Shown: piece by piece, positions 1-64,000 of the stretch | How the letters are laid out: the number at the start of each line of letters is the position of its first letter | How positions within the stretch are numbered: the first letter of the stretch is position 1 | DNA from: a virus | Length of the DNA stretch: 64,000 nucleotides | Strand: one strand, 5' to 3' | Virus record (IMG/VR): IMGVR_UViG_3300008262_000047 | The notes under the pieces: generated by a model | What the model was told of the DNA's origin: nothing | What the model saw: only the letters and a program-made list of their open reading frames with translations | Database searches by the model: none | Translations under genes and position numbers: made by a program

Positions 1-8
1 TGAGTTGT

Positions 9-608
9 TTGGTGCGCGGGGAATATCTTCAAAATCATGAACGCGGGTGGGGTGAATATTATCCCTGCATTGCCTTCGCCATTATGAGCCGGCCGGGTGA
101 AGCCACGTTGTTCAACATTCTCATGGAAGATGGGGGTGTCTGGTGGGGTGTGCCCATCAGTGCCTTGTGCTGGCAGGAATGTGAACATCGTCCTTTGGAA
201 CAATTGCAACTCTGGAATTCTTTCAGCTACAACGTGAGTGTAACCACATTTGCCGCCTTGAGCCATTTGTCATGCATCTATTATGATAGAGACAATGTGA
301 AACATGCGGGTGAATATCTATTCACCATAGATTGGAGTCAGGGTGATTATTCAGAATTGCGCTATGGCTATGCCGAAACAGCAGACAATCATAAATGCGG
401 GCATGTGATAAAGTTGGATTCCGGGCATTTCGCCATTCAACCCAATAATCGAATGCGCTTCTTTGATCCCAGCTTCACGGTGAAGAAAGACTTGGTGGTG
501 CACCGCCTCATCTCCGATAAGAAATATCGTGTGGAGAACACACCGAAATATTCCACGGAAGATAGTAACAAATTCTATTACGACATTATCCGGGATGAAA
601 CTTTATGA
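9..608 (+). CDS. Hypothetical phage protein, probably truncated at the window edge
   Basis: Frame is open back to the window start; ATGA overlap with next ORF; no recognisable motif. Confidence 0.6.
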   Translation: MVRGEYLQNHERGWGEYYPCIAFAIMSRPGEATLFNILMEDGGVWWGVPISALCWQECEHRPLEQLQLWNSFSYNVSVTTFAALSHLSCIYYDRDNVKHAGEYLFTIDWSQGDYSELRYGYAETADNHKCGHVIKLDSGHFAIQPNNRMRFFDPSFTVKKDLVVHRLISDKKYRVENTPKYSTEDSNKFYYDIIRDETL

Positions 609-1708
609 CTATACAGAAATTCAATCGAGGTGATGTGGCGGAAGCCATACTGGGTGCCACTCTAGTGGCAAAATTTCTTCAAGTGGAACGTGAACAAGGT
701 GATGCTCCAAAATTAATCCATGCTCAAGTGGATGATGTCTTGGATGATTTCTTTAGCAAAGCCACAATGGTGTCATATACATTAAATGATATTTCCGCTG
801 TGAAGGGTAAGGTGGTGCTAGATAATGTTCGTTTCTATGTAAACATTCCCACTCCTGCCAAGATGTTATTGCAACAACGAAACAATAGAACTGTAGTGAA
901 TGATTTATATGATTCCGCAATTCAGTATGTGGAGGATACATGGGAATCTGAAATCATTGAATTGTTGGGCAATCAAACACCTGATGATGTTGCCATTATT
1001 TCTGATGGTGTAGGGGATCAAAAGGGTACTAAGGCGGATATTAAAATCACGGTGAATAATAAACCGTATAAGCGACAAATTTCATTGAAGGTGGGTGGAG
1101 GCGAGCAGTTTGCACAAATCTCAGGTGATGAATTTCTAAAGCAAACAAAACTCTGGAAAGACATTCTAGGATTGAACATCGCACATCTAGAAAATGAATA
1201 TAATGCCACACTTCGTTATGATAAAAAAGAATTGTTTTCAAGCCGCGAAGATGTACGTTTGGCAGCACTGAAAAATATGATTAAAACCGCTGTGGGCGCT
1301 GTGTATAAAGAAGCCGCAGTGCAAATGAAACAATTTGTTTCTAGTAACAATAAACCGTTCTATGAGAACATTGCCAAATTGGTATATCAAGGTGCCACGT
1401 TGGGTGATGCCAGTATTGAATTGGTGAAGTTGGAAAATAGAAAATATAAAAATTTAAAATTCTCTGATGCTGACTTCATTAACATTTACTCCACTCGTTT
1501 GAAAAATGCCAAACTCATTGTGAAAGTCTCAGAATCAGGAGATCCCAAAGTTCAGCTCTATGCCGAATCTATGACACCCGCCAACTTAATCGTACAAATT
1601 CGTGCCAAGGTGGAAGCTGCCTCACGAACCACAAAGGCAGGCAAAACATATTCACCATATTTACGTAATCTAGTTGAGGCGGGCCCTAAAATGTTTTCGC
1701 TTATTTAG
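605..1708 (+). CDS. Putative PD-(D/E)xK-fold endonuclease
   Basis: GDVAE near the N-terminus and TKADI...ISLK, a nuclease-like motif seen in free-standing phage endonucleases. Confidence 0.45.
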   Translation: MTIQKFNRGDVAEAILGATLVAKFLQVEREQGDAPKLIHAQVDDVLDDFFSKATMVSYTLNDISAVKGKVVLDNVRFYVNIPTPAKMLLQQRNNRTVVNDLYDSAIQYVEDTWESEIIELLGNQTPDDVAIISDGVGDQKGTKADIKITVNNKPYKRQISLKVGGGEQFAQISGDEFLKQTKLWKDILGLNIAHLENEYNATLRYDKKELFSSREDVRLAALKNMIKTAVGAVYKEAAVQMKQFVSSNNKPFYENIAKLVYQGATLGDASIELVKLENRKYKNLKFSDADFINIYSTRLKNAKLIVKVSESGDPKVQLYAESMTPANLIVQIRAKVEAASRTTKAGKTYSPYLRNLVEAGPKMFSLI

Positions 1709-1711
1709 GAC

Positions 1712-1740
1712 TTGACATTTTCACGTAACATAGATATATT
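1712..1740 (+). promoter_or_regulatory. Sigma70-type early promoter
   Basis: TTGACA-17 nt-TATATT. Confidence 0.8.
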
Positions 1741-1769
1741 ATAGATATATTTTCATCATGGAGGTGTTT

Positions 1770-1982
1770 ATGCGCACTTGTGTTCGTTGCAAATGTTATA
1801 TTCCTAATGCACGTCTTGAAATACTCCCTGACACACAAACATGTGTGGGATGTTCGGGTGTTCAGAAATATGTAGGCGCCATGGTGTATGACCACAAGAC
1901 GGCAGGACGATTGGAATTTGTCCGCCCAGAAAACACACAAGCAGTACAAACTTTAATTCGTTTTGTTAACCGAGGACGATAA
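1770..1982 (+). CDS. DksA/TraR-type C4 zinc-finger protein
   Basis: CVRCKCYIPNARLEILPDTQTCVGC; GGAGG RBS at 1760 favours the ATG at 1770. Confidence 0.7.
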   Translation: MRTCVRCKCYIPNARLEILPDTQTCVGCSGVQKYVGAMVYDHKTAGRLEFVRPENTQAVQTLIRFVNRGR

Positions 1983-2302
1983 TGAATATTCACGTAACTG
2001 ATAACGCCATCACAGAACTCCGTGCCAACAAGGAGCATGATGTTCAACATTATCGCATGGGTGTCATGCCCGGCGGATGTTCAGGATTTAAATATACACT
2101 CATGTTGGAAGATGTTGCTGCCGATGATGATGTGCTCATTGATGCCGCCGCCGATGTGAAAATCATTGTTGATCCTTTCTCAGCGCAATATCTTGAAGGT
2201 GCTGAATTGGATTATGTCAAGACATTGACGGAATCCGGATTTACATTTAAAAATCCCAACGCCACAGGCGGATGCGGATGTGGGTCAAGTTTCTCGGCAT
2301 AA
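1982..2302 (+). CDS. iscA: A-type Fe-S carrier (IscA/HesB/ErpA family)
   Basis: GGCSGFKY and NPNATGGCGCGSSF motifs. Confidence 0.95.
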   Translation: MNIHVTDNAITELRANKEHDVQHYRMGVMPGGCSGFKYTLMLEDVAADDDVLIDAAADVKIIVDPFSAQYLEGAELDYVKTLTESGFTFKNPNATGGCGCGSSFSA

Positions 2303-2321
2303 CTACACATAGGATTATATT

Positions 2322-3344
2322 ATGATTAAACATGCAGACATTGTAATTGATTTACAGGCAGGTGACACAGGAAAGGGTAAGGTGTCACATCATTTGGCAA
2401 AACAGCGTGACTATGATGTAGTCTTACGTTTCAATGGCGGCGCCAATGCCGGACACACCATCTATCATGAAGGACAAAAGGTGGTGACACATCAAGTTCC
2501 TGTGGGGGTGTTCTACAACATTCCCTGCATTATTGGTCCTGGGTGTGTCGTAAATATTCCAGCCTTGGTTGAAGAAATTAACATGTTGAAGAAATTGGGA
2601 TTTGAAACCAACATTTATGTTGATAAGCGTTGTCACATCACGGCACCCGCCCATATTGCCGAAGATGGTCAAGATAATAAAATTGGGACAACACGCCAAG
2701 GCATTGGTCCCACCTATCGGGACAAGTATGCCCGTACAGGAAATCGTCTGGGTGATTTAGTTACATTCAATGATTTCACCCGGCCCTATGGCGTAATTGA
2801 TGTTGCCCAATATTTTTTTCAGATGCCGCGTGAATTAACTGTATTGTGTGAGGGAGCTCAAGGATTTCAAATTGACATTGATTGGGGAGATTATCCCTAT
2901 GTCACAAGTTCACATTGCACAACAGGCGCCGTGGCATTGAATGGTATTGCTCCGCGCACATGGCGCAATGTGTATGGTGTCATGAAGGCATATGAAACCT
3001 ACTCAGGATTTAAAACACATTACACACAAGATGATGCTGTGTTTGCATCCATTCAAGAAGTGGGGCAAGAATTTGGCGCCACGACAGGCAGAAAGCGACA
3101 GGTGCGCTGGTTACATCTTGATGATGTCATTCAAGCCATGCATGTGAATGACGTTACAGATTTAATTATCAACAAGGTGGATGTATTGGAAGTTGTGGGT
3201 GTGTTTGGTGTTGTACATCAAGGAACAAATCATATGTTCCGTAATGTTGATGATTTTAGGCGATTTGTAGAAAGGACAATTCGTAATGAATATAAGTATA
3301 AACTGAATAGCATTGTTTGGTCAACTTCACCGGAGACAGTATGA
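2322..3344 (+). CDS. purA: Adenylosuccinate synthetase, short form
   Basis: GDTGKGK, GGANAGHT, GTTRQGIGP, EGAQG, YPYVTSS, GATTGRKR. Confidence 0.9.
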   Translation: MIKHADIVIDLQAGDTGKGKVSHHLAKQRDYDVVLRFNGGANAGHTIYHEGQKVVTHQVPVGVFYNIPCIIGPGCVVNIPALVEEINMLKKLGFETNIYVDKRCHITAPAHIAEDGQDNKIGTTRQGIGPTYRDKYARTGNRLGDLVTFNDFTRPYGVIDVAQYFFQMPRELTVLCEGAQGFQIDIDWGDYPYVTSSHCTTGAVALNGIAPRTWRNVYGVMKAYETYSGFKTHYTQDDAVFASIQEVGQEFGATTGRKRQVRWLHLDDVIQAMHVNDVTDLIINKVDVLEVVGVFGVVHQGTNHMFRNVDDFRRFVERTIRNEYKYKLNSIVWSTSPETV

Positions 3345-4114
3345 AAATTTTAGTTATGGGATTACCTGGTTCAGGCAAGACCACCTTGGCAAAGGTGCTT
3401 GCTGAAAAGCTCAAGGCGGCATATTTCAATGCCGATGAAGTGCGTAAGATGTTCAATGATTGGGACTTTTCAGAAGAAGGAAGAATTCGTCAGGCTTCAC
3501 GCATGCGCGACTTATCACATGTAGCCAACACGGAATATAGTGTTGCTGATTTTGTATGCCCCACACCAGATACGCGCTGGGCATTTGAACCTGATTTCGT
3601 CGTGTTCATGAACACCATTGAGGCAGGACGATTTGAAGATACCAATAAGGTGTTTATTCGCCCAGATTTTGTTGATGTTGAAATCACAGCTTGGGGCGAT
3701 GTAAATGTTCAGACAGATGACATTGTTGCCAAGATTGAAAAGACGTTTGCTCCGAGGCCTGTGTTCAATTGGAAGGCACCCACAGGATTGATGATTGGAC
3801 GTTTTCAACCCTTCCATGATGGGCATGTGAAGTTGTTTGAAACCATCTTGGAAAAGGAAGGGCAGGTGTTGATTGGTATCCGTGACACTCACGGCACGGA
3901 TGCAAAGAATCCGTTTACTTCATATGAAGTTGAAAATTTCATTGATGAAAAATTGCGCGACAAGTATGAAGGACGGTATCACATCTATTATCTTCCTAAC
4001 ATCACCGGTGTGTATTATGGGCGAGATGTTGGGTACAAGGTGGAACAAATTCATCTAGATGCCCAAACAGAATCCATCTCGGCAACTAACGTGCGTAAGG
4101 AGATGGGATTGTAA
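3341..4114 (+). CDS. cysC: Adenylylsulfate kinase-like domain fused to an HxGH nucleotidyltransferase domain
   Basis: GLPGSGKTT, NADEVR, DFSEEGRIRQ, then GRFQPFHDGH and ISATNVR; start at the ATGA overlap with purA. Confidence 0.75.
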   Translation: MKILVMGLPGSGKTTLAKVLAEKLKAAYFNADEVRKMFNDWDFSEEGRIRQASRMRDLSHVANTEYSVADFVCPTPDTRWAFEPDFVVFMNTIEAGRFEDTNKVFIRPDFVDVEITAWGDVNVQTDDIVAKIEKTFAPRPVFNWKAPTGLMIGRFQPFHDGHVKLFETILEKEGQVLIGIRDTHGTDAKNPFTSYEVENFIDEKLRDKYEGRYHIYYLPNITGVYYGRDVGYKVEQIHLDAQTESISATNVRKEMGL

Positions 4115-4332
4115 TGGTTCAGCGTAAACGACACATTGCCAAAGCCATTAGTTGGCGAATACTAGGTACTATAGACACCATGATAATTGCCGGATTAATT
4201 TCCGGTAGTTGGAAAATTGGTGTATCAGTGGGTGGTGTGGAAGTCATCACAAAGATTGCCTTATATTATTTCCATGAACGTCTATGGTATAATTACGTTT
4301 CTTTTGGATTAGATAAAGATTTACAAGATTGA
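4114..4332 (+). CDS. DUF2061-like small membrane protein
   Basis: KAISWRILGTIDT...KIALYYFHERLW. Confidence 0.8.
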   Translation: MVQRKRHIAKAISWRILGTIDTMIIAGLISGSWKIGVSVGGVEVITKIALYYFHERLWYNYVSFGLDKDLQD

Positions 4333-4844
4333 TGAAAGTTGGATTGTTTTTTACGGGAGGGGTTGAGAGTACTTTGTTGTTGAACCGATTGTCTAAAGAA
4401 GATAATGTGTTACAACTTTATACTGTACTTGACCCTTCCATTAACTTAGACAGAATAGAAAACATAGTAACATATATAAATGAAAATAATAATGTTAGTG
4501 TGAATTTTCCTTTTACAATCCCTGTGAAGAATACAAAAGAAGATAAGGATAGAACGTTTATTAGATGGGCACTACATTTAGCAAAGGTGGAAGTTGATAT
4601 GTTATATATTGGCAGCAATGAACATATGGACCATTTACCTAAACGCGAATATTTAAATAACAATAAAATAGTTCTACCTTTTAAAGGATTACAAAAAGAT
4701 AGAATCATTGAGATGTACAAAAATGAAGGATTATTAGAATTATTGAATATGACACATAGTTGTTTCATAGATAAAATATCACATTGCAGTAAATGTATTG
4801 GTTGTGTTGAAAGAACATGGGCATTTGAGAGGAATAATTTATGA
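4329..4844 (+). CDS. Short QueC-like PP-loop protein
   Basis: FTGGVEST (degenerate PP-loop) and THSC-x6-CSKCIGCVER Zn motif. Confidence 0.65.
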   Translation: MMKVGLFFTGGVESTLLLNRLSKEDNVLQLYTVLDPSINLDRIENIVTYINENNNVSVNFPFTIPVKNTKEDKDRTFIRWALHLAKVEVDMLYIGSNEHMDHLPKREYLNNNKIVLPFKGLQKDRIIEMYKNEGLLELLNMTHSCFIDKISHCSKCIGCVERTWAFERNNL

Positions 4845-5059
4845 ATGGTAAAGGAGATGCACCCAGACCGTTAAGTGTAGATAAAAATATCTACAATGAC
4901 AATTGGGATAGAATCTTTGGAAAACAAGAAGAAATTTGTGAGTATAGCGGATTACCTAACACGGAGAGTTATAATGCATCCAAACGAAGTGCAACTTACA
5001 CGGGAGAACATCCCAGAATTGATGAAGATGGCAACCGAATTGAGCAAGAACCATGTTGA
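4841..5059 (+). CDS. Small conserved phage hypothetical protein
   Basis: GKGDAPRP...NWDRIF; ATGA coupling. Confidence 0.6.
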   Translation: MNGKGDAPRPLSVDKNIYNDNWDRIFGKQEEICEYSGLPNTESYNASKRSATYTGEHPRIDEDGNRIEQEPC

Positions 5060-5120
5060 GGCTCTTAAGGAACAGTGCATCCGACAAAATGTGTCGTATA
5101 ACGTTTAACATGGGATAAAG

Positions 5121-5813
5121 ATGGATCAGACACTTCCTTCTTTTTTCGGAAATTTTTCTATACCTCGAGGTATATTGTGGGTATATGCCAATAAGTGCGG
5201 ATCCACTTTTTTAGAAAATTTTTTTAATAAAAAGGGATATAAACAATTGGCTATACGTGATGAGTCATCTAATGAGTTAATAGATGACCTTTCTATAAAA
5301 GAAAGATATTTCATTTATAGAGATCCTGTTGATAGATTTATGGCTTGGTATAATGTATTCGTCTACAGGGATAAAGTAGATGCTAGTAATCTTAAATATA
5401 ATTTAACAAATGATAAGTTATATTCAGAAGCATTTCTAAAATTATCTTTCAACAAACATCCTGATTTAATTTCAAGTGCATATAATTTTCTTTCCTCATA
5501 TAAGGATTATGAATTATATGATTTACTACAGTATGATACCCATACGGTGCCACTAATAAATTATTTCAAGTACACAAAAGGTGACCCAAAAAAATACCGT
5601 ATAGTGAATATCACCTCATTGTCTCATGTTATACATGATAAATTTTTTGAATGGCATACGGGGAGTTTTAATAAAAATGCTATTCTTTCAAGAGATAATA
5701 TAGTTCTTCTTCAAAAGATTGTTGAAATACTACAACCTCTATATTCTGGAGATTTTGAAATTCTATATCCAGAAACTTTAAAAAATAATTCAACTGATAA
5801 ACAGGAGGAATGA
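5121..5813 (+). CDS. Sulfotransferase family 2-like protein
   Basis: NKCGST (5'-PSB), YRDPVDRFMAWY (3'-PB), DTHTVP. Confidence 0.65.
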   Translation: MDQTLPSFFGNFSIPRGILWVYANKCGSTFLENFFNKKGYKQLAIRDESSNELIDDLSIKERYFIYRDPVDRFMAWYNVFVYRDKVDASNLKYNLTNDKLYSEAFLKLSFNKHPDLISSAYNFLSSYKDYELYDLLQYDTHTVPLINYFKYTKGDPKKYRIVNITSLSHVIHDKFFEWHTGSFNKNAILSRDNIVLLQKIVEILQPLYSGDFEILYPETLKNNSTDKQEE

Positions 5814-5905
5814 TGCCACACCCACACAAGAACCGTCCACGTAAAGGCCGGCGAAAGGTTGGTAGCAAAAAGCGTCGAGCACGCAATATTCGCAGAAAGA
5901 GATAA
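5813..5905 (+). CDS. 30-aa very basic peptide MPHPHKNRPRKGRRKVGSKKRRARNIRRKR
   Basis: AGGAGG at 5803-5808; TAATG coupling to next ORF; below the ORF-track cutoff. Confidence 0.65.
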   Translation: MPHPHKNRPRKGRRKVGSKKRRARNIRRKR

Positions 5906-6018
5906 TGGCGAATAAATATATCGCTGAAGTTTGGCGTAAAATAAAGAATAAGAAAACAGGAACTGTGAAGAAGGTTCGCGTGAAACCACATCTTCGCAAA
6001 CCTAAAAAATCTAAGTAG
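5905..6018 (+). CDS. 37-aa basic peptide MANKYIAEVWRKIKNKKTGTVKKVRVKPHLRKPKKSK
   Basis: TAATG overlap with previous ORF; ends just before the next promoter. Confidence 0.6.
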   Translation: MANKYIAEVWRKIKNKKTGTVKKVRVKPHLRKPKKSK

Positions 6019-6025
6019 TGATGCC

Positions 6026-6054
6026 TTGACAACACCACCTAAAGGTGTTATATT
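6026..6054 (+). promoter_or_regulatory. Sigma70-type early promoter
   Basis: TTGACA-17 nt-TATATT; contains inverted repeat AACACC...GGTGTT. Confidence 0.8.
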
Positions 6055-6081
6055 ACAATATGACTCTAATCGTGAGGTGTT

Positions 6082-6990
6082 ATGCCACATCAGGTAGGTT
6101 ACTGTTGCATCAATGTCACACTAGGTAAGCAAAAAATCACCACTGGGCGGACGATGCGCCAGGCCTCATTCCAACAGGATACAGGTTTGGTTCGCACGTC
6201 CGCTTTAGCCTTACAGAATGCCAAGGACTTGGTGGCTATCTTGAATTGGAATGTTGCAAATAACATCAAGGTGTTTCGTATTGGCAGTAACATCTTCCCA
6301 TGGAATTCAGAATATGTGATTGATGATTTACCTGACATGGTTGACATTGTAGATATCATGAAGGATGCCGGTAAAATTATTCGTGACAGTGGTCAACGTG
6401 TCTCATTTCATCCTGACCATTTTGTCAAACTCGGCACTGTGAAGGATGAGGTGGCTCGGCGTTCTATTCATGACTTGAATCATCACAATGATTTGATGGC
6501 TATGATGCAATTACCTGCCAATCATTATTATCCACTAAACATTCATGTCGGGATGAATTACAGTAAGGATGTCATTGACCGATTCATTGACCGATTCCAT
6601 ATGCTCAAGGAAGATACACAAAAGCGATTGGTTGTGGAGAATGATGACAAGGCGAATGCCTTCTCGGTTAAGCAATTGTATGATGACATTTATTCACAAA
6701 TCAATACACCCATCACCTTTGACTATTTTCATCATACCTTTCATCCTGATGGTATGACAAGTCATGGTGCCGCGCATTTGGCAGCAACCACGTGGGATTG
6801 TACGCCGCTGTTTCACTACAGCGAAAGTAAAAATCTCAATGAGAATGTACAGGGCAATCCTCGTGCCCATTCTGATTATGCATTCAACTTCATTGATGAT
6901 TATGGACTAAATATTGACATAGACCTTGAGACCAAGGCGAAAGAACTTGCACTGATGAAATATCGGGAGATACAACATGAAATGGTATAG
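6082..6990 (+). CDS. uvsE: UV damage endonuclease (UvsE/UvdE)
   Basis: GYCCIN, FRIGSNIFPW, SFHPDHF, NIHVG, VENDD, FDYFHH, HYSES, AHSDY, ETKAKE. Confidence 0.92.
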   Translation: MPHQVGYCCINVTLGKQKITTGRTMRQASFQQDTGLVRTSALALQNAKDLVAILNWNVANNIKVFRIGSNIFPWNSEYVIDDLPDMVDIVDIMKDAGKIIRDSGQRVSFHPDHFVKLGTVKDEVARRSIHDLNHHNDLMAMMQLPANHYYPLNIHVGMNYSKDVIDRFIDRFHMLKEDTQKRLVVENDDKANAFSVKQLYDDIYSQINTPITFDYFHHTFHPDGMTSHGAAHLAATTWDCTPLFHYSESKNLNENVQGNPRAHSDYAFNFIDDYGLNIDIDLETKAKELALMKYREIQHEMV

Positions 6991-7243
6991 AAGTGAAACT
7001 AACAAGAAGTTTGGGGGAGTATGTGGCGGTATTGGTGAGATGTACGATTGGGATGTTACTGTCGTACGCATTGCAGCATTTTGCCTATTGTTCACCCCGG
7101 TGCCCATTGTGATTGCATATTTTGCCGCCTGGTTCATCATCCCCACAAAAGGAGAACTAGATGCTGGCAACACTATCACTAGCAGTGATGCTACAACTCG
7201 CAGCGGCAGAACCAAAGATAAAAAAGAATTTCTTGCCGGGTAA
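6977..7243 (+). CDS. PspC-domain membrane protein
   Basis: YRSETNKKFGGVCGGIGE...VRI...AYFAAWFIIP. Confidence 0.85.
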   Translation: MKWYRSETNKKFGGVCGGIGEMYDWDVTVVRIAAFCLLFTPVPIVIAYFAAWFIIPTKGELDAGNTITSSDATTRSGRTKDKKEFLAG

Positions 7244-7685
7244 GGTTCCCCGTGACACAACAAAAAATTATGTTGTTATTCATAATGATGGAGGGAATTT
7301 AAATGCGAGTGCAACACGATTGGTTTTACGGGCAAGAAAATTGGCATACCATTATTTCATCCAAACTGATGGGTCAATTTTTCAATTCATGGATTTACGC
7401 CATAGTGCAAAACATGCAGGCGATTCACGTTGGGGTGGTATGTTTGGTTGGAATGGCTTTAGCATAGCCATTGCACTACAAGGAACAAATTCCACCAATT
7501 ATAGCTGTAAGCAGTACGAGAGCTTGAAAAATTTATTATCTTATATTAGATTGCGGTATCCTGATAATGTTGAGAAACCCATACTAGGTCATTCAGATAT
7601 TGCATGGCCTCGGGGCAGAAAACATGACCCAGGGAAAAACTTTGACTTGAGGAACATAGAACATGACTCTACCTGCATCACCTGA
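7161..7685 (+). CDS. N-acetylmuramoyl-L-alanine amidase (Amidase_2) with signal-like N-terminus
   Basis: VVIHND, AYHYFI, AKHAG, GHSDI, RKHDPG. Confidence 0.85.
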   Translation: MLATLSLAVMLQLAAAEPKIKKNFLPGKVPRDTTKNYVVIHNDGGNLNASATRLVLRARKLAYHYFIQTDGSIFQFMDLRHSAKHAGDSRWGGMFGWNGFSIAIALQGTNSTNYSCKQYESLKNLLSYIRLRYPDNVEKPILGHSDIAWPRGRKHDPGKNFDLRNIEHDSTCIT

Positions 7686-7923
7686 AGATAAGCTGAAGTT
7701 ACTTGATGCCTTAAAGGAAATTTCGGCCAGCATGACCCGCGTTGAGGCGGAGCGTGACCTGATGAAAACATTAAAGAACGATGTCTGCGACGACCTACAA
7801 TTGAATCGTAAGGTGCTCAACAAGTTGGCACGCACCTACCACAAGGGCAATTACAGTGAAGAAGTTGAACTGCATAAGGATTTTGAGCAGTTGTATGAAA
7901 CTGTAACCAAGAAGGCGTCATAA
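7663..7923 (+). CDS. T4 DsbA-like dsDNA-binding protein
   Basis: EISASMTRVEAERD...LARTYHK...FEQLYE pattern. Confidence 0.7.
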   Translation: MTLPASPEDKLKLLDALKEISASMTRVEAERDLMKTLKNDVCDDLQLNRKVLNKLARTYHKGNYSEEVELHKDFEQLYETVTKKAS

Positions 7924-7924
7924 T

Positions 7925-8935
7925 ATGGTCAAGTTGGATTTTGATGATGTCTTAATTGTGCCACAATTTTCTGACATTACATCACGTAGTCAGGTAGATG
8001 TGACTACAACAATCCAAGGCAAGTGGGGTACATCCATCACGGGTGTCCCCATCATTGCTGCCAATATGGATGGTGTCGGTACATTTAGTATGCATCGCGC
8101 ATTGAAGAAGTTTGATATGTTTACTGCCATTACAAAACATCACATGTTAGATGATTGGATGGTGCAAGAAGATATCTCTCATGCCTTCTTAACAATTGGT
8201 ATGAGTGATGATGACCTGTGTAAGGCGTTGGATGTGTCACAATATATGCGTAACAAGGGATTGAAGCCGAAAATTGTCATTGATGTGGCGAATGGTTACA
8301 TGAACACCTTCTATGATTTCGTTTCGCGTGTGCGCGAGAGCATACCTGACGCCTTCATCATGGCAGGAACCGTAGTTACACCTGAGGCAGTTGAGCGTGT
8401 GATCCTGTCAGGCGCAGATTTAGCGCGCGTGGGCATTGGAACCGGTGCTGTATGTACTACACGGCGTGTTGCGGGTGTGGGTTATCCGCAATTTTCTGCT
8501 CTCATGGAGTGTGTTCCTGCTGCTGAAGGCGTAGGAGGCGGCGTTCAGAGCGACGGCGGGTGTGTTTTTCCTGGTGATTTCTCAAAAGCACTGGCCGTAG
8601 GAGCACAAATGGTGATGGCAGGCAGTATTTTTGCCGGCCATGATGAGTCGGAACAAGAAATTCGTGATGGAAAAGTGACTTTTTACGGCATGAGCAGCCA
8701 TGCAGCTCAACAAAAGCACAATCAAGTGAAAAATTACCGCGCTTCCGAGGGGCGTGTCGTACAAATTCCATACAAGGGACTAGTAGAACACACTGTTATT
8801 GACATTTTAGGCGGAATTCGTTCAACATGTGCCTATATTGACGCGATAAATATCTCGGAAATGTCTGAAAAGGCACAATTCATCCAAGTAAACAATGTCC
8901 TTAACCGCTCTTTGGAGCAATATACGGTGCGATGA
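7925..8935 (+). CDS. guaC: GMP reductase
   Basis: LDFDDVLI, AANMDGVG, IDVANGY, GAVCTTR, DGGC, FYGMSS, YRASEGR. Confidence 0.93.
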   Translation: MVKLDFDDVLIVPQFSDITSRSQVDVTTTIQGKWGTSITGVPIIAANMDGVGTFSMHRALKKFDMFTAITKHHMLDDWMVQEDISHAFLTIGMSDDDLCKALDVSQYMRNKGLKPKIVIDVANGYMNTFYDFVSRVRESIPDAFIMAGTVVTPEAVERVILSGADLARVGIGTGAVCTTRRVAGVGYPQFSALMECVPAAEGVGGGVQSDGGCVFPGDFSKALAVGAQMVMAGSIFAGHDESEQEIRDGKVTFYGMSSHAAQQKHNQVKNYRASEGRVVQIPYKGLVEHTVIDILGGIRSTCAYIDAINISEMSEKAQFIQVNNVLNRSLEQYTVR

Positions 8936-9039
8936 TGAAAATTGTAGATAAAATTGTTGATTGGCTTATCACAAAGTTGCTAGATTATAAATTTTACAGA
9001 CAAAAAAAGAACAATAACGATGAATTCATTTATCCATGA
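8932..9039 (+). CDS. 35-aa peptide ending in EFIYP
   Basis: ATGA overlaps at both ends link guaC to the methyltransferase. Confidence 0.55.
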   Translation: MMKIVDKIVDWLITKLLDYKFYRQKKNNNDEFIYP

Positions 9040-9650
9040 AAACTGTTACAATAGCACCTGAAAGAATCATTCAATGGATGAATGTTATTCGTAGCTATCA
9101 ACATGATTCTTCTAAACAATATCGTATTTTAGAAAATTTTTGGGAGAGCCAAATTAAAAGTAAGGTTTGGTTAGTGGAAAATCTTTGTAATACCAACACT
9201 AAAAATTTTTCAAACGTATACATATTCGGGGGATGGTACGGAATTCTATCACAAATGATAGTGGATACATATCCCCATGTGAAAGTTTTTTCTATTGACC
9301 AGGATCCTGAATGTACAGCAATAGGAGCTGCATTATGTAATCATGATTCTAGAATAAACTTTATCACAGAAAAAATGGAAAATTTTTCTGATTATAGCGA
9401 TGATTCTTTGGTAATTAATACTTCAGTTGAACACGTAAACCAAAAAATTCTTGATACCTGGTATAGAAAAATACCCAATAATACTGTTATTGCTTTGCAA
9501 AGCAATAACTATTTTGATTGTGATGAACATGTTAATTGTGTAGACACGTTGGAAGAATTTTATGCGCCGTTCATTCTAATGAATGTTCGTATGACTGGAT
9601 CTTTAGATTGTAAACAATTTACTCGTTTTATGATTATAGGTGTGAAGTGA
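9036..9650 (+). CDS. Class I SAM-dependent methyltransferase
   Basis: VYIFGGWYG motif I, SIDQD, VINTSVEH. Confidence 0.75.
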   Translation: MKTVTIAPERIIQWMNVIRSYQHDSSKQYRILENFWESQIKSKVWLVENLCNTNTKNFSNVYIFGGWYGILSQMIVDTYPHVKVFSIDQDPECTAIGAALCNHDSRINFITEKMENFSDYSDDSLVINTSVEHVNQKILDTWYRKIPNNTVIALQSNNYFDCDEHVNCVDTLEEFYAPFILMNVRMTGSLDCKQFTRFMIIGVK

Positions 9651-9685
9651 TTTTTTACTGTACAAACTTTTAAATATGTGCACTC

Positions 9686-11236
9686 ATGACTATAGAATAT
9701 CATAATAGCGCAGAAATAATGCGTGAAAAATTGAATGGTGTAAGTTCCTCAATGTGTCTTGCAAAATGGCTTCAGGTTTCTCTACATTTGCCTCAAGGAA
9801 GAACACAGAGTTGCTATCACCCGCCCACACATTCCATCCCGGTTGAACTTTTGAAAAAGAATCCGGGTGTGTTACATAATACACCTCAAAAAATTGAAGA
9901 ACGACGGATGATGATGGAGGGAAAACGTCCTGCTGGTTGTTCTTATTGTTGGAAAATGGAAGATGCACCCGGCGGAGGTGTAGAGGGGCATATGAGCGAC
10001 CGTCATTATAGAAGTAGTGAATGGTGGGCTGCACCTGTATTTGATGAGGTTGTGAAAAATGGGGCTGAATGGGATGTGTCGCCAAGATATGTTGAGGTAA
10101 ACTTCAATCAAGCCTGTAATTTCAAGTGTATGTACTGCAGCCCGCATTTAAGTACCACCTGGCATGATGAAGTCAAAACATTTGGTCCCTATGCATTGAA
10201 AAATTTTGAACACAATGATGTTAAGGCGTTAGAAAATATGAATTTGATGCCTTTGGACGTTGCACAGAAAGATAATCCGTATGTTCAGGCATTTTGGGAC
10301 TGGTGGCCACAAATTTATCATAATCTCCGTGTATTTCGAATGACGGGCGGCGAACCTTTAATGGATGCCAATACCTATAAGGTTCTAGACTATGTTAACA
10401 ATCACCCCCATGGACAGATAGAGTTATCCATTACTTCTAACATGTGTCCTCCGCGTCAAGAATTATTTGAAAAATTCATGAGCACAGTTAAAGACATGGA
10501 AACCATCCGTGTTTTTGAAGATACACACAACGTAAATCCTGAAACGAATAACAACTGGTATATTCAATCTGCCTTCAAACACTTCATGTTATTTGTGAGT
10601 TGTGATGGTTATGGTGAGCAAGCTGAGTATATGCGTCATGGTATGGAATTTCCAAGATTACTGAATAATGTGAGAACGTTTTTGAGAGAAACACGACATA
10701 CAAGTGTAAGTTTCATCAATACATTCAATATTCTCAGTATTCCTAGTTTGAAACAGTTTTTACAGATGATCCTAGACCTGCGCGAAGAATTTGGAGGTAA
10801 GCACCAACAAGATTATGTTGTAGAAGTTGCTCCCACACACGGTGTTGTACATCCTCCTTTTGTAAAAAAGAAATTTCAGAGAATTTGGTTTGATATTCCA
10901 GTTCTTCGATATCCCACATGGTTCATGATTCAAAATGCAGGACCGGAAGGTGTTGAAAAAATACAGGATATCATTAAATTCATGGAAGACAATGTTCAGG
11001 GTGAAGATTACTCCGAGACATTCACGGGATTCAAGCCATATGAAATTTTAAAGTTGAAGCGTAATCTAGCCTTGATGGAGGAAGGTATAGATAGTCAACA
11101 ACTTCGTGACAATAAAGAAAACTTTTATCGTTTCATTCAAGAACACGATAAGAGAAGAAATACAAATTTTGTGAAAACCTTCCCAGAATACGAACAATTC
11201 TTTTTAGAATGTAAACATGAGGCATACAATAGATGA
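9686..11236 (+). CDS. Radical SAM protein 1 with N-terminal twitch-like Cys domain
   Basis: CNFKCMYC, TGGEP, N-terminal C...CYH...CSYC. Confidence 0.9.
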   Translation: MTIEYHNSAEIMREKLNGVSSSMCLAKWLQVSLHLPQGRTQSCYHPPTHSIPVELLKKNPGVLHNTPQKIEERRMMMEGKRPAGCSYCWKMEDAPGGGVEGHMSDRHYRSSEWWAAPVFDEVVKNGAEWDVSPRYVEVNFNQACNFKCMYCSPHLSTTWHDEVKTFGPYALKNFEHNDVKALENMNLMPLDVAQKDNPYVQAFWDWWPQIYHNLRVFRMTGGEPLMDANTYKVLDYVNNHPHGQIELSITSNMCPPRQELFEKFMSTVKDMETIRVFEDTHNVNPETNNNWYIQSAFKHFMLFVSCDGYGEQAEYMRHGMEFPRLLNNVRTFLRETRHTSVSFINTFNILSIPSLKQFLQMILDLREEFGGKHQQDYVVEVAPTHGVVHPPFVKKKFQRIWFDIPVLRYPTWFMIQNAGPEGVEKIQDIIKFMEDNVQGEDYSETFTGFKPYEILKLKRNLALMEEGIDSQQLRDNKENFYRFIQEHDKRRNTNFVKTFPEYEQFFLECKHEAYNR

Positions 11237-12783
11237 CTAGACGTTCAGATGAAAACTTCTTAGAATTCAAGAAACGAATGATTGATAGTGTCAGCCCAAG
11301 TTTCTGTGCTGCCAAATGGTATAATGCAACCATTTGGTTGGGACATGGACAGACTACAAGTTGTCACCATCCTCCTGGTCATAACATTGATGTCGCAGAA
11401 TTGGAAGCAAATCCTTCTGCCATTCACAACACAAAACATAAAAAGCTAATGCGTAAGTACATGCAAGAAGGTACACGCCCAGCAGAATGTGAGTATTGTT
11501 GGAAGGTGGAAGATATCGGAAGAAACAATGTCTCTGACCGAGTATACAAAACAGAAATTTACAAGGATGCGGACATTCTTCGTGCCAGTACAATGAATTG
11601 GCAGGATGATGTTACGCTTCGTACACTAGAAATTTCTTTTGAACGGACTTGTAATTTTGCATGTTCATATTGTAACCCTGCCTTCTCAACAACCTGGGTG
11701 AAAGACATTAAAACTTTAGGTCCATATAGAAATATTGTAAGTGATGGACGAGGACATTTCATTGATGTTGCACCCTGGGCTCAAGGATATCGTCACGAGG
11801 ATGAGAATCCGTATGTCAAGGCATTTTGGCGTTGGTGGGAATCAGATTTGGCAGATAATCTTGAAGAAATCCGTATCACAGGCGGCGAACCTTTGATGGC
11901 ACCGTCAGTCTGGAAGTTATTTGATTGGTTCAAGCAAAATCCGGAACGTGGTAGAAATATGCGATTTGCCATGAACTCAAATCTTGTACCGAAAAAACAA
12001 GAAACACTGGACAAGTTGATTGAGGCTAGTCATCATGTACCTCGTTTTCAAATTTACACTTCAAATGAATCAGTGGGTAAACATTCCGAATATATTCGTG
12101 ATGGTATGAAATATGAGGAATGGAAGAACAACTTACATCGGTTAATTTCTGAGGGTAATCTTGAAAGTTTACATATGATGATGACCATTAACAGCCTGTG
12201 TTTATCATCAATCACAGAATTTATGGATGATATGTTTGAGTTCAAGAGAAAATATGGTCGTCAGTACATGAACATGTCATTAAACATTCTTCGTTTCCCA
12301 TCATTTCAAAGTGCAGCTGTACTGCCCAAAGACATGAAGGAGAAATTCCGTGATAAACTTCGAATTTGGCTTGATGCTGTTCTTGTGAAAGGAGAGAAGG
12401 ATATGAACGGTCTCACACTATTAAGCCCATGGGAGCAAGCTCATGTGGAGCGACTAATTGATTATCTTGATAGTGTTGACACACCACATAAAAATACTGC
12501 CGAGAAGGACATGTTGTATAATGATTTCAAAAATTTCTACTTACAATATGATGTGCGTCGAGGAAAAAATTTCCGTGAAACATTTCCGAAGGAATTTGTA
12601 GACTTCATTGATAGTATTGATGTTCCGGTGCCAACAGAAGATGAAATCAAGAATAATCGGTATCGTAAGGAATTAAATGTTATACATGACATGGCAGGAG
12701 ATCCTGCCACTACGGCAGGATATGATGAAGATACATCTCATGGATGGAATACCCTCAAGGATGAGTTAGGAGCCAATGAGTAA
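11233..12783 (+). CDS. Radical SAM protein 2 (N-twitch)
   Basis: CNFACSYC, TGGEP, C...CHH...CEYC. Confidence 0.9.
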   Translation: MTRRSDENFLEFKKRMIDSVSPSFCAAKWYNATIWLGHGQTTSCHHPPGHNIDVAELEANPSAIHNTKHKKLMRKYMQEGTRPAECEYCWKVEDIGRNNVSDRVYKTEIYKDADILRASTMNWQDDVTLRTLEISFERTCNFACSYCNPAFSTTWVKDIKTLGPYRNIVSDGRGHFIDVAPWAQGYRHEDENPYVKAFWRWWESDLADNLEEIRITGGEPLMAPSVWKLFDWFKQNPERGRNMRFAMNSNLVPKKQETLDKLIEASHHVPRFQIYTSNESVGKHSEYIRDGMKYEEWKNNLHRLISEGNLESLHMMMTINSLCLSSITEFMDDMFEFKRKYGRQYMNMSLNILRFPSFQSAAVLPKDMKEKFRDKLRIWLDAVLVKGEKDMNGLTLLSPWEQAHVERLIDYLDSVDTPHKNTAEKDMLYNDFKNFYLQYDVRRGKNFRETFPKEFVDFIDSIDVPVPTEDEIKNNRYRKELNVIHDMAGDPATTAGYDEDTSHGWNTLKDELGANE

Positions 12784-14164
12784 GATTCTTCCAATCTGGC
12801 AACATGGCCAGCTGGATCCTGAGAGTCCAAATAAAGTATTTTGTATGGCACCTTGGACACACACCTACATCTCCCCGCAAGGAGAACGTAGGTTGTGTTG
12901 TGCCAGCCGTGAGGAACATAGTTTTCAAAAACAATACATTGATGCATCAAATGATGAACGATATGGTGAAGTAAAAGAATCAAAAACATCAGCAGATGAT
13001 TTCAATCCTGTGTCACTTAAGGAACACTGGAATAGTGAGTACATGAAGGATATTCGTAAAAAACTCATGGCAGGTGAACGTATCCCTCAGTGTGATGTAT
13101 GTAACGATGACATTTTGAGTGTTAGTAGTTATCGTAAATGGTTCACGGGTGCGTTATTTCAACACAAGATTCAAGAGGCATTTACCAAGACGGATGAAAC
13201 AGGATTCACAACTATGGAACCCATTTCATTTGATTATCGGTACTCTAACATTTGTAATTTCAAATGTAGAATGTGTGGTGAACAGCTTAGTTCATCCTGG
13301 GAGGCTGAAAAGAAGAAACATGGGTTCTGGACACCTGAACACCAGCCCTTCATGATTCCTGAAGTCAAAGAGAAGATGCAGAAATTCCAGATTGATGTTG
13401 TGGAGCCTGAATTTCGTGATGCCATTTCTCGCGGCATTGTTGAGGAATGTTACTGGGTCGGAGGGGAACCGCTGATGTATGAGATACATTGGTGGGCATT
13501 GGAGGAAATGATTAAAAACGGTAGTGCAAAAAATTGTTATCTTCGATATAATAGCAATTTAAGTCGTGTGGAATACTATGGCAAGAACTTATATGACTAT
13601 CTCCCACAATTTAAAGATTGGTTGATGTGTGCCAGTATTGATGGCACGGGCGACATTGTTGAATATATTCGTAAAGGTATTAAATGGGATATATGGTTAA
13701 ACAATTTCAAACAAGGTTTACAAATTCCAGGTGGTCAAGATAGAATGTTGTTTGACTTGACTATTACAGGACCAGGCATGTTTGCATTAAAAGATTTGTT
13801 TGATTTATCATTGGAATTAAATGTGCGTATTGAAACAAAAATTATGTTTGCATTTCATCCCGATATTGTGTTGAGTCCTTTTGCATGGCCACGACATATT
13901 CTAGATAGAAAAATTGACGAACTATTGGCATATATGACACCTCGGGCAACAGGTAAAAGCTACTCACTAATAAACACGTTAAACGAGATGAAGAAGCGCC
14001 CGACCTTCCAGGAACAATTTTCAGATGCCGAAGAAAAATTCTTTAATGGAAGAAATTGGCATCGACAATTAGATAAAGTTCGCGGAGAACTATATACTAT
14101 CGAAGATATTTACAAACAGGATACAGAATTATATGACTGGTGGAATAGACAATCCGTACGGTAA
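12776..14164 (+). CDS. Radical SAM protein 3 (N-twitch)
   Basis: CNFKCRMC, VGGEP, C...CC...CDVC. Confidence 0.9.
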   Translation: MSKILPIWQHGQLDPESPNKVFCMAPWTHTYISPQGERRLCCASREEHSFQKQYIDASNDERYGEVKESKTSADDFNPVSLKEHWNSEYMKDIRKKLMAGERIPQCDVCNDDILSVSSYRKWFTGALFQHKIQEAFTKTDETGFTTMEPISFDYRYSNICNFKCRMCGEQLSSSWEAEKKKHGFWTPEHQPFMIPEVKEKMQKFQIDVVEPEFRDAISRGIVEECYWVGGEPLMYEIHWWALEEMIKNGSAKNCYLRYNSNLSRVEYYGKNLYDYLPQFKDWLMCASIDGTGDIVEYIRKGIKWDIWLNNFKQGLQIPGGQDRMLFDLTITGPGMFALKDLFDLSLELNVRIETKIMFAFHPDIVLSPFAWPRHILDRKIDELLAYMTPRATGKSYSLINTLNEMKKRPTFQEQFSDAEEKFFNGRNWHRQLDKVRGELYTIEDIYKQDTELYDWWNRQSVR

Positions 14165-15299
14165 AATTTGCTCATTGCCTTGGAAACATTTGGCCACACA
14201 TCCTCACGGTGGTTGTACATTGTGTTGCATTTCAGACCACACAGGTGGAGCAAGTCGAGCAAGAAATTTTCAAGGAGATAAGGTTGAGTGGCTTTCGTTA
14301 AACACGAACAGCATCAATGAAATCATGAATAGTGATTATTATCGTCAGGTTCGTTTAGAAATGTTAAACGGTGTTGAACCCGCTTCATGTAAACGCTGTT
14401 ATGATGATGAGCGCATGGGACTACGAAGTAAACGAATTGAAGAAAATGAGCGATATTTTTCTGATGATATTGTAGAACACACTAACTCTGACGGTACTAT
14501 TTCCCTTGACTTTGAATTCATCGAACTTCGCTTGGGTAATGTGTGTAATCTTCGATGCCGAACATGTAATCCTGCAAGTAGTACCAAATGGATACGCGAC
14601 CATAAAATGTTAGAACATAAACTTTCGTTCGTCACGAAATATGGAGATATTGAACGTGGCACATGGTATGAGAGTGATACCTTCTGGGATGATTTGCTAT
14701 CTCATTCACACAATGTTAAAAGAATATACATTAATGGAGGAGAACCCACATTAATTAAAAAACATTTTTCCTATCTTGAAAAACTCATTGAGACCGGATT
14801 AAATAATAATATTGAACTTTGGTACAATTTAAATCTCACTAATGTTGATGATGAATTATTAGCCTACTGGAAACAATTCAAGAAGTGTACTATAAGTGCA
14901 AGCATAGATGATTTGGGAGAAAGAAATGAATACATCAGAACCAATAGTGTGTGGGAAACAACGTTGGCAAATCTACGGAAATTAAAACAGGAATCCTGGA
15001 TAGAATTAAGTGTCGTACAAACTGTTAGCCTATATAATATTGAACATATAGCTGAATTTTATGATTTTATAGTTCATCAAGAAAAAATTCCAATACACAT
15101 AAACTGGGTTTATGATCCAGTATTTCAACAAGCATGGCATCTAGAAGAACATAAAAAGAGTGTTATAATAGAGCAGTGTCGGAACATCATGTACTCATGG
15201 GATTTCGATAATGTAAAAAATCATTTGTCAAAACCTAGTATAGAAAGTATGCGAGAAAAATTCATAACCTTTAACAGTGTATTAGATGAACATGTTTAA
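14133..15299 (+). CDS. Radical SAM protein 4 (N-twitch)
   Basis: CNLRCRTC, NGGEP, C...CC...CKRC. Confidence 0.9.
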   Translation: MTGGIDNPYGKICSLPWKHLATHPHGGCTLCCISDHTGGASRARNFQGDKVEWLSLNTNSINEIMNSDYYRQVRLEMLNGVEPASCKRCYDDERMGLRSKRIEENERYFSDDIVEHTNSDGTISLDFEFIELRLGNVCNLRCRTCNPASSTKWIRDHKMLEHKLSFVTKYGDIERGTWYESDTFWDDLLSHSHNVKRIYINGGEPTLIKKHFSYLEKLIETGLNNNIELWYNLNLTNVDDELLAYWKQFKKCTISASIDDLGERNEYIRTNSVWETTLANLRKLKQESWIELSVVQTVSLYNIEHIAEFYDFIVHQEKIPIHINWVYDPVFQQAWHLEEHKKSVIIEQCRNIMYSWDFDNVKNHLSKPSIESMREKFITFNSVLDEHV

Positions 15300-16524
15300 C
15301 AAAGAGCTATTAAAAGAAAGTAAAAGATTTTGTTTAATACCGTGGATACATATGCATACATGGCCTAACGGCAACACATACATGTGTTGTACATCTGACC
15401 CACAAACTCCGTTAGGGGTTCTTTCTAAAGAAAATTCTTTGAAGCATCTATGGAATTCACCTCAAATGAAAAAGAATCGTTTAGCAATGTTAAACGATGA
15501 ATATGTTCCTGAATGCAGCAGATGCTACGAGATAGAAGAATTTGGTGGTAATAGCCTTCGCACTGACATAACTCGTAATTTTTTCCATCACATTGATAAA
15601 GTAGATGAGACTTTAGAAGATGGCACAGTTGAGAAGATGAATCTTCCCTATGTTGATTTTAGATTTAGTAATTTTTGTAATTTACGGTGTAGAACATGTG
15701 GCCCTGAGCTTAGTAGTAAGTGGGCATTAGACCATAATACTCTTTTAGGCAAACCTGCGGGAAGTGTTGTTGTAACTAAACCCGATATTCCCAGGGAAAT
15801 TTTTTGGGAACAGATAGAAGAAATAATACCTACAATAGAAAGTGTGTATTTTGCTGGCGGTGAGCCCTTACTGATGGAAGAGCACTATAAATTTTTAAAT
15901 CTTTTAATTGAACACAACAAAACAAATATCAATCTGATATATAACACCAATTTATCTAATGTTGTATTTAAAAATACACATATCTGTGATTATTGGAAGA
16001 AATTTGATAAAGTTGTTGTACTAGCTTCTTTAGATTCATGGGGTCCCAGAGCGGAGTACATTAGAAAAGGACTGACTTGGTCCAAAGCAGAAAAAAATAT
16101 TCGTGATATTAAAACATTAACTCCACATGTCGAATTTATTATTGGTGTAACGTTGAGCGTTTTTAATTTTGCAACCTTAGTTGAGTACTATGATTACATG
16201 ATAGATAATAATTTTATTTCATATGATAATATGAATATAAACATTGTAACTGATCCTCTTTGGTATAAAGCAAATGTTGTTCCTTTAGATTTTCGTTTAC
16301 AGGTAGCAGAAAAATATCAGGAAAAAATTGACTTTCTCACGAAAAATAAACTTTGTGGTAAGACCATGTTAGATAGATGGGAATTGGCTAAAAATTATAT
16401 TACTGCTCCCTTTGACGCAGTAAATCATGAGCAGTTTATAAGCCTCACTAAACATCTAGATAAGATTAGAAAGGAATCTTTTACCTCTACATTTCCTGAA
16501 TTGAGTTTTATGTTTCATGAGTAA
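15286..16524 (+). CDS. Radical SAM protein 5 (N-twitch)
   Basis: CNLRCRTC, AGGEP, C...CC...CSRC. Confidence 0.9.
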   Translation: MNMFNKELLKESKRFCLIPWIHMHTWPNGNTYMCCTSDPQTPLGVLSKENSLKHLWNSPQMKKNRLAMLNDEYVPECSRCYEIEEFGGNSLRTDITRNFFHHIDKVDETLEDGTVEKMNLPYVDFRFSNFCNLRCRTCGPELSSKWALDHNTLLGKPAGSVVVTKPDIPREIFWEQIEEIIPTIESVYFAGGEPLLMEEHYKFLNLLIEHNKTNINLIYNTNLSNVVFKNTHICDYWKKFDKVVVLASLDSWGPRAEYIRKGLTWSKAEKNIRDIKTLTPHVEFIIGVTLSVFNFATLVEYYDYMIDNNFISYDNMNINIVTDPLWYKANVVPLDFRLQVAEKYQEKIDFLTKNKLCGKTMLDRWELAKNYITAPFDAVNHEQFISLTKHLDKIRKESFTSTFPELSFMFHE

Positions 16525-17680
16525 AACATTTTGTATTCTTCCATTTGTGCATTTAGAGGCACGGTCGGACAGTTTTGTTGCACCTTGCTGTATGAGTCAA
16601 GAATTTTATACAAAGGATACAGGAGAATTTTTTTCCCTTAGTAAAGACACCTTATCAGATGTATGGAATTCTTCTTCTATCCGAAATTTAAGAACTTCTC
16701 TATTAGAAGGTAAAAAACCCACTGCCTGTGCTGCCTGTTGGAAGGAAGAAGAATTTGGTAAAGAAAGTAAAAGAATACGTGAAAATAAAAGATGGAATAT
16801 AAATCACGAAACTTTTACACCAGAAAGAATTAACTCAGAAAATACTGTATGTGAGATAAAATTTCTTGACCTCAAATTAGGTAACACATGTAATTTAAAA
16901 TGTAGAATTTGTAGCCCAGGTAGTTCTAGTAATTGGGTAAAGGAACATAAGGATATATATGGTTCTGACATAGTTACTGATATTGGACAAAAAGTAAACG
17001 CAGATAGAAAGCAAGTAATGCAATGGCCTGATTATAATGAAAATTTTTGGACCGATTTGAATACTATATTACCTAATGTTGAGTTATTTGAAATATATGG
17101 GGGAGAACCTTTCTTAATCTCCCGCGGATATAGTAAAAAACAAAAGATACACTATAATACCAACGGAACTATTTTCCCTGAAATAGCTGTAAAGGAAATC
17201 TGGCCACATTTTGAGGATGTGGATATTATGCTAAGTATTGATGGAATCGGACCACAATTTGAGTATCAACGATATCCTGCCAAGTGGGATAGTGTTTTGA
17301 ATAACATTCAAAGATTTAAAAATGAATTTTCAGGAAGAACGCAAATTTGTCTAACCGTCAGTTCCATTAATGTATTTTATCTACCTGAGTATCTTGAATT
17401 TTTTCAATCACAAGAAATACCTGTTTGGTTAAACATTTTATATCACCCTGAGGTTCTTTCAATTGTAAATCTTTCTTCATTCGCTAAGGATAAAATTAGT
17501 GAGAAAATCAATAAGTACACGCATTTAAATACTGACCTTACTTCCGTATTAAATTTTATGAATGCTGAAGGTAAGAATCTAGAACAGGAATTCATTCACA
17601 AAATGAAAACTCATGATGAATACCGTAAACAAAATTATGCTTCTGTGTTTGAGGAATTTTCAAACATATTGACACTATGA
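16517..17680 (+). CDS. Radical SAM protein 6 (N-twitch), with an internal in-frame shortening
   Basis: CNLKCRIC, YGGEP, C...CC...CAAC. Confidence 0.88.
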   Translation: MSKTFCILPFVHLEARSDSFVAPCCMSQEFYTKDTGEFFSLSKDTLSDVWNSSSIRNLRTSLLEGKKPTACAACWKEEEFGKESKRIRENKRWNINHETFTPERINSENTVCEIKFLDLKLGNTCNLKCRICSPGSSSNWVKEHKDIYGSDIVTDIGQKVNADRKQVMQWPDYNENFWTDLNTILPNVELFEIYGGEPFLISRGYSKKQKIHYNTNGTIFPEIAVKEIWPHFEDVDIMLSIDGIGPQFEYQRYPAKWDSVLNNIQRFKNEFSGRTQICLTVSSINVFYLPEYLEFFQSQEIPVWLNILYHPEVLSIVNLSSFAKDKISEKINKYTHLNTDLTSVLNFMNAEGKNLEQEFIHKMKTHDEYRKQNYASVFEEFSNILTL

Positions 17681-18612
17681 AAAAGAAACTGTTAATAACG
17701 CTAGGATGTAGTTTTACCGAAGGAGTTGGTGCATACGATTTGAATAAAATTCCTTCTGTCCATCGTCCAAACAATATTGGAAATGATTTTGTTGTAGAGA
17801 GATACAAATTGTATAGACCAAGATTTCATATGCATAGTTGGTCTCGTTATTTACAAAAGAGTCTAAATTATGATGTGTTGATAAATTTGGGGTTAGGAGG
17901 TTCTAGTGATTCAAATGCAATTAAACGATTTATAGAAGTATTTGATGAAAATTCTTTATCTGAAAATTATGATGTATTAGTTGTATGGGGTCTTACTTTT
18001 CCTGAAAGAATATCATTCTATAAAGATGGTAAAAATGTTAGTATATTACCTGGGTATAAACATGGCGACACCAATCACTATTCACTCGGTGTCTCTTATA
18101 ATAATTTTACCCAAAATAATATATTGGATCATTTTCTAGAACAAATTTTCCATGTCAAAACCATGAGAAATTTATGTAACCGTTATAGTTTCAACTTCTT
18201 ATATTTTTCTATGTTTAATTTTAAAACGAATATTCCAACTAATCTTGCTGAACTACATACTAAATATTTTTCACACGATGAGTACTTAAATTCCTATCTT
18301 CCGGATTCAAATTTTTTGTTAAAAAATAATGAATATAAAAATATATCTGATGCTGATATCACAACTATGGATAAATTTAAAAGATTTTTCCCTTCTGTTG
18401 AAGAAATGTTTCGTGTAGGAATGTTATCACCTGTATGTGGTCATCCCAATGAATATGGATATAGATTCTTATCCCATAGATTATTTTCTATAATAGAACA
18501 AAAATTTCCACAATATGTAAATCATAACACTCCGGATTTTTTCAGTAGCCTATACTGGGGTGAACCTTCAACTTGGGTGGGTATTTTACCCTACCAACAA
18601 ACTATCAAATAG
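17677..18612 (+). CDS. SGNH/GDSL hydrolase-like protein
   Basis: LGCSFTEG, NLGLGGSS, GHPN. Confidence 0.65.
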   Translation: MKKKLLITLGCSFTEGVGAYDLNKIPSVHRPNNIGNDFVVERYKLYRPRFHMHSWSRYLQKSLNYDVLINLGLGGSSDSNAIKRFIEVFDENSLSENYDVLVVWGLTFPERISFYKDGKNVSILPGYKHGDTNHYSLGVSYNNFTQNNILDHFLEQIFHVKTMRNLCNRYSFNFLYFSMFNFKTNIPTNLAELHTKYFSHDEYLNSYLPDSNFLLKNNEYKNISDADITTMDKFKRFFPSVEEMFRVGMLSPVCGHPNEYGYRFLSHRLFSIIEQKFPQYVNHNTPDFFSSLYWGEPSTWVGILPYQQTIK

Positions 18613-18621
18613 ATTGTAAAA

Positions 18622-19914
18622 ATGCAAAAAGAGTTTAAAGTTTTTCCTATTAAAACTAATACAGCATGCCAGTTCAAATGGACCTGGAGTACATTATTTC
18701 TTTCTGAGGGGTCTTCCTCTAGTTGTCATCGCTGTCATGGGTGGGATGTGTCTGATGATATCCAAAACTTCCATAATCATCCGGATAAAATAAAGGATAG
18801 AGAAAAGATGTTGGCCGGTGAATGGCCTGGTAACGGCTGTGAATATTGTAAGACAATTGAAGATGCAGGGGGTGCCAGTGAAAGAACTTCTTTTATTAAT
18901 GATTTAGACCTTGTCCCTAAAGAATTGTTTGATGTTCCTGATGCCACTCACGTTACTCCTAGAATTCTGGAAGTATACTTCACCAATGTTTGTAATCAAA
19001 AGTGTGTTTATTGCTCGCCATTCTTCAGTTCATTAATTCAGAATGAAATTGAACGCTTTGGTCCCATTGAAGCTGAATATGACCTGATGGGATTCAAAAG
19101 TAGAGAAGGATATGAACATAGAAAAGAAGAATTCTGGAAGTGGATGGATAAACATTCTACCGACTTATATCATTTTCAAATTTTGGGCGGAGAACCTATG
19201 TACCAACCTGAATTTGAAGAATGTCTATCATTTTTTGAGGCTAGACAACATCCAAATACCAATTGGAAAATATTTAGTAACTTAAAGCATGATCCCGCAC
19301 AGTTTAAGAAAAAAATTGAACGTGTGGGTACATTAATTGATAGCGGAAAATTACAATCATTTGAAATTGTGTGTAGTATGGATTGTTGGGGCCCTGAAGC
19401 AGAGTTTGCTCGATATGGTATGAGTTTAGATGAGTGGAAAACTAACTTTGAAACACTAATGACTTCACCTCACGTTAGAGTTTCTGTCCATTCTACTATC
19501 ACGCCATTAACCTTGCCTACTATGGCAGAATTTTATAGTTTTTTAAATGACTGGAAAAAAACAAAATATATCAATTACGGTTGGAATATTGTTGTGACAC
19601 CATCATTTATGGACCCATGTATTATTGGCCATCATGCAACAAAATATTTTGATGACCTTATAGAACAAATACCTGTTGAGGAGTTCCCTAGAAAAAATTA
19701 TCTAGATGGTTTTAAGCAAAAGGTAGTGAAACATGACATTGATCCTGTTCGCCTACGTAAGTTGTGGGATTATTTGGATAAAATAGATGTTAGACGAGGA
19801 ACCGATTGGAAAGCAATTTATCCTTGGTTATATAACATTTGTGTTGAGCATGCAAAAGATATTAAACTCAACCATGTTGATAACATAGAACTGATTAGTT
19901 TGAAAAAGAAATGA
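18622..19914 (+). CDS. Radical SAM protein 7 (N-twitch)
   Basis: CNQKCVYC, LGGEP, C...CHRC...CEYC. Confidence 0.9.
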   Translation: MQKEFKVFPIKTNTACQFKWTWSTLFLSEGSSSSCHRCHGWDVSDDIQNFHNHPDKIKDREKMLAGEWPGNGCEYCKTIEDAGGASERTSFINDLDLVPKELFDVPDATHVTPRILEVYFTNVCNQKCVYCSPFFSSLIQNEIERFGPIEAEYDLMGFKSREGYEHRKEEFWKWMDKHSTDLYHFQILGGEPMYQPEFEECLSFFEARQHPNTNWKIFSNLKHDPAQFKKKIERVGTLIDSGKLQSFEIVCSMDCWGPEAEFARYGMSLDEWKTNFETLMTSPHVRVSVHSTITPLTLPTMAEFYSFLNDWKKTKYINYGWNIVVTPSFMDPCIIGHHATKYFDDLIEQIPVEEFPRKNYLDGFKQKVVKHDIDPVRLRKLWDYLDKIDVRRGTDWKAIYPWLYNICVEHAKDIKLNHVDNIELISLKKK

Positions 19915-21365
19915 TAATCTGGGGTATATCTGCCAATAGCCATGATGCTGCCATCTCTGTGGTCCAAGATGGCGAAATCTTGTATGCATCACAATCTGAA
20001 CGATATTCAGGAATAAAAAATGATGCTCATTTAAATCCGGGCATTGTTACAGACGCCAAACGATATGGTGAGCCTGATGTTGTTGTGTGGTATGAGAATC
20101 CTTGGCTGAAAACGTTACGGCAACTTCGTGCAGGACAAGGATGGATCAATAATAGTATTAGAGGGTATCTAAACAAATACAACATCACGGCACCCGTCAC
20201 TACTGTAGGACATCACCATAGTCATGCAGCGGGAGGATATTATACCTCCCCATTTAAAGAAGCGGCTGTATTAGTAATTGATGCCATCGGTGAGTTTGAC
20301 ACCACAACCATTTGGCATGGCACAGATAACAATCTAACAAAGAAATTCTCTGTTAAATATCCACATAGTTTAGGGTTGTGGTATTCAGCCATGACCCAAC
20401 GAATAGGATTAAAACCCAATGAAGAAGAATATATTCTCATGGGCATGGCGGCATATGGGGATCCTTTGAAGTATACTCCAATGATTTTGGAAGATTTCTT
20501 TGATAGCAGAGACATTTTGAAGTTGAATGATAATCTTCATCGAGGATGCATGAACTGGCGCCCTGAATTGAAATCTCAACAAGACTTGTATGATATTGCC
20601 GCGGCAACACAATTTGTCTACGAACTATATTTTCATGATTTAGTAGATAAGGCACAAAAACTCACAGGAAGTAAAAACTTAGTGTTGGGTGGCGGGTGTG
20701 CCTTGAATTGTGTTGCCAATAATATTGCCTTCCAATATTTTGAGAATGTCTGGATTATGCCAAATCCAGGCGATGCAGGAAATAGTCTCGGTGCCATTGC
20801 TGCTCATCAACAAGAATTCTTGAACTGGCGTGGTCCCTATCTTGGATTTGATATGGGTGTGAAATATCCCACGGGACAATTGATTGAAACACTACAGAAA
20901 GATGGCATTGCAGGTGTGGCATTTGGTCGTGCAGAATTTGGTCCTCGTGCTTTAGGACATAGAAGTTTATTGGCTGATCCTCGCGGTGATGACATCAAGG
21001 ATAAGGTGAATGTCATCAAGAAACGACAGAAGTTCCGTCCCTTTGCACCTGCCATTCTTGCCGAACATGCCCATGAGTATTTTCACATGCCTACTATGGA
21101 AAGTCCCTATATGCAATACACGGCATTGTGCAAACATCCTTTACAATTCCCTGCCATTGTACACGCAGATGGGACATCTCGCGTACAAACGGTTTCTCAA
21201 AAGGATTCACCCTACTTTCATAGTTTCTTACAAGAATGGTACAAAGAAACTGGATGCCCGATGATTTTAAATACCAGTTTAAACATTAAAGGTAAACCTA
21301 TGGTGAACAACCGCATTGATGCTATAGAGTTTTCCAAACGATATTCGGTGCCTGTACATACTTGA
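19911..21365 (+). CDS. Carbamoyltransferase (NodU/CmcH/TobZ family)
   Basis: HDAA, HHHSHAA, IDAIGE, GGCALNC, GRAEFGPRALG, FRPFAP, LNTSLN. Confidence 0.95.
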   Translation: MIIWGISANSHDAAISVVQDGEILYASQSERYSGIKNDAHLNPGIVTDAKRYGEPDVVVWYENPWLKTLRQLRAGQGWINNSIRGYLNKYNITAPVTTVGHHHSHAAGGYYTSPFKEAAVLVIDAIGEFDTTTIWHGTDNNLTKKFSVKYPHSLGLWYSAMTQRIGLKPNEEEYILMGMAAYGDPLKYTPMILEDFFDSRDILKLNDNLHRGCMNWRPELKSQQDLYDIAAATQFVYELYFHDLVDKAQKLTGSKNLVLGGGCALNCVANNIAFQYFENVWIMPNPGDAGNSLGAIAAHQQEFLNWRGPYLGFDMGVKYPTGQLIETLQKDGIAGVAFGRAEFGPRALGHRSLLADPRGDDIKDKVNVIKKRQKFRPFAPAILAEHAHEYFHMPTMESPYMQYTALCKHPLQFPAIVHADGTSRVQTVSQKDSPYFHSFLQEWYKETGCPMILNTSLNIKGKPMVNNRIDAIEFSKRYSVPVHT

Positions 21366-21390
21366 CAAACCACAATGAATGATGTATATT
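21362..21390 (+). promoter_or_regulatory. Sigma70-type early promoter
   Basis: TTGACA-17 nt-TATATT upstream of the ligase. Confidence 0.8.
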
Positions 21391-21423
21391 ACATATAGAC
21401 TCTTAAACGAGGATATATCATTC

Positions 21424-22716
21424 ATGGTGAACCAAATCTTTGAGCAACTTGCCGCGACTACCAGCCGCCTAGAAAAAGAAGCCATTCTTAAGGAACACCT
21501 TGCGGACCTAACACTCCGCAAGGTGTTATTTCTTGCTCTTGATCCATATACACAGTTTTACATTCGACGCATCATGCCATATAAGACGGGCGTGAGAAAC
21601 ACCCATATCACACTTACACAAGCATTGGATGAATTGGAAAAGTTTTCTTCTCGGACCTTGACGGGAAATGCAGCATTTCATCATCTTCACTGGATCCTGG
21701 AATCTCTTGATGCCGATGATGCCAAGGTGATTGAACGTGTCATTGAAAAGGATTTGAGGTGTGGGGTGTCTGAGGCTACAGTAAACAAGATTTGGCCTAA
21801 CTTGATTCCCACATATCCTGTCATGTTGGCATCTGGATTTGATGAGAAAATCATGAATAAAATGACCTATCCCGCCTATGTGCAATTGAAGTTGGATGGG
21901 ATGCGATTCAATGCCATCGTGGAAAATGGTAAAGTGGACTTTCGTTCACGAAACGGTAAGCAAATTGATTTGCTTGGAAATCTTGAAGCCGAGTTTCTAC
22001 AATTGGCAGGTGAACTCCCTGTGGTGTTTGATGGTGAATTGGTTGTGAGAGAACGTTCTGGCAATATCATGAACCGTCAGAAAGGTAATGGCATCTTAAA
22101 CAAGGCGGTAAAGGGTACCGTCTCTGAGAACGAAGCTGGTATGGTGGAAGCTGTGGTCTGGGATATCATTCCTTTGGATCATTTCAAGCAAGGTGAGTCC
22201 AAATGTTCCTATGAGTCGCGCTTTCAAATTCTTGAAGCAATGGAGATGCCTGAACGTGTTTCATTGATTGAAAATATTGAAGTCATTTCAGAGGATGAGG
22301 CTCATCATTTGTTCGAGGAATATTTCGCCAAGGGAGAGGAAGGTATCATTCTCAAGGACATCACCAAGGGATGGGAAGATAAGCGCGTAAAGCATCAAGT
22401 GAAGTTCAAGGGTGAGTTGGAATGTGACCTTCGTTGTGTGGATTGGCAAGAAGGTACGGGGAAAAATGTGGGAAGATTGGGGGCACTGGTACTAGAATCT
22501 GCTGACGGCATCATTCAGGTGAATGTTGGGTCAGGATTCACAGATGAACAGCGTGATAAATATACAAAGAGTAATACTGTAGGCAAGATTGTTGCCGTCA
22601 AGTATAACGCACGTATTTGTGACAAAAAGACCAACGTGGAAAGTCTATTTCTACCGGTTTTTCTTGAATTACGTGAGGATAAGAGTGTTGCTGATTCGTC
22701 AACCATTATTAAATGA
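21424..22716 (+). CDS. gp30: ATP-dependent DNA ligase (T4 gp30-like)
   Basis: QLKLDGMR, FDGEL, EGIILK, VGSGF, LFLPVF; start moved because ATG 21379 lies inside the promoter. Confidence 0.93.
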   Translation: MVNQIFEQLAATTSRLEKEAILKEHLADLTLRKVLFLALDPYTQFYIRRIMPYKTGVRNTHITLTQALDELEKFSSRTLTGNAAFHHLHWILESLDADDAKVIERVIEKDLRCGVSEATVNKIWPNLIPTYPVMLASGFDEKIMNKMTYPAYVQLKLDGMRFNAIVENGKVDFRSRNGKQIDLLGNLEAEFLQLAGELPVVFDGELVVRERSGNIMNRQKGNGILNKAVKGTVSENEAGMVEAVVWDIIPLDHFKQGESKCSYESRFQILEAMEMPERVSLIENIEVISEDEAHHLFEEYFAKGEEGIILKDITKGWEDKRVKHQVKFKGELECDLRCVDWQEGTGKNVGRLGALVLESADGIIQVNVGSGFTDEQRDKYTKSNTVGKIVAVKYNARICDKKTNVESLFLPVFLELREDKSVADSSTIIK

Positions 22717-22723
22717 GGTCGTT

Positions 22724-22912
22724 ATGACTAAGCATGAAGAATATACCGAAGCATTAATGGAACAATGTGAACAAAAAATTCATTATATTTTTCTTGATAT
22801 TGAAGATGAGTTAGACAACATTGAACAAGAACTAGAAACCGAAGCATCCAAAATTTTATTGAGTTGGGTACGCGATAGTATCCGGCGTGTTTCAGACAAC
22901 TACAAAGTATAA
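22724..22912 (+). CDS. Small acidic hypothetical protein
   Basis: GAGG RBS then MTKHEEY. Confidence 0.55.
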   Translation: MTKHEEYTEALMEQCEQKIHYIFLDIEDELDNIEQELETEASKILLSWVRDSIRRVSDNYKV

Positions 22913-22915
22913 ATA
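22908..22915 (+). promoter_or_regulatory. T4-type late promoter
   Basis: TATAAATA. Confidence 0.6.
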
Positions 22916-22920
22916 ATTTT

Positions 22921-23187
22921 ATGCCGACATATGAATATCAGTGTGAAAAATGTGAGCATTATTTCACGAAGTATACTAGCATCTCTAACATGAACCTAGC
23001 CGAGGAAGAGCCATGTCCTAATTGTACAGAACTGGCAGTCAAGAAGGTGATGTTTACCGCTCCTTCTATTGGTGACCCCGTGCGTCTACGTATTCGACGC
23101 CCTGATGGTGGATTCAAAGAGGTACTACAAAAAATTCATGAAAAGACCCCAGGTTCACGTATCAATAACAACAGTAGTTTCATTTAA
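22921..23187 (+). CDS. FmdB-family zinc-ribbon protein
   Basis: MPTYEYQCEKC...CPNC; GFKEVLQKI. Confidence 0.85.
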   Translation: MPTYEYQCEKCEHYFTKYTSISNMNLAEEEPCPNCTELAVKKVMFTAPSIGDPVRLRIRRPDGGFKEVLQKIHEKTPGSRINNNSSFI

Positions 23188-23208
23188 ACATCTTTCATTT
23201 CACGGTTT

Positions 23209-23244
23209 AACTCCGGCGGAGCCTGCGCTCTGTCGGAGTTTTTT
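23209..23244 (+). terminator. Long GC hairpin plus U tract upstream of phoH
   Basis: AACTCCGGCGGAGC-ctgc-GCTCTGTCGGAGTT-TTTT. Confidence 0.6.
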
Positions 23245-23268
23245 CACCCCCTACCATGCGAGAACGTC

Positions 23269-24015
23269 ATGTCACGTAAAAAGCGTCTCAAACTTGTTGC
23301 TCCTGAAATCCCCACGTTCAACAAGAATATCTTAACTTCCTCTGACCTCAAAAACATTTACCCTTTAACCCACAATCAAGAAACATTTTTCAATTTGTAT
23401 CGTAAAGGACATTGTGCCATGTTACTACATGGTGTTGCAGGAACAGGTAAAACGTATATCGCCATGTATAATGCATTTCAGGAAATTTTAAGTGAAGATG
23501 CTGAAGTTAAGAAACTTGTGATTGTTCGTTCAGCAGTACCATCAAGAGATATTGGTTTTCTCCCAGGCAATGAAAAAGATAAAGTAGAGGTCTATTCCCA
23601 ACCTTACCAAGAAATATGTGAGGATTTATTTCCAAGATTTGGACCCAAGGCATACACAAAACTAAAGGAACAAAATCTTGTTAATTTCATGGTGACGTCC
23701 TATGTTCGCGGATTGACGTTAGACAACTGTATTGTCATTGTGGATGAAGTTCAAAATCTCAACGACATGGAATTGAATAGCATCATGACTCGCGTTGGAC
23801 AAAACACCAAGATTATTTTCTGCGGAGATTTTCGTCAAACCGATTTGAATAGAAAACATGATGTGTCTGGATTAAGAAAGTTCATGCAAATTGCCAATCA
23901 TATGCAATCATTCCGTCATGTGGAATTCCAAGTGCAAGATATTGTTCGTAGCCAATTGGTGAAAGAATATATCATTGCCAGAATGCAATGCGAGGATTTA
24001 CAACTCGTATCTTGA
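23269..24015 (+). CDS. phoH: PhoH family ATPase
   Basis: GVAGTGKT, IGFLPG, VRGLTL, DEVQN, TRVG, GDFRQTD, DIVRS. Confidence 0.95.
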   Translation: MSRKKRLKLVAPEIPTFNKNILTSSDLKNIYPLTHNQETFFNLYRKGHCAMLLHGVAGTGKTYIAMYNAFQEILSEDAEVKKLVIVRSAVPSRDIGFLPGNEKDKVEVYSQPYQEICEDLFPRFGPKAYTKLKEQNLVNFMVTSYVRGLTLDNCIVIVDEVQNLNDMELNSIMTRVGQNTKIIFCGDFRQTDLNRKHDVSGLRKFMQIANHMQSFRHVEFQVQDIVRSQLVKEYIIARMQCEDLQLVS

Positions 24016-24040
24016 CAAACACAACGTAATAAGATAATTT
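24012..24040 (+). promoter_or_regulatory. Sigma70-type early promoter
   Basis: TTGACA-17 nt-TAATTT. Confidence 0.65.
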
Positions 24041-24046
24041 TATATC

Positions 24047-24724
24047 ATGAAAACATTTATACACAACCCCGTTGAAATTGAAGAAATCTCAGCCACTACT
24101 GGTACTGATGGGAATAGAGTTTATCAAACGCCTGACGGTAAACTCTATCCCTCAGTAACCACAGTGTTATCTCAGCATACCAAAAAAGGTATTATGGAGT
24201 GGAGAGAACGTGTAGGTGCGGATGAAGCCAATAAGATATCTCGGCAAGCCGCCACACGTGGCACCAAGTTTCATACCCTGGCGGAACGATATCTGAAAAA
24301 TGCTCCTCAGGAAAAACTGTTCCCAGATAGTTCATTAAAGTCAGTGCTAGACCAAGAACTGTTTGAGATTGCTAAATCAGAACTGAATAAGATTGACAAC
24401 ATTCGGGCTCAAGAAGTTGCATTATGGTCCCATCACTTACGATTGGCGGGGCGGGTGGATTGCATTGCTGAATATGAAGGAAAACTGAGTGTCATTGACT
24501 TCAAGACAGCTCGCAGAGAAAAAGATGTGGAGCATATTCAACATTACTTCATGCAGGCATCCGCATATGCTGTGATGTTTGAAGAACGTACAGGCATTCC
24601 TGTGAATAGATTGGTGATTGCCATTGCAGTTGAAGATGGATTCATGCAAGTATTTCAAAGTAAACGAGATGCTCATATTGAAGGATTATTATACTATCGT
24701 GATATGTACGAAGTAATGAAGTGA
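24047..24724 (+). CDS. PD-(D/E)xK exonuclease typical of T4-like phages
   Basis: YPSVTTVL, RGTKFH, AGRVDC, IDFKT, QASAY. Confidence 0.85.
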   Translation: MKTFIHNPVEIEEISATTGTDGNRVYQTPDGKLYPSVTTVLSQHTKKGIMEWRERVGADEANKISRQAATRGTKFHTLAERYLKNAPQEKLFPDSSLKSVLDQELFEIAKSELNKIDNIRAQEVALWSHHLRLAGRVDCIAEYEGKLSVIDFKTARREKDVEHIQHYFMQASAYAVMFEERTGIPVNRLVIAIAVEDGFMQVFQSKRDAHIEGLLYYRDMYEVMK

Positions 24725-24726
24725 TG

Positions 24727-24734
24727 TATAAATA
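24727..24734 (+). promoter_or_regulatory. T4-type late promoter for the tmRNA
   Basis: TATAAATA. Confidence 0.75.
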
Positions 24735-24739
24735 GTATT

Positions 24740-25032
24740 GTAGGATGGTAGTAGATTGCTTAAATAGAAACTTTTCTTGGACAGGGGTTCGACTCCCCTC
24801 ACCTCCACTCAGAAGTGCTCAGAAGTATGTTGGTTCGTAGTTTAGGGGGTGCCTGGTTTCGACAGGGGAAGAAGTACAGGAGAGAGCTACCCGAGAGGCG
24901 ACTGCCGCAAGCAGAGCAAAAACAATTAAATGACAACAATTACATGTCATTCGCTACCTCTTACGCCTTAGCTGCGTAAGACACTTTAGCCGGGTTAAGG
25001 GGGTTCCTGGGAACAGAATACCCCCATTCCCC
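24740..25032 (+). ncRNA. ssrA: Circularly permuted (two-piece) tmRNA; ends approximate
   Basis: 3' piece with T-arm AGGGG-TTCGACT-CCCCT and CACCTCC-A (to 24807) precedes 5' piece GGGGGTG...TTCGAC (from 24845); G3.U70; tag frame 24932-24979 DNNYMSFATSYALAA*. Confidence 0.9.
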
Positions 25033-25037
25033 TTTCT

Positions 25038-25616
25038 ATGAATATGATACCTGAAAACACAGAAAAAATACACATATTATTTTCAGGAGGTGCCGATAGC
25101 ACCATTTTGTTGTATTTGTTATGTAAAGAAAAACATGACAAAAATTTATCAGTACCTATAATATGCCATGTGATGCTTAAAAAGCCCAAACATATTGATG
25201 AAATTATTGAGTACATTTCAAATAAATTCTCGCAGAAAATAGATTGTATATTCTGGAGTAGAAAGTTTTTCATTCGTGTATTTGTGGAATCTATACAAAA
25301 AATATATGGGGGCGTGGTGTTTTCTGGCTGTAATAAAGTTTTAACTGAAGAATTTACTCCGTCTTTTTTCATTCTAGGAGACACACCCCCTGTTCGCGGC
25401 CCTGCCTTCAATGAAAATCATATTCGTCCGTTCATTGACATAGATAAGGCAGAAATTATAAAATTCTATATAGATAATAATGAACATGTACTATTAGATA
25501 AAACCATATCGTGTGGGGCATATGATGATGAGACCGGTTCTAAATGTGGGGGACAATGTTACTTTTGTCTTGAAAGAGACTGGGCACTGAAACAACTTAA
25601 TATAAATACTAGATAA
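25038..25616 (+). CDS. Short QueC-like PP-loop protein, second copy
   Basis: FSGGADST, RPFIDIDK, TISC...CGGQCYFCLER. Confidence 0.7.
   Translation: MNMIPENTEKIHILFSGGADSTILLYLLCKEKHDKNLSVPIICHVMLKKPKHIDEIIEYISNKFSQKIDCIFWSRKFFIRVFVESIQKIYGGVVFSGCNKVLTEEFTPSFFILGDTPPVRGPAFNENHIRPFIDIDKAEIIKFYIDNNEHVLLDKTISCGAYDDETGSKCGGQCYFCLERDWALKQLNINTR
25601..25608 (+). promoter_or_regulatory. T4-type late promoter
   Basis: TATAAATA upstream of the S8 protease. Confidence 0.7.
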
Positions 25617-25637
25617 TAACAAAATTTTGGAGATTTT

Positions 25638-27188
25638 ATGCTGAAATATAACGTCATTTACCACTCTGATACAGATGTTTCTGTATTAAAAACAACACTA
25701 TCTGAAATGGGTGTTGTTGTTCACGAAGAATTTTCTGAACTGAAAGTATTAAACATTTCAGCAAATGATACGTCCTTTTCAAGTGTCTCAGGCATTATCG
25801 CCTTTGAGGAAGATGTAGAAATCAGTGTCACTGCCTCCTCAACTCCTTGGCACTTATTAAGATTGTCCACTCCAATGTTGCCCATGAAATCCTCATATGC
25901 TCCTAAGAATTTCGGTGAGCAGGGGGTTGTCTATTTGGTGGATTCAGGTGTAGATAGTAGCCATGAACAATTTTCAAATACAAATATCGTAAATCTCCAT
26001 AGTTATCTTGAAAATGATTTCACCGATACAACAGGCCATGGTACAGCAATGGCAAGTCTAATTGTAGGTAATACATTAGGTGCATCAAAAAATGCCACAT
26101 TGAAGAATGTAAAGATTCCCATGTCAGCTAGTACTACGTTAAGTGTGTTGTTGTCAGCATTCAACAGCATTTTATCAGACCATACATTGACATCGGGTGT
26201 TAAGGTCGTGAATTGTTCATGGACAATACCTAAGAGTCAAATACTTGACACAAAGATTCAAGAACTTCAAAACGCGGGATTAGTTGTTGTGGCAGCAGCA
26301 GGTAATACCGGTGAAGCTGCCGACAATTTCTCTCCCGTTGGTTTAGATACGGTAATAGGTGTGGCTGCTTCAGATGCATATGACCGTGTTATCTCATGGG
26401 CAACAGGTGCCTCAAGTAATTGGGGCCCTGAAGTTGATGTAACAGCACCTGGCATTGATATTGAAGTGGCGTCAATACATACTGAGTCAGGATATGCTAC
26501 CTCATCCGGAACATCATTAGCGAGTGCACTTGTTTCGGGTGTAGTGTGTCAATACATCACAGCAGACCCAACATTAACCGCTGACGAAATTAAATCTCAA
26601 ATTATATTACCACCATATTCTTCAACGGATATATTGTTCCGTAATGAAACCATTTATGGTACAACACCAAATCGTCTAGTACATTGTCTTTTCCTTGATG
26701 CATTAATTGAGAATATTAAAACTCCTGTAATCATCAAGGCTGGGGAAACTTCAACGTTCAATCTACAATTAACACAATATGTAGATGCTGTTAATGTGCA
26801 CAATGTTGCGATAGGAGCAAGACATCATGAAATTCCTTCTTGGGCATCGTTTGATACAGAAACCAATACATTCACATTCAATCCTCCTGCAGACATCACT
26901 ACCAAGCGTATTGTTATCATGTTGGAGATATTTTTCGAAGGTGAACGATTAGGGGTTCCTGGTGTAGACCTTCGCATCTATCACAACGATACCAATGAAG
27001 TTGAAACGGAAGAAAATTATCATTTAGTGTTACGTGGAAATGAGAGCGATGTTGTGTATATCACACCTGCTGCATGCGGAGGGGGCTGTTCCTATTGGAC
27101 ATATTGTAATCCAGCAAGTAGTGGAAAACAACAATGTGTTTGTAGTACCAATTGGGGCGGATACTGTTATACCGGATTGTCCGTCTGA
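25638..27188 (+). CDS. Subtilisin-family (S8) protease with an Ig-like domain and a 6-Cys C-terminal tail
   Basis: VDSGV, GHGT, AAGN, SGTSLA; GGAG RBS. Confidence 0.9.
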   Translation: MLKYNVIYHSDTDVSVLKTTLSEMGVVVHEEFSELKVLNISANDTSFSSVSGIIAFEEDVEISVTASSTPWHLLRLSTPMLPMKSSYAPKNFGEQGVVYLVDSGVDSSHEQFSNTNIVNLHSYLENDFTDTTGHGTAMASLIVGNTLGASKNATLKNVKIPMSASTTLSVLLSAFNSILSDHTLTSGVKVVNCSWTIPKSQILDTKIQELQNAGLVVVAAAGNTGEAADNFSPVGLDTVIGVAASDAYDRVISWATGASSNWGPEVDVTAPGIDIEVASIHTESGYATSSGTSLASALVSGVVCQYITADPTLTADEIKSQIILPPYSSTDILFRNETIYGTTPNRLVHCLFLDALIENIKTPVIIKAGETSTFNLQLTQYVDAVNVHNVAIGARHHEIPSWASFDTETNTFTFNPPADITTKRIVIMLEIFFEGERLGVPGVDLRIYHNDTNEVETEENYHLVLRGNESDVVYITPAACGGGCSYWTYCNPASSGKQQCVCSTNWGGYCYTGLSV

Positions 27189-27204
27189 TATTTTCTTTTA
27201 TATT

Positions 27205-27870
27205 ATGCCTACAAAAATTGTAAGTAGTAAAAATCCTGAGTTGAAATTTTGGTGGATTAAAATACCACGAACAGCAACATATGCATATTCTAGGTTGTTT
27301 GGGTTGTATAATTCTGAATTATTACAGCAACCCAAACATACCCATGAAGCCTACTGGCAGCTAAAAGATATTGAAATGTTACCTGCATTTACTGTTGTGC
27401 GTAATCCTGTGGATAGATTTTTCTCAGTCCTATCTCATTATCTACATTTACAAGAAAGATGTAAACAAGGTAATTGTATATACGAAAGTCCCCCATGTAT
27501 TTGGCATAGCATAAATATTCCAACTGATAGTGAACAGTCATTATATGAATTTTTCAGTGAACATTGCACTAGTAATATCGCAGATGCAAAATCACAAATG
27601 ATATTAAGCGACACTATTTTCAGAACACAGACCTGGTATGCCTACCATCCCAAAGTGAAAATATTTCGTTATGAGAACATCACAGAATTCAATGATTGGT
27701 TATCAATAGCATTAGGATATGATGTTTCACCACTACAGCGTGTTAATGAAACTCAACCAAAATTTCTTCACAATATAGATAAACGTCATCCAGCATTCAT
27801 TAAAACAGCAGAATATCTCTATAACATAGATTTTAAAACCTTTAACTACCCCTTGCAGTACTTGACATAA
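27205..27870 (+). CDS. Sulfotransferase family 2-like protein
   Basis: IKIPRTAT, VRNPVDRFFS, FRYENI, DFKTFNY. Confidence 0.75.
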   Translation: MPTKIVSSKNPELKFWWIKIPRTATYAYSRLFGLYNSELLQQPKHTHEAYWQLKDIEMLPAFTVVRNPVDRFFSVLSHYLHLQERCKQGNCIYESPPCIWHSINIPTDSEQSLYEFFSEHCTSNIADAKSQMILSDTIFRTQTWYAYHPKVKIFRYENITEFNDWLSIALGYDVSPLQRVNETQPKFLHNIDKRHPAFIKTAEYLYNIDFKTFNYPLQYLT

Positions 27871-27890
27871 GGCTGTAAGGGTGTTAAGTT
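27862..27890 (+). promoter_or_regulatory. Sigma70-type early promoter
   Basis: TTGACA-17 nt-TAAGTT. Confidence 0.6.
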
Positions 27891-27913
27891 TAATAGATAC
27901 GAATGGAGGATTA

Positions 27914-28423
27914 ATGACGAAATTCATTAGCATACTAGTAGCATGTGTTCTATTAGCTGTGGTGCCTACCACTCTCTCGCGTGCGCACGTGCCTGTACTA
28001 CCCAAAAAGCCATTCAAGGTTATTTCAGAAAAGGAATTGACTTGTTTGGCAAAGAACATAGCATTTGAAGCTCCTGATGAATCATACGAAGGAAAGTTGG
28101 CAGTAGCCACGGTTACCATGAATCGTGTGAAATCTCGGTCATTCCCTAAGACGGTGTGTGGTGTTGTCTACCAGAGAAATCCTCGGGGATGCCAATTCTC
28201 TTGGACATGCGGTCCACGTGGACGATTGGAAAAAGACATCTATGCTGAGTCACGAAGAATTGCACGAGCAGTATTGACACAGAATCTTCGACTCACTAGT
28301 TTAAAGAATGCCTTGTATTTTCATAATACAAGTGTGAGCCCCAATTGGAGTTTCGCTGAACCCATTAAACAAATAGGAAATCATATATTTTATGCCCCAA
28401 GAAGAAACAACCCAACCACCTGA
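27914..28423 (+). CDS. Cell wall hydrolase (SleB/Hydrolase_2)
   Basis: CLAKNIAFEA, VTMNRV, FPKTVCGVVYQ, CQFSW, IGNHIFY; GGAGG RBS; signal-like N-terminus. Confidence 0.9.
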   Translation: MTKFISILVACVLLAVVPTTLSRAHVPVLPKKPFKVISEKELTCLAKNIAFEAPDESYEGKLAVATVTMNRVKSRSFPKTVCGVVYQRNPRGCQFSWTCGPRGRLEKDIYAESRRIARAVLTQNLRLTSLKNALYFHNTSVSPNWSFAEPIKQIGNHIFYAPRRNNPTT

Positions 28424-28682
28424 GTTAGAGAATGTTGCCCTTACGGTAACCTATCTCATTACTAGAGAATTCACAAATCCCACAGATTTCTCTATGCACA
28501 TTGAAAAAGAAGCAGTGCGTAGAAAGATTGGTTACATGGAAGCCATTGTGGATTATTGTGAAGAAAATGATATTGACACCGGGGCGTTAACTGGGTTGAT
28601 TTCCAATTCTCTGAAAGAAAAAATTCGTGCCGAAGCGGAAGAAATGAATTTGCTCAAGAAAACAAGTAAACTTCCTCTATGA
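28392..28682 (+). CDS. gp33: Late transcription coactivator gp33
   Basis: FSMHIE...YMEAIVDYCEENDID...LKEKIRAEA; synteny with 59 and 32. Confidence 0.85.
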   Translation: MPQEETTQPPELENVALTVTYLITREFTNPTDFSMHIEKEAVRRKIGYMEAIVDYCEENDIDTGALTGLISNSLKEKIRAEAEEMNLLKKTSKLPL

Positions 28683-29263
28683 CCATTAACGAAGCCTACA
28701 AAATTTACACGGCGTTACGATTACACTTCACAACAGACAACTTTGATATACGAAATGGTGTTCCTCCCAGAGCACCTAAGACAGGTGTAAAGACGGCGTT
28801 CAGTAAAAAGCTAGAACAAATGATGAAACAGTATAATTATGATTCAGAAGCATTTGTAGGATTTCTCGTATCAAATTTTTTGTCTGGGCATGAATGGGGT
28901 GCCATTTTTGAACCCACAGGGCATGAAGTATATCTTGAATGGAAAAAAATTCAAGAAAGATTAACATATACATTTACACAAGACATTGACTTTCTCACAT
29001 TACAAGTGAATAAAGTGGATGATTTATGGAAATGTACAGGTGAACATCCGGTGATATTGAAGTCGTATTGTGGTAAAAAAAGTCGGTTGGAAACACTTGT
29101 AATTCTAAATAAATTATATAAGTTTAGAGAACAGTTAGATGAACAACTAAAAAATGACCCCGTATGGGCATCAACATCTAGACTGGTATACAAATATTCA
29201 CCGTTTGTTAACATCAACAAGGAAAAATTTTCAATGATTGTAAAGAAGGCCTTCAATGAGTAA
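28679..29263 (+). CDS. gp59: Helicase loader gp59
   Basis: YKIYTALRLHFT, FLVSNF, LETLVIL, KYSPF. Confidence 0.85.
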   Translation: MTINEAYKIYTALRLHFTTDNFDIRNGVPPRAPKTGVKTAFSKKLEQMMKQYNYDSEAFVGFLVSNFLSGHEWGAIFEPTGHEVYLEWKKIQERLTYTFTQDIDFLTLQVNKVDDLWKCTGEHPVILKSYCGKKSRLETLVILNKLYKFREQLDEQLKNDPVWASTSRLVYKYSPFVNINKEKFSMIVKKAFNE

Positions 29264-29444
29264 ACATCACGATTGGGAAGATGATGACTATCGTAGTTTC
29301 AAGAAGCCCAAAAGAGTAGAAAAAGACAAGTTCGGTAAGCATCGTAAGGCAATTTACGATATGCTTGACACTGAGTTTGACGAAGATTATTTTAATGATG
29401 CATACTCTGATGAAGATTATGATGAGGTGGATGATAGGTATTAA
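29256..29444 (+). CDS. Small basic/acidic hypothetical protein
   Basis: ORF between 59 and 32. Confidence 0.55.
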   Translation: MSKHHDWEDDDYRSFKKPKRVEKDKFGKHRKAIYDMLDTEFDEDYFNDAYSDEDYDEVDDRY

Positions 29445-29515
29445 TATCATGGCAGGTCCGTAGTATCATACGTTTTACACACTAACATACAACGCTATAC
29501 GCAAGGAGTAACACA

Positions 29516-30433
29516 ATGTCTTACACAAGTTTATCCGATTTACGCAAGTCACGTGGCAATTTCGACAGTCTCATGAAGGAAGTTGAAAAGATTGCCAACC
29601 CTACAAACGAACGCCGCGAAGATGACCGTTTTTGGTCTCCTTCAGTTGATAAGGCAGGCAATGGATATGCCGTGATTCGTTTTCTTCCTCCCACAAAGGG
29701 TGAGGAGCTTCCTTGGATTCGTGTTTGGAATCATGGGTTTCAAGGACCATCAGGTCGCTGGTACATTGAAAACAGCTTGACCACATTGAATCTTCCCGAT
29801 CCTGTATCTGAATTGAATTCAGAACTTTGGAACTCCGGAATTGAGAGCAATAAGGAAATTGCTCGTAAGCAGAAGCGTCGTTTAAATTACATCGCTAACA
29901 TTCTTGTTGTAAAGGACTCTGCCAATCCTCAGAACGAAGGTAAGGTGTTCCTGTACAAGTTTGGCAAGAAGATTTTCGATAAGATTAAGGACATCATGCA
30001 GCCTCAGTTTGAGGATGAGGAGCCCATCAACCCCTTTGATTTCTGGAAGGGTGCAAACTTCAAGCTCAAGATTCGTAATGTCGAAGGATATCGCAATTAC
30101 GACAAGTCTGAATTCGAACCTGTCTCAGCCATTGCTGATTCAGATGATGACATCGAAACAGTTTGGAATCAGCAACATGCACTTCAACCCTTCGTTGATC
30201 CCAAGAACTTCAAGAGCTACGAAGAATTGAAGAAGAAGCTCGACATGGTATTGAAGGGAAGCCCGGTTGCTTCCATGACGGCTGATAAGATTTCTGAGAG
30301 CCGGATGGATGAAGAGCCAGTTGCAGAATCTCCTAAGGTGCGTTCTGCCCCAGCCCCAACCTTCAAGTCATCAGGTGCTGACGAAGATGACGATGATACT
30401 CTAAGTTACTTCGCCAAGTTGGCTGAAGATTAA
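29516..30433 (+). CDS. gp32: ssDNA-binding protein gp32
   Basis: DDRFW, GNGYAVIRFLP, WYIENSLTT, GANFKLK, acidic tail. Confidence 0.96.
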   Translation: MSYTSLSDLRKSRGNFDSLMKEVEKIANPTNERREDDRFWSPSVDKAGNGYAVIRFLPPTKGEELPWIRVWNHGFQGPSGRWYIENSLTTLNLPDPVSELNSELWNSGIESNKEIARKQKRRLNYIANILVVKDSANPQNEGKVFLYKFGKKIFDKIKDIMQPQFEDEEPINPFDFWKGANFKLKIRNVEGYRNYDKSEFEPVSAIADSDDDIETVWNQQHALQPFVDPKNFKSYEELKKKLDMVLKGSPVASMTADKISESRMDEEPVAESPKVRSAPAPTFKSSGADEDDDDTLSYFAKLAED

Positions 30434-30452
30434 TTCTTAGATATAGCTAAAA

Positions 30453-30482
30453 AGAAAAGGGAGCCCGAAAGCTCCCTTTTCT
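30453..30482. terminator. Bidirectional intrinsic terminator between convergent genes
   Basis: AGAAAAGGGAGC-ccgaaa-GCTCCCTTTTCT. Confidence 0.85.
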
Positions 30483-30483
30483 G

Positions 30484-32616
30484 CTATACTCGCGCAACTC
30501 GCTTATCTTGGAATCGAACAAAACTATTGTCTTGTATTCGTATTTCTGTGGGTCCTATTGCAGGAGCTCCACCGCCGCCTCCTGACACATTGGTGACGAC
30601 CGTACTGCCACCGCCACCTGTTGGTGCTACCATGGCAGGTATTGAATTTTCTGTTGCCGTTGATACCATCCCTGCTGTATCTCCAGGTGCGCCTTCTATG
30701 GAAGCATTTGACATATCTCTTGCTGCCAATCCGGCATCTATGGCAGCACTTGCTGCCGTGCCTATGCCAGGCACTGTTGATGCAGCACCTGAGGCAACTT
30801 CCCCTAAGGCACCTTTCCAATCACCTGATAGTAATCGTGATGCTCCAAATCCCAATCCTGCCACTAATCCTATACCTGGTATTTTCTTTAGTAGTGATTT
30901 ACCTAATGCTTTGGCACCTACTTTACCTGCTGCTCGCGCACCTAATCCACCTGCAACTCTGGACGCCAAAGGTGCTGCGCGTGATAGTAATGATCCTCCC
31001 TTGCTCATTAATCTTGAGGATCCGCGCATTAAACTTCCCCCTAATCCCTTGGTCTTTGAGAGCATTCTTCCTCCCAAGCGATCCATAATCATTTGTCCCA
31101 TTCCACCACCACCTGATTGTTGTTCTGCACTGGCCACTTGTTGTGCTTCTGCACTTCCCACTTTTGCGGATTGAACAGCTTCTACTTGCCCCTTCACTTC
31201 TTCGTTGGTGAGTGTAGATTGCCCTGAATCTTCTTCACTATCACGTTCTTTATCAATTTTTGCACTAGTCCCTGTATTATCAGCAATTTTTTCTAAGGCA
31301 CTAAGAATATTGCTTTGTACTTTACCTTGTTCTTCTAATGCAGACAACAATTCAGTAGGAGCAGCAATGCTTTCCGCTGTTCTTTCTATCGGAGAAATTC
31401 TTCCTTCTTCTGCTGCCATTTGTTCCAATTCTTTTATACTGGTCTTTTTTAATTCAGAAGATGAAAGACCCAATTGTTGATTCAATTCATCCTTACTGAA
31501 CAATCCTCTGCCTGATGTGCGTGCAGTTTCTTTACTGATATACTGTCCAGTATCAGTGTCCCGATATTTACCACCCTTGTCACGTTGTAGACTACCTTCC
31601 ACGATGCCACGAATTACTGATACTTCTTGTAGCAGAGATTGTAGTGTTACTAGTACAGCACTATCTTCAGATGCATTTTCTGTGGCATCACCTATTGCAT
31701 CCGCCATATCAGAAGTAGTTTCAGGATTTACAGAACCTTGTTCCATTCTACCCATTAATCCTTGTAACTCCTCTTGCTGACGCATTGCCTCACGTTCAGA
31801 TTCTATGAGTTGTGCGTTACTAGGAGCTTTTTTATCAGGTTCCAATAGAACACTACCAAAGGCTTGCATGAATCCTTTACCGGTCGTCACCTTCTTTAAG
31901 TTGCCCGTGAGCATATCTTTATATGATTGTCCTTCTTCGGGATTCCAACTTAATCCAGGTGCAAACTTTCGTAAAGCGGCTGTGGTGTCACCCTTAATGG
32001 CATCCATCATGGTAAGACGCTTTTCTTCAGGTTCTTGCATCTTGTTCTGTATTTCTTCAGACAACTTTTTCTGCGTTTCTAGAGACTTTGTTAAGCGTTC
32101 TTTATCTTTCTTCAATGTTGTTAATTCCACAACACGCGCTTCAAGGTCTCTCTTGATTTCTTCTTTTTCTTTCTCTGTGACAGTTTTATCTTCTTGTGCC
32201 TTTTCTTGCCAGTATTTCAGATAACGAACTTCTTCTTCTTTACTTTCCACTTCTTTCTCATTGACGACAATATCCTTCTCCACCTTTTCTGTTTGCTTTT
32301 CGGTTTGTACAACCATTTTTGCAAACATGGTTCGTAATTCTTCTCTGTCTTTGGTTGTATCACCTTGACTGGTTGCCATTTTTTTCAAGGCGTTAAGCAT
32401 GTCTTGAAAAATCTTCTTCTGTTCATCTGAAAAGTCTACTTCGTTTTGAACAGATAAGTTTTCAATTATTGAACCAATACTGGTTGACATTTGCCCAGCA
32501 AATTCCATGTTTCTTTGCAAGTTGTCAGCAGGCGAGGTTTTTAACATACTTGCCTGTAGATTTTTTGCAATCTCATCCTTTGTTTTATTTGCCTTGGGCT
32601 TACTTTTACGAGCCAT
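30484..32616 (-). CDS. gp29: Tape measure / hub protein (gp29-like)
   Basis: 710 aa, coiled-coil N-half, Gly/Ala-rich KKIPGIGL...GAASTVPG segment; position after gp51. Confidence 0.7.
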   Translation of the reverse strand: MARKSKPKANKTKDEIAKNLQASMLKTSPADNLQRNMEFAGQMSTSIGSIIENLSVQNEVDFSDEQKKIFQDMLNALKKMATSQGDTTKDREELRTMFAKMVVQTEKQTEKVEKDIVVNEKEVESKEEEVRYLKYWQEKAQEDKTVTEKEKEEIKRDLEARVVELTTLKKDKERLTKSLETQKKLSEEIQNKMQEPEEKRLTMMDAIKGDTTAALRKFAPGLSWNPEEGQSYKDMLTGNLKKVTTGKGFMQAFGSVLLEPDKKAPSNAQLIESEREAMRQQEELQGLMGRMEQGSVNPETTSDMADAIGDATENASEDSAVLVTLQSLLQEVSVIRGIVEGSLQRDKGGKYRDTDTGQYISKETARTSGRGLFSKDELNQQLGLSSSELKKTSIKELEQMAAEEGRISPIERTAESIAAPTELLSALEEQGKVQSNILSALEKIADNTGTSAKIDKERDSEEDSGQSTLTNEEVKGQVEAVQSAKVGSAEAQQVASAEQQSGGGGMGQMIMDRLGGRMLSKTKGLGGSLMRGSSRLMSKGGSLLSRAAPLASRVAGGLGARAAGKVGAKALGKSLLKKIPGIGLVAGLGFGASRLLSGDWKGALGEVASGAASTVPGIGTAASAAIDAGLAARDMSNASIEGAPGDTAGMVSTATENSIPAMVAPTGGGGSTVVTNVSGGGGGAPAIGPTEIRIQDNSFVRFQDKRVARV

Positions 32617-32628
32617 GGTGGATTCCTA

Positions 32629-32810
32629 TTAGTATTGTTGATTCTTTTTTTGAGCCTTTTTTTCTAAATGACGTATTAACATACCAACGTACACATCTCT
32701 TTCCCATGGCATCATATTCTCTAGCTCAGATAAAGAATATTGATGTTCTTGCATCAATATGAAATTTGTTTCGTAATAATTGATGACAGAATCATGAGAA
32801 AGAGTTAAAC
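32629..32810 (-). CDS. gp51: gp51-like hub assembly frame, probably reached by -1 frameshift from gp26
   Basis: LSHDSVINYYETNFILMQEHQYSLSELENMMPWERDVY; first ATG only at 32754. Confidence 0.8.
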
Positions 32811-33503
32811 GAAAAAATTGACTATCTCATTGATGTTTACAATATTATTTCTTGCACACTTTGGGCATGCAAAACGAATATCGTGATGAATTGCTGGCAT
32901 TGTGTCAAAAAACAATTTCATCATTTCAAACTGTGTACTTGTCACATTGTCAACAAATTCACGAAAATCTTCTTGTGTAGCATTTTCTCTGTTGTATACT
33001 TCTTCGTTCGTCTGAATAGTTTCAATACAGTGTGCCACCATATCGTAGATGTCATCAACCGTAGCATCTGGATTTGATAACAATGCCAAATGTTCAATTT
33101 TTGGATATCGCATCATCACAATTAAATCTTTCGATAACTCTAACCGATTGGTATGATGTTCATTGTATAACACTTCCACTTGATTGATATCAATTGTTGA
33201 TGATGTTGAATGTTTACAATTACCACAGATGAGATTAAATTCAATGATTTCACCCACAGATTTTCCACGTATTTCTAAAAATAATTTCTGTACGTCAACC
33301 ATAGAATGAGTATCACATGACACTGTTCCGTTTGTACACGCCAATACAGCTTCATTTAATGCACGCAACACGGCATTTCTATCACCACTTTCAGATGCCA
33401 ATAACAATAATTTTTCTTCTCTCATGACAAACGGACGAAACGTCACTTTTTGTTTTGACACGGGTAATGTAGTTTCAAAAGTTGGTAAATGATTTATTTT
33501 CAT
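32805..33503 (-). CDS. gp26: Baseplate hub assembly chaperone gp26
   Basis: FRPFVMREEKLLL, IRGKSVGE, CxxC pairs, FFDTMP. Confidence 0.9.
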   Translation of the reverse strand: MKINHLPTFETTLPVSKQKVTFRPFVMREEKLLLLASESGDRNAVLRALNEAVLACTNGTVSCDTHSMVDVQKLFLEIRGKSVGEIIEFNLICGNCKHSTSSTIDINQVEVLYNEHHTNRLELSKDLIVMMRYPKIEHLALLSNPDATVDDIYDMVAHCIETIQTNEEVYNRENATQEDFREFVDNVTSTQFEMMKLFFDTMPAIHHDIRFACPKCARNNIVNINEIVNFFV

Positions 33504-33511
33504 AATTTATC

Positions 33512-34075
33512 CTATGTTGTAATGTTTTCAACCGTCCAATATTTATAGGCAAATCCAATATTCAAACGATGAATTCCTACAGCAGAATATGATGTCTGCA
33601 TCAAATTCATTGACTTAGGAAATGCCTCATGCAATTTCACTTTATATCGTGTTGTTTCTTTGTATCCCTGAACAGGCGTGGGACCAATGGGACCTTCATG
33701 TACAGCTTCAATAATGATGTCACCGATGATGTCTCTGTATGGTGCCACTTCACGGGAAGTGCCAATAATGGCATTCATCCAATCATCAAAAAACTTTTTC
33801 ACCTTCCATTCAGAGTCTACAAAAAATGTAAAGTTGGCTGACTCTCCAAAAAAGTCAACCGCAGAAGGACGTTGAATGTTTAGATTGTGTATTCGTGCTG
33901 GTCGTGTAATAATGGTTTTACCCGGAAACGCGGCTTCTTCACAAAACAATGTGAGTAGCTGGTCAGCGGGTGCTGTAACTATGTTGGGTTTGGAAACAAT
34001 AGTTACAGAAAATTTTTCAGATTTTGCCAATCCTTTGGCACGTACTACTGTGAGAAAATTTTCTATACTAGGCAT
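33512..34075 (-). CDS. Tail tube initiator (gp54/gp19-like)
   Basis: FCEEAAFPG, FFDDWM, LHEAFPK, FAYKYW. Confidence 0.75.
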   Translation of the reverse strand: MPSIENFLTVVRAKGLAKSEKFSVTIVSKPNIVTAPADQLLTLFCEEAAFPGKTIITRPARIHNLNIQRPSAVDFFGESANFTFFVDSEWKVKKFFDDWMNAIIGTSREVAPYRDIIGDIIIEAVHEGPIGPTPVQGYKETTRYKVKLHEAFPKSMNLMQTSYSAVGIHRLNIGFAYKYWTVENITT

Positions 34076-34655
34076 CTATGTTTTGTTTGGAGAGTTGATA
34101 GACAGATGATTTAGTTTCTCCTTGGAATGATTCAACAGGAAGAAATATAGCAGCACGCCAATCTTGAGGATTTATCTCAAGGAAACGAGATTGTATATTG
34201 GGATATAGATATCGTTTCACACAAGGTTTTGCTTCTGGGAACCGAGAAAAATTCCCAATAATATTCCAAGACATACGGAGTTGTGTGGTATTTGAAATGG
34301 TGGGTTTATCCGCCAATTTCATTAGTTCATCTAACAACTTCATACGCAAGAGTGGTGGTAGATAATGTAAGTTCAATCCCAAGAACCCCCCTTTAATCAC
34401 GTTGAAGGGCATCACCAAGGGAAACTCATCATAATAGGGAAGTTTTGCTGCCATTTTAGGATTATACATGAACAAGTACATTCGTCCAGGTTCTATGTTA
34501 CTTGTCAACTTACCTATGCCCGATTCCAATGCCTTGTTCGCAGTCATGGTATTCAATCCCAACTTTCGTATTTGCGCTTGATACCATTGGTAGGATTTCA
34601 CACCCTTCCCATCAGGTCTCATTTGCTCAAATGGATTCTGTTTCTTAGATTTCAT
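34068..34655 (-). CDS. gp2: DNA end protector gp2
   Basis: LPYYDEFPL, GLNLHYLPP, CVKRYL. Confidence 0.9.
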   Translation of the reverse strand: MKSKKQNPFEQMRPDGKGVKSYQWYQAQIRKLGLNTMTANKALESGIGKLTSNIEPGRMYLFMYNPKMAAKLPYYDEFPLVMPFNVIKGGFLGLNLHYLPPLLRMKLLDELMKLADKPTISNTTQLRMSWNIIGNFSRFPEAKPCVKRYLYPNIQSRFLEINPQDWRAAIFLPVESFQGETKSSVYQLSKQNIDA

Positions 34656-34675
34656 AAAGTGGTGAAATTGGGGGC

Positions 34676-34704
34676 TTGACTACTACTTGACAAGGTGATA
34701 AATT
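34676..34704 (+). promoter_or_regulatory. Sigma70-like promoter pointing antisense into gp4
   Basis: CTTGACT-17 nt-TAAATT with a second CTTGACA at 34686. Confidence 0.45.
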
Positions 34705-34737
34705 CACTATGTTAGGGATGAATAGATAATTCTGTTA

Positions 34738-35205
34738 CTATTTATCTCTGTTCTGTAAAAGCCCTAAGTCTTTCTCCGTGATGAGCATAAATTCCCATCC
34801 GTATTGAGCAGCAGCTTTACGCGCCGCTTCCCATTTGGCATTGTTCACAGCCCATTGTACAACCTCACTAATAAATCGCTTCGTTTTTTTACTAGGGATT
34901 TGAGGTTCTTGCGTGAATCGAAATGGCTTCACTTCAATCAAATACTTTTTTATAGTACCATTCTTAGTTTTTACTTTGATGAAGAAATCCACAAAATATC
35001 GGTGAATTTTATTGTCTACTGGGCTTAAATATGGGACGACAATTTCTTCTGATCCCCATTCTATTACACCTTCGTTGAAATCACACCATTTCATAAATCG
35101 CACTTCATAACTGCTACGATAAATGATGTTTGTGACATCCCCACGATATTTGCGGGGATTTTTTGGTGTATATTTGCCTTTGTATGTATCTTTAGTATAA
35201 GCCAT
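34738..35205 (-). CDS. gp4: Head completion nuclease gp4
   Basis: YKGKYTPKNPRKY, YRSSYE, RYFVDF, IEVKP, NNAKW. Confidence 0.93.
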   Translation of the reverse strand: MAYTKDTYKGKYTPKNPRKYRGDVTNIIYRSSYEVRFMKWCDFNEGVIEWGSEEIVVPYLSPVDNKIHRYFVDFFIKVKTKNGTIKKYLIEVKPFRFTQEPQIPSKKTKRFISEVVQWAVNNAKWEAARKAAAQYGWEFMLITEKDLGLLQNRDK

Positions 35206-35244
35206 ATAAATAATAGGTAAACGTTCTTCACGGGATTATTTAGA
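35205..35244. promoter_or_regulatory. Divergent late promoters
   Basis: TATAAATA on + (35205-35212) and TCTAAATA on - (35237-35244). Confidence 0.65.
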
Positions 35245-36365
35245 TGGCGCAAATTCCATTAGCACCAAACAGAAACAGAGATGCCACACAGGATTCAAGT
35301 GTCCGCCAACAGCGCATCCCAGAAGGATACCGCGAGGCGTTAACACAAGGTGCCATTCGTCAGAATGAGTCACGAAACACATTTCGTTCAACCCAACAAC
35401 TTCGATATCCCAAAGAAACCGGATTGTTAGCAGAACAACCCCATTGGTTGAAAATTCTTATTCGCGTGCGTGAACAAAATAGCCAAGCCACTGGAGGCAA
35501 TGTTGTGGGTGGCACATATACAGAAACAAGTGCTCGTAGAGTTAGTGGTGAAAATGCTACAGCAATAGCAGCAACTGTGGGAGCGGCATCGGGAGCCTCA
35601 CGCCCTACAGGGGGATTAATCGGAAAAATCCCATTACTAAATTTTGCAACTAAGGCGGTGAAGGGTGTGACGGGCGCAGCAGCAGGTGCCTTGGCAACCG
35701 CCGCATCAGGTAGTAACAAATCAACAACATTATCAACATCAATATGTTTAGGCTTACAAGAACCCCCAAAAGCTGATTATTCTGTGGAATGGGAAGAACA
35801 AGCATTGGGTTCTGTGTTGAGTGGGGGTAGTCAAGGATTGTTTAATACGGCAAAAGGTTTGGCGGGTGAAACATTACGTAGACAGATTAATCCGGGTAAG
35901 ATAGGTGAAATTGCAGGCGTTGACCAAGCGGCAGCAACTGCTGCTGTAGATAAATCGTTAGGAAAAATTCGTAATCCTTATCGTGAACAAATTTTCAAAC
36001 AAGTGAATTTTCGAGAATTCACCTTTGAGTATACATTCTTACCTGAAAGTGTGCAAGAAGCAGAACAGGTTTTAGCAATATTAAAAGTTCTTCGTCAAAA
36101 CATGTTACCCGAAGTTGCACAAAATAGTTTCTATATGATATATCCTGCAGAATTCTCATTGTATTACATGTACAAAGAAAACATCAATCCCCATGTGCAC
36201 CAATTCAGTGATTGTGTACTCACTTCAATGTCAGTGAAATATGGTGGTCAAGATTTCGTGACGTTTAAAGGGACGCCAGGATTGCCCGCTGAAGTTACCA
36301 TGACATTGAAGTTTAAGGAAATTGTTCCCATCACAGGTGATAGAGTTTACGGAGAAAATCTATAA
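35244..36365 (+). CDS. gp48: Baseplate tail-tube cap gp48
   Basis: NPYREQIFKQVNFREFTFEYTF, YPAEF, CVLTSMSVKY, TLKFKEI. Confidence 0.85.
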   Translation: MAQIPLAPNRNRDATQDSSVRQQRIPEGYREALTQGAIRQNESRNTFRSTQQLRYPKETGLLAEQPHWLKILIRVREQNSQATGGNVVGGTYTETSARRVSGENATAIAATVGAASGASRPTGGLIGKIPLLNFATKAVKGVTGAAAGALATAASGSNKSTTLSTSICLGLQEPPKADYSVEWEEQALGSVLSGGSQGLFNTAKGLAGETLRRQINPGKIGEIAGVDQAAATAAVDKSLGKIRNPYREQIFKQVNFREFTFEYTFLPESVQEAEQVLAILKVLRQNMLPEVAQNSFYMIYPAEFSLYYMYKENINPHVHQFSDCVLTSMSVKYGGQDFVTFKGTPGLPAEVTMTLKFKEIVPITGDRVYGENL

Positions 36366-37114
36366 TGCTACGAGGACTGCCACAAATTGTTGTACCAGTT
36401 TCAACATTTACTGGAACTGATACACAACTATCCGGTGTGATTACCATCACGGAAAAGCAGATTACAGGAGTCAATACAAAGTTCATTGAAGAAATTGTAA
36501 TTGGTGCTGAGTTATATGTTAATGATGTTATGGTGGGCATCATCTCTCGCATTGAATCAGATGTGTTATGTTTTCTAGAAGAACCTGCATCTGATACATA
36601 TACAGGTGTTGCAACAATTCGAAATTTTCAAGTAAGTGATACAGGACGTCCAATTACAATATCAGACATCTTGTATCGCATTGCAATCAATAAAGACTTT
36701 TCACGCAAAGCATCTTTTTTGATGCCCTATACTGTAGTTGAAGGTGATACACCTGAAATTGTTTCCTTTAAGTTTTATGGGACACCATTATATCATTGGG
36801 TAATCCTAATCATCAATGACATTGTGAATCCCCGCGAAGAATGGCCCTTGTCAGAAAAACAACTACTAGAAAAAATTGCACTACAGTATCCTGATGATTT
36901 ACCATCCGATGTGTATGAGTGGAGAGAAATAAATTATGGATACGTTGTAGATTATAACGCAGGATTGGCGGCGCAACAACAAATATATTCTGTTTCAATC
37001 TATGATTATGAAACAGAAAAAAATGAAGCAAAGCGTACCATTAAGGTACTAGACCCCAATTTCATTACTGATTTCATTACAGCATATTCACGAGCATATA
37101 CTGATATAACATAA
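36365..37114 (+). CDS. gp53: Baseplate wedge gp53 with an inserted beta module
   Basis: EGDTPEIVSFKFYG...HWVIL, EWPL, YDYETEKNEAKR. Confidence 0.85.
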   Translation: MLRGLPQIVVPVSTFTGTDTQLSGVITITEKQITGVNTKFIEEIVIGAELYVNDVMVGIISRIESDVLCFLEEPASDTYTGVATIRNFQVSDTGRPITISDILYRIAINKDFSRKASFLMPYTVVEGDTPEIVSFKFYGTPLYHWVILIINDIVNPREEWPLSEKQLLEKIALQYPDDLPSDVYEWREINYGYVVDYNAGLAAQQQIYSVSIYDYETEKNEAKRTIKVLDPNFITDFITAYSRAYTDIT

Positions 37115-37116
37115 TT

Positions 37117-38529
37117 ATGGCAAATCCTATAGATGCCCCAGCGTTAAATCCTGGGTCTGTTAACATTAAAGAGGTCACATTGTTCAAGGCGGGACAGGAA
37201 TATCCATTAAAGGATTTCATTGTTGAACTATCTGTGTTTGAAGATATGTTTTCCAATACCATGTCAGCTACAATGATTTTATCTGACGGATTAAATTTGG
37301 TGGGATCACTTCCTATTACAGGCGGTGAGATTATTAATATTTCATATACTGTACCAGGATTTGAAGATTCACAAATTTTTGGTCGTGCCTTTTATGTGTT
37401 TGCTGTTCGTGATAGATTTCCCTCAAGCACAGACCGTCAACAAATGTACATGTTATCTCTCATGTCATTGGAAGCAGCTGTAGATTCTGTTACTGTTGTT
37501 TCAAAAAAATATACAGGTAAACCTAGTGAAATTGCAAAACAGATATTTGATGAATATCTTTCAATGCCTCGTTTTTGGAGCAAAGAGTACGATATGCCTG
37601 CTGGATTAAGTGACGAAGAAACATTGACACGTCCTGCATGGAAAAAATCAGTACCGCAGCAAAATAGAACATCATTACAATTGATGCCAAACTCAGAGTC
37701 TAAAAATAAAGTTACCTGGGTTGTACCCATGTGGAGTCCAATGAAGTGTATCAATTGGTTGGCAAATCGTCATCTCGATGAAGGTAGTAAAGCAGCCAAC
37801 ACCTTGGCATGGGAATCATCACAACAATTTTATTTTGCGACTGTTGATAGCATATTCAAAGCTCAAGAAAATGTGAATGAGCGCAAGGTGTATTATTACG
37901 GATTTGATGATGCCATGATTGAACGTATTACAAAAAATAATTCTACAAAAAATACGTTGATAGAAGGATACAAGAAGGTGGAAAATGTTGCCATACCCAC
38001 AAACTATGACATTCTTCGTAGTCAAGAAATGGGACATTATTCATCAACAATGCACGTGTTCGATGTGGTCACTAAAAAGTATGATGAATATGTGTTTGAT
38101 TACATCAACAACTATTCACAGTTTGAACACTTACATGGCAAAACAAATCCCACGTTTCCGTCACAACAACTACGAAATGTTCATTCATATGTAACATTCC
38201 GTCCTAAGCATAAGAAAATTTTCAATGATTTTGAAGACCCAAAATTTGAAGATTGGGTTCTACAGAGAACAAGTTTACTATACGATATTAGTAATTTGAA
38301 AATTGAAATCACAGTTCCTGGTTTGGCAGGAACACAGGCAGGTGAAGTTGTACAATTCTATTATCCAAAAATGGCAGCAAAGGGTAGTGATGAAAATGTT
38401 GAGAATTTGATTGATAGATATCTATCAGGAAGTTATCTGGTGACTGCTGTACGTCATATTATTGCGCGAGATAAGTATACAATGAAATTGGAAATGGTAA
38501 AAGAATCACTTGCTTCAGGATTAGGATAA
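37117..38529 (+). CDS. Baseplate hub protein (gp27-like)
   Basis: FEDMFS, LPITGGE, YLSGSYLVTAVRH; position before gp5. Confidence 0.7.
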   Translation: MANPIDAPALNPGSVNIKEVTLFKAGQEYPLKDFIVELSVFEDMFSNTMSATMILSDGLNLVGSLPITGGEIINISYTVPGFEDSQIFGRAFYVFAVRDRFPSSTDRQQMYMLSLMSLEAAVDSVTVVSKKYTGKPSEIAKQIFDEYLSMPRFWSKEYDMPAGLSDEETLTRPAWKKSVPQQNRTSLQLMPNSESKNKVTWVVPMWSPMKCINWLANRHLDEGSKAANTLAWESSQQFYFATVDSIFKAQENVNERKVYYYGFDDAMIERITKNNSTKNTLIEGYKKVENVAIPTNYDILRSQEMGHYSSTMHVFDVVTKKYDEYVFDYINNYSQFEHLHGKTNPTFPSQQLRNVHSYVTFRPKHKKIFNDFEDPKFEDWVLQRTSLLYDISNLKIEITVPGLAGTQAGEVVQFYYPKMAAKGSDENVENLIDRYLSGSYLVTAVRHIIARDKYTMKLEMVKESLASGLG

Positions 38530-39014
38530 TGCATACAAATGTATATAATAATGGGGGCTTCTATTGGTTCATGGGTGTTGTGGAAGATAGACAAGACCCT
38601 GAGGCACTAGGAAGATGTCGTGTTCGTATTGTGGGATATCATAATCCCGACAAAACTATTTTGCCTACTGAAGATTTACCGTGGGCAATACCTCTTATGC
38701 CCATGACATCAGCTTCTATTTCAGGAACAGGACATGCACCTGTGGGTCCTGTAGAAGGAACATGGGTAATGGGATTTTTCCTTGACGGTGATGAATGTCA
38801 GTTGCCTGTCATGTTAGGCACATTCCCGGGACGTGCTGAGCCGGTCAACTTGGTAACATTACTACAAAAACTTGCCGAAGCATTATCAAAAACTCTTACA
38901 TTACCTACAACTGGGTTGTCCAGTTTGGCAATTCCTACTGTGAATGTATTGGCCACCAATGAGACTCAACGAAATGATGCCTTAAATAACAGCGTTACGG
39001 TACAAGAATCATGA
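38529..39014 (+). CDS. gp5: gp5 N-terminal OB-fold part
   Basis: WFMGVVEDRQDPEALGRCRVRIVGYH, DLPWA, VEGTWVMGFFLDG. Confidence 0.88.
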   Translation: MHTNVYNNGGFYWFMGVVEDRQDPEALGRCRVRIVGYHNPDKTILPTEDLPWAIPLMPMTSASISGTGHAPVGPVEGTWVMGFFLDGDECQLPVMLGTFPGRAEPVNLVTLLQKLAEALSKTLTLPTTGLSSLAIPTVNVLATNETQRNDALNNSVTVQES

Positions 39015-41971
39015 TAGATAGACGTTTAATTATCAATGAAATACAACGACAGTTTCCGAAAGATAATGATAATAGTATTGAATCATTATTGCGTATTTCA
39101 CCCACCTTACGTGGATTAATTGAATCAGAAGAAGGCGCCGAAACTTTCACAACAACATTTGGGACATTTTCTCTCCCCCAATTTCTAACTCCTTCCATTA
39201 TTAATCAGATTGTTCGTGAAATTGCGGAAGCACGAAATGTTGATGGCACCTCAATTAACAGTGTTAATGCATTGTCAGCGTTAACTGAAGTTTTGCAGAT
39301 TGCTCAATCTCAAAATCCATTCACAGTAACACCTGATGACATTTACGCTGCGTCACAATATGAAAATTATGAAGATATCCCATTACAAGAAAATACATTA
39401 TTAACGACATTTGATGGTGATGTATTCATTGACCCAACAACAGGAGCATTGGCATTAGCACCCACTCCTAATTCTCGTATTCTTGCACCAGAAAAAAGTC
39501 CCGAAGGACACATTGGACCATTAACTCCTGAAGATGTTGAAATTTTTGCTTTGTTGCTCGAAGATGAAATTCGTCAAGAACGTGTGGCACAAGGATCACC
39601 TCATGGGTTAGATGTCATTGATGAAAATGAAAAAATGGGTTTATATGGATTGACGGTTCCTGATTTAGTCTCAATTGGTGTCGTAAGTCAAGGAGCCATT
39701 GATGATTGGAACTCCATCCCTGAAAATGCACGTGAAGATTATGCCAAACAAGCTGTATTGGCAGGCGTCATCTCATTGGCATTTTACAATAACATCCCAT
39801 ATATTCTACGAACATCATTAAGTTGGTATGTCATGGCGAATGCTCGCTTTTGGCTTGAAAGACTTATTGGTCCTAAAAACTTCATGACGTTACAAAGAAT
39901 ACAGCGTTTGTTAATGTATCGTCATGTATTGCGTCAGTGGAAAACAACGTTTGCATATTTTGTTAAAAATCTCATCACACGCAAATCACAGATATTAGGA
40001 CATTTATTGGCGGCACGATTAGTGGGTGAACGTGCTGCACGTGCATTTGGATTAGGTGGGCAATTCGCCTCGGTGATTGGAAGAACAGCGGAAGAAATTT
40101 ATAATCGAGGTGTGAAGGCAGTAGAAAGTGGTATACGAAATCCTACGTCAGCAGCTCAAATTGACCAAGCGGCTCGTACAGTACCAACACCACCCACACC
40201 TCGTCCAACAACATCTCGCAAATATAGATTCTTCCCTAACATCCTGCAGCAAAACACGAATGAACCTTTACGCCGAGTCCCAGATAATCAAGGATTCTAT
40301 GACCCCAATCGTGTATATCCGCGTGTCACACATATAGGTGAACCTGATACAAATCGGTTGGCACGTAATCATAAAATTAAGGACACGATTGTACAAACAA
40401 AGGATGAAGAACGCATACTTGATGTTCCTGTTGCACGAAAATCATCTCCCACCAAATGGAGTCAACCCAAGTCCCCATATAACACAAAATATCCTTACAA
40501 CCATGTGTATGAGTCTGAATCTGGACACGTAATTGAATATGATGACACACCAAACAATGAACGTATGCATTGGTATCACCGTGAAGGCACCTTCATGGAA
40601 ATTGATAGAAATGGTACTATGGTGCGTAAAATTGTGGGTGATGGTTATGAAATATGGGAACGAGATGGGTATGTATACATTGGGGGCAAGTGCAATGTAA
40701 CCGTAGAAGGTAATTGTAATCTGTATGTGAAGAACAATGTGAATCTTCAAGTTGACGGAAATCTTACTGCCGATGTTCACAAGACAGTGACTTTCAATGT
40801 TGCCAAAGATTTCAATGTTACAGCAGGCGGCACAATTAATTTGAAGGCCAAGAAAAATGTCAACGTGGAGTCAGGTGCCACTATTAATGCCAAGGCGAAA
40901 AACAACTTTAATGCGTCAGGCAAAAATGTCAACATCCAAGCTCAGGCAGTAATGAAACTGTCAGGTAAGTTGAAGGCTTCATTGGCAGCACCACAGGGAC
41001 AAGCATTATTACTATCAGGTGCGGGTACGGTTGTTGTGAACGGTACAGGATTGGCATTGCTACCATTGCCAGGTGCCGCTGCGGCAACTTTGGCTAAATC
41101 GAATGAAGCATCTACCGCAGGATCTGCTGATATTGGTGATCCTCCAGGTGAACGTAATCCCCGCGAGCCTCAACTTGTACCTTTGACATTGGAAGATAGA
41201 GTTGATGAGTGGGCGTCATCATTGTCTACATTGGCGGAAAATCCTGAAGATAATCGGGACGCCATTAATGCCTTGAAGAAGAAAGGCGTTGATGAAGGAT
41301 TAGTCACAAATGAAGATTTGAATCGCCCATTGGCAGAAGGAACAAGAGATGAAACACCACCTCCGGCAGCGAGACCGGCGGCAGTTGCCTCATGTCAGCT
41401 CATCTATTCACAATCTTCATTCCCAAGTTCATATAGTTTAACTCCGAATGTTACATTAGGATCCCTGCCCGGATATAATGTACTTCGCGGACAATATGGA
41501 TTAACTGTACAGGACATGGTGTGTAATTTACGTCAATTGGCAGTAAATGTCATAGAACCCATGTTTGAATTAGTTGGGAAGGGTAACATCATCATCACCT
41601 CGGTGTTTAGAACTCCTGAATCTGTAACTGGATCCTTGAATCCACCCCGAGGCGTATCATTCCATCAACAAGGTCTGGGTATTGATGTATGCTTCCATAG
41701 AAAAAACTTCTCAGAATACTATAACATTGCTGTCCAATTGAAAAACTCCATTCAGTACGATAAACTACTTCTTGAATATCGTTTAGGAAATGTTCGTGGG
41801 GTGTCATCATATAAACCTTGGATTCACATACAATGGCAACAACAGGGTATTAATTTAGCGAATGGGAACAAGGGAGGACAGGCTAGATTACAAGCATTTA
41901 CTCTCAAAAATGATAGAACATATTCTCAGACACTTGTTAACCTATTACCAGACTCCACATTAAGATATTAA
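39011..41971 (+). CDS. gp5 C-terminal part: beta-helix spike plus C-terminal M15-like Zn peptidase
   Basis: YPYNHVYESESGHVIEYDDTP, VxG repeats, ITSVFR...SFHQQGLGID...WIHI. Confidence 0.8.
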   Translation: MIDRRLIINEIQRQFPKDNDNSIESLLRISPTLRGLIESEEGAETFTTTFGTFSLPQFLTPSIINQIVREIAEARNVDGTSINSVNALSALTEVLQIAQSQNPFTVTPDDIYAASQYENYEDIPLQENTLLTTFDGDVFIDPTTGALALAPTPNSRILAPEKSPEGHIGPLTPEDVEIFALLLEDEIRQERVAQGSPHGLDVIDENEKMGLYGLTVPDLVSIGVVSQGAIDDWNSIPENAREDYAKQAVLAGVISLAFYNNIPYILRTSLSWYVMANARFWLERLIGPKNFMTLQRIQRLLMYRHVLRQWKTTFAYFVKNLITRKSQILGHLLAARLVGERAARAFGLGGQFASVIGRTAEEIYNRGVKAVESGIRNPTSAAQIDQAARTVPTPPTPRPTTSRKYRFFPNILQQNTNEPLRRVPDNQGFYDPNRVYPRVTHIGEPDTNRLARNHKIKDTIVQTKDEERILDVPVARKSSPTKWSQPKSPYNTKYPYNHVYESESGHVIEYDDTPNNERMHWYHREGTFMEIDRNGTMVRKIVGDGYEIWERDGYVYIGGKCNVTVEGNCNLYVKNNVNLQVDGNLTADVHKTVTFNVAKDFNVTAGGTINLKAKKNVNVESGATINAKAKNNFNASGKNVNIQAQAVMKLSGKLKASLAAPQGQALLLSGAGTVVVNGTGLALLPLPGAAAATLAKSNEASTAGSADIGDPPGERNPREPQLVPLTLEDRVDEWASSLSTLAENPEDNRDAINALKKKGVDEGLVTNEDLNRPLAEGTRDETPPPAARPAAVASCQLIYSQSSFPSSYSLTPNVTLGSLPGYNVLRGQYGLTVQDMVCNLRQLAVNVIEPMFELVGKGNIIITSVFRTPESVTGSLNPPRGVSFHQQGLGIDVCFHRKNFSEYYNIAVQLKNSIQYDKLLLEYRLGNVRGVSSYKPWIHIQWQQQGINLANGNKGGQARLQAFTLKNDRTYSQTLVNLLPDSTLRY

Positions 41972-41977
41972 ATTTAA

Positions 41978-41985
41978 TATAAATA
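41978..41985 (+). promoter_or_regulatory. T4-type late promoter
   Basis: TATAAATA. Confidence 0.7.
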
Positions 41986-41990
41986 ATGTC

Positions 41991-42380
41991 ATGACCATAC
42001 CTAATAGAATTTACCAAGATTTAGACTTAACATTTAGCGTTACTGCAACAAAAGATGTTGCAAAACGTTTGGATGTTAATGCTGTCAAACAATCCATAAA
42101 AAATCTCTTGTTTATTCGGAAGGGAGAAAAGTTATTTCGTCCTGAAATTGGTTCAGATTTGCAAAGAATTTTGTTTGAACCTATGGATTTTTTAACTGTA
42201 GACTTACTTCGTGACGTTATTAGTGAAACGATACAGAAATTTGAACCGCGTGTTCGCATAGAAAATATTGAGATTATTCCTGACTATGACACCAATTCAT
42301 ATGATTTAACATTGTATTTTTATGTGATTGGCATCTACACACCTGTTACATTTAATCTAACCTTACAGAGACTTCGCTAA
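41991..42380 (+). CDS. gp25: Baseplate wedge gp25
   Basis: YQDLDLTF, AVKQSIKNL, GEKLFRPEIG, FEPRV. Confidence 0.92.
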   Translation: MTIPNRIYQDLDLTFSVTATKDVAKRLDVNAVKQSIKNLLFIRKGEKLFRPEIGSDLQRILFEPMDFLTVDLLRDVISETIQKFEPRVRIENIEIIPDYDTNSYDLTLYFYVIGIYTPVTFNLTLQRLR

Positions 42381-44251
42381 TGGCCGAACTAAGAGTCACG
42401 GAACTAGAATTTCAACAAATCAAAGAGAATTTAATTCGTTATTTAGGTGCATCTGAACAGTTCTCAGATTACAATTTCGAAGGTTCAGGTATCAGTAATT
42501 TATTGGATGTGTTGGCATATAACACACATTACAATGCCATATTGGCACATCTACAAGCTAATGAAATGTTTATTGATACGGCTGTCAAGCGTTCATCTGT
42601 TGTATCTATTGCAAAAACACTAGGATACACACCCAGAAGTGTTATCTCCCCTAAGGCGAGAGTTAATGTCACAGTGGCAAGTGCTCAGGCAGGACCTTTA
42701 TCACTACCTGCAAATACAAAATTTTCAGCATCAGTTGATGGACAAAGTTTTACATTCGTATCATTAGTTGAGCATATTGCAACAAAAGTTGCCGGATCAT
42801 TCACATTTAGTAATGTTGATATTGTTGAAGGTGTTGTCATCTCACAACAACAAACAGTCACATCTGACATTGTGACAGGTCCCATCACTATTAAAAATAG
42901 TAACATTGATTTGTCCACATTGGCCGTCACTGTTCAAAATAGTCAAGCAGATTTAACAACAACAGCATGGAAACGTTCAGAAACCGTTATTGATATTACA
43001 AGTAGTGATACGGTGTATTGGGTGGAAGAAGGTCAAGATGGATATTATAAGTTGTTTTTTGGTGACAACATCATAGGTAAAAGTTTGACATCAGGAAACA
43101 TTGTTAACATTCAATATGTGGCATCGTTGGGTGATAGTGCAAATGGTGCACAAACCTTCTCAATTCAAACAACACTAGGCGGCGGATCTCCAATCACAAC
43201 GTTAGTGCATGCTGCTTCAGGTGGTTCTGACAGAGAAAACATTGATAGTATTCGTTTTAACGCACCTCGGTATAATGCCACACGCGGCAGAGCTGTTACT
43301 GTTGAAGATTACAAGTCATTAATTTTAGCAAACTTTGATAAAGCAAAATCTGTTGCCGTTTGGGGCGGTGAACAAAATGTTCCTCCCATTTATGGCAAAG
43401 TATTCATGTCAATTGATCCTAAAGAAGATTACATCATCACTGAATCTGACAAAGACAACATCATTAACAGTGTAATTCGTCCTCGTAGTGTATTGTCATT
43501 ACAGCATGAATTTGTTGATCCTACATATCTTCATGTTGGAATGGATGTGAAAGTTTCGTATAATCCTAAAATTACACCATACACATCCAATCAAATTTCA
43601 AGTTTAGTGGCAGGGGAAATTCGTCGCTACTTTTCTAATGAATTGTCAACATTGGATAAGAAATTCTATTATGGTCAATTGATTAATAGAATACAAACTT
43701 CACAGCGTTCCATCTTAGGAACATTGGTGGATTTACGCTTGCAACGTAGACTTGTTCCCATTTTAAATGTCCCTGAATCATTGAATGTGTATTTCACAAC
43801 AGCCATTGAACCCAACTCGTTTAAGAGTACAAATTTCAAGACCACAATTCAAGGTGTTCAATACACCGCCTATATTCAAGATTATCCAGATGAAACTCCG
43901 CCTTCACGTACAGGAACGGGCACGTTAAAACTTCTGGATGCATCAACCAATAGAATCATTGATAACAACTACGGTAAAATTTACTATAGTGATTCAGGGT
44001 TATTTGTTATCAACCGTTTATTGGTTACACAATTAATTGCAGGCGCATTTGATGTCCGTTTTTCTGCGTTACCACAAGATTTAAATAAAGATTTAGCACC
44101 CACCATTGTAAGAACTACTCCTATTGTGGAACGTGCTGTTTATCCCTATCCTTCACAAAACATTGTGGTTGTGTTAGATGATAGTCAACAAAATAAAGCC
44201 CTAGGAACATTGTCTGGTTTAACCGTTACAGCACAACCATTTGAAGGATAA
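42380..44251 (+). CDS. gp6: Baseplate wedge gp6
   Basis: DYNFEGS, LAYNTHY, LGYTPRS, RAVTVEDY, WGGE. Confidence 0.93.
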   Translation: MAELRVTELEFQQIKENLIRYLGASEQFSDYNFEGSGISNLLDVLAYNTHYNAILAHLQANEMFIDTAVKRSSVVSIAKTLGYTPRSVISPKARVNVTVASAQAGPLSLPANTKFSASVDGQSFTFVSLVEHIATKVAGSFTFSNVDIVEGVVISQQQTVTSDIVTGPITIKNSNIDLSTLAVTVQNSQADLTTTAWKRSETVIDITSSDTVYWVEEGQDGYYKLFFGDNIIGKSLTSGNIVNIQYVASLGDSANGAQTFSIQTTLGGGSPITTLVHAASGGSDRENIDSIRFNAPRYNATRGRAVTVEDYKSLILANFDKAKSVAVWGGEQNVPPIYGKVFMSIDPKEDYIITESDKDNIINSVIRPRSVLSLQHEFVDPTYLHVGMDVKVSYNPKITPYTSNQISSLVAGEIRRYFSNELSTLDKKFYYGQLINRIQTSQRSILGTLVDLRLQRRLVPILNVPESLNVYFTTAIEPNSFKSTNFKTTIQGVQYTAYIQDYPDETPPSRTGTGTLKLLDASTNRIIDNNYGKIYYSDSGLFVINRLLVTQLIAGAFDVRFSALPQDLNKDLAPTIVRTTPIVERAVYPYPSQNIVVVLDDSQQNKALGTLSGLTVTAQPFEG

Positions 44252-46851
44252 TGTCAAACTTAAAGAACAAGTTACAGCATTTAGTTGAAGGACAGATACC
44301 TGAATATCTTCGCGTATCATATCCTAGATTTGCTTCGTTCATTAAAGAGTACTATACATTTCTTGACACCAATCGTCAAGCCAATGCAGTACTTCTTAAT
44401 TCTAACACTTGGACAGACGTTGATTTAACATTAGATTTATTTGTGGATGAAATGCGTAAGCAACATGCTTATGATATTTCCTCAGAAGCCTTAACTGAAC
44501 AGCGTCGTTTAATTAAGTTTATCAATCAATATTACGAAGCAAAGGGAACAGAAAACGCTGCGGAATTGTATTTCCGCATGATGTATAATGATACCGCAAC
44601 TATAAAATATCCCGGTGATTATGTTCTACGTGCTTCTGATGGCGTTTGGCAGTCGAAAAAAACACTGAAGATTGATACTGATTTCACACAAATTGATCCT
44701 GCCTCATTAGATTTAGCGCCCGCTGATTTACGTGAAGTCGCTGATGATGTATTTTCTCTGAAAGAAAAAACAATATATTTAAAGTATCATCGTCGTGAAC
44801 CTACCGGATTGAAACTATACTCACATGAATTGGGGTGTGTTGAGGTTGGTCGTATCATTACAAACAATGATATTTTTGAACTAGAAGTTGACGTTCCTAA
44901 AACCATTAACGTAAAAGATTTCAATGAAGCTTTAGCAACCTTATCATATTATGATACGGTATGGGTTACAGCATTTGTTAATGGTGTTGAATATGTGTAT
45001 GGTTTTTTGACACAGCAACTTATAGGATACACCATTCTTTCCGGCGGTGAAAATTTCCGCCGCCGTGATACCTTCACAGTAGAAGTGGAAGAAAGTCCGT
45101 TATATCCTATCCCAGGACAAGAAAATAACAATGGCATCATTCGTGTAACAAGTGTAACCAAAAAAGATGTTGAAGAATATTTTGCGTCTGATTATGTTTC
45201 AATAGGTTCAGAGTATGCTGCTAGTGATACTGAAGGTGTCATTAATAACTTTCGTTTCATTTCTACCGGACATCGCTTTGATGTCACGGGTGATTACTTT
45301 GCAGAATTATATAATGAAGATGACGATTACACAACATATAAAGATTTCACCCGCGTATTAGAAAATCCCAGAAAAAGTAGATTCTCTACATTAGTAACAG
45401 GTGATTATTTTGAAGAACGCGAAGGTGTTACATCATACATGGAATTCAATGATGACCGAGGTTATACTGATTTCAATGAAACAATATATAATCTCAGTTC
45501 TGCCACAGTACGATTCGAAGTAGGATACATTTACGAACATCCCGGTGCATGGAAAAATAATGCTGGCTTCTTGTCAGATATCAATAAATTACAAGACAAC
45601 TATTATTATCAGGCATATTCCTATGTGGTACAAACTAAAAATGTACCATATGAAACTTGGAACACCTTATATAAAAATAGTGCCCATCCTGCAGGGTTCA
45701 TTGTGTTTGGTGAATTACTTGTTGAAAATGACATTACATTTACACCGATAGATATTACAAGTACACAATACATTATCAACAATTTTGATGATGGTGTTCA
45801 ACCAGTTGATACTGTTGCAAAACATGTTGCAAAACCTGTTACTGATACTTTCTCTGTAAGTGAAAATTCCATATACAATTTCAATAAGTCGTTGACTGAT
45901 ACGGCGGTTGTAGATGACGTATCAGGATTGGAGTTAAATATTCAACCAGTCTTTAGTGATATTGTAGTATCGTCTGATATCCTTGCGAAAGACATTAACA
46001 TTGCCAATATTACTGATGGTGTTGTTACCTCAGAAACATTCTTTGCAGAAATTACTATTGAACGTTCATTGGAAGATACAATAATTACTAGTGATACAGT
46101 ATCCACAAAGAATGTTAGTAAATTAGTGGAAGACAATACCTCTAGCAGTGATATTCTTTCATACTCTCTTACGAAAACAAATATAACTGACTCAGTTAAT
46201 ACCTTAGATTCGGTTGAAAAAAATATCAGTATACAAATTGATGGTAATACGTATAATATAGAAAATTTCTTTGAAGAAGAATATGTAAGTGATAACGTGG
46301 TTACTGTGTCGGATGAGTTTTTACTTACCCGTACATATTTCTATACCGATACAGTTACAGTAGATGATACACCTTCTGTAAATTTACAACTTAATAAAAC
46401 AGAAGATGTTGAGACAACTGATACTGTGGATACTATTTTCATCGAAAAAAATATTGCCGATTCTGTTATTGTCAGTGATATAAAAAATATTGTCTTTTCA
46501 CAAGAAGATGATGTAACAAGTGATTTGACTGAACAAGTGTCTATAACTGATAGCATAGAAATTTTCAGAGCATATTCTACAGATGAAACGGTAAATATCA
46601 ATGACTCAAATGTTCTTCTTGTTGGAAAAAATGTTTCAGATAGTGTATCTTCATCAGAAACTATAAACACGTTTGATGTCGATAAAAACATTATTGATAC
46701 TGTGTTAACAGGTGAAATTGTAATTCGTGATTTCGAAAAGTTTTTCAATAACACAACATCATTGTCTGATTTGATTTGTATCGCCCTAGACGATTATATT
46801 GCAACAGGGTATGTTGATATAGGATATGCAGGAACGGTCAACTGTACTTAA
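44251..46851 (+). CDS. Baseplate wedge gp7-like protein with acidic repeats
   Basis: YEAKGT, LRASDG, LQDNYYYQAYSY, HPAGF; D-x-V-x-x-x-D repeats. Confidence 0.7.
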   Translation: MSNLKNKLQHLVEGQIPEYLRVSYPRFASFIKEYYTFLDTNRQANAVLLNSNTWTDVDLTLDLFVDEMRKQHAYDISSEALTEQRRLIKFINQYYEAKGTENAAELYFRMMYNDTATIKYPGDYVLRASDGVWQSKKTLKIDTDFTQIDPASLDLAPADLREVADDVFSLKEKTIYLKYHRREPTGLKLYSHELGCVEVGRIITNNDIFELEVDVPKTINVKDFNEALATLSYYDTVWVTAFVNGVEYVYGFLTQQLIGYTILSGGENFRRRDTFTVEVEESPLYPIPGQENNNGIIRVTSVTKKDVEEYFASDYVSIGSEYAASDTEGVINNFRFISTGHRFDVTGDYFAELYNEDDDYTTYKDFTRVLENPRKSRFSTLVTGDYFEEREGVTSYMEFNDDRGYTDFNETIYNLSSATVRFEVGYIYEHPGAWKNNAGFLSDINKLQDNYYYQAYSYVVQTKNVPYETWNTLYKNSAHPAGFIVFGELLVENDITFTPIDITSTQYIINNFDDGVQPVDTVAKHVAKPVTDTFSVSENSIYNFNKSLTDTAVVDDVSGLELNIQPVFSDIVVSSDILAKDINIANITDGVVTSETFFAEITIERSLEDTIITSDTVSTKNVSKLVEDNTSSSDILSYSLTKTNITDSVNTLDSVEKNISIQIDGNTYNIENFFEEEYVSDNVVTVSDEFLLTRTYFYTDTVTVDDTPSVNLQLNKTEDVETTDTVDTIFIEKNIADSVIVSDIKNIVFSQEDDVTSDLTEQVSITDSIEIFRAYSTDETVNINDSNVLLVGKNVSDSVSSSETINTFDVDKNIIDTVLTGEIVIRDFEKFFNNTTSLSDLICIALDDYIATGYVDIGYAGTVNCT

Positions 46852-46856
46852 AGTAG

Positions 46857-46864
46857 TATAAATA
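46857..46864 (+). promoter_or_regulatory. T4-type late promoter
   Basis: TATAAATA. Confidence 0.7.
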
Positions 46865-46897
46865 CTAATAACAACTTTTACTTTTTAGGAGAAAGAA

Positions 46898-47344
46898 ATG
46901 CAAGAAAACATCAAGGCAACAGGTAAGTTGAACATTGTTCTTCGTGATGAAAATGGTAACATCAAAGAAGAACACACCCACGACAACTTAGTTGTAACAA
47001 CAGGTTTACAACACATTGCATCCCGTATGGCAGGCACATCACAAGGCGTCATGTCACACATGGAAGTGGGTACAGATAACACCGCAGCATCAGCCGGGCA
47101 AACTGGATTAATCGCAGGCGGTTTAACAGCTGGTCGTCAAGGTCTTGACTCATACACAGCCTCAGGTGCAACTGTAACTGCCGTTGCAACTTTTGCTGCA
47201 GGTGAAGGCACAGGCGCATTGACAGAAGCAGGCATCTTCAATGCTAGTTCATCAGGCACCATGTTGTGCCGTACAGTGTTCCCAGTAGTTAACAAGGGAT
47301 CATCTGATAGTATGTCAATCACTTGGACCATCACCATCTCATAA
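46898..47344 (+). CDS. Small virion structural protein
   Basis: NLVVTTG, TEAGIFNA, VVNK, ITWTIT; late promoter and AGGAG RBS. Confidence 0.7.
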   Translation: MQENIKATGKLNIVLRDENGNIKEEHTHDNLVVTTGLQHIASRMAGTSQGVMSHMEVGTDNTAASAGQTGLIAGGLTAGRQGLDSYTASGATVTAVATFAAGEGTGALTEAGIFNASSSGTMLCRTVFPVVNKGSSDSMSITWTITIS

Positions 47345-47361
47345 TTCAGTAAGTAAACAAT

Positions 47362-49503
47362 ATGGCTAACCTGATTCCTGCTCAAACCAGGCACGAAATT
47401 GCTCGGTCAATTTATCGTGACATCATTACAGGACATGACTTTTTCTATGTTTTCGCAGGAAAATCATTTGAAGAAGCCGATACTCCTGTAGATACCCGAC
47501 ACTACATTTCCGACGTACATAGAAATATGTTGTTGGCAAAACGTGTCGTACCTGGTCCTTATGATGTGGTTTATATGATTCGTCGTAAGGATTGGGAATC
47601 AGGGACCATATATGTTGAATATAGTGATTATGAAGAATTGGCATATGATGACGACGGTGTTTTTGTTGTAGAAGATTTTTATGTAATGACTGACGAATAT
47701 AATATTTACAAGTGTATTCGTGTCGGAAGAAACAGTCAAGGTGTTGCCATTGCCTCAACTATAAAACCAACATCAACAACTCCTGAGCCTGTGGTATTAA
47801 GTGATGGGTATTGTTGGAAGTTCATGTATGAAGTTCCTGTCATTGATAGAATTAAGTTTCTTACAACAGATTATATTCCTGTGCGAAATGTATCTGACGG
47901 TGTTAATTTCAATGTGAATGGTGTTATTGAAGAAGTTCGTATTGAGAGCCCAGGTGAAGGATATAATACACCATACCTAGTAATTAAGGGCGACGGATTA
48001 GTACCCACAACCATTACATTTAATGGTGGCACAGCTGTAGATTCCGCAAACGATACCATTGAATATCCGGGTCATAATTTTGCAACAGGTGATGCCGTAA
48101 CATATAATACAGGTGGCGGAACTTCCATCACAAATTTAACAAACAATACTGTTTACTATACTATATTCTATACCAATAAAGAAATTCGTTTAGCAGCATC
48201 GTTAGTTGATGCTGAAAATGGCGCATATATTAATATTGCGTCGGGTGTGGGATTGTCACACTCATTGACACCTGTAGGCACAACATCAAACGTGACAATT
48301 GACGGTGCGGGGAGTATCACTTCTGTTACTGTCACAAACTCAATGCGCGGATATACACATGCCCGTGCAATCATGTATGATGCTAAAACTACACCTGCTG
48401 ATTATAGCCCATCAATTTCTGGCTCAGAAAACTATTCAGGGACCATCTCCACTGATTCCACAACGCGATTGGTGTTGGGCACAGATACAGATTTCACAAA
48501 TGAATTGGAAGATGGGTGGACCATTGTAGATTCAGCGAACAATGTGATAGGTGTTGTATCTAATATCATCTCTTCCACTGAATTGGAATTGGTCACATTC
48601 CCAGAAGTTGAACTTGCCAACTCAACATATAGTGCATTTTCGGGTAATGGATTTCAGGGCATAGTTGTTTTAGGTGCTGAAACAGCAAGTGGTATCAATC
48701 AAGATGTGGTACTTGAAACAATTCATGGAGCCATTTATAAAGTTGATATCCTCGACGGCGGCGCTGGATATGATACAGCAACCGTTGAAGTTATTGGTGA
48801 TGGTACGGGTGCAGAATTGTATATTGATCCCGATGATGATATTGTAAATGGTGTAATTAAGAATGTTCAAATTTTAGATTACGGACAAAATTACAATTAT
48901 GCTCGCATTGTAATTAATGGATTGCCCACTGAAGTGGCATCTGTGCGAGCAAACGTAGGTCCTCAACGAGGGCATGGATTCAACATCGCCCAAGAATTGT
49001 TTGCTCATACATTGTGTATTAGTACAACAATCACCACAGAAAATGCCGATTTATTCCAAGGTAATGATTATCGTCAACTCGGAATTGTAAAGAATCTCAA
49101 GTTGTATAATGCAACACAAGATGTTGATATTGGGTATTTTCAAAAGGATACAGGAACAAGTTCGTTCATCGTCACCGTTCCTGAAGATGAATATAATGAA
49201 TATTCCATTGACGATGAAATTGAGTCATCAACAGGTGGTATATATAAAGTATTAACAAAGTTGTTTGATGCATCAACAGAAACGTATAAGGTCTATCTGG
49301 CATATGTTGAAGGAACAGAAGGACTCACAACAGAAAATACGTTCACGAACAACACAACAGAATTTGAAAACTTGACCTGTACAAATGTGGAAGACCCTGA
49401 ATTTGATAAAAATACAGGCACCATCATTTACGTGAACGATTTCTCTCCCATCACACGTACAGCAGAACAGATTGAAACTATTAAACTCTTTTTACACTTC
49501 TAG
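47362..49503 (+). CDS. gp8: Baseplate wedge gp8 with inserted domains
   Basis: RRKDWESG, FYVMTDEYNIYKC, DGYCWKFMY, YRQLGIVKN, EQIETIK. Confidence 0.85.
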   Translation: MANLIPAQTRHEIARSIYRDIITGHDFFYVFAGKSFEEADTPVDTRHYISDVHRNMLLAKRVVPGPYDVVYMIRRKDWESGTIYVEYSDYEELAYDDDGVFVVEDFYVMTDEYNIYKCIRVGRNSQGVAIASTIKPTSTTPEPVVLSDGYCWKFMYEVPVIDRIKFLTTDYIPVRNVSDGVNFNVNGVIEEVRIESPGEGYNTPYLVIKGDGLVPTTITFNGGTAVDSANDTIEYPGHNFATGDAVTYNTGGGTSITNLTNNTVYYTIFYTNKEIRLAASLVDAENGAYINIASGVGLSHSLTPVGTTSNVTIDGAGSITSVTVTNSMRGYTHARAIMYDAKTTPADYSPSISGSENYSGTISTDSTTRLVLGTDTDFTNELEDGWTIVDSANNVIGVVSNIISSTELELVTFPEVELANSTYSAFSGNGFQGIVVLGAETASGINQDVVLETIHGAIYKVDILDGGAGYDTATVEVIGDGTGAELYIDPDDDIVNGVIKNVQILDYGQNYNYARIVINGLPTEVASVRANVGPQRGHGFNIAQELFAHTLCISTTITTENADLFQGNDYRQLGIVKNLKLYNATQDVDIGYFQKDTGTSSFIVTVPEDEYNEYSIDDEIESSTGGIYKVLTKLFDASTETYKVYLAYVEGTEGLTTENTFTNNTTEFENLTCTNVEDPEFDKNTGTIIYVNDFSPITRTAEQIETIKLFLHF

Positions 49504-49509
49504 GTACAT

Positions 49510-52500
49510 ATGGCTATCAATTTAGGAACTTCACCCTACTATGATGATTTTGATGTTGAAAAGAATTTTCACCGAGTTCTTTTCAAGCCCGGTTATGCGG
49601 TTCAAGCCCGTGAACTTACTCAACTTCAAACCATTTTACAAAACCAAATACAACGTTTTGGTGACCATGTATTCAAAGATGGTTCTGTTGTAGTTGGTTG
49701 TGCTGAAACATTTCAGTTCAATGTACCATTTGTAAAAGTAAAAAACACCGATTCGGCAGGTATCACAATTGGTAGTTCTGCATATGAGTTATACAAAACA
49801 ACGCTTGTGAATGCCGTTGTTAGTAACGAACTGGGTGTATCTGCCAAAATTGTGCGCGTTGATGAAGATTCAACAGGACAACGAGTTCTGTATTTGAATT
49901 ACCAATCATCATTCTACGATGAAACAGCACAAGAACTCATCACTGTGTTTGCTGAAGATGAAGCACTCACTGTGGTTGATTCAACTGGTATAACACAATC
50001 ATTTAGATTTTCTGTTTCAAGTAGTTCAGCCACAGGTGTAGGTTCACTCTACACCATTGATGATGGCATTGTCTATGTTGATGGAACATTTGTCCGTCAT
50101 AACTCACAGACTAAAGTTCTGAGTTTCTATAGTAGTACACCAACAAAAAATATTGGATTCAGAATTATTACCAGTACGGTAACATCAAATGATGATGTAA
50201 GTTTACTTGATCCTGCTGCAGGGTCTTACAATTATGCAGCACCTGGCGGCGACCGATATAAACTTACCACACAACTTGAATCTTACGAAATAACAACAAC
50301 ACCTGACCAAGGATTCCATCTTCTATTCTTAGTTGAAGAAGGAAAGGTGAAGCGCGCATTTAACAAGCCACAATATTCAGAATTACAACGAGTATTGGCA
50401 CAACGAACATATGATGAATCAGGTAACTATGTTGTCACAGGATTAAACGTCAATGTTCGTGAACATTTAAAAACATCAACAAATAATGGTAAGTACACAG
50501 TAGAAACTATTGGCGATGCTTCCAAGTTGGTGTATGGTGTTGAACCCGGTAAAGCCTATGTAGAAGGATTTGATACAGAATTAAAGTCCACTGATTATCT
50601 TGCAGTTGATAAGGCAACTGATACATTACTAGTTGATGAACAACAAATTCCTACATTGTTTGGTAATTATGTTTATGTAAAGTCGGTGACCGGTAGTTGG
50701 TCATTGGCTGAAAACAATGCCACACTCAATCTCCGTGACGGTAGTAGTGTTTTAATTGCCACGGCAAAATTCCGTCTATTACGTTTCTATCGTGATGTTA
50801 CAGGAACAGGAAGTTCAAAATTCTACAAGTTATATTTGTATGGCATCACACTAGAAGCGGGCAAGACGGTTGATGATTTAACAACAATTCGTAACATCAC
50901 AACAACAAATTCTAGTGCCACGGTGGCCATTACACCTGGAGATGATTTAGGTTCAGTTACACAAACTGGATTTAAATTACACGAAGGCACATATAATTCA
51001 CTACTATTCCCCACAGGATCCCAAGCTGTTGTGCAGTATGAAAACGATACTGACTACTTCTTCTGGAAATATTTGGGTGAATATACATTCAACGGTTCAG
51101 GTAATGGTAGTATTGCCGTAAGTGGTGTGGGACAAACCTTGGCAGGCACTAGTTCTTCCTTTAAGGATGATTTCATTGTTGTTGAACCTGTAGGTGCATC
51201 ATACAACTTAGCAGAAATCACAGGATACACACCAACCAATACAACGTCAGGTACATTGGCAGTTGCCGTGGGTGATGCAGGCGCAAACAGAAAAGTATAT
51301 GCACGAGTTCGTCAAGGTAATGGTGCGCCTATTGATTTGACACTTGACACCACATTTTTGGCAGTGGATGGCTCAACATTAACTTCTACTAGTGCCACTA
51401 ATTTAGCAGCAGGTAGAATTTACCTAGGCGTATCACACGCATTACAACTTGTATCAGTACACATTGCCGACGATACTGAAGCATACCCATCAACTGAAAG
51501 TGGTTTGAGTGCATGGAGTAATGTCACTTCAGAATTTACTCTATATGAAAACTCAAATGACAACGTATACAATACATCATATGTTCAATATACAGGTGCT
51601 GAAGATTTAACTGAAAAGAAAATTGTGTTGAAGTTAAAAAACTTCACACGCTCATCAACATTAGGTTACCTAAATAGAAATTCATATCAAAGTGCCTTGA
51701 TTGATTTTGATCCAACAACACTTGATTACAACAAGCAAATCTTCACATATGAATTACCCGTGTATACATCAGAATCAACAGGCATCACATATGATATTCG
51801 TGATGTAATTGATTTCCGACCAACCGTTGAATTACGTTCGGGATATTCAGGTCAAACATATGTTGACGCCAAAAACAACAATATGAATGCATCACATAAT
51901 GTGCCTATCACAACGTTAGATACAACAAATGGTATAACGATACCTGATCCCGATAGCACATTGACGGCATCATTCACCATTAATTTACCCAGAAAGGATA
52001 AAGTTGTATTAACCCGCGATGGTGAATTTAAGGTGATTACTGGTGTGTCTGCACTTAACCCACAAACACCTGCCGATGCCATTAACGCCATGACATTGGC
52101 AGTCATAGAATTGGCACCATATCCATCATTATCAACATTTGCTTCTCGCGTCTACGACCGCGAAGATTATGCATCAATTGTTCGTTTAGTAGATAATCGT
52201 CGTTACACAATGCGTGACATTGGTGAACTTGAACAACGTGTGAATAGACTTGAATACTACACAGCATTGTCAATTGCTGAAAATCGTGCTGCCAATATGT
52301 TGATTACAGACGATTCAGGTAACGCCATGGTTAAGAAGGGTATTCTTGTTGATGCCTTCGATGGACATGATATTGGTAACGTGTTTGATGCTGATTACTA
52401 TGCATCAATTGATACCAAGAATAAAATATTACGAGCACCCTTCGCATTAAACAACATTGAACTTCATTTACCTTCTGATGAATCTGAGGTCATCACAACA

Positions 52501-55218
52501 GGATATTCAGGTACATTTACCACTATCACAGAAAATAAATTTGCGTCAAAGGGTCGTGTCTGTGGTAATTTGTTACTAGGTAATTACATGGCAGGCGATT
52601 TACGTTTGGATCCGCCACAAATCACATGGGTAGATACACAAGTTCGTCCTGATGTTCAAGTAAATTATAACGGCGTTAATGATGGATGGGAATTCAATAC
52701 AAACGCCTTCAAGTTACACTGGAACAGTTGGAAAACCATATGGCAAGGTGTTGAAACAACCAATCTTCCTGTATTGAGTGTCACTACAGTTGCAGGTTTG
52801 GTAGGTGTTCGTGGTAGTGAAGCGGCACCATTAATTTCAGATGTCACAAAAAACATCATTACATCAGGTAAACTCCCAGAAAACAATCTTAGAAATATTG
52901 GTGTTCGTGTATTAGACGTTTCTGTTGTCCCATACATTGAAAAGCAAATCATCACATTCACTGCAACAGGATTGAAACCCGGTACGGCTGTTCAGGCATA
53001 TTTTGACGGCGAAGATGTCTCAGCACATTGCCGTTACTTTACATTGCCTACCGGTGTTACTGTAAATACAATACGTAATTTGTCAGAAGGCATATTGTCA
53101 TCACAATATACACCAAGTGCTTCGGCATACGGTGATCCATTAATTGTTGCAACCGATGGTACCTTAGTGGGACAATTCTTAATCCCTGCGAATACATTCC
53201 GCGTGGGAAATAAGGTGTTTAAATTAACAGATGCTTCAGAAACAACATCAGCGGCTGCACAATTACAATCATCAGGTGTCCCTAATATTGATGATGGTTC
53301 AATTTCATCAACACGATTCCCAGCAATTCGTCAAGATGCTCTTTCTGAAACACAAAACAATGTTGTGAGTCGTTTGTTGTTGTCTAATCCATCAACATTC
53401 AATCCCGCATCATTTGGCGATCCCATGGCACAGACCTTCATCATTGAAGGACATCCCGATGGTGTGTTCTTGAATAAGGTTGAATTGTTCTTCAAGAGAA
53501 AGTCATCAACCAAGAAGTTCACCATTCAAATCCGTGAAGTCATTAATGGATTCCCGGGCAATAAAATTGTACCGTTCAGTACCAAGACATTAAATGCGTC
53601 AGAAATTTCCGTCTCAGGTACTGCAAATACAGCAACCACATTTACATTTGAATCTCCGGTATATCTAAAGAACAACACAGAATATGCTCTTATGTTATTG
53701 CCTGAAAACAACACGACTGAATATGAAGTGTGGGTTTCTGAATTGGGTGAAAATTTAATAGGCACTAACGAACGTATCACACAACAACCTTATGTTGGTG
53801 TATTGTTCATTCCTAATAATAACACCATCTGGACAGCATTAGAATCTGAAGATTTGAAATTCAAAATGTATTCTAGAAGTTTTGAAACAACACGTACCGT
53901 CATTCTTGAATCTAAGCCCATTGATTACGTCACCATTTCACAAACAGGTACGTATGTTTTGAAACCAGGTGATGTTGTTCAAGTATTTGATGACACACAA
54001 ACAGTATTGCCCGGAACAATTCAAGTATCAGAAAATGATACCATTGCGGGTTCAAGTACAGACTTCACCGACCTATCAGTGGGTGACCAACTTCGTGTAT
54101 TTGCACCTTCGACAACAACCAATTTTACAGGTACTATCAGTATAACAGGTACTGCTGTCACTGGTTCAGCCACAACATTCACCTCAGACCTACGTGTGGG
54201 TGACATTCTATATCAAGATGATAACATCACTGTTATTGGAAAGGTGGCATCAATTCAATCTGACACAGCATTAACACTTGAAGCCTCAGGGTCAGGTACT
54301 ACATTGAATTATCGAGCACGCGCTTTGTTAGGTACAGTAAAAGACATCATCTCTGATACAAGTTTAGTTCTTGAAAATGATGCAGTGAATATCACAGGAA
54401 CAGGATTAACCTTCTATAAGGATGATACAACAGCTACAGGTTATGTCACGAAGGTGTATGGCACAACGGCTGAAATATTCATAACCTCAGGTAGTTTGGC
54501 AACAAACGATACATTCACACGTGGTGCGTCTACATTCACCTTTGATAGTATTGATAACAAGCAAGCTACAGCACTTTCACCTAACTTAGGTATCTTGAGT
54601 TTAAATCCCTCAACACAAGTGAAATTATCATACACACTACTTGATACATCAAGTACATATTATCCCGGGTTAGGCGCATATATTACTGTGAACAATAATG
54701 ATACTGTTGAGTTGCCTAAAGAATTCACAATTTATTCTCATTCAAACACAACAGGAAACATTCCTACATTGAAGATAAAGGCGGAATTATCAACCAATAA
54801 TTCATTGTTAACACCTGTGTTAGACACACGAAAAATTTCTGTTCTAACATTGGCGAATGACATTGCCGCATCTGGTTCTTCAGATGCCGTGTATGTCACA
54901 CGAACTGTAACATTGGATGGTGACGGCGCCGATGACTTGCGTGTATTCTTCGATATGATTCGTCCTGAACAATGTTCTGTAATTGTAGAAGCCAAGATGC
55001 AGAATGTAGAAGATGATAGACCGTTTGCTGATGTTGATTGGGTAACGTTGAATGAACAGGCTCCTGTTGTATATAATGGTAACATCTATCAGGAATATAG
55101 TTACAGTGTGTCAGCTCCTTCATCATTTGCCAAGTTTGCTGTGAAAATTACAATGAACTCCACTGATAAGAGTAAAACTCCTCTCATTAAGAATCTCAGA
55201 GCAGTAGCGGTGATTTAA
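49510..55218 (+). CDS. Large virion protein (DUF4815/VrlC-like)
   Basis: PYYDDFD, QARELTQLQ, RTYDESGNY, RRYTMRDIG, DPMAQTF. Confidence 0.85.
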   Translation: MAINLGTSPYYDDFDVEKNFHRVLFKPGYAVQARELTQLQTILQNQIQRFGDHVFKDGSVVVGCAETFQFNVPFVKVKNTDSAGITIGSSAYELYKTTLVNAVVSNELGVSAKIVRVDEDSTGQRVLYLNYQSSFYDETAQELITVFAEDEALTVVDSTGITQSFRFSVSSSSATGVGSLYTIDDGIVYVDGTFVRHNSQTKVLSFYSSTPTKNIGFRIITSTVTSNDDVSLLDPAAGSYNYAAPGGDRYKLTTQLESYEITTTPDQGFHLLFLVEEGKVKRAFNKPQYSELQRVLAQRTYDESGNYVVTGLNVNVREHLKTSTNNGKYTVETIGDASKLVYGVEPGKAYVEGFDTELKSTDYLAVDKATDTLLVDEQQIPTLFGNYVYVKSVTGSWSLAENNATLNLRDGSSVLIATAKFRLLRFYRDVTGTGSSKFYKLYLYGITLEAGKTVDDLTTIRNITTTNSSATVAITPGDDLGSVTQTGFKLHEGTYNSLLFPTGSQAVVQYENDTDYFFWKYLGEYTFNGSGNGSIAVSGVGQTLAGTSSSFKDDFIVVEPVGASYNLAEITGYTPTNTTSGTLAVAVGDAGANRKVYARVRQGNGAPIDLTLDTTFLAVDGSTLTSTSATNLAAGRIYLGVSHALQLVSVHIADDTEAYPSTESGLSAWSNVTSEFTLYENSNDNVYNTSYVQYTGAEDLTEKKIVLKLKNFTRSSTLGYLNRNSYQSALIDFDPTTLDYNKQIFTYELPVYTSESTGITYDIRDVIDFRPTVELRSGYSGQTYVDAKNNNMNASHNVPITTLDTTNGITIPDPDSTLTASFTINLPRKDKVVLTRDGEFKVITGVSALNPQTPADAINAMTLAVIELAPYPSLSTFASRVYDREDYASIVRLVDNRRYTMRDIGELEQRVNRLEYYTALSIAENRAANMLITDDSGNAMVKKGILVDAFDGHDIGNVFDADYYASIDTKNKILRAPFALNNIELHLPSDESEVITTGYSGTFTTITENKFASKGRVCGNLLLGNYMAGDLRLDPPQITWVDTQVRPDVQVNYNGVNDGWEFNTNAFKLHWNSWKTIWQGVETTNLPVLSVTTVAGLVGVRGSEAAPLISDVTKNIITSGKLPENNLRNIGVRVLDVSVVPYIEKQIITFTATGLKPGTAVQAYFDGEDVSAHCRYFTLPTGVTVNTIRNLSEGILSSQYTPSASAYGDPLIVATDGTLVGQFLIPANTFRVGNKVFKLTDASETTSAAAQLQSSGVPNIDDGSISSTRFPAIRQDALSETQNNVVSRLLLSNPSTFNPASFGDPMAQTFIIEGHPDGVFLNKVELFFKRKSSTKKFTIQIREVINGFPGNKIVPFSTKTLNASEISVSGTANTATTFTFESPVYLKNNTEYALMLLPENNTTEYEVWVSELGENLIGTNERITQQPYVGVLFIPNNNTIWTALESEDLKFKMYSRSFETTRTVILESKPIDYVTISQTGTYVLKPGDVVQVFDDTQTVLPGTIQVSENDTIAGSSTDFTDLSVGDQLRVFAPSTTTNFTGTISITGTAVTGSATTFTSDLRVGDILYQDDNITVIGKVASIQSDTALTLEASGSGTTLNYRARALLGTVKDIISDTSLVLENDAVNITGTGLTFYKDDTTATGYVTKVYGTTAEIFITSGSLATNDTFTRGASTFTFDSIDNKQATALSPNLGILSLNPSTQVKLSYTLLDTSSTYYPGLGAYITVNNNDTVELPKEFTIYSHSNTTGNIPTLKIKAELSTNNSLLTPVLDTRKISVLTLANDIAASGSSDAVYVTRTVTLDGDGADDLRVFFDMIRPEQCSVIVEAKMQNVEDDRPFADVDWVTLNEQAPVVYNGNIYQEYSYSVSAPSSFAKFAVKITMNSTDKSKTPLIKNLRAVAVI

Positions 55219-55409
55219 TGGAAACGCCATTTGTACGTGATAAGCATTCCAAGGCACTTATAAATACTGACACAACAGTTATTTTTGCTCGGCGTCAAGA
55301 AAAGCGTCAAGTGCAGAAGATATCCGAGCTTCAAGAAGAAATTACTGAAGTCAAAAACGACTTATTAGAAATAAAACAATTATTACAATCAATAATCAAC
55401 AGAGGATAA
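55218..55409 (+). CDS. Small coiled-coil hypothetical protein
   Basis: VRDKHSKALIN...EIKQLL. Confidence 0.65.
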   Translation: METPFVRDKHSKALINTDTTVIFARRQEKRQVQKISELQEEITEVKNDLLEIKQLLQSIINRG

Positions 55410-55412
55410 CTT

Positions 55413-56363
55413 ATGGCTACTTTAACGCTTCGCCAAACAGCCCCAGCAGCAGGAACAAACAAAGGTGCCCCACTTACTAATGCAGAAGTTGACGCCAACT
55501 TCAACAGTTTAGATGTTGCCAAATTGGAAAAATCAGGCGGCACAATGACGGGAACTTTAGTTCTTGTAACAGGAACAACAACCATTGCTCCTGTAAAACT
55601 TGTGTCTGGCACAAACTTAACAACTCCACAAGCAGGTGCCGTCGAATTTAACGGCACGAACTTGTTTTTCACCCCAAGTTCAACACGCAAAACTGTCGCC
55701 TTCACTGATAGTAACATCACAGGCACATCGGCAGGTTGGACAACTGGTCGCACCGTGACATTCGCCACAGGCGATGTAACAGGTAACTTCACCATTGATG
55801 GTTCTGCAAACGTATCAAACGTAGCGTTAACAATTGCCGCCAACTCAGTTGCTTTAGGCACCGATACTACAGGTGATTATGTCGCATCATTAGTGGCAGG
55901 CACAGGTGTTACATTAACAAATAATAGTGGTGAGAGTGCCACACCCACTGTTGCCATTGGTCAAGCCGTAGGAACAGCAAGTAACGTGACATTTGGAAGT
56001 ATCAATGTGGGCTCAGCAACAGGTGCTGCCACAGGACAAATCAAGGCATCAGGTGACATCATTGCCTTCTCATCCTCAGATGCAGGATTAAAGACAGATG
56101 TTGCAGTTATTTCTGATGCTCTCACAAAGGTGAAGGCACTTCGCGGTGTCACATATACTTGGAATGAAGAAGCTAATGCATTAGGATTACATGGGGCAGA
56201 TACAGGTGTTATTGCACAAGACGTTGCCGGTGTACTACCTGAAGTTGTAACAACCCGTGAAAGTGGTCACATGGCTGTGAAGTATGAAAAGATGATTGGG
56301 TTGTTGATTGAAGCCATTAAGGAATTGGATGATAAGTTAAGTAAGTGCAACTGCACTAAGTAA
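55413..56363 (+). CDS. Tail fibre with C-terminal intramolecular chaperone (Peptidase S74)
   Basis: SSDAGLK, GVIAQDV, LPEVV, VKYEKMIGLLIEAIKEL. Confidence 0.85.
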   Translation: MATLTLRQTAPAAGTNKGAPLTNAEVDANFNSLDVAKLEKSGGTMTGTLVLVTGTTTIAPVKLVSGTNLTTPQAGAVEFNGTNLFFTPSSTRKTVAFTDSNITGTSAGWTTGRTVTFATGDVTGNFTIDGSANVSNVALTIAANSVALGTDTTGDYVASLVAGTGVTLTNNSGESATPTVAIGQAVGTASNVTFGSINVGSATGAATGQIKASGDIIAFSSSDAGLKTDVAVISDALTKVKALRGVTYTWNEEANALGLHGADTGVIAQDVAGVLPEVVTTRESGHMAVKYEKMIGLLIEAIKELDDKLSKCNCTK

Positions 56364-56384
56364 TAACACAGGAGAACATAGACA

Positions 56385-57713
56385 ATGGCCATCGTATCCA
56401 GCGGGCAAATTTCAATTAAAGATGTAGGCGACGAAAAGGGATTGCCGTCAAGTGAACTATCCCTTCAGTCATTGTCTACAAACAATGTTAACACATTGGA
56501 TCCTTCTCCTAAGGTGCCTGCTAACACTTCGGGTGCGGTAGGTAATTATCCTGACGGTTCAACACCTCATGCTATCAGTGAGTTTTTTGCCTATAATCAT
56601 AATTTTACTACTACAACTACCGCGGCACCAACAACTACAACATCCACATCAACAACAACGACGACATCAACAACAGAACCACCAACAACGACGACATCAA
56701 CAACATCTACAACATCTACAACATCTACAACAGAACCACCAACAACGACGACATCAACAACATCTACAACATCTACAACAGAACCACCAACAACGACGAC
56801 ATCAACAACAGAACCACCAACAACGACGACATCTACATCTACAACATCTACAACATCTACAACATCTACAACATCTACATCAACAACATCAACTACATCA
56901 ACAACCACAGCGGCGCTCGGTGATTGTTGGACCGTATACAACACTTCACCATTCAACAATCAACAAACCTATGTGTTCGACTATATACCCTATGGTAGTG
57001 CTGGATATATACAAGGATCATTGGATTTCGGCCAATTTGTTAATTTATGTGTAGCACCAGGTACGTTGATTGTAGATGTAAGCGGACAAGGTGGATCTAC
57101 ATCAGGTGGATTTGGAGTATGTACCAACGACTCTCAATGTTCAGGCTCACCCCCAGCAACAACTACTACAACTACAACAGCAGCCACAACTACTACAACA
57201 GCAGCCACAACTACTACAACAGCAGTCTGTTATAGTTCAACATTGGGACTTTCAGGTGTTCAAGGAAGTATATCTGGAGCCTGTTCAGCCGCAGCACAAT
57301 TCACATATTATGTGGGTGGAACCAAGTTGTATACTGACTCGGGATGTGGCACGTTTGCAGACGCCGGTTATTATGGCGATGGAGGTGGGGTATACTATCA
57401 AGTAACAGGCGCAGGTAACTTGACAGGCCCAACATCGTGCCCAGGCGGAACAACGACAACAACTGCAGCTCCCACAACAACTACAACAGCAGCTCCCACA
57501 ACAACTACAACAGCAGCAGCAACAACAACTACAACAGCAGCAGCAACAACAACAACGACAACATGTGTCGTGGGTTGTTTACCTGGCACATCAACATGTA
57601 TAGGTGACGCTGCTGTATGTGACCTTCAAAATGACGATTGCACAATCACATATGGATATTTGGTACAAAACTGTGATCCTGGCTGTTGTTCAGGTGGTGC
57701 ATGTATCTGCTAA
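56385..57713 (+). CDS. Mucin-like Thr/Ser/Pro-repeat, Cys-rich virion protein (candidate fibre-tip adhesin)
   Basis: MAIVSSGQIS...ISEFF N-domain; three Thr tracts separated by Cys-containing domains; AGGAG RBS. Confidence 0.7.
   Translation: MAIVSSGQISIKDVGDEKGLPSSELSLQSLSTNNVNTLDPSPKVPANTSGAVGNYPDGSTPHAISEFFAYNHNFTTTTTAAPTTTTSTSTTTTTSTTEPPTTTTSTTSTTSTTSTTEPPTTTTSTTSTTSTTEPPTTTTSTTEPPTTTTSTSTTSTTSTTSTTSTSTTSTTSTTTAALGDCWTVYNTSPFNNQQTYVFDYIPYGSAGYIQGSLDFGQFVNLCVAPGTLIVDVSGQGGSTSGGFGVCTNDSQCSGSPPATTTTTTTAATTTTTAATTTTTAVCYSSTLGLSGVQGSISGACSAAAQFTYYVGGTKLYTDSGCGTFADAGYYGDGGGVYYQVTGAGNLTGPTSCPGGTTTTTAAPTTTTTAAPTTTTTAAATTTTTAAATTTTTTCVVGCLPGTSTCIGDAAVCDLQNDDCTITYGYLVQNCDPGCCSGGACIC
56607..56909 (+). 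repeat. Coding tandem repeats (ACAACATCT)n and TTTTSTTEPP units
   Basis: Directly visible; shorter Thr tracts near 57157-57221 and 57449-57563. Confidence 0.95.
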
Positions 57714-57742
57714 ATCATTAACAACAAGGTGATATTTACTTT

Positions 57743-58693
57743 ATGAAAAACTTACGTTATATATCAGCCCAACCTGCCATTGATTATTACACATGGCAGG
57801 TTGAGGTTATGATACACAATTTTTTAAAAAATGGTTTAAATCCAAACAATATAGATATTGTATGTTCCATTAAAAACAATCATATCCCTGATGCTTGGAT
57901 TAAATTAGCTAATCACTATAACACGGTTCGATTCTTTTTTTATAATGATGACAGAGAAAATTCGGTATATATTTCTTCAATTCGTCCACACATTCTACAA
58001 AAACATTTTGAGAAGCATCCTTATTTAAAAGATGAAGCCATTATGTATCATGATTGCGATATCATTCTCACGAAGCCCCCACAATGGGACCATTTAGTGC
58101 ATGACGATGTTTGGTATTTAAGTGACACGCGCTATTACATTGGAGCAGAATATATTAAAAGCAAAAAATGTGGTGTGTACGAACGCATGTGTGAAATTGT
58201 AGGTATAAGTGAAGATGTTCCGGTACAATATGAGATGCACAGTGGAGGTGCTCAATATCTCATGAAAAACATTGATGCTGCTTTTTGGAAAAAGGTGTAT
58301 GAGGATTCTGAAAAATTGTATCAATTTTTTCTTGACCATCTGAAAGCATTTCCTCAAACCGATAAATATCACCCCATACAAAAATGGACTGCTGATATGT
58401 GGGCAGTTTTATGGAATGGTTGGTATTTTGGACATGATACCAAAGTGGTGGACGAATTAGAGTTCACATGGCCTATGCACGGTCTTGACTTTTGGGAGAA
58501 ATGTACTATCATGCATAATGCGGGAGTTACAGGAGAAACAGCAGATAAGGACAGAACTTTTTTTAAGGGTAAGTATGTTGACGGAAAATTACCGTATAAT
58601 AATATTACTCTTGAAAATTATAACGAAAAGATGTGTACATATAAGTATGTACAAGAAATTCTTGAAACCGCTAAAACGAGTTGTTTACTATGA
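57743..58693 (+). CDS. Putative protein O-glycosyltransferase resembling plant SGT1/HPAT (GT96/GT95)
   Basis: YYTWQVEVMIHNF, YISSIRP, YHDCD (DxD), GGAQY, WTADMW. Confidence 0.6.
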   Translation: MKNLRYISAQPAIDYYTWQVEVMIHNFLKNGLNPNNIDIVCSIKNNHIPDAWIKLANHYNTVRFFFYNDDRENSVYISSIRPHILQKHFEKHPYLKDEAIMYHDCDIILTKPPQWDHLVHDDVWYLSDTRYYIGAEYIKSKKCGVYERMCEIVGISEDVPVQYEMHSGGAQYLMKNIDAAFWKKVYEDSEKLYQFFLDHLKAFPQTDKYHPIQKWTADMWAVLWNGWYFGHDTKVVDELEFTWPMHGLDFWEKCTIMHNAGVTGETADKDRTFFKGKYVDGKLPYNNITLENYNEKMCTYKYVQEILETAKTSCLL

Positions 58694-59259
58694 GATATGA
58701 TTTTGTTGAAATAGGCACATGCGACTACCACACGTTATTAGAAGGGTGTACACCTGAACAAATAGGTTTGTCAGTCGAACCTGTAAAAACATATCTAGAC
58801 CGATTACCCGATAAACCTAATGTAACTAAGATAAACGTTGCTATATCAGCAGAAAACAACATAGTAGATTTATTTTGGGTTGAACCCGAAAATCAAGAAA
58901 AGTATAATTTAGGTTTCACAAAAGGTTGGGCCACTATAATTAAACCCCACCGAGGTCATTCTGAAGCAAAAAAGATGTTAGAGACAGGAATGTTAACTAA
59001 CCATAAAATAGAAGCCATCACATGGTCTACCCTTGTGGAACGTTATCAAATCGAATCTGTGGATTTAGTTAAGATAGACACAGAGGGTCATGATTGTGTA
59101 GTTGTTAACAGTATACTTGATTCTTCTGTTCATCCAATACAAATAGAGTTTGAAATAACACATTGCTTAAAAGAAGAATTGGCTCAGACATATTCACGCC
59201 TTCAAAAAAATAGATATACATTAATTATAGAAGGTGAAGATGCCGTATGGAGAAGATGA
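58690..59259 (+). CDS. FkbM-family methyltransferase
   Basis: FVEIGT, SVEP, VKIDTEGHD, IEFE. Confidence 0.85.
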   Translation: MRYDFVEIGTCDYHTLLEGCTPEQIGLSVEPVKTYLDRLPDKPNVTKINVAISAENNIVDLFWVEPENQEKYNLGFTKGWATIIKPHRGHSEAKKMLETGMLTNHKIEAITWSTLVERYQIESVDLVKIDTEGHDCVVVNSILDSSVHPIQIEFEITHCLKEELAQTYSRLQKNRYTLIIEGEDAVWRR

Positions 59260-59886
59260 ATGATACCAAAAATAATTCATCAAATATGGGTAGGGGATTT
59301 TAAATTACCCAAGCGAGAACAGAAACTAGCAAATGAAATAAAAGAGATGCACTCGGATTACGAATATATTTTCTGGTCTTCGCCCCCACCATTATCTAAA
59401 AATATTCAAAATTGGTATGACAAATTCTACTCAATAAAAAACTATGCTTTTTGTGCAGACTTGTTACGTATTTGGGCTGTTAAAGAATTTGGAGGATTCT
59501 ACTTGGATATTGATTTTAAACCGGTGAATTCATTGGACGATTTTTTAAATTATGATGGGGTATTTTTATACCACAACGAAGGCGACTTAACTATTCCAAA
59601 TAATGTATTTGGTGCAAAAAAAGATTTAGATGTTCTAGAATACTGTACACAACAAATAAATGATAGCAATAATTGGTATGGGCCTAGTTGGTTTGGTAGT
59701 GTTGTTAAATCTTCTTTAGGGTATAGTTATGAAACCACACACGAAGTTATTAAAAACAAGATGAGGGAAAAGAATATAGAATATTTTGTGTACGGAGAAT
59801 TTGAAAATAAATATGCAAAACATTTATCATTGTACAGTTGGTCGCCTGAAATTTGGAATAGATTAAATAACCAGGAACAGTTATGA
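59260..59886 (+). CDS. Glycosyltransferase family 32 (OCH1-like)
   Basis: MIPKIIHQIWVG, ADLLR, GGFYLDID, GP. Confidence 0.88.
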   Translation: MIPKIIHQIWVGDFKLPKREQKLANEIKEMHSDYEYIFWSSPPPLSKNIQNWYDKFYSIKNYAFCADLLRIWAVKEFGGFYLDIDFKPVNSLDDFLNYDGVFLYHNEGDLTIPNNVFGAKKDLDVLEYCTQQINDSNNWYGPSWFGSVVKSSLGYSYETTHEVIKNKMREKNIEYFVYGEFENKYAKHLSLYSWSPEIWNRLNNQEQL

Positions 59887-60668
59887 AAAAAGTTAGTTTT
59901 GTCTGTACATCATTTAGAAGATATACATGTGTCAATAGAATCATTGCGCAGTTTAATGCACAAACATACCCAAACAAAGAACTGATTATCCTAAATACAG
60001 ATATGGAATATCCTATGTCATTGGGATTTTCTGATGACCGTATTGTATTAATAAACAATAACACTGATATGCAAACAGGTCTTCCGTATACTAATCGAGG
60101 ACAAATTTGTCGTGATGCAGTAATCTACGCCACAGGTGATTATTTCATGTTGGCTGATGATGACGACATTTACCTACCTTGGCATATTCAACAAGCTGTA
60201 GATAAAATAGAAGAAGTGGGTACAGATGCATGGAAACCTCAAAAAAGTTTCTTTGCCACTCAACATAAATTAGAACTTACACAAAATACATTGGAAGCAA
60301 GTGTTATTGTGAAAATGCCTCGGATTCGACAAATTGGATTTCGCTCAGACATCACAGGATATGAGGGATTGAGTTGGTATACTAAATTACGCGATGAAAA
60401 ACAATTAGATGAACATTACACACACTACGTTCCCTCATATTGTTTCAATTGGTCAGACCCACATGAAATAGCAGGACATAAACAAAGTGGAAATATTAAT
60501 GACCCCAATAATTTTGAACAACATAAAGCAGCATCACAAGATTATGCAAAAGAACCTTTACGTAATGACATGAACCTCACCGACGTATATGAAAAATATT
60601 ACGTCTTTTTACGAAATAATAGTGAACTATTTCCTAGTGATTTAATCCTTAAATATGTGAAAGAATAA
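59883..60668 (+). CDS. GT-A fold glycosyltransferase (GT2-like)
   Basis: AQTYPNKELIIL, RG...RD, ATGDYFMLADDDDIYLPWHI. Confidence 0.85.
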   Translation: MKKVSFVCTSFRRYTCVNRIIAQFNAQTYPNKELIILNTDMEYPMSLGFSDDRIVLINNNTDMQTGLPYTNRGQICRDAVIYATGDYFMLADDDDIYLPWHIQQAVDKIEEVGTDAWKPQKSFFATQHKLELTQNTLEASVIVKMPRIRQIGFRSDITGYEGLSWYTKLRDEKQLDEHYTHYVPSYCFNWSDPHEIAGHKQSGNINDPNNFEQHKAASQDYAKEPLRNDMNLTDVYEKYYVFLRNNSELFPSDLILKYVKE

Positions 60669-61336
60669 TGCAACCAAACACATTTCCTGATGTAGCCAAC
60701 ATCATTGATACATCGTCTGTGCCCATTTTAATACTTGTGATATCTGAAGGGTGTGAAAATGGATTAAAACCAGAACAGCAGCAGTTAGAACAAAAGCTAC
60801 AAGAACATCCTACACCTGTGGTATATTACACCATGTGTATCCCAGAACATCTCATGGGATTTCCTCGTGCCCAAACTCCCACATTATACTATTTTCTTCC
60901 GAAAAATCAAACTCCTGTGTTCTGGCGATTTGCCATATTCAATAACACATTGAATGATGATTTAAACATCATCACAAAAATGATGACAGGATTGACATAT
61001 GAACAAGCTCGTTTCACACCTGAAGAACAAGAAACCATTTTAAAGGTTGATTATTTTTTAGAACAGGAGAAGGAAACCCTTCATAAGTTTCCTTCAGTAT
61101 TTCAACAGGCACGGAATCTTGCCAAAGAAATGTGGAAAACAGGAAAAAACGCCGCAAAAGGATTGCCTGTCATTGTTCCTACTGAAGTGGGATTTGAACG
61201 TATGAATATTTGTCAGTCATGTGACAAGTTGGAAAAAGATGCATTTCGCTGTACTGAGTGTGGTTGTTTCATGAAAACCAAGACTCAACTCGCCTCAGCG
61301 TCATGTCCATTAAATAAATGGGCACCGCATGTATAA
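60668..61336 (+). CDS. Thioredoxin-like fold plus Cys-rich DUF6171-like domain
   Basis: TPTLYYF; RMNICQSC...CTECGCFM...CPLNKW. Confidence 0.6.
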   Translation: MQPNTFPDVANIIDTSSVPILILVISEGCENGLKPEQQQLEQKLQEHPTPVVYYTMCIPEHLMGFPRAQTPTLYYFLPKNQTPVFWRFAIFNNTLNDDLNIITKMMTGLTYEQARFTPEEQETILKVDYFLEQEKETLHKFPSVFQQARNLAKEMWKTGKNAAKGLPVIVPTEVGFERMNICQSCDKLEKDAFRCTECGCFMKTKTQLASASCPLNKWAPHV

Positions 61337-61339
61337 ATA
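61332..61339 (+). promoter_or_regulatory. T4-type late promoter
   Basis: TATAAATA. Confidence 0.7.
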
Positions 61340-61367
61340 CTATAGAACGATTAATTAGGATTTCTCA

Positions 61368-61781
61368 ATGGCAACGTTAACATTACGAACAGTTAAAGGA
61401 TCAACATTAACACATCAAGAACTTGATGACAATCTCTCAAACTTGAATAGTTTCAAGGTTGAAGGTCGTGCAGGAACGTTAACAACAACAAGTACGTCAT
61501 TAAATCAACTATTGGATTCTGTTGCAGCATCTTCTGTTAGAACATTGCGATACATTGTTCAAGTTGCCAACACAACTACGAGTGAGTTTCATGCCACATC
61601 TCTCATGATTATTCATGATGGAACCACTGTGTATTTAACTGAATATGGCACTGTATTGACAGGAAACTCTTTGGCAACATTTGATGCTGATATTAATAGT
61701 GGAAATCTTCGTATTTTAGTTACGCCTACAAATGCATCATCAACGGTGTTTCGTTTTTCTGCTATGACAATTCAGGCATAA
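61368..61781 (+). CDS. Virion structural protein
   Basis: MATLTLRTVKGSTLTHQELDDN shares its N-terminus with the 55413 fibre; IHDGTTVYLTEYG. Confidence 0.7.
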   Translation: MATLTLRTVKGSTLTHQELDDNLSNLNSFKVEGRAGTLTTTSTSLNQLLDSVAASSVRTLRYIVQVANTTTSEFHATSLMIIHDGTTVYLTEYGTVLTGNSLATFDADINSGNLRILVTPTNASSTVFRFSAMTIQA

Positions 61782-61791
61782 TTTCAAAAAC

Positions 61792-61799
61792 TATAAATA
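61792..61799 (+). promoter_or_regulatory. T4-type late promoter
   Basis: TATAAATA. Confidence 0.7.
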
Positions 61800-61807
61800 T
61801 TCAACAT

Positions 61808-62140
61808 ATGGCAACTGCTCGTAATTTAGTTATTGACCAAGGTAGTACATATTCAATTTCCATTGAACTGTCTGACGCCTTGGGCAATCCTTTAGATTTA
61901 ACTGATTATACCATTCGTGCTCAAATGCGTAAAAGTTATGGGTCGAATACGTATACTCAATTCACAACTTCTGCAGGTGATGAACCTGAGAATGGGGTGA
62001 TTACATTATCATTAACATCAACTCAAACAGGAGCATTACGTTTTGGTCGATATGTCTATGATATTGAAATTGAAAATGATGATGTAATTACCAGAGTTCT
62101 TGAAGGGATAGTAACCGTAACACCCGAGGTCACACGATAA
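61808..62140 (+). CDS. Conserved virion adaptor-like protein
   Basis: NLVIDQG, AQMRKSY, GRYVYDIE, RVLEGIVTVTPEVT. Confidence 0.7.
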   Translation: MATARNLVIDQGSTYSISIELSDALGNPLDLTDYTIRAQMRKSYGSNTYTQFTTSAGDEPENGVITLSLTSTQTGALRFGRYVYDIEIENDDVITRVLEGIVTVTPEVTR

Positions 62141-62352
62141 TGGCACTCAAAGTACAAGTATCAACACCTCAAAGAATTAATACAAATGTAAAAAAGGTTT
62201 CGTTACCTCTAGTTAATTTAGAAGAATTGAAGAACGTGAATAAAGATAATTTAGAAGATGGCGCCACTTTGATATGGAATGAAACGGAACAACGTTGGGA
62301 TGCACAGCAAATTCAAGCATCAGCAACGAATATAGATGGCGGAACATATTAA
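62140..62352 (+). CDS. Small structural hypothetical protein
   Basis: DGATLIWN...IDGGTY. Confidence 0.6.
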   Translation: MALKVQVSTPQRINTNVKKVSLPLVNLEELKNVNKDNLEDGATLIWNETEQRWDAQQIQASATNIDGGTY

Positions 62353-62373
62353 AAAACCCACAGGAGATTTTCC

Positions 62374-64000
62374 ATGTCAACAGTAATTCAAATTAAGCGT
62401 TCTTCAGGATCAACAGCACCAGCAACATCTGCCTTAGCAGAAGGCGAATTAGCGTATAGTCAAGACCGCTCCAACAGCGGCGCCGGCGCTATTCTCTACA
62501 TCGAATCTGTAGGTTCAGACGGTACTACCCAAGTTATTGATAAAGTAGGTGGTAAATACTACACCAACACAGTTGATGCCTTCTTAGTTCCTGCCACAGG
62601 AACAGTGGGCGCAAAGGTGGAATTAAAGGATGCCGATGCTACACATTCTGTCACATTAAAGGCACCTAACACAGTTGCAGCCAACGTTACATACACATTA
62701 CCTTCAACATTCAGTGCAGACCAATATTTAAAGACTGACGGTTCAGGTAATCTTTCATTTGCTGCCGTTCCATCAGGATCCTTCACAATTGCAGGTGACA
62801 CAGGTACTGACAATTTCACAACAGGTGAAACATTAACATTCACCGGTGGCGAAGGTATTGATACATCAATTACCGATAACGTAGTAACAATTTCAGCAGA
62901 AGATGCATCTGATACCAACAAGGGTATTGCATCATTCAACAGTACCAACTTCACAGTATCATCAGGTAACGTTGTTATCAACTCAGTACAAGCCACAAAG
63001 GTTGATATTGCAGGCGGCACATCATTAACATCATTGGCTGATTCAGATGAATTCTTGGTCTATGATGCCTCAGCAGAAGCAAATCGTCGCATCACAGCAG
63101 AAAACGTTGCAGATTACATCTATGCCGGATTGTCAGGTGATATCAGTGTAACTGAAGCAGGTGTAGTTTCTATTGCCGCTAACTCAGTAGCACTAGGTAC
63201 AGACACAACAGGTAACTATGTTGCTACTGTTGCGGGTACAGCAAATCAAATTTCCATCACTGGCTCAGGCTCAGAAACGGCTGCTGTTACAGTTGCATTA
63301 ACTGAAGATGTGGCATTGGTAGGTGATTTGACAGTTGGTGGTAACGACATCAAGATGAGTGGTGGCACAACAGCCATTACATTCTCAGGCTCAGGTGACG
63401 TTGCAGTAGCAGGTGATTTAACTGTTACAGGTAATGACATCAAGTCCTCATCAGCCACAGCACTTACTCTTTCAGGTGCTGATGTCGCAGTTGCAGGTGA
63501 TTTGACAGTTACAGGTAACGATATCAAATCCTCATCAGCAACAGCACTCACATTGTCAGGCGCCAATGTTGAAGTTAAGGGTGATTTACAAGTTACAGGT
63601 AACGATATCAAGTCATCAACAGGCGCAACTGCCTTGACACTTGATGGCGCCAACGTAACTGTGGCAGGTAACTTAACAGTTAACGGTTCATCAACAATTG
63701 TAAACTCAACAACTGTAACAATTGATGACGTACTCTTGAAGTTGGCTGATAACAACACAGGTAACTCAGTTGACTCAGGTGTCTATGCTGAATATGTTGA
63801 ATCATCAACAACGAAGTATGCTGGTTTCTTCCGCGATGCGTCTGATAACAACATCTTCAAGTTCTTCAAAGGATTAGAATCAGAACCATCAACAACTGTT
63901 AACGTAAGTGGTACAGGTTACTCAGTTGGTACAATCTTAGCCAACTTGACAGGCGGTACTGTTTCAAGTCTAGCTTCAGCAATCGGTGTTGCAGATGGTG
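62374..64000 (+). CDS. Long tail fibre-like protein, truncated at window end
   Basis: MSTVIQIKRSSGSTAP...LAEGELAY; AGGAG RBS; frame open to window end; absent from ORF track because no stop. Confidence 0.8.
   Translation, partial: MSTVIQIKRSSGSTAPATSALAEGELAYSQDRSNSGAGAILYIESVGSDGTTQVIDKVGGKYYTNTVDAFLVPATGTVGAKVELKDADATHSVTLKAPNTVAANVTYTLPSTFSADQYLKTDGSGNLSFAAVPSGSFTIAGDTGTDNFTTGETLTFTGGEGIDTSITDNVVTISAEDASDTNKGIASFNSTNFTVSSGNVVINSVQATKVDIAGGTSLTSLADSDEFLVYDASAEANRRITAENVADYIYAGLSGDISVTEAGVVSIAANSVALGTDTTGNYVATVAGTANQISITGSGSETAAVTVALTEDVALVGDLTVGGNDIKMSGGTTAITFSGSGDVAVAGDLTVTGNDIKSSSATALTLSGADVAVAGDLTVTGNDIKSSSATALTLSGANVEVKGDLQVTGNDIKSSTGATALTLDGANVTVAGNLTVNGSSTIVNSTTVTIDDVLLKLADNNTGNSVDSGVYAEYVESSTTKYAGFFRDASDNNIFKFFKGLESEPSTTVNVSGTGYSVGTILANLTGGTVSSLASAIGVADG
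63310..63690 (+). repeat. About 28-aa coding repeats VAVAGDLTVTGNDIKSSSATALTLSGA
   Basis: Four full copies plus a partial one. Confidence 0.85.

What the first reader, a model, noticed from the sequence alone, without database searches (positions are those of the whole stretch)
9036..21365. Array of seven N-twitch radical SAM genes with methyl-, carbamoyl- and SGNH-type enzymes
Seen: seven paralogues, each with CxxxCxxC, GGEP and an N-terminal C...C...CxxC cluster domain, mostly with overlapping starts and stops, over about 12 kb. They fall in two subtypes: C(x)H in copies 1, 2, 7 and CC in copies 3-6. They are flanked by a methyltransferase, an SGNH-like gene and a NodU-type carbamoyltransferase. 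Known: SPASM/twitch radical SAMs modify peptides, sugars or cofactors, and I know of no assigned function for this N-terminal variant. Inference: a phage biosynthetic cluster for hypermodifying virion proteins, glycans or nucleotides.
Basis: partly seen in the sequence, partly recalled or inferred. Interest (0 to 1): 0.82.

Follow-up and report, generated by a model that had tools for sequence, protein, structure and literature searches.

The report
Swappable phage radical-SAM enzyme cassette
An uncultured marine T4-like phage carries seven old, intact, very different copies of a catalogued but never-tested iron-sulfur "radical SAM" enzyme; a near-identical sister phage holds a different set in the same place, and the cassette most likely edits sugars by unknown chemistry.

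Summary
Seven co-directional, mostly overlapping genes (9686-19914) all pass the cut-off of NCBIfam NF033640 (N_Twi_rSAM). Each keeps four N-terminal twitch cysteines, CxxxCxxC and GGEP, and the two subtypes are real clades. They are not recent duplicates (20-33% identity). Five belong to orthogroups found about once per locus in roughly 60-65 of 80 related viral contigs; two are accessory. All seven are under strong purifying selection (dN/dS 0.02-0.12).

New here:
- A sister phage record has flanks 92-97% identical in DNA. It carries a different radical-SAM set between about 9000 and 19900. More distant phages keep this exact seven-gene set. So the array is an exchangeable cassette.
- The 311-aa gene has an SGNH fold.
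- A conserved 35-aa tyrosine-tailed micro-gene (8932-9039) opens the cassette and tracks the carbamoyltransferase across loci.
- Related phage operons add GT8-like enzymes and a StrB1-like amidinotransferase.

Best reading (about 0.5): a sugar or glycan tailoring cassette. The chemistry and target are unknown. I found no paper that characterises the family. This scan has met the same kind of array on other DNA several times (jumbo and T4-like phages, CPR, Omnitrophota).

The parts
8932..9039 (+). 35-aa micro-ORF (P0122) with a helical N-terminus, a basic middle and a C-terminal ...FIYP. It belongs to a family ending (R/K)-D-P-F-I-Y-(K/R/P).
   Evidence: ATGA overlaps on both sides. Homologues are in G001 and L175 and in 54 of 87 array loci. 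It co-occurs with the carbamoyltransferase (43 both, 11 micro only, 1 carbamoyltransferase only, 32 neither; Fisher p 2.5e-13). A profile search finds 343 representative clusters, almost all 29-90 aa, mostly matched up to their C-terminus.
9036..9650 (+). 204-aa protein with a class I SAM-binding (methyltransferase-like) fold. It is part of the swapped cassette.
   Evidence: Weak matches only: NCBIfam trans-aconitate methyltransferase E 8e-4 and CntL-type SAM enzymes E 0.12. Orthologues precede the array in G001, L173-L175 and L051. dN/dS is 0.23-0.25.
9686..11236 (+). N-twitch radical SAM copy 1, core orthogroup A (S-C-x-H subtype), 516 aa
   Evidence: NF033640 301 bits. Its clade holds 63-77 sequences from 62-75 loci. 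dN/dS about 0.04.
11233..12783 (+). N-twitch radical SAM copy 2, core orthogroup B (S-C-x-H subtype), 516 aa
   Evidence: NF033640 308 bits. Its clade holds 67-69 sequences from 65 loci. dN/dS 0.02-0.05.
12776..14164 (+). N-twitch radical SAM copy 3, core orthogroup C (CC subtype), 462 aa
   Evidence: NF033640 323 bits. Its clade holds 59-61 sequences, one per locus. dN/dS 0.02-0.04.
14133..15299 (+). N-twitch radical SAM copy 4, accessory orthogroup d (CC subtype), 388 aa
   Evidence: NF033640 333 bits. Its clade has only 7 loci and is sister to orthogroup F. dN/dS 0.06-0.08.
15286..16524 (+). N-twitch radical SAM copy 5, core orthogroup E (CC subtype), 412 aa. This is the type that also occurs as a single copy in many bacteria.
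   Evidence: NF033640 395 bits. AlphaFold2 model pLDDT 93. Its clade holds 92 sequences from 88 loci, and the wider clade holds most cellular singletons. dN/dS 0.06-0.07.
16517..17680 (+). N-twitch radical SAM copy 6, core orthogroup F (CC subtype), 387 aa
   Evidence: NF033640 321 bits. Its clade holds 65-70 sequences from 63-66 loci. dN/dS 0.07-0.12.
17677..18612 (+). 311-aa SGNH-fold protein related to DUF6071, with Ser12 in G-C-S-F-T-E-G and a near-invariant His256
   Evidence: HMMs of clusters c9 and c11 match it at E 2e-13 and 2e-9. The c9 representative hits Pfam DUF6071. A profile against PDB finds GDSL and carbohydrate esterases, best E 1e-4. The AlphaFold2 core plus Foldseek gives SGNH/GDSL-type esterases and lipases in all but one of the listed matches (prob 1.0, target TM 0.5-0.69). 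dN/dS 0.31.
18622..19914 (+). N-twitch radical SAM copy 7, accessory orthogroup g (S-C-x-H subtype), 430 aa
   Evidence: NF033640 224 bits. Its clade has 11 sequences from 10 loci and is sister to A+B. dN/dS about 0.06.
19911..21365 (+). NodU/CmcH/TobZ-family carbamoyltransferase, 484 aa. It is the right-hand anchor of the cassette.
   Evidence: Pfam Carbam_trans_N and Carbam_trans_C. It is 100% identical in protein to the G001 copy although the array differs. It is present in 44 of 87 array loci. It is 47% identical to an unnamed ORF of the cultured Ralstonia phage RsoM2USA.
3317..4114 (+). 265-aa fusion of a P-loop kinase and an HxGH nucleotidyltransferase (cluster c13). In other phages it sits next to the carbamoyltransferase of the array operon; here it lies 5 kb upstream.
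   Evidence: Cluster c13 HMM E 3e-121. Pfam AAA_33/APS_kinase plus CTP_transf_like. NCBIfam matches to NMN adenylyltransferase and APS kinase are all below cut-off.

Best explanation
Shown: the region is one co-directional, mostly start/stop-overlapping run of genes in an uncultured marine T4-like phage. It encodes seven anciently diverged members of the uncharacterised N-terminal-twitch radical SAM family (NF033640). Each has an intact SAM-cluster motif and a fully Cys-ligated auxiliary-cluster motif with the pattern C-x17/18-C-x(about 35-64)-CxxC, and this region aligns to the twitch domain of BtrN. The run also holds a SAM-fold protein, an SGNH-fold protein, a NodU/TobZ-type carbamoyltransferase and a Tyr-tailed micro-protein. 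Five of the seven are a fixed set conserved across many phages, and two are add-ons. The block from about 9000 to 19900 is exchanged as a unit between otherwise near-identical phages. Inferred: the enzymes are tailoring enzymes for sugars, acting on nucleotide-sugars or on a growing glycan. Each would generate a 5'-deoxyadenosyl radical and abstract a defined sugar C-H hydrogen. The auxiliary cluster would serve as an electron sink or relay, giving oxidation to a keto-sugar, epimerisation, dehydration or a related rearrangement. The carbamoyl, acyl (SGNH) and methyl enzymes would then decorate the product. The product is probably a surface glycoconjugate of the virion or of the infected cell, made with the phage's own glycosyltransferases. 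Its structure would be under diversifying selection, which would explain the cassette exchange. The exact reactions, the substrate and the location of the product are not known.
For: Family membership and intact motifs. The twitch region aligns to BtrN residues 184-258, and the core is most like anSME, BlsE, SkfB, MoaA and viperin (Z 11.5-13.1). Orthogroup structure and a conserved phage operon. Viral loci carry 3-7 copies (mode 5), whereas bacterial loci mostly carry one. Purifying selection on all seven, as strong as on the neighbouring GMP-reductase-like and ligase genes. Cassette swap: G001 flanks are 92-97% identical, identity collapses between about 9000 and 19900, and G001 holds another set there (4 N-twitch enzymes, one other radical SAM, 2 SGNH-like genes). 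L173-L175 have a backbone only 75-86% identical in protein, yet keep the same seven genes at 71-95%. Carbohydrate context in the phage operons: the SGNH fold, the carbamoyltransferase, a StrB1-like amidinotransferase (PDB 1bwd, E 8e-73), two glycogenin/GT8-like genes (E 3e-4), and GT10 and GT-A leads. Carbohydrate context elsewhere: DegT, epimerase and Gfo genes beside a metagenomic array, and GT2, GT4, epimerase, Wzt-like ABC and GDSL neighbours in bacteria. Distant phage carbamoyltransferases sit beside heptose-nucleotide genes and a tail fibre in P-SSM2. The window itself has GT32-like, GT2 and FkbM genes after a tail fibre.
Against: No member of NF033640 has a known reaction, so the chemistry is pure inference. 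This window's cassette contains no glycosyltransferase, amidinotransferase or nucleotide-sugar gene. It lies among early or metabolic genes (UvdE, GMP-reductase-like, ligase, PhoH), not among virion genes, and no exact T4-type late promoter precedes it. Immediate neighbours of bacterial single copies are heterogeneous; GT2 appears in only 5 of 78. Some bacterial members are fused to TPR or Sel1 repeats, or lie near ATP-grasp and HTTM genes, which fits protein or peptide substrates better. The GT10, GT-A and GT8 assignments are weak. SPASM/twitch enzymes are most often peptide maturases.
Confidence: 0.5

Rival explanations
1. Peptide or protein maturation (RiPP-like). The radical SAM enzymes would install cross-links, epimerisations or oxidations on a ribosomal peptide or on a phage protein. 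The substrate could be the conserved Tyr-tailed micro-protein at 8932-9039.
For: SPASM/twitch enzymes are typically peptide maturases, and the best fold matches include anSME, SkfB, CteB and SuiB. A conserved 33-37-aa peptide with an invariant D-x-F-I-Y tail is present in 54 of 87 array loci and opens this cassette. Bacterial homologues are fused to TPR or Sel1 repeats, and ATP-grasp and HTTM genes occur nearby. The 3' half of the micro-gene diverges together with the cassette between the window and G001.
Against: Pfam detects no PqqD/RRE-like domain. The micro-gene tracks the carbamoyltransferase, not the radical SAM genes: 43 of 44 carbamoyltransferase loci have it, and in 22 its stop overlaps the carbamoyltransferase start. 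L173 and L174 keep all seven enzymes plus an eighth but lack both the micro-gene and the carbamoyltransferase. The peptide tail is nearly invariant while the enzyme sets vary. There are no other small ORFs in the gaps, which are at most 36 nt inside the array.
Confidence: 0.17
2. Nucleotide or DNA chemistry. The enzymes would act on nucleoside triphosphates or on phage DNA bases (viperin/MoaA/QueE-like chemistry), to hypermodify the genome or to make chain-terminating or signalling nucleotides.
For: The core shows weak similarity to viperin, MoaA and QueE. The cassette sits among nucleotide and DNA metabolism genes: adenylosuccinate synthetase, a GMP-reductase-like gene, ligase, UvdE and two QueC-like PP-loop genes. 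A kinase-nucleotidyltransferase fusion travels with the operon elsewhere.
Against: All matches to nucleotide-acting families are far below their cut-offs. The window shows no DNA-modification hallmark genes such as a base hydroxymethylase, DpdA or a DNA glycosyltransferase. In most phages the operon follows tail-fibre-like genes and carries GT8-like and amidinotransferase genes. Exchanging a cassette of seven enzymes between near-identical phages is not expected for a genome-wide DNA modification matched to the phage's own polymerase and nucleases.
Confidence: 0.1
3. A free small molecule. The cassette, together with carbamoyl, amidino and glycosyl enzymes in related phages, would make a diffusible aminoglycoside-like or cyclitol-type compound, rather than decorating a virion or cell-surface polymer.
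For: The enzyme types mirror aminoglycoside pathways: a BtrN-type twitch domain, a TobZ-family carbamoyltransferase, and a StrB1-like amidinotransferase that scores better against StrB1 than against the glycine amidinotransferases. Here the cassette lies outside the structural module.
Against: No cyclitol synthase or exporter was seen. In most phages the operon follows fibre-like genes. In bacteria the partners are polymer-export and glycosyltransferase genes.
Confidence: 0.1

Closest known systems
NCBIfam NF033640, N_Twi_rSAM (twitch domain-containing radical SAM protein)
   Same: All seven genes score above the family cut-off over the full model length. They have the N-terminal 4-Cys domain followed by the CxxxCxxC core.
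   Different: The family is only a catalogue entry. I found no paper naming it or its function. The fixed five-member set, the accessory members and the cassette exchange in phages are not part of any description I could find.
BtrN (2-deoxy-scyllo-inosamine dehydrogenase, butirosin pathway), the founding twitch radical SAM enzyme
   Same: The auxiliary-cluster region aligns to the BtrN twitch domain, with four Cys in a similar spacing. BtrN acts on a sugar-like substrate. A similar role of the cluster as electron acceptor is plausible.
   Different: In BtrN the twitch domain is C-terminal; here it is N-terminal (permuted order). Whole-model fold similarity is only generic. No shared substrate has been shown.
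SPASM/twitch peptide maturases (anSME, SkfB, CteB, SuiB, MftC)
   Same: These are the best structural matches of the core (Z 11-13). A conserved Tyr-tailed micro-protein is encoded nearby, which recalls MftA/MftC of mycofactocin; by recall, that product is also glycosylated and methylated.
   Different: There is no RRE domain. The auxiliary domain is on the other end and holds one cluster. The micro-protein follows the carbamoyltransferase, and arrays exist without it.
NodU/CmcH/TobZ O-carbamoyltransferases, and HypF acting on the C-terminus of HypE
   Same: Both Pfam domains of the family are present. By recall, members O-carbamoylate sugars and antibiotics, and HypF carbamoylates the C-terminal residue of a partner protein. 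That offers an analogy for the micro-protein coupled to this enzyme.
   Different: The score is far below the NodU equivalog cut-off (133 against 1000 bits). The first 90 or so residues of the N-terminal domain model are not matched. The acceptor is unknown. The micro-protein partner has no counterpart in the cyanophage carbamoyltransferase loci examined.
Serotype-determining glycan cassettes (O-antigen and capsule loci) and hypervariable islands of T4-like marine phages
   Same: A multi-gene tailoring block is replaced wholesale between conserved anchor genes in near-identical genomes. G+C is lower in part of the block.
   Different: The exchanged genes are radical SAM enzymes rather than glycosyltransferases. 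The product and its location are unknown.
Multi-radical-SAM T4-like environmental viral genomes noted by Nishimura et al. 2017 (PMC5332604)
   Same: That paper reports a 183-kb T4-like marine viral genome with 12 radical SAM genes alongside Fe-S assembly genes.
   Different: It only counts the genes as Fe-S clients. It does not address family, orthogroups, partners, cassette exchange or function.

Membership tests
NF033640 N_Twi_rSAM | Whole-protein HMM score above the curated cut-off (170 bits) | tested here: met
   The seven copies score 301, 308, 323, 333, 395, 321 and 224 bits.
NF033640 N_Twi_rSAM | N-terminal 4-Cys twitch (half-SPASM) domain preceding the radical SAM core | tested here: met
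   Pfam SPASM lies at the N-terminus in copies 3-6. Four Cys are invariant in all seven and 99.8-100% conserved in 509 members.
Radical SAM superfamily | CxxxCxxC cluster motif and GGEP SAM-binding motif | tested here: met
   Both are invariant in all seven. Conservation across 509 family members is 100% for the three Cys, 100% for GG, 99.8% for E and 96.9% for P. Cluster binding and SAM cleavage were not tested.
RiPP-type SPASM/twitch maturases | RiPP recognition element (PqqD-like domain) in the enzyme or as a partner | tested here: inconclusive
   Pfam shows no PqqD match in any cluster protein at E 0.01. Only sequence profiles were used.
RiPP-type SPASM/twitch maturases | A precursor peptide gene that co-occurs with the maturase | tested here: inconclusive
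   A conserved micro-ORF exists. It co-occurs with the carbamoyltransferase (p 2.5e-13). It is absent from L173 and L174, which keep the full array.
BtrN-type twitch dehydrogenases | Twitch domain located C-terminal to the core | tested here: not met
   The domain is N-terminal in all seven.
Viperin / MoaA / QueE (nucleotide-acting radical SAM) | Score above the family cut-off | tested here: not met
   The best scores are 15-36 bits against cut-offs of 180-284.
NodU/CmcH carbamoyltransferase family (Pfam PF02543 + PF16861) | Both domains above gathering score | tested here: met
   The scores are 142.7 and 174.7 bits against cut-offs of 24 and 27. The NodU equivalog is not met (133 against 1000 bits).
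SGNH/GDSL hydrolase fold | Flavodoxin-like SGNH fold with an N-terminal Ser nucleophile motif and a C-terminal His | tested here: met
   All but one of the listed Foldseek matches are SGNH/GDSL-type esterases or lipases. Ser12 in G-C-S-F-T-E-G and His256 are near-invariant in 42 homologues. A profile against PDB gives GDSL proteins at E 1e-4. The model is only pLDDT 71 overall, and activity was not tested.
Class I SAM-dependent methyltransferases | Significant match to a methyltransferase family | tested here: inconclusive
   There is no Pfam match. The best hits are NCBIfam E 8e-4, far below cut-off, and PDB E 0.12. A glycine-rich F-G-G-W-Y-G segment is visible in the sequence.

The most novel reading that the evidence does not exclude
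The cassette would be the variable half of an undescribed phage system that builds a hypervariable, radical-SAM-edited glycoconjugate. Exchanging whole enzyme sets between near-identical phages would act like a serotype switch. The invariant Tyr-tailed micro-protein would be the primer or carrier of the product: a glycogenin- or mycofactocin-like Tyr anchor, or a HypE-like carbamoyl acceptor. That would define both new radical SAM sugar chemistry and a new class of peptide-anchored phage glycan or cofactor.
Probability: 0.12. Interest if true: 0.88.

Novelty: new variant of a known kind. Interest (0 to 1): 0.62.

Why it matters
NF033640 is a very large family. More than 3,000 database clusters match one copy, and at least 579 viral contigs encode a relative, yet no reaction is known for any member. 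In phages the family occurs as a fixed five-enzyme set plus add-ons under strong purifying selection. Here it behaves as an exchangeable cassette between two anchor genes.

Three things would follow if the sugar reading is right. First, the family holds several undescribed radical reactions on carbohydrates. Second, phages of oxygenated water invest heavily in oxygen-sensitive enzymes. Third, phages may vary a surface structure in the way bacteria vary O-antigens, with consequences for host range and defence.

The work also gives concrete handles. One is a cultured phage (Ralstonia phage RsoM2USA) that carries a minimal module: one N-twitch enzyme, three SGNH-like genes, the micro-gene and the carbamoyltransferase. 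Another is an unannotated, widespread micro-protein family tied to the carbamoyltransferase.

Tried and rejected
- **Nucleotide search against cultured phages:** no match. The window's own assembly is not held.
- **Literature:** searches for the family name, N-terminal twitch/SPASM, radical SAM with polysaccharide and epimerase, and radical SAM with carbamoyltransferase in T4-like phages found no paper that characterises the family. An Omnitrophota preprint and the RsoM2USA paper do not discuss these genes.
- **Fold searches of the copy-5 model:** only generic radical SAM cores, with no close structure.
- **Profile-to-PDB searches for operon partners:** nothing for c0, c2 and c4. Pfam found nothing for eight of ten partner families. 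So GT-A (c0) and GT10 (c2) remain weak leads from the atlas only.
- **Promoter and terminator scan:** at background level. There is no exact TATAAATA upstream of the array; only TATAAATT at 8986-8993. Timing of expression is therefore open.
- **Recent local duplication:** rejected. The copies are 20-33% identical and sit in separate, widely shared clades.
- **Relaxed selection or pseudogenes:** rejected. Many window-to-relative pairs have saturated dS, so the L174-L175 pairs with dS 0.14-1.0 carry the weight.
- **Micro-protein as the radical SAM substrate:** judged less likely, for the reasons given under the rival explanations.
- **Fusions of the micro-protein to larger domains:** essentially none.
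- **Failed script runs:** All were repeated successfully.

Full report
**1. What is there**

The window is part of an uncultured phage with T4-type genes. It has a gp32-like protein and a tail fibre with an S74 chaperone domain. A 470-aa window protein is distantly similar to proteins of T4-type cyano-, Salmonella and Vibrio phages. Between a GMP-reductase-like gene (7925-8935) and a DNA ligase (21379-22716) lies a run of co-directional genes whose starts and stops mostly overlap.

Seven of them match NCBIfam NF033640, 'twitch domain-containing radical SAM protein', at 224-395 bits against a cut-off of 170. They are at 9686-11236, 11233-12783, 12776-14164, 14133-15299, 15286-16524, 16517-17680 and 18622-19914. 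Pfam places a SPASM-type domain at the N-terminus and the radical SAM core after it.

The alignment of the seven shows four invariant N-terminal cysteines, CxxxCxxC and GGEP. The seven cysteines are 99.8-100% conserved and the GGEP residues 97-100% conserved across 509 family members collected here.

**2. The other genes of the block**

- **Carbamoyltransferase (19911-21365).** This is a NodU/CmcH/TobZ-family enzyme, with both Pfam domains matched at E 1e-41 and 1e-51.
- **311-aa gene (17677-18612).** It lies between copies 6 and 7 and has no Pfam match.
  - It is related to two partner families of the phage operons (c9 and c11, E 2e-13 and 2e-9), and the c9 representative hits DUF6071.
  - A profile of 42 homologues finds GDSL and carbohydrate esterases in the PDB (best E 1e-4).
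  - Its AlphaFold2 model has a confident core and an overall pLDDT of 71. All but one of the listed Foldseek matches are SGNH/GDSL-type esterases or lipases.
  - Ser12 (in G-C-S-F-T-E-G) and His256 are nearly invariant.
- **204-aa gene (9036-9650).** It has only weak similarity to SAM-dependent enzymes. It precedes the array in every close relative.
- **Micro-ORF (8932-9039, P0122).**

**3. Old paralogues and a fixed set**

The seven proteins are 20-33% identical to one another. One copy alone has more than 3,000 database relatives at E below 1e-10. Within 10 kb of the match, viral loci carry 3-7 family members (mode 5), whereas bacterial loci mostly carry one.

A maximum-likelihood tree of 509 members places every window copy in its own clade.
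- Copies 1, 2, 3, 5 and 6 fall in orthogroups A, B, C, E and F. Each is represented about once per locus in roughly 60-65 of 80 viral loci.
- Copies 4 and 7 fall in small clades of 7 and 10 loci.

The commonest phage operon reads: fibre-like genes, two GT8-like genes, A, B, E, F, C, a conserved 359-aa unknown, SGNH-like gene(s), the micro-gene, the carbamoyltransferase, and then often a kinase-nucleotidyltransferase fusion, an amidinotransferase and GT10-like genes. The window has a second arrangement, A-B-C-d-E-F-SGNH-g. It lacks the glycosyltransferase-like and amidinotransferase partners.

**4. Selection**

Metagenomic relatives L173, L174 and L175 keep the same seven genes in the same order. 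Pairwise Nei-Gojobori estimates give dN/dS of 0.02-0.12 for all seven. The GMP-reductase-like and ligase genes next door give about 0.09, the SAM-fold gene 0.23-0.25 and the SGNH-like gene 0.31. Many pairs involving the window have saturated dS. The L174-L175 comparisons with dS 0.14-1.0 give the same answer (0.04-0.08). The 'relaxed selection' refutation fails.

**5. The block is an exchangeable cassette**

The nearest held virus record, G001, aligns to the window at 92-97% nucleotide identity on both sides: window 6025-9533 and 19903-45242. A finer profile shows identity falling from 84-94% to about 50-65% at roughly 8990-9030. It returns to 90-100% at 19900, exactly at the start of the carbamoyltransferase gene.

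Between these points G001 carries a different set:
- a 53%-identical SAM-fold gene;
- a 326-aa unknown;
- four N-twitch enzymes, of which only one is a clear orthologue (66%);
- another type of radical SAM gene;
- two SGNH-like genes.

The carbamoyltransferase is 100% identical in protein. Conversely, L173-L175 have backbone genes only 75-86% identical in protein, yet they keep this window's seven genes at 71-95%. G+C falls to 0.32-0.35 across 14-20 kb, against 0.39-0.42 around it. So whole enzyme sets move between phage backbones.

In L173 and L174 the carbamoyltransferase is replaced by an eighth N-twitch enzyme.

**6. The micro-protein**

Homologues of P0122 occur at the same place in G001 and L175. 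As a 33-34-aa form ending R-D-P-F-I-Y-K, they occur in 54 of 87 array loci.

The micro-gene co-occurs with the carbamoyltransferase: 43 loci have both, 11 have the micro-gene only, 1 has the enzyme only and 32 have neither (Fisher p 2.5e-13). In 22 of the 43 its stop overlaps the enzyme's start. This window is the outlier, because the whole cassette sits between the two genes.

L173 and L174 lack both genes. L175 has both. A profile search of 1.8 billion representatives finds 343 clusters, nearly all 29-90 aa, mostly matched up to their C-terminal end, so the family is free-standing. The family therefore belongs with the carbamoyltransferase, not obviously with the radical SAM enzymes. An earlier report of this scan reached the same conclusion on other DNA, and I reproduced it independently.

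**7. What the enzymes may do**

No solved structure is close.
- The twitch region aligns to the C-terminal twitch of BtrN, and the core is weakly similar to viperin.
- Whole-model searches give only generic radical SAM cores: anSME Z 13.1, BlsE 12.6, SkfB 12.1, MoaA and viperin 11.5.
- The copy-5 model is confident (pLDDT 93).

The context points mainly to carbohydrates.
- In the phage operons: the SGNH fold, the O-carbamoyltransferase family, a StrB1-like amidinotransferase (PDB 1bwd E 8e-73, better than the glycine amidinotransferases), glycogenin/GT8-like genes (E 3e-4), and GT10 and GT-A leads.
- Beside a metagenomic array: DegT, epimerase and Gfo genes.
- In bacteria: GT2, GT4, epimerase, Wzt-like ABC ATPase and GDSL neighbours.
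- In the window: a GT32-like/GT2/FkbM group after a tail fibre.
- In P-SSM2: a distant carbamoyltransferase sits beside heptose kinase/adenylyltransferase, GmhA, an epimerase and a tail fibre.

I therefore favour sugar tailoring by hydrogen abstraction, with the auxiliary cluster as electron sink, followed by carbamoyl, acyl and methyl decoration. Confidence is about 0.5.

Counter-evidence is real.
- This cassette itself has no glycosyltransferase.
- It lies among early or metabolic genes.
- Bacterial neighbourhoods are heterogeneous.
- Some bacterial members are fused to TPR or Sel1 repeats, which suits protein substrates.

**8. Comparison with what is known, and novelty**

The genes are members of NF033640, a catalogued family without a known function. 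Searches of the held literature found no paper on the family. Nishimura et al. 2017 (PMC5332604) only count 12 radical SAM genes in a T4-like marine viral genome.

The nearest cultured carrier of the module is Ralstonia phage RsoM2USA. Its ORFs 199-203 encode three SGNH-like proteins, one N-twitch enzyme and the carbamoyltransferase (47% identity). An unannotated micro-ORF lies between ORFs 201 and 200. Its genome paper does not mention these genes.

This scan has already met similar arrays several times on other DNA. What this window adds:
- the clean cassette exchange between near-identical phages;
- the placement of the cassette between the micro-gene and the carbamoyltransferase;
- the selection data;
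- the StrB1-like and GT8-like partner assignments.

I rate it a new variant of a known kind (radical SAM tailoring clusters), with interest 0.62.

Noticed in passing
window 24747-24979 (+): Rfam finds a permuted (two-piece) tmRNA at 119 bits (RF04321), with an overlapping alphaproteobacterial tmRNA match at 60 bits. This may hint at the host group.
   Followed up: partly
L176 8038-8148 (Ralstonia phage RsoM2USA, MG752970, between ORFs 201 and 200): An unannotated 36-codon ORF ending ...R-K-Q-D-P-F-I-Y-K belongs to the micro-protein family. It sits among three SGNH-like genes, one N-twitch radical SAM gene and the carbamoyltransferase. All of these are annotated as hypothetical in a cultured jumbo phage.
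   Followed up: partly
related viral loci, e.g. L092 11079-12098 (-), L090 17109-18134 (-): A StrB1-like amidinotransferase (PDB 1bwd E 8e-73) sits downstream of the carbamoyltransferase in 23 array loci. This suggests a guanidino group on the product. It is absent from this window.
   Followed up: partly
related viral loci, e.g. L123 15726-16802 (+): A 359-aa protein (cluster c4) follows orthogroup C in 45 loci and has many invariant residues, including an H-E-x-E segment. It has no Pfam, NCBIfam or PDB match. It is absent from this window.
   Followed up: partly
L173 11342-12493 and L174 13117-14268: In close relatives of the window phage an eighth N-twitch radical SAM gene (383 aa) occupies the place of the carbamoyltransferase, and the micro-gene is missing too.
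   Followed up: yes
window 14000-20000: G+C drops to 0.32-0.35 over copies 4-7 and the SGNH-like gene, against 0.39-0.42 in copies 1-3 and the flanks. Copies 4-6 are also less conserved against L173-L175 (71-82%) than copies 1-3 (87-95%). The cassette may itself be a mosaic.
   Followed up: no
L022 10001-13318, L015 9275-11212, L017 9209-11212, L072 11531-13303: Bacterial family members are fused to TPR or Sel1 repeat regions. Many metagenomic members of about 560 aa carry an unassigned N-terminal extension of about 160 aa.
   Followed up: partly
window 57743-60668: After a fibre gene with an S74 chaperone domain and a 442-aa protein come a 316-aa unknown, an FkbM-type methyltransferase, a GT32-like DXD glycosyltransferase and a GT2. 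This is a possible source of the glycan that the cassette would edit.
   Followed up: partly
window 4329-4844 and 25038-25616; G001 (L170) 11462-12028: Short QueC-like PP-loop proteins (171-192 aa) occur two or three times per phage, without the rest of a 7-deazaguanine pathway in view.
   Followed up: no
L065 and nine other bacterial loci: Runs of PhyH-family dioxygenase genes (49 genes in 10 loci) lie near single-copy N-twitch radical SAM genes in Bacteroidota.
   Followed up: no

Follow-up and report, generated by a model that had tools for sequence, protein, structure and literature searches.

The window, a 64,000-nucleotide stretch of viral DNA (IMG/VR record IMGVR_UViG_3300008262_000047), belongs to a T4-like myovirus and encodes baseplate hub and wedge proteins, a tail-tube cap and an ATP-dependent ligase. 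The glycosyltransferase (GT) gene analyzed here lies among fibre genes in the tail-fibre region, inside a block that runs from a tail-fibre gene to a gene for a DUF6171 protein (Table 1). Copies of TATAAATA bracket this block, and the genes from the fibre gene through the DUF6171 gene therefore appear to form a single late transcription unit, with the GT gene inside it. Scans of positions 55000-62500 for sigma-70 promoters and terminators gave counts at the level of shuffled sequence. No near-identical DNA to the window was found in the phage collection; the same GT, identical in sequence, occurs on other environmental contigs with matching gene order.

The mucin-like protein encoded directly upstream of the GT matched nothing in Pfam, PHROG or NCBIfam, and is the only product among the 91 ORFs of the window that carries a poly-Thr tag. 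Downstream of the GT, the FkbM-family protein is a candidate sugar O-methyltransferase, and the GT32-like and GT2 glycosyltransferases are candidate elongating enzymes. A complex prediction for the GT together with the DUF6171 domain (residues 140-222 of the ORF at 60668-61336) returned no answer (score 0.00), which weighs neither way on binding.

Table 1. Genes, conserved GT motifs and promoter-like elements of the tail-fibre region, with positions in the window.
Feature	Position	Strand	Details
TATAAATA, T4-type late-promoter motif	55259-55266	+	Ahead of fibre gene
Tail-fibre protein, C-terminal S74 intramolecular chaperone domain	55413-56363	+	PF13884 E 3e-14; tail-fibre PHROGs; directly 5' of mucin-like gene
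Mucin-like protein, 442 aa, proposed acceptor	56385-57713	+	131 Thr, 51 Ser, 18 Cys
Thr tracts of mucin-like protein	56607-56915 (103 aa), 57147-57224 (26 aa), 57450-57563 (38 aa)	+	Between Cys-rich modules
Predicted soluble GT-A glycosyltransferase	57743-58693	+	316 aa; uninterrupted ATG frame; PHROG 4417 member
YYTWQ	57785-57799	+	Residues 15-19, start of helix 1; W18 invariant, Q19 at least 90% conserved
HNF	57815-57823	+	Residues 25-27; N26 at least 90% conserved
YISSIRP (Y-x3-RP)	57968-57988	+	Residues 76-82; Y76 invariant
HDCD, DxD metal/nucleotide-sugar motif	58049-58060	+	Residues 103-106, end of strand beta-4
GGAQ	58244-58255	+	G169 and Q171 invariant, even across 150 members
WTADMW	58385-58402	+	Residues 215-220; M219 and W220 invariant, W215 at least 90% conserved
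HNAG...K275 segment	58514-58567	+	H258, G261 and K275 invariant
FkbM-family methyltransferase	58690-59259	+	PF05050 E 5e-9; TIGR01444; ATG overlaps GT stop (ATGA)
GT32-like DxD glycosyltransferase (Gly_transf_sug)	59260-59886	+	PF04488 E 3e-12
GT2 glycosyltransferase	59883-60668	+	PF00535 E 2e-6
222-aa protein, C-terminal Cys-rich DUF6171	60668-61336	+	PF19668 E 4e-6
TATAAATA, next same-strand copy	61332-61339	+	Closes fibre-to-DUF6171 block

The original prediction, made from the letters alone, had singled out four motifs in the GT, and translation of the exact coordinates returned all of them (YYTWQ with HNF, Y-x3-RP, HDCD and WTADMW). They form the conserved core of a protein family. In an alignment of 38 sequences with 34-71% identity to the query (A1), the residues W18, Y76, D104, D106, G169, Q171, M219, W220, H258, G261 and K275 are invariant. 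D104 and D106 of HDCD are likewise invariant in alignment A3, and they line up with the DxD in a GT8 profile. The conserved columns of A1 kept at least 90% conservation in two further sets of 150 and 70 members. Since these columns are invariant or highly conserved across the family alignments, the motifs are not a product of chance. WTADMW served as the family signature by which relatives were found. Towards the C-terminus, GGAQ may correspond to the GT8 active-site Gln loop, and the segment with H258 and K275 is a candidate for the second metal ligand and the diphosphate-binding Lys, by analogy with the GT8 pattern HxxGxxKPW.

The structure prediction gave a confidently folded model with a single Rossmann-like alpha/beta/alpha domain, according to which the protein is a DxD glycosyltransferase of GT-A type, as had been proposed. 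In the model, H103-D104-C105-D106 follows the strand formed by residues 99-103 (beta-4), where canonical GT-A enzymes also have their DxD. Hydrophobic segments are absent (maximum KD 0.51), and the protein is therefore predicted to be soluble and cytoplasmic. The predicted fold appears to resemble GT8 and HPAT enzymes, and these fold neighbours suggest that the configuration of the sugar is probably retained, giving an alpha-linked product.

At the level of sequence, the GT is only weakly tied to the characterised GT families. None of the Pfam GT models matched the family; Glyco_transf_8 (PF01501) gave no match at E of 1 or lower in 118 members, and none at E of 0.01 or lower in 87 more. Alignment by hhalign against a thin, two-sequence GT8 profile reached a probability of 73%, over the N-terminal 100 residues only, and the identity to GT8-type structures is only 6-12%. 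Neither Pfam nor NCBIfam holds a model that covers the protein, and sequence searches of solved structures, both with the protein and with the A1 profile, gave nothing meaningful. A Lamp2-like match (E 0.054) was dismissed as noise. The only label is PHROG 4417 (E 9e-69), a group of unknown function.

A few members of the family do show weak matches to Stealth_CR2 (E 0.016-0.17), which would suit an enzyme that transfers a sugar-1-phosphate, in a Stealth-like phosphoglycosylation, rather than a plain sugar onto Thr or Ser. Every one of these matches lies far below the Pfam cut-off, and the DxD together with the distal His/Lys pattern suits Leloir GT-A enzymes. We therefore regard phosphoglycosylation as very unlikely.

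The motif order had also been read as a parallel to the plant enzymes HPAT (GT95) and SGT1 (GT96). This part of the original prediction held only partly. Two members with 34% mutual identity were used as queries in the ESM Atlas, and for both of them most named neighbours belonged to PF23452 (HPAT; 20 of 30 and 19 of 30), with scores of 0.97-0.98 that come without alignment or E-value and are best taken as a lead. Both searches also reached a chlorophyte HPAT cluster with a TM score of 0.74-0.76 over 282 residues, and 98-100% of the members of this cluster carry HPAT. Embeddings and predicted structures thus favour PF23452. The Pfam HPAT HMM does not: among 205 family members it gave no significant match, the nearest being one at E 0.23. 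It was equally silent in 50 viral records and 10 bacterial genomes that hold homologues, and in ~800 sampled genomes (two 401-genome sets from two phyla). A distant relationship to GT95-type enzymes is probable, which is not the same as membership, and because the HMM finds no significant match, the term eukaryote-like should be read as a resemblance. HPATs are related to GT8 (PMC4908140), which agrees with the fold matches of the phage GT. They are also predicted to be GT-A-like, and a novel fold has been predicted for GT96 (PMC8476585).

The family is large. Homologues of the GT amount to 2,333 matches in a set of 5.8 billion proteins and to 847 cluster representatives at 50% identity, with at least 599 matches in IMG/VR. 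Longer members are fused mostly to further GT domains, and P0074, P0086 and 4 of the 87 long representatives are fused to DUF6171, the domain that closes the block in the window. For P0253, no close relatives were found in IMG/VR. The literature that we searched holds no description of the family or of the gene pairing reported below, and no biochemical or mass-spectrometric evidence on the family could be found in the searchable literature.

The arrangement in the window, with a Thr-rich protein encoded directly ahead of the GT, is a recurrent one. We compared 80 IMG/VR loci with GT homologues (45-59% identity). In 62 of them, an ORF whose Ser+Thr content reaches 60% or more over 40 aa lies within 5 kb. 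Upstream DNA is long enough in 74 loci, and 54 of these have that ORF as the immediate same-strand neighbour on the upstream side. When a short tag is counted instead (at least 7 Thr in 10 residues), a poly-Thr ORF lies immediately upstream in 60 of the 80 viral loci and within 3 kb in 67. The background is low, as the tag occurs in 136 of 2,074 ORFs across all 160 loci. No tagged ORF was found within 3 kb in 13 of the 80 viral loci and in 14 of the 34 single-domain genomic loci. The Thr/Ser-rich partner that had been proposed for the GT is therefore a conserved one, found beside it in phages and, as described below, in bacterial peptide-bacteriocin clusters. Gene adjacency alone is no proof of a relation between enzyme and substrate.

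The upstream carriers of the tag are related to each other in part. The idea that the environmental carriers are mutually unrelated had to be rejected, as 45 of the 54 environmental Thr-rich carriers were still linked by single-linkage clustering after their tracts had been masked. Non-homology of the carriers is for this reason claimed solely for the examples from cultured phages and for the N-terminal module of the mucin-like protein in the window, which had no matches.

The pairing recurs in cultured phages whose GTs are 20-39% identical. The major tail (tail-tube) protein of Enterococcus phage phiFL2A ends in a run of 21 Thr/Ser residues, and the GT gene starts at its stop codon. In Lactobacillus phage PLE3, a 126-aa Thr/Pro protein (gp08) is encoded ahead of the GT (gp09), and seven Thr form the C-terminus of the major head protein. 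The poly-Thr ORF and the GT are also paired in Chryseobacterium phage MA9V-3. LP65 orf49 is a GT homologue (hhalign probability 99.5%) that follows orf50 and orf51, the latter a structural protein verified by mass spectrometry, and both of these end in Thr-rich repeats. A search outward from orf49 added 4 relatives only, none of which has a Pfam label. In Firmicutes prophages, the protein just upstream of the GT is of tail-tube size and ends in poly-Thr, and a second protein ~2 kb upstream (100 or 400 aa, capsid-sized ones included) ends in poly-Thr as well.

Presence and absence of the GT and of the tag coincide in related phages. Nine complete siphophage genomes encode tail-tube proteins that are homologous to each other. 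The GT occurs in phiFL2A and R3.3 alone, and only in these two does the tail-tube protein have a poly-Thr tail, which is absent from the seven without the GT. Taken together, the pairing spans T4-like myoviruses, Herelleviridae, Firmicutes siphophages and Bacteroidota phages. The GT sits directly behind poly-Thr particle proteins in these very different phages, and addition of the first sugar to the Thr runs is for this reason its most likely role.

That the GT might instead add a later residue, after a GT2, GT32-like or host enzyme has attached the first sugar, is suggested by the two further glycosyltransferases in the cassette of the window and by the many homologues that carry a second, fused GT domain. 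This order of events appears unlikely from the wider comparison. Beside the homologues in the 80 viral loci, GT32 occurs 7 times, GT2 12 times, DUF6171 twice and FkbM once, compared with the poly-Thr ORF in 60-67 loci. No other GT is annotated in the complete genome of PLE3, and the structural modules of phiFL-type phages have no second GT. From one phage lineage to the next, the GT alone goes along with the tag while its cassette partners are seldom conserved, and this makes it the natural candidate for the first transfer. An initiating Thr/Ser O-glycosyltransferase, as the original prediction had it, is supported by the DxD-bearing GT-A fold, the Thr-rich partner and the rarity of other conserved GTs beside it; what stands only in part is the kinship with the plant enzymes on which the prediction had leaned.

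The bacterial homologues place the family in a different setting. In 46 longer homologues from Bacteroidota chromosomes, the GT domain is followed by a GT7C- or GT2-like domain, and a poly-Thr ORF was found near only 1 of the 46. What surrounds these fused homologues is the equipment of bacteriocin and RiPP clusters: a LanC-like protein directly adjacent (34 of 46 loci), a C39-peptidase ABC exporter (28), HlyD (21), a C39-VKOR-thioredoxin protein (19), a LanB dehydratase (6) and a SPASM-like protein (5). Short ORFs with a double-glycine leader lie beside them, several with Thr/Pro-rich C-terminal tails (loci L010, L013, L015 and L031), and one homologue carries a fused radical-SAM/SPASM peptide maturase. 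This setting suggests that in cells, too, the family accompanies ribosomal peptides rather than polysaccharide loci.

These observations bear on whether the acceptor is a protein at all. Glycans are the substrates of most GT-A enzymes, phages are known to encode GTs that modify envelopes or glycosylate DNA, and about a fifth of the viral loci lack a nearby tag. All of this would fit an enzyme that acts on a host envelope glycan, teichoic acid, LPS or phage DNA, with the poly-Thr neighbourhood being incidental. We find such an acceptor improbable to a high degree, as the immediate, same-strand pairing with poly-Thr recurs from T4-like myoviruses and Herelleviridae to Firmicutes siphophages and Bacteroidota phages, and GT and tag coincide in related phages. 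Additionally, the cellular homologues lie in peptide-bacteriocin clusters and not in polysaccharide loci, and the GT gene itself is part of a late structural unit.

We therefore consider it likely that the GT is a cytoplasmic, initiating Thr/Ser O-glycosyltransferase that acts on the mucin-like fibre protein encoded upstream. It would be co-transcribed with the fibre genes late in infection and work as a soluble, cytoplasmic GT-A enzyme that depends on a metal and on its DxD. The first sugar would be taken from a nucleotide sugar and placed on Thr (and Ser) hydroxyls in the Thr-rich tracts of the 56385-57713 protein, which would be a mucin-like, Cys-rich and fibre-associated acceptor. The GT32-like and GT2 enzymes could then extend the glycan, and the FkbM methyltransferase could methylate it. 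The outcome might be stiff, hydrated and protease-resistant glycosylated linkers on the virion.

A broader reading, which we put forward tentatively and with some reservation, sees the whole family as widespread cytoplasmic peptide Thr-O-glycosyltransferases that are sister to plant GT95/GT96, with poly-Thr as a portable tag. Phages would use the system to coat capsids, tail tubes and fibres, and the fused forms of Bacteroidota would glycosylate bacteriocin-like peptides. If this is true, many unrelated phages carry a two-part module, consisting of a poly-Thr tag and one soluble transferase, that sugar-coats particle proteins. Among the carriers are T4-like phages from marine or freshwater sources, Firmicutes phages from gut and dairy, and phages of Bacteroidota. 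A sugar coat of this kind would affect how stable phages are, how they adhere and how antibodies recognise them in phage therapy, as well as the annotation of virion proteins by mass spectrometry. The plant HPAT/SGT1-type enzymes would gain a prokaryotic or viral relative, and the O-glycosylation of plant cell-wall proteins would share its origin with a prokaryotic/viral tag-and-transferase system. The family would also supply a simple, soluble enzyme for the bacterial production of mucin-like glycoproteins, and its homologues in bacteriocin clusters would indicate glycosylated peptides of a new class. As the GT is small and predicted to be soluble, and several carriers are in culture, among them PLE3, iLp84 (Lacticaseibacillus), phiFL1A (Enterococcus), LP65 and MA9V-3, the proposal is readily amenable to direct tests.

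Several known enzymes resemble the GT in parts. Among the closest are the GT8-type retaining GT-A enzymes (LgtC, glycogenin, GlyE and the xylosyltransferase domain of LARGE1, together with the GT24 enzyme UGGT and the GT77 enzyme AgtA), from which the phage GT differs in a C-terminal half with conserved motifs of its own (GGAQ, WTADMW and HNAG...K). The GT8-type enzymes known to modify Ser-rich adhesins, GlyE for example, lengthen an existing glycan and do not start one, which weighs against an initiating role. The animal polypeptide GalNAc-transferases (GT27) are, like the role proposed here, initiating, retaining GT-A enzymes that work on Thr/Ser-rich PTS tracts. However, they are Golgi membrane proteins with a lectin domain, unlike the phage GT, and are absent from its 50 best fold matches. 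The peptide glycosyltransferases of glycocin and RiPP clusters (SunS, GccA and ThuS) are inverting GT2 enzymes that often form S-linkages. They are cytoplasmic and glycosylate ribosomal peptides before C39-ABC export, and the fused Bacteroidota homologues lie in clusters of this type, but the two belong to different GT families and no sequence relation was seen.

The plant HPAT and SGT1 enzymes are membrane-anchored. The phage GT, with ~316 aa, is predicted to be soluble and lacks any counterpart of the Golgi type II anchor of HPAT. Its likely acceptor is Thr in the poly-Thr tracts of its partner, whereas the plant enzymes modify hydroxyproline, or Ser in Ser-Hyp4. What they share with the proposed role is the reaction, as HPAT and SGT1 place the first sugar straight onto a hydroxyl of a repetitive, extended polypeptide, which the plant enzymes do in the ER/Golgi (PMC4908140).

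The closest known phenomenon is virion glycosylation in mycobacteriophages. To our knowledge, experimental proof that phage-encoded enzymes glycosylate virions comes mainly from this group, reportedly including Che8, Corndog and Myrna (a 2023 study by Freeman and colleagues in Cell Host Microbe). In that study, phage GTs encoded among the structural genes are said to act on the C-terminal extensions of capsid and tail-tube subunits. The resemblance to our family is that the GT lies inside a structural module and that its Firmicutes relatives are accompanied by tail-tube- and capsid-sized proteins with poly-Thr tags at their C-termini. More generally, the GT of the relatives follows directly after tail-tube, head or other structural proteins that end in poly-Thr. 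We know of no prior description of this poly-Thr tag logic, of its spread over many phage lineages, or of a mucin-like fibre protein such as the one in the window.

The mucin-like acceptor proposed for the glycosyltransferase (GT) was compared between the window (56385-57713) and two contigs carrying a GT identical to the window's, L168 (5688-6971) and L170 (451-1191). The copies differ solely by indels of 7 and 8 residues, which lie inside the Thr tracts and represent either repeat-number polymorphism or assembly slippage. On one of these contigs, the gene call begins only past the first Thr tract.

The Cys-rich DUF6171 domain, found downstream of the GT in the window (see table), is in some relatives (P0074, P0086, P0121) fused to the GT C-terminus, and this fusion suggests that DUF6171 and the GT are functionally linked. 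The fusions are about 390-400 aa long, and their ESM Atlas clusters have 129 and 56 members.

Immediately upstream of the fibre block in the window lies the gene for a DUF4815 protein, which is a large, putative baseplate- or fibre-associated protein. Downstream, about 0.7 kb past the point where the window ends, L168 encodes an Mtd_N protein, a further receptor-binding-type module of the same fibre region. Elsewhere in the window, a Nol-like carbamoyltransferase gene adjoining DNA ligase is an auxiliary metabolic gene. The word TATAAATA occurs 10 times in the window against 4.8 expected, and by-eye comparison with the ORF list places most occurrences a little upstream of gene starts. These positions are consistent with predicted T4-type late promoters.

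Features in the window and in loci carrying GT homologues
Feature	Location	Strand	Remark
Nol-like carbamoyltransferase	window 19911-21365		PHROG 1601, E 1.5e-103
DUF4815 protein, 1,902 aa	window 49510-55218		Pfam label taken from identical contig
DUF6171 protein	window 60668-61336		three genes downstream of GT
TATAAATA	window 22908, 24727, 25601, 35205, 41978, 46857, 55259, 61332, 61792	+	
TATAAATA	window 33540	-	
Mtd_N (major tropism determinant N-terminal) protein, 239 aa	L168 13990-14709		
Bacteroidota fused-GT clusters	L010 3835-4391 and 8004-10943; L009, L013, L015, L021, L023, L031		

Among cultured phages, the GT homologue of phiFL2A (NC_013643; L161 4001-4877) is broken across two frames, 23415-24137 and 24085-24288, where the record annotates only the 93-nt gp49, whereas that of phiFL1A is a single frame. 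Either the phiFL2A sequence contains an error here or the gene has recently become a pseudogene. In LP65 (L164 5225-6107, minus strand), orf50 and orf51, the latter a structural protein verified by mass spectrometry, immediately precede orf49, a distant GT homologue. Both end in unusual TTTETQTQTQ-type C-terminal repeats, which are a Thr/Gln variant of the poly-Thr tag.

Fused GT forms also occur in Bacteroidota (Chitinophaga, Pedobacter, Sphingobacterium and Mucilaginibacter), in bacteriocin- or lanthipeptide-like clusters with LanC-like, C39-ABC exporter, HlyD, VKOR-thioredoxin, LanB and radical-SAM genes. Precursor peptides with double-glycine leaders adjoin these genes, several of them ending in Thr/Pro-rich tails, and the peptides are candidate glycosylated RiPPs.
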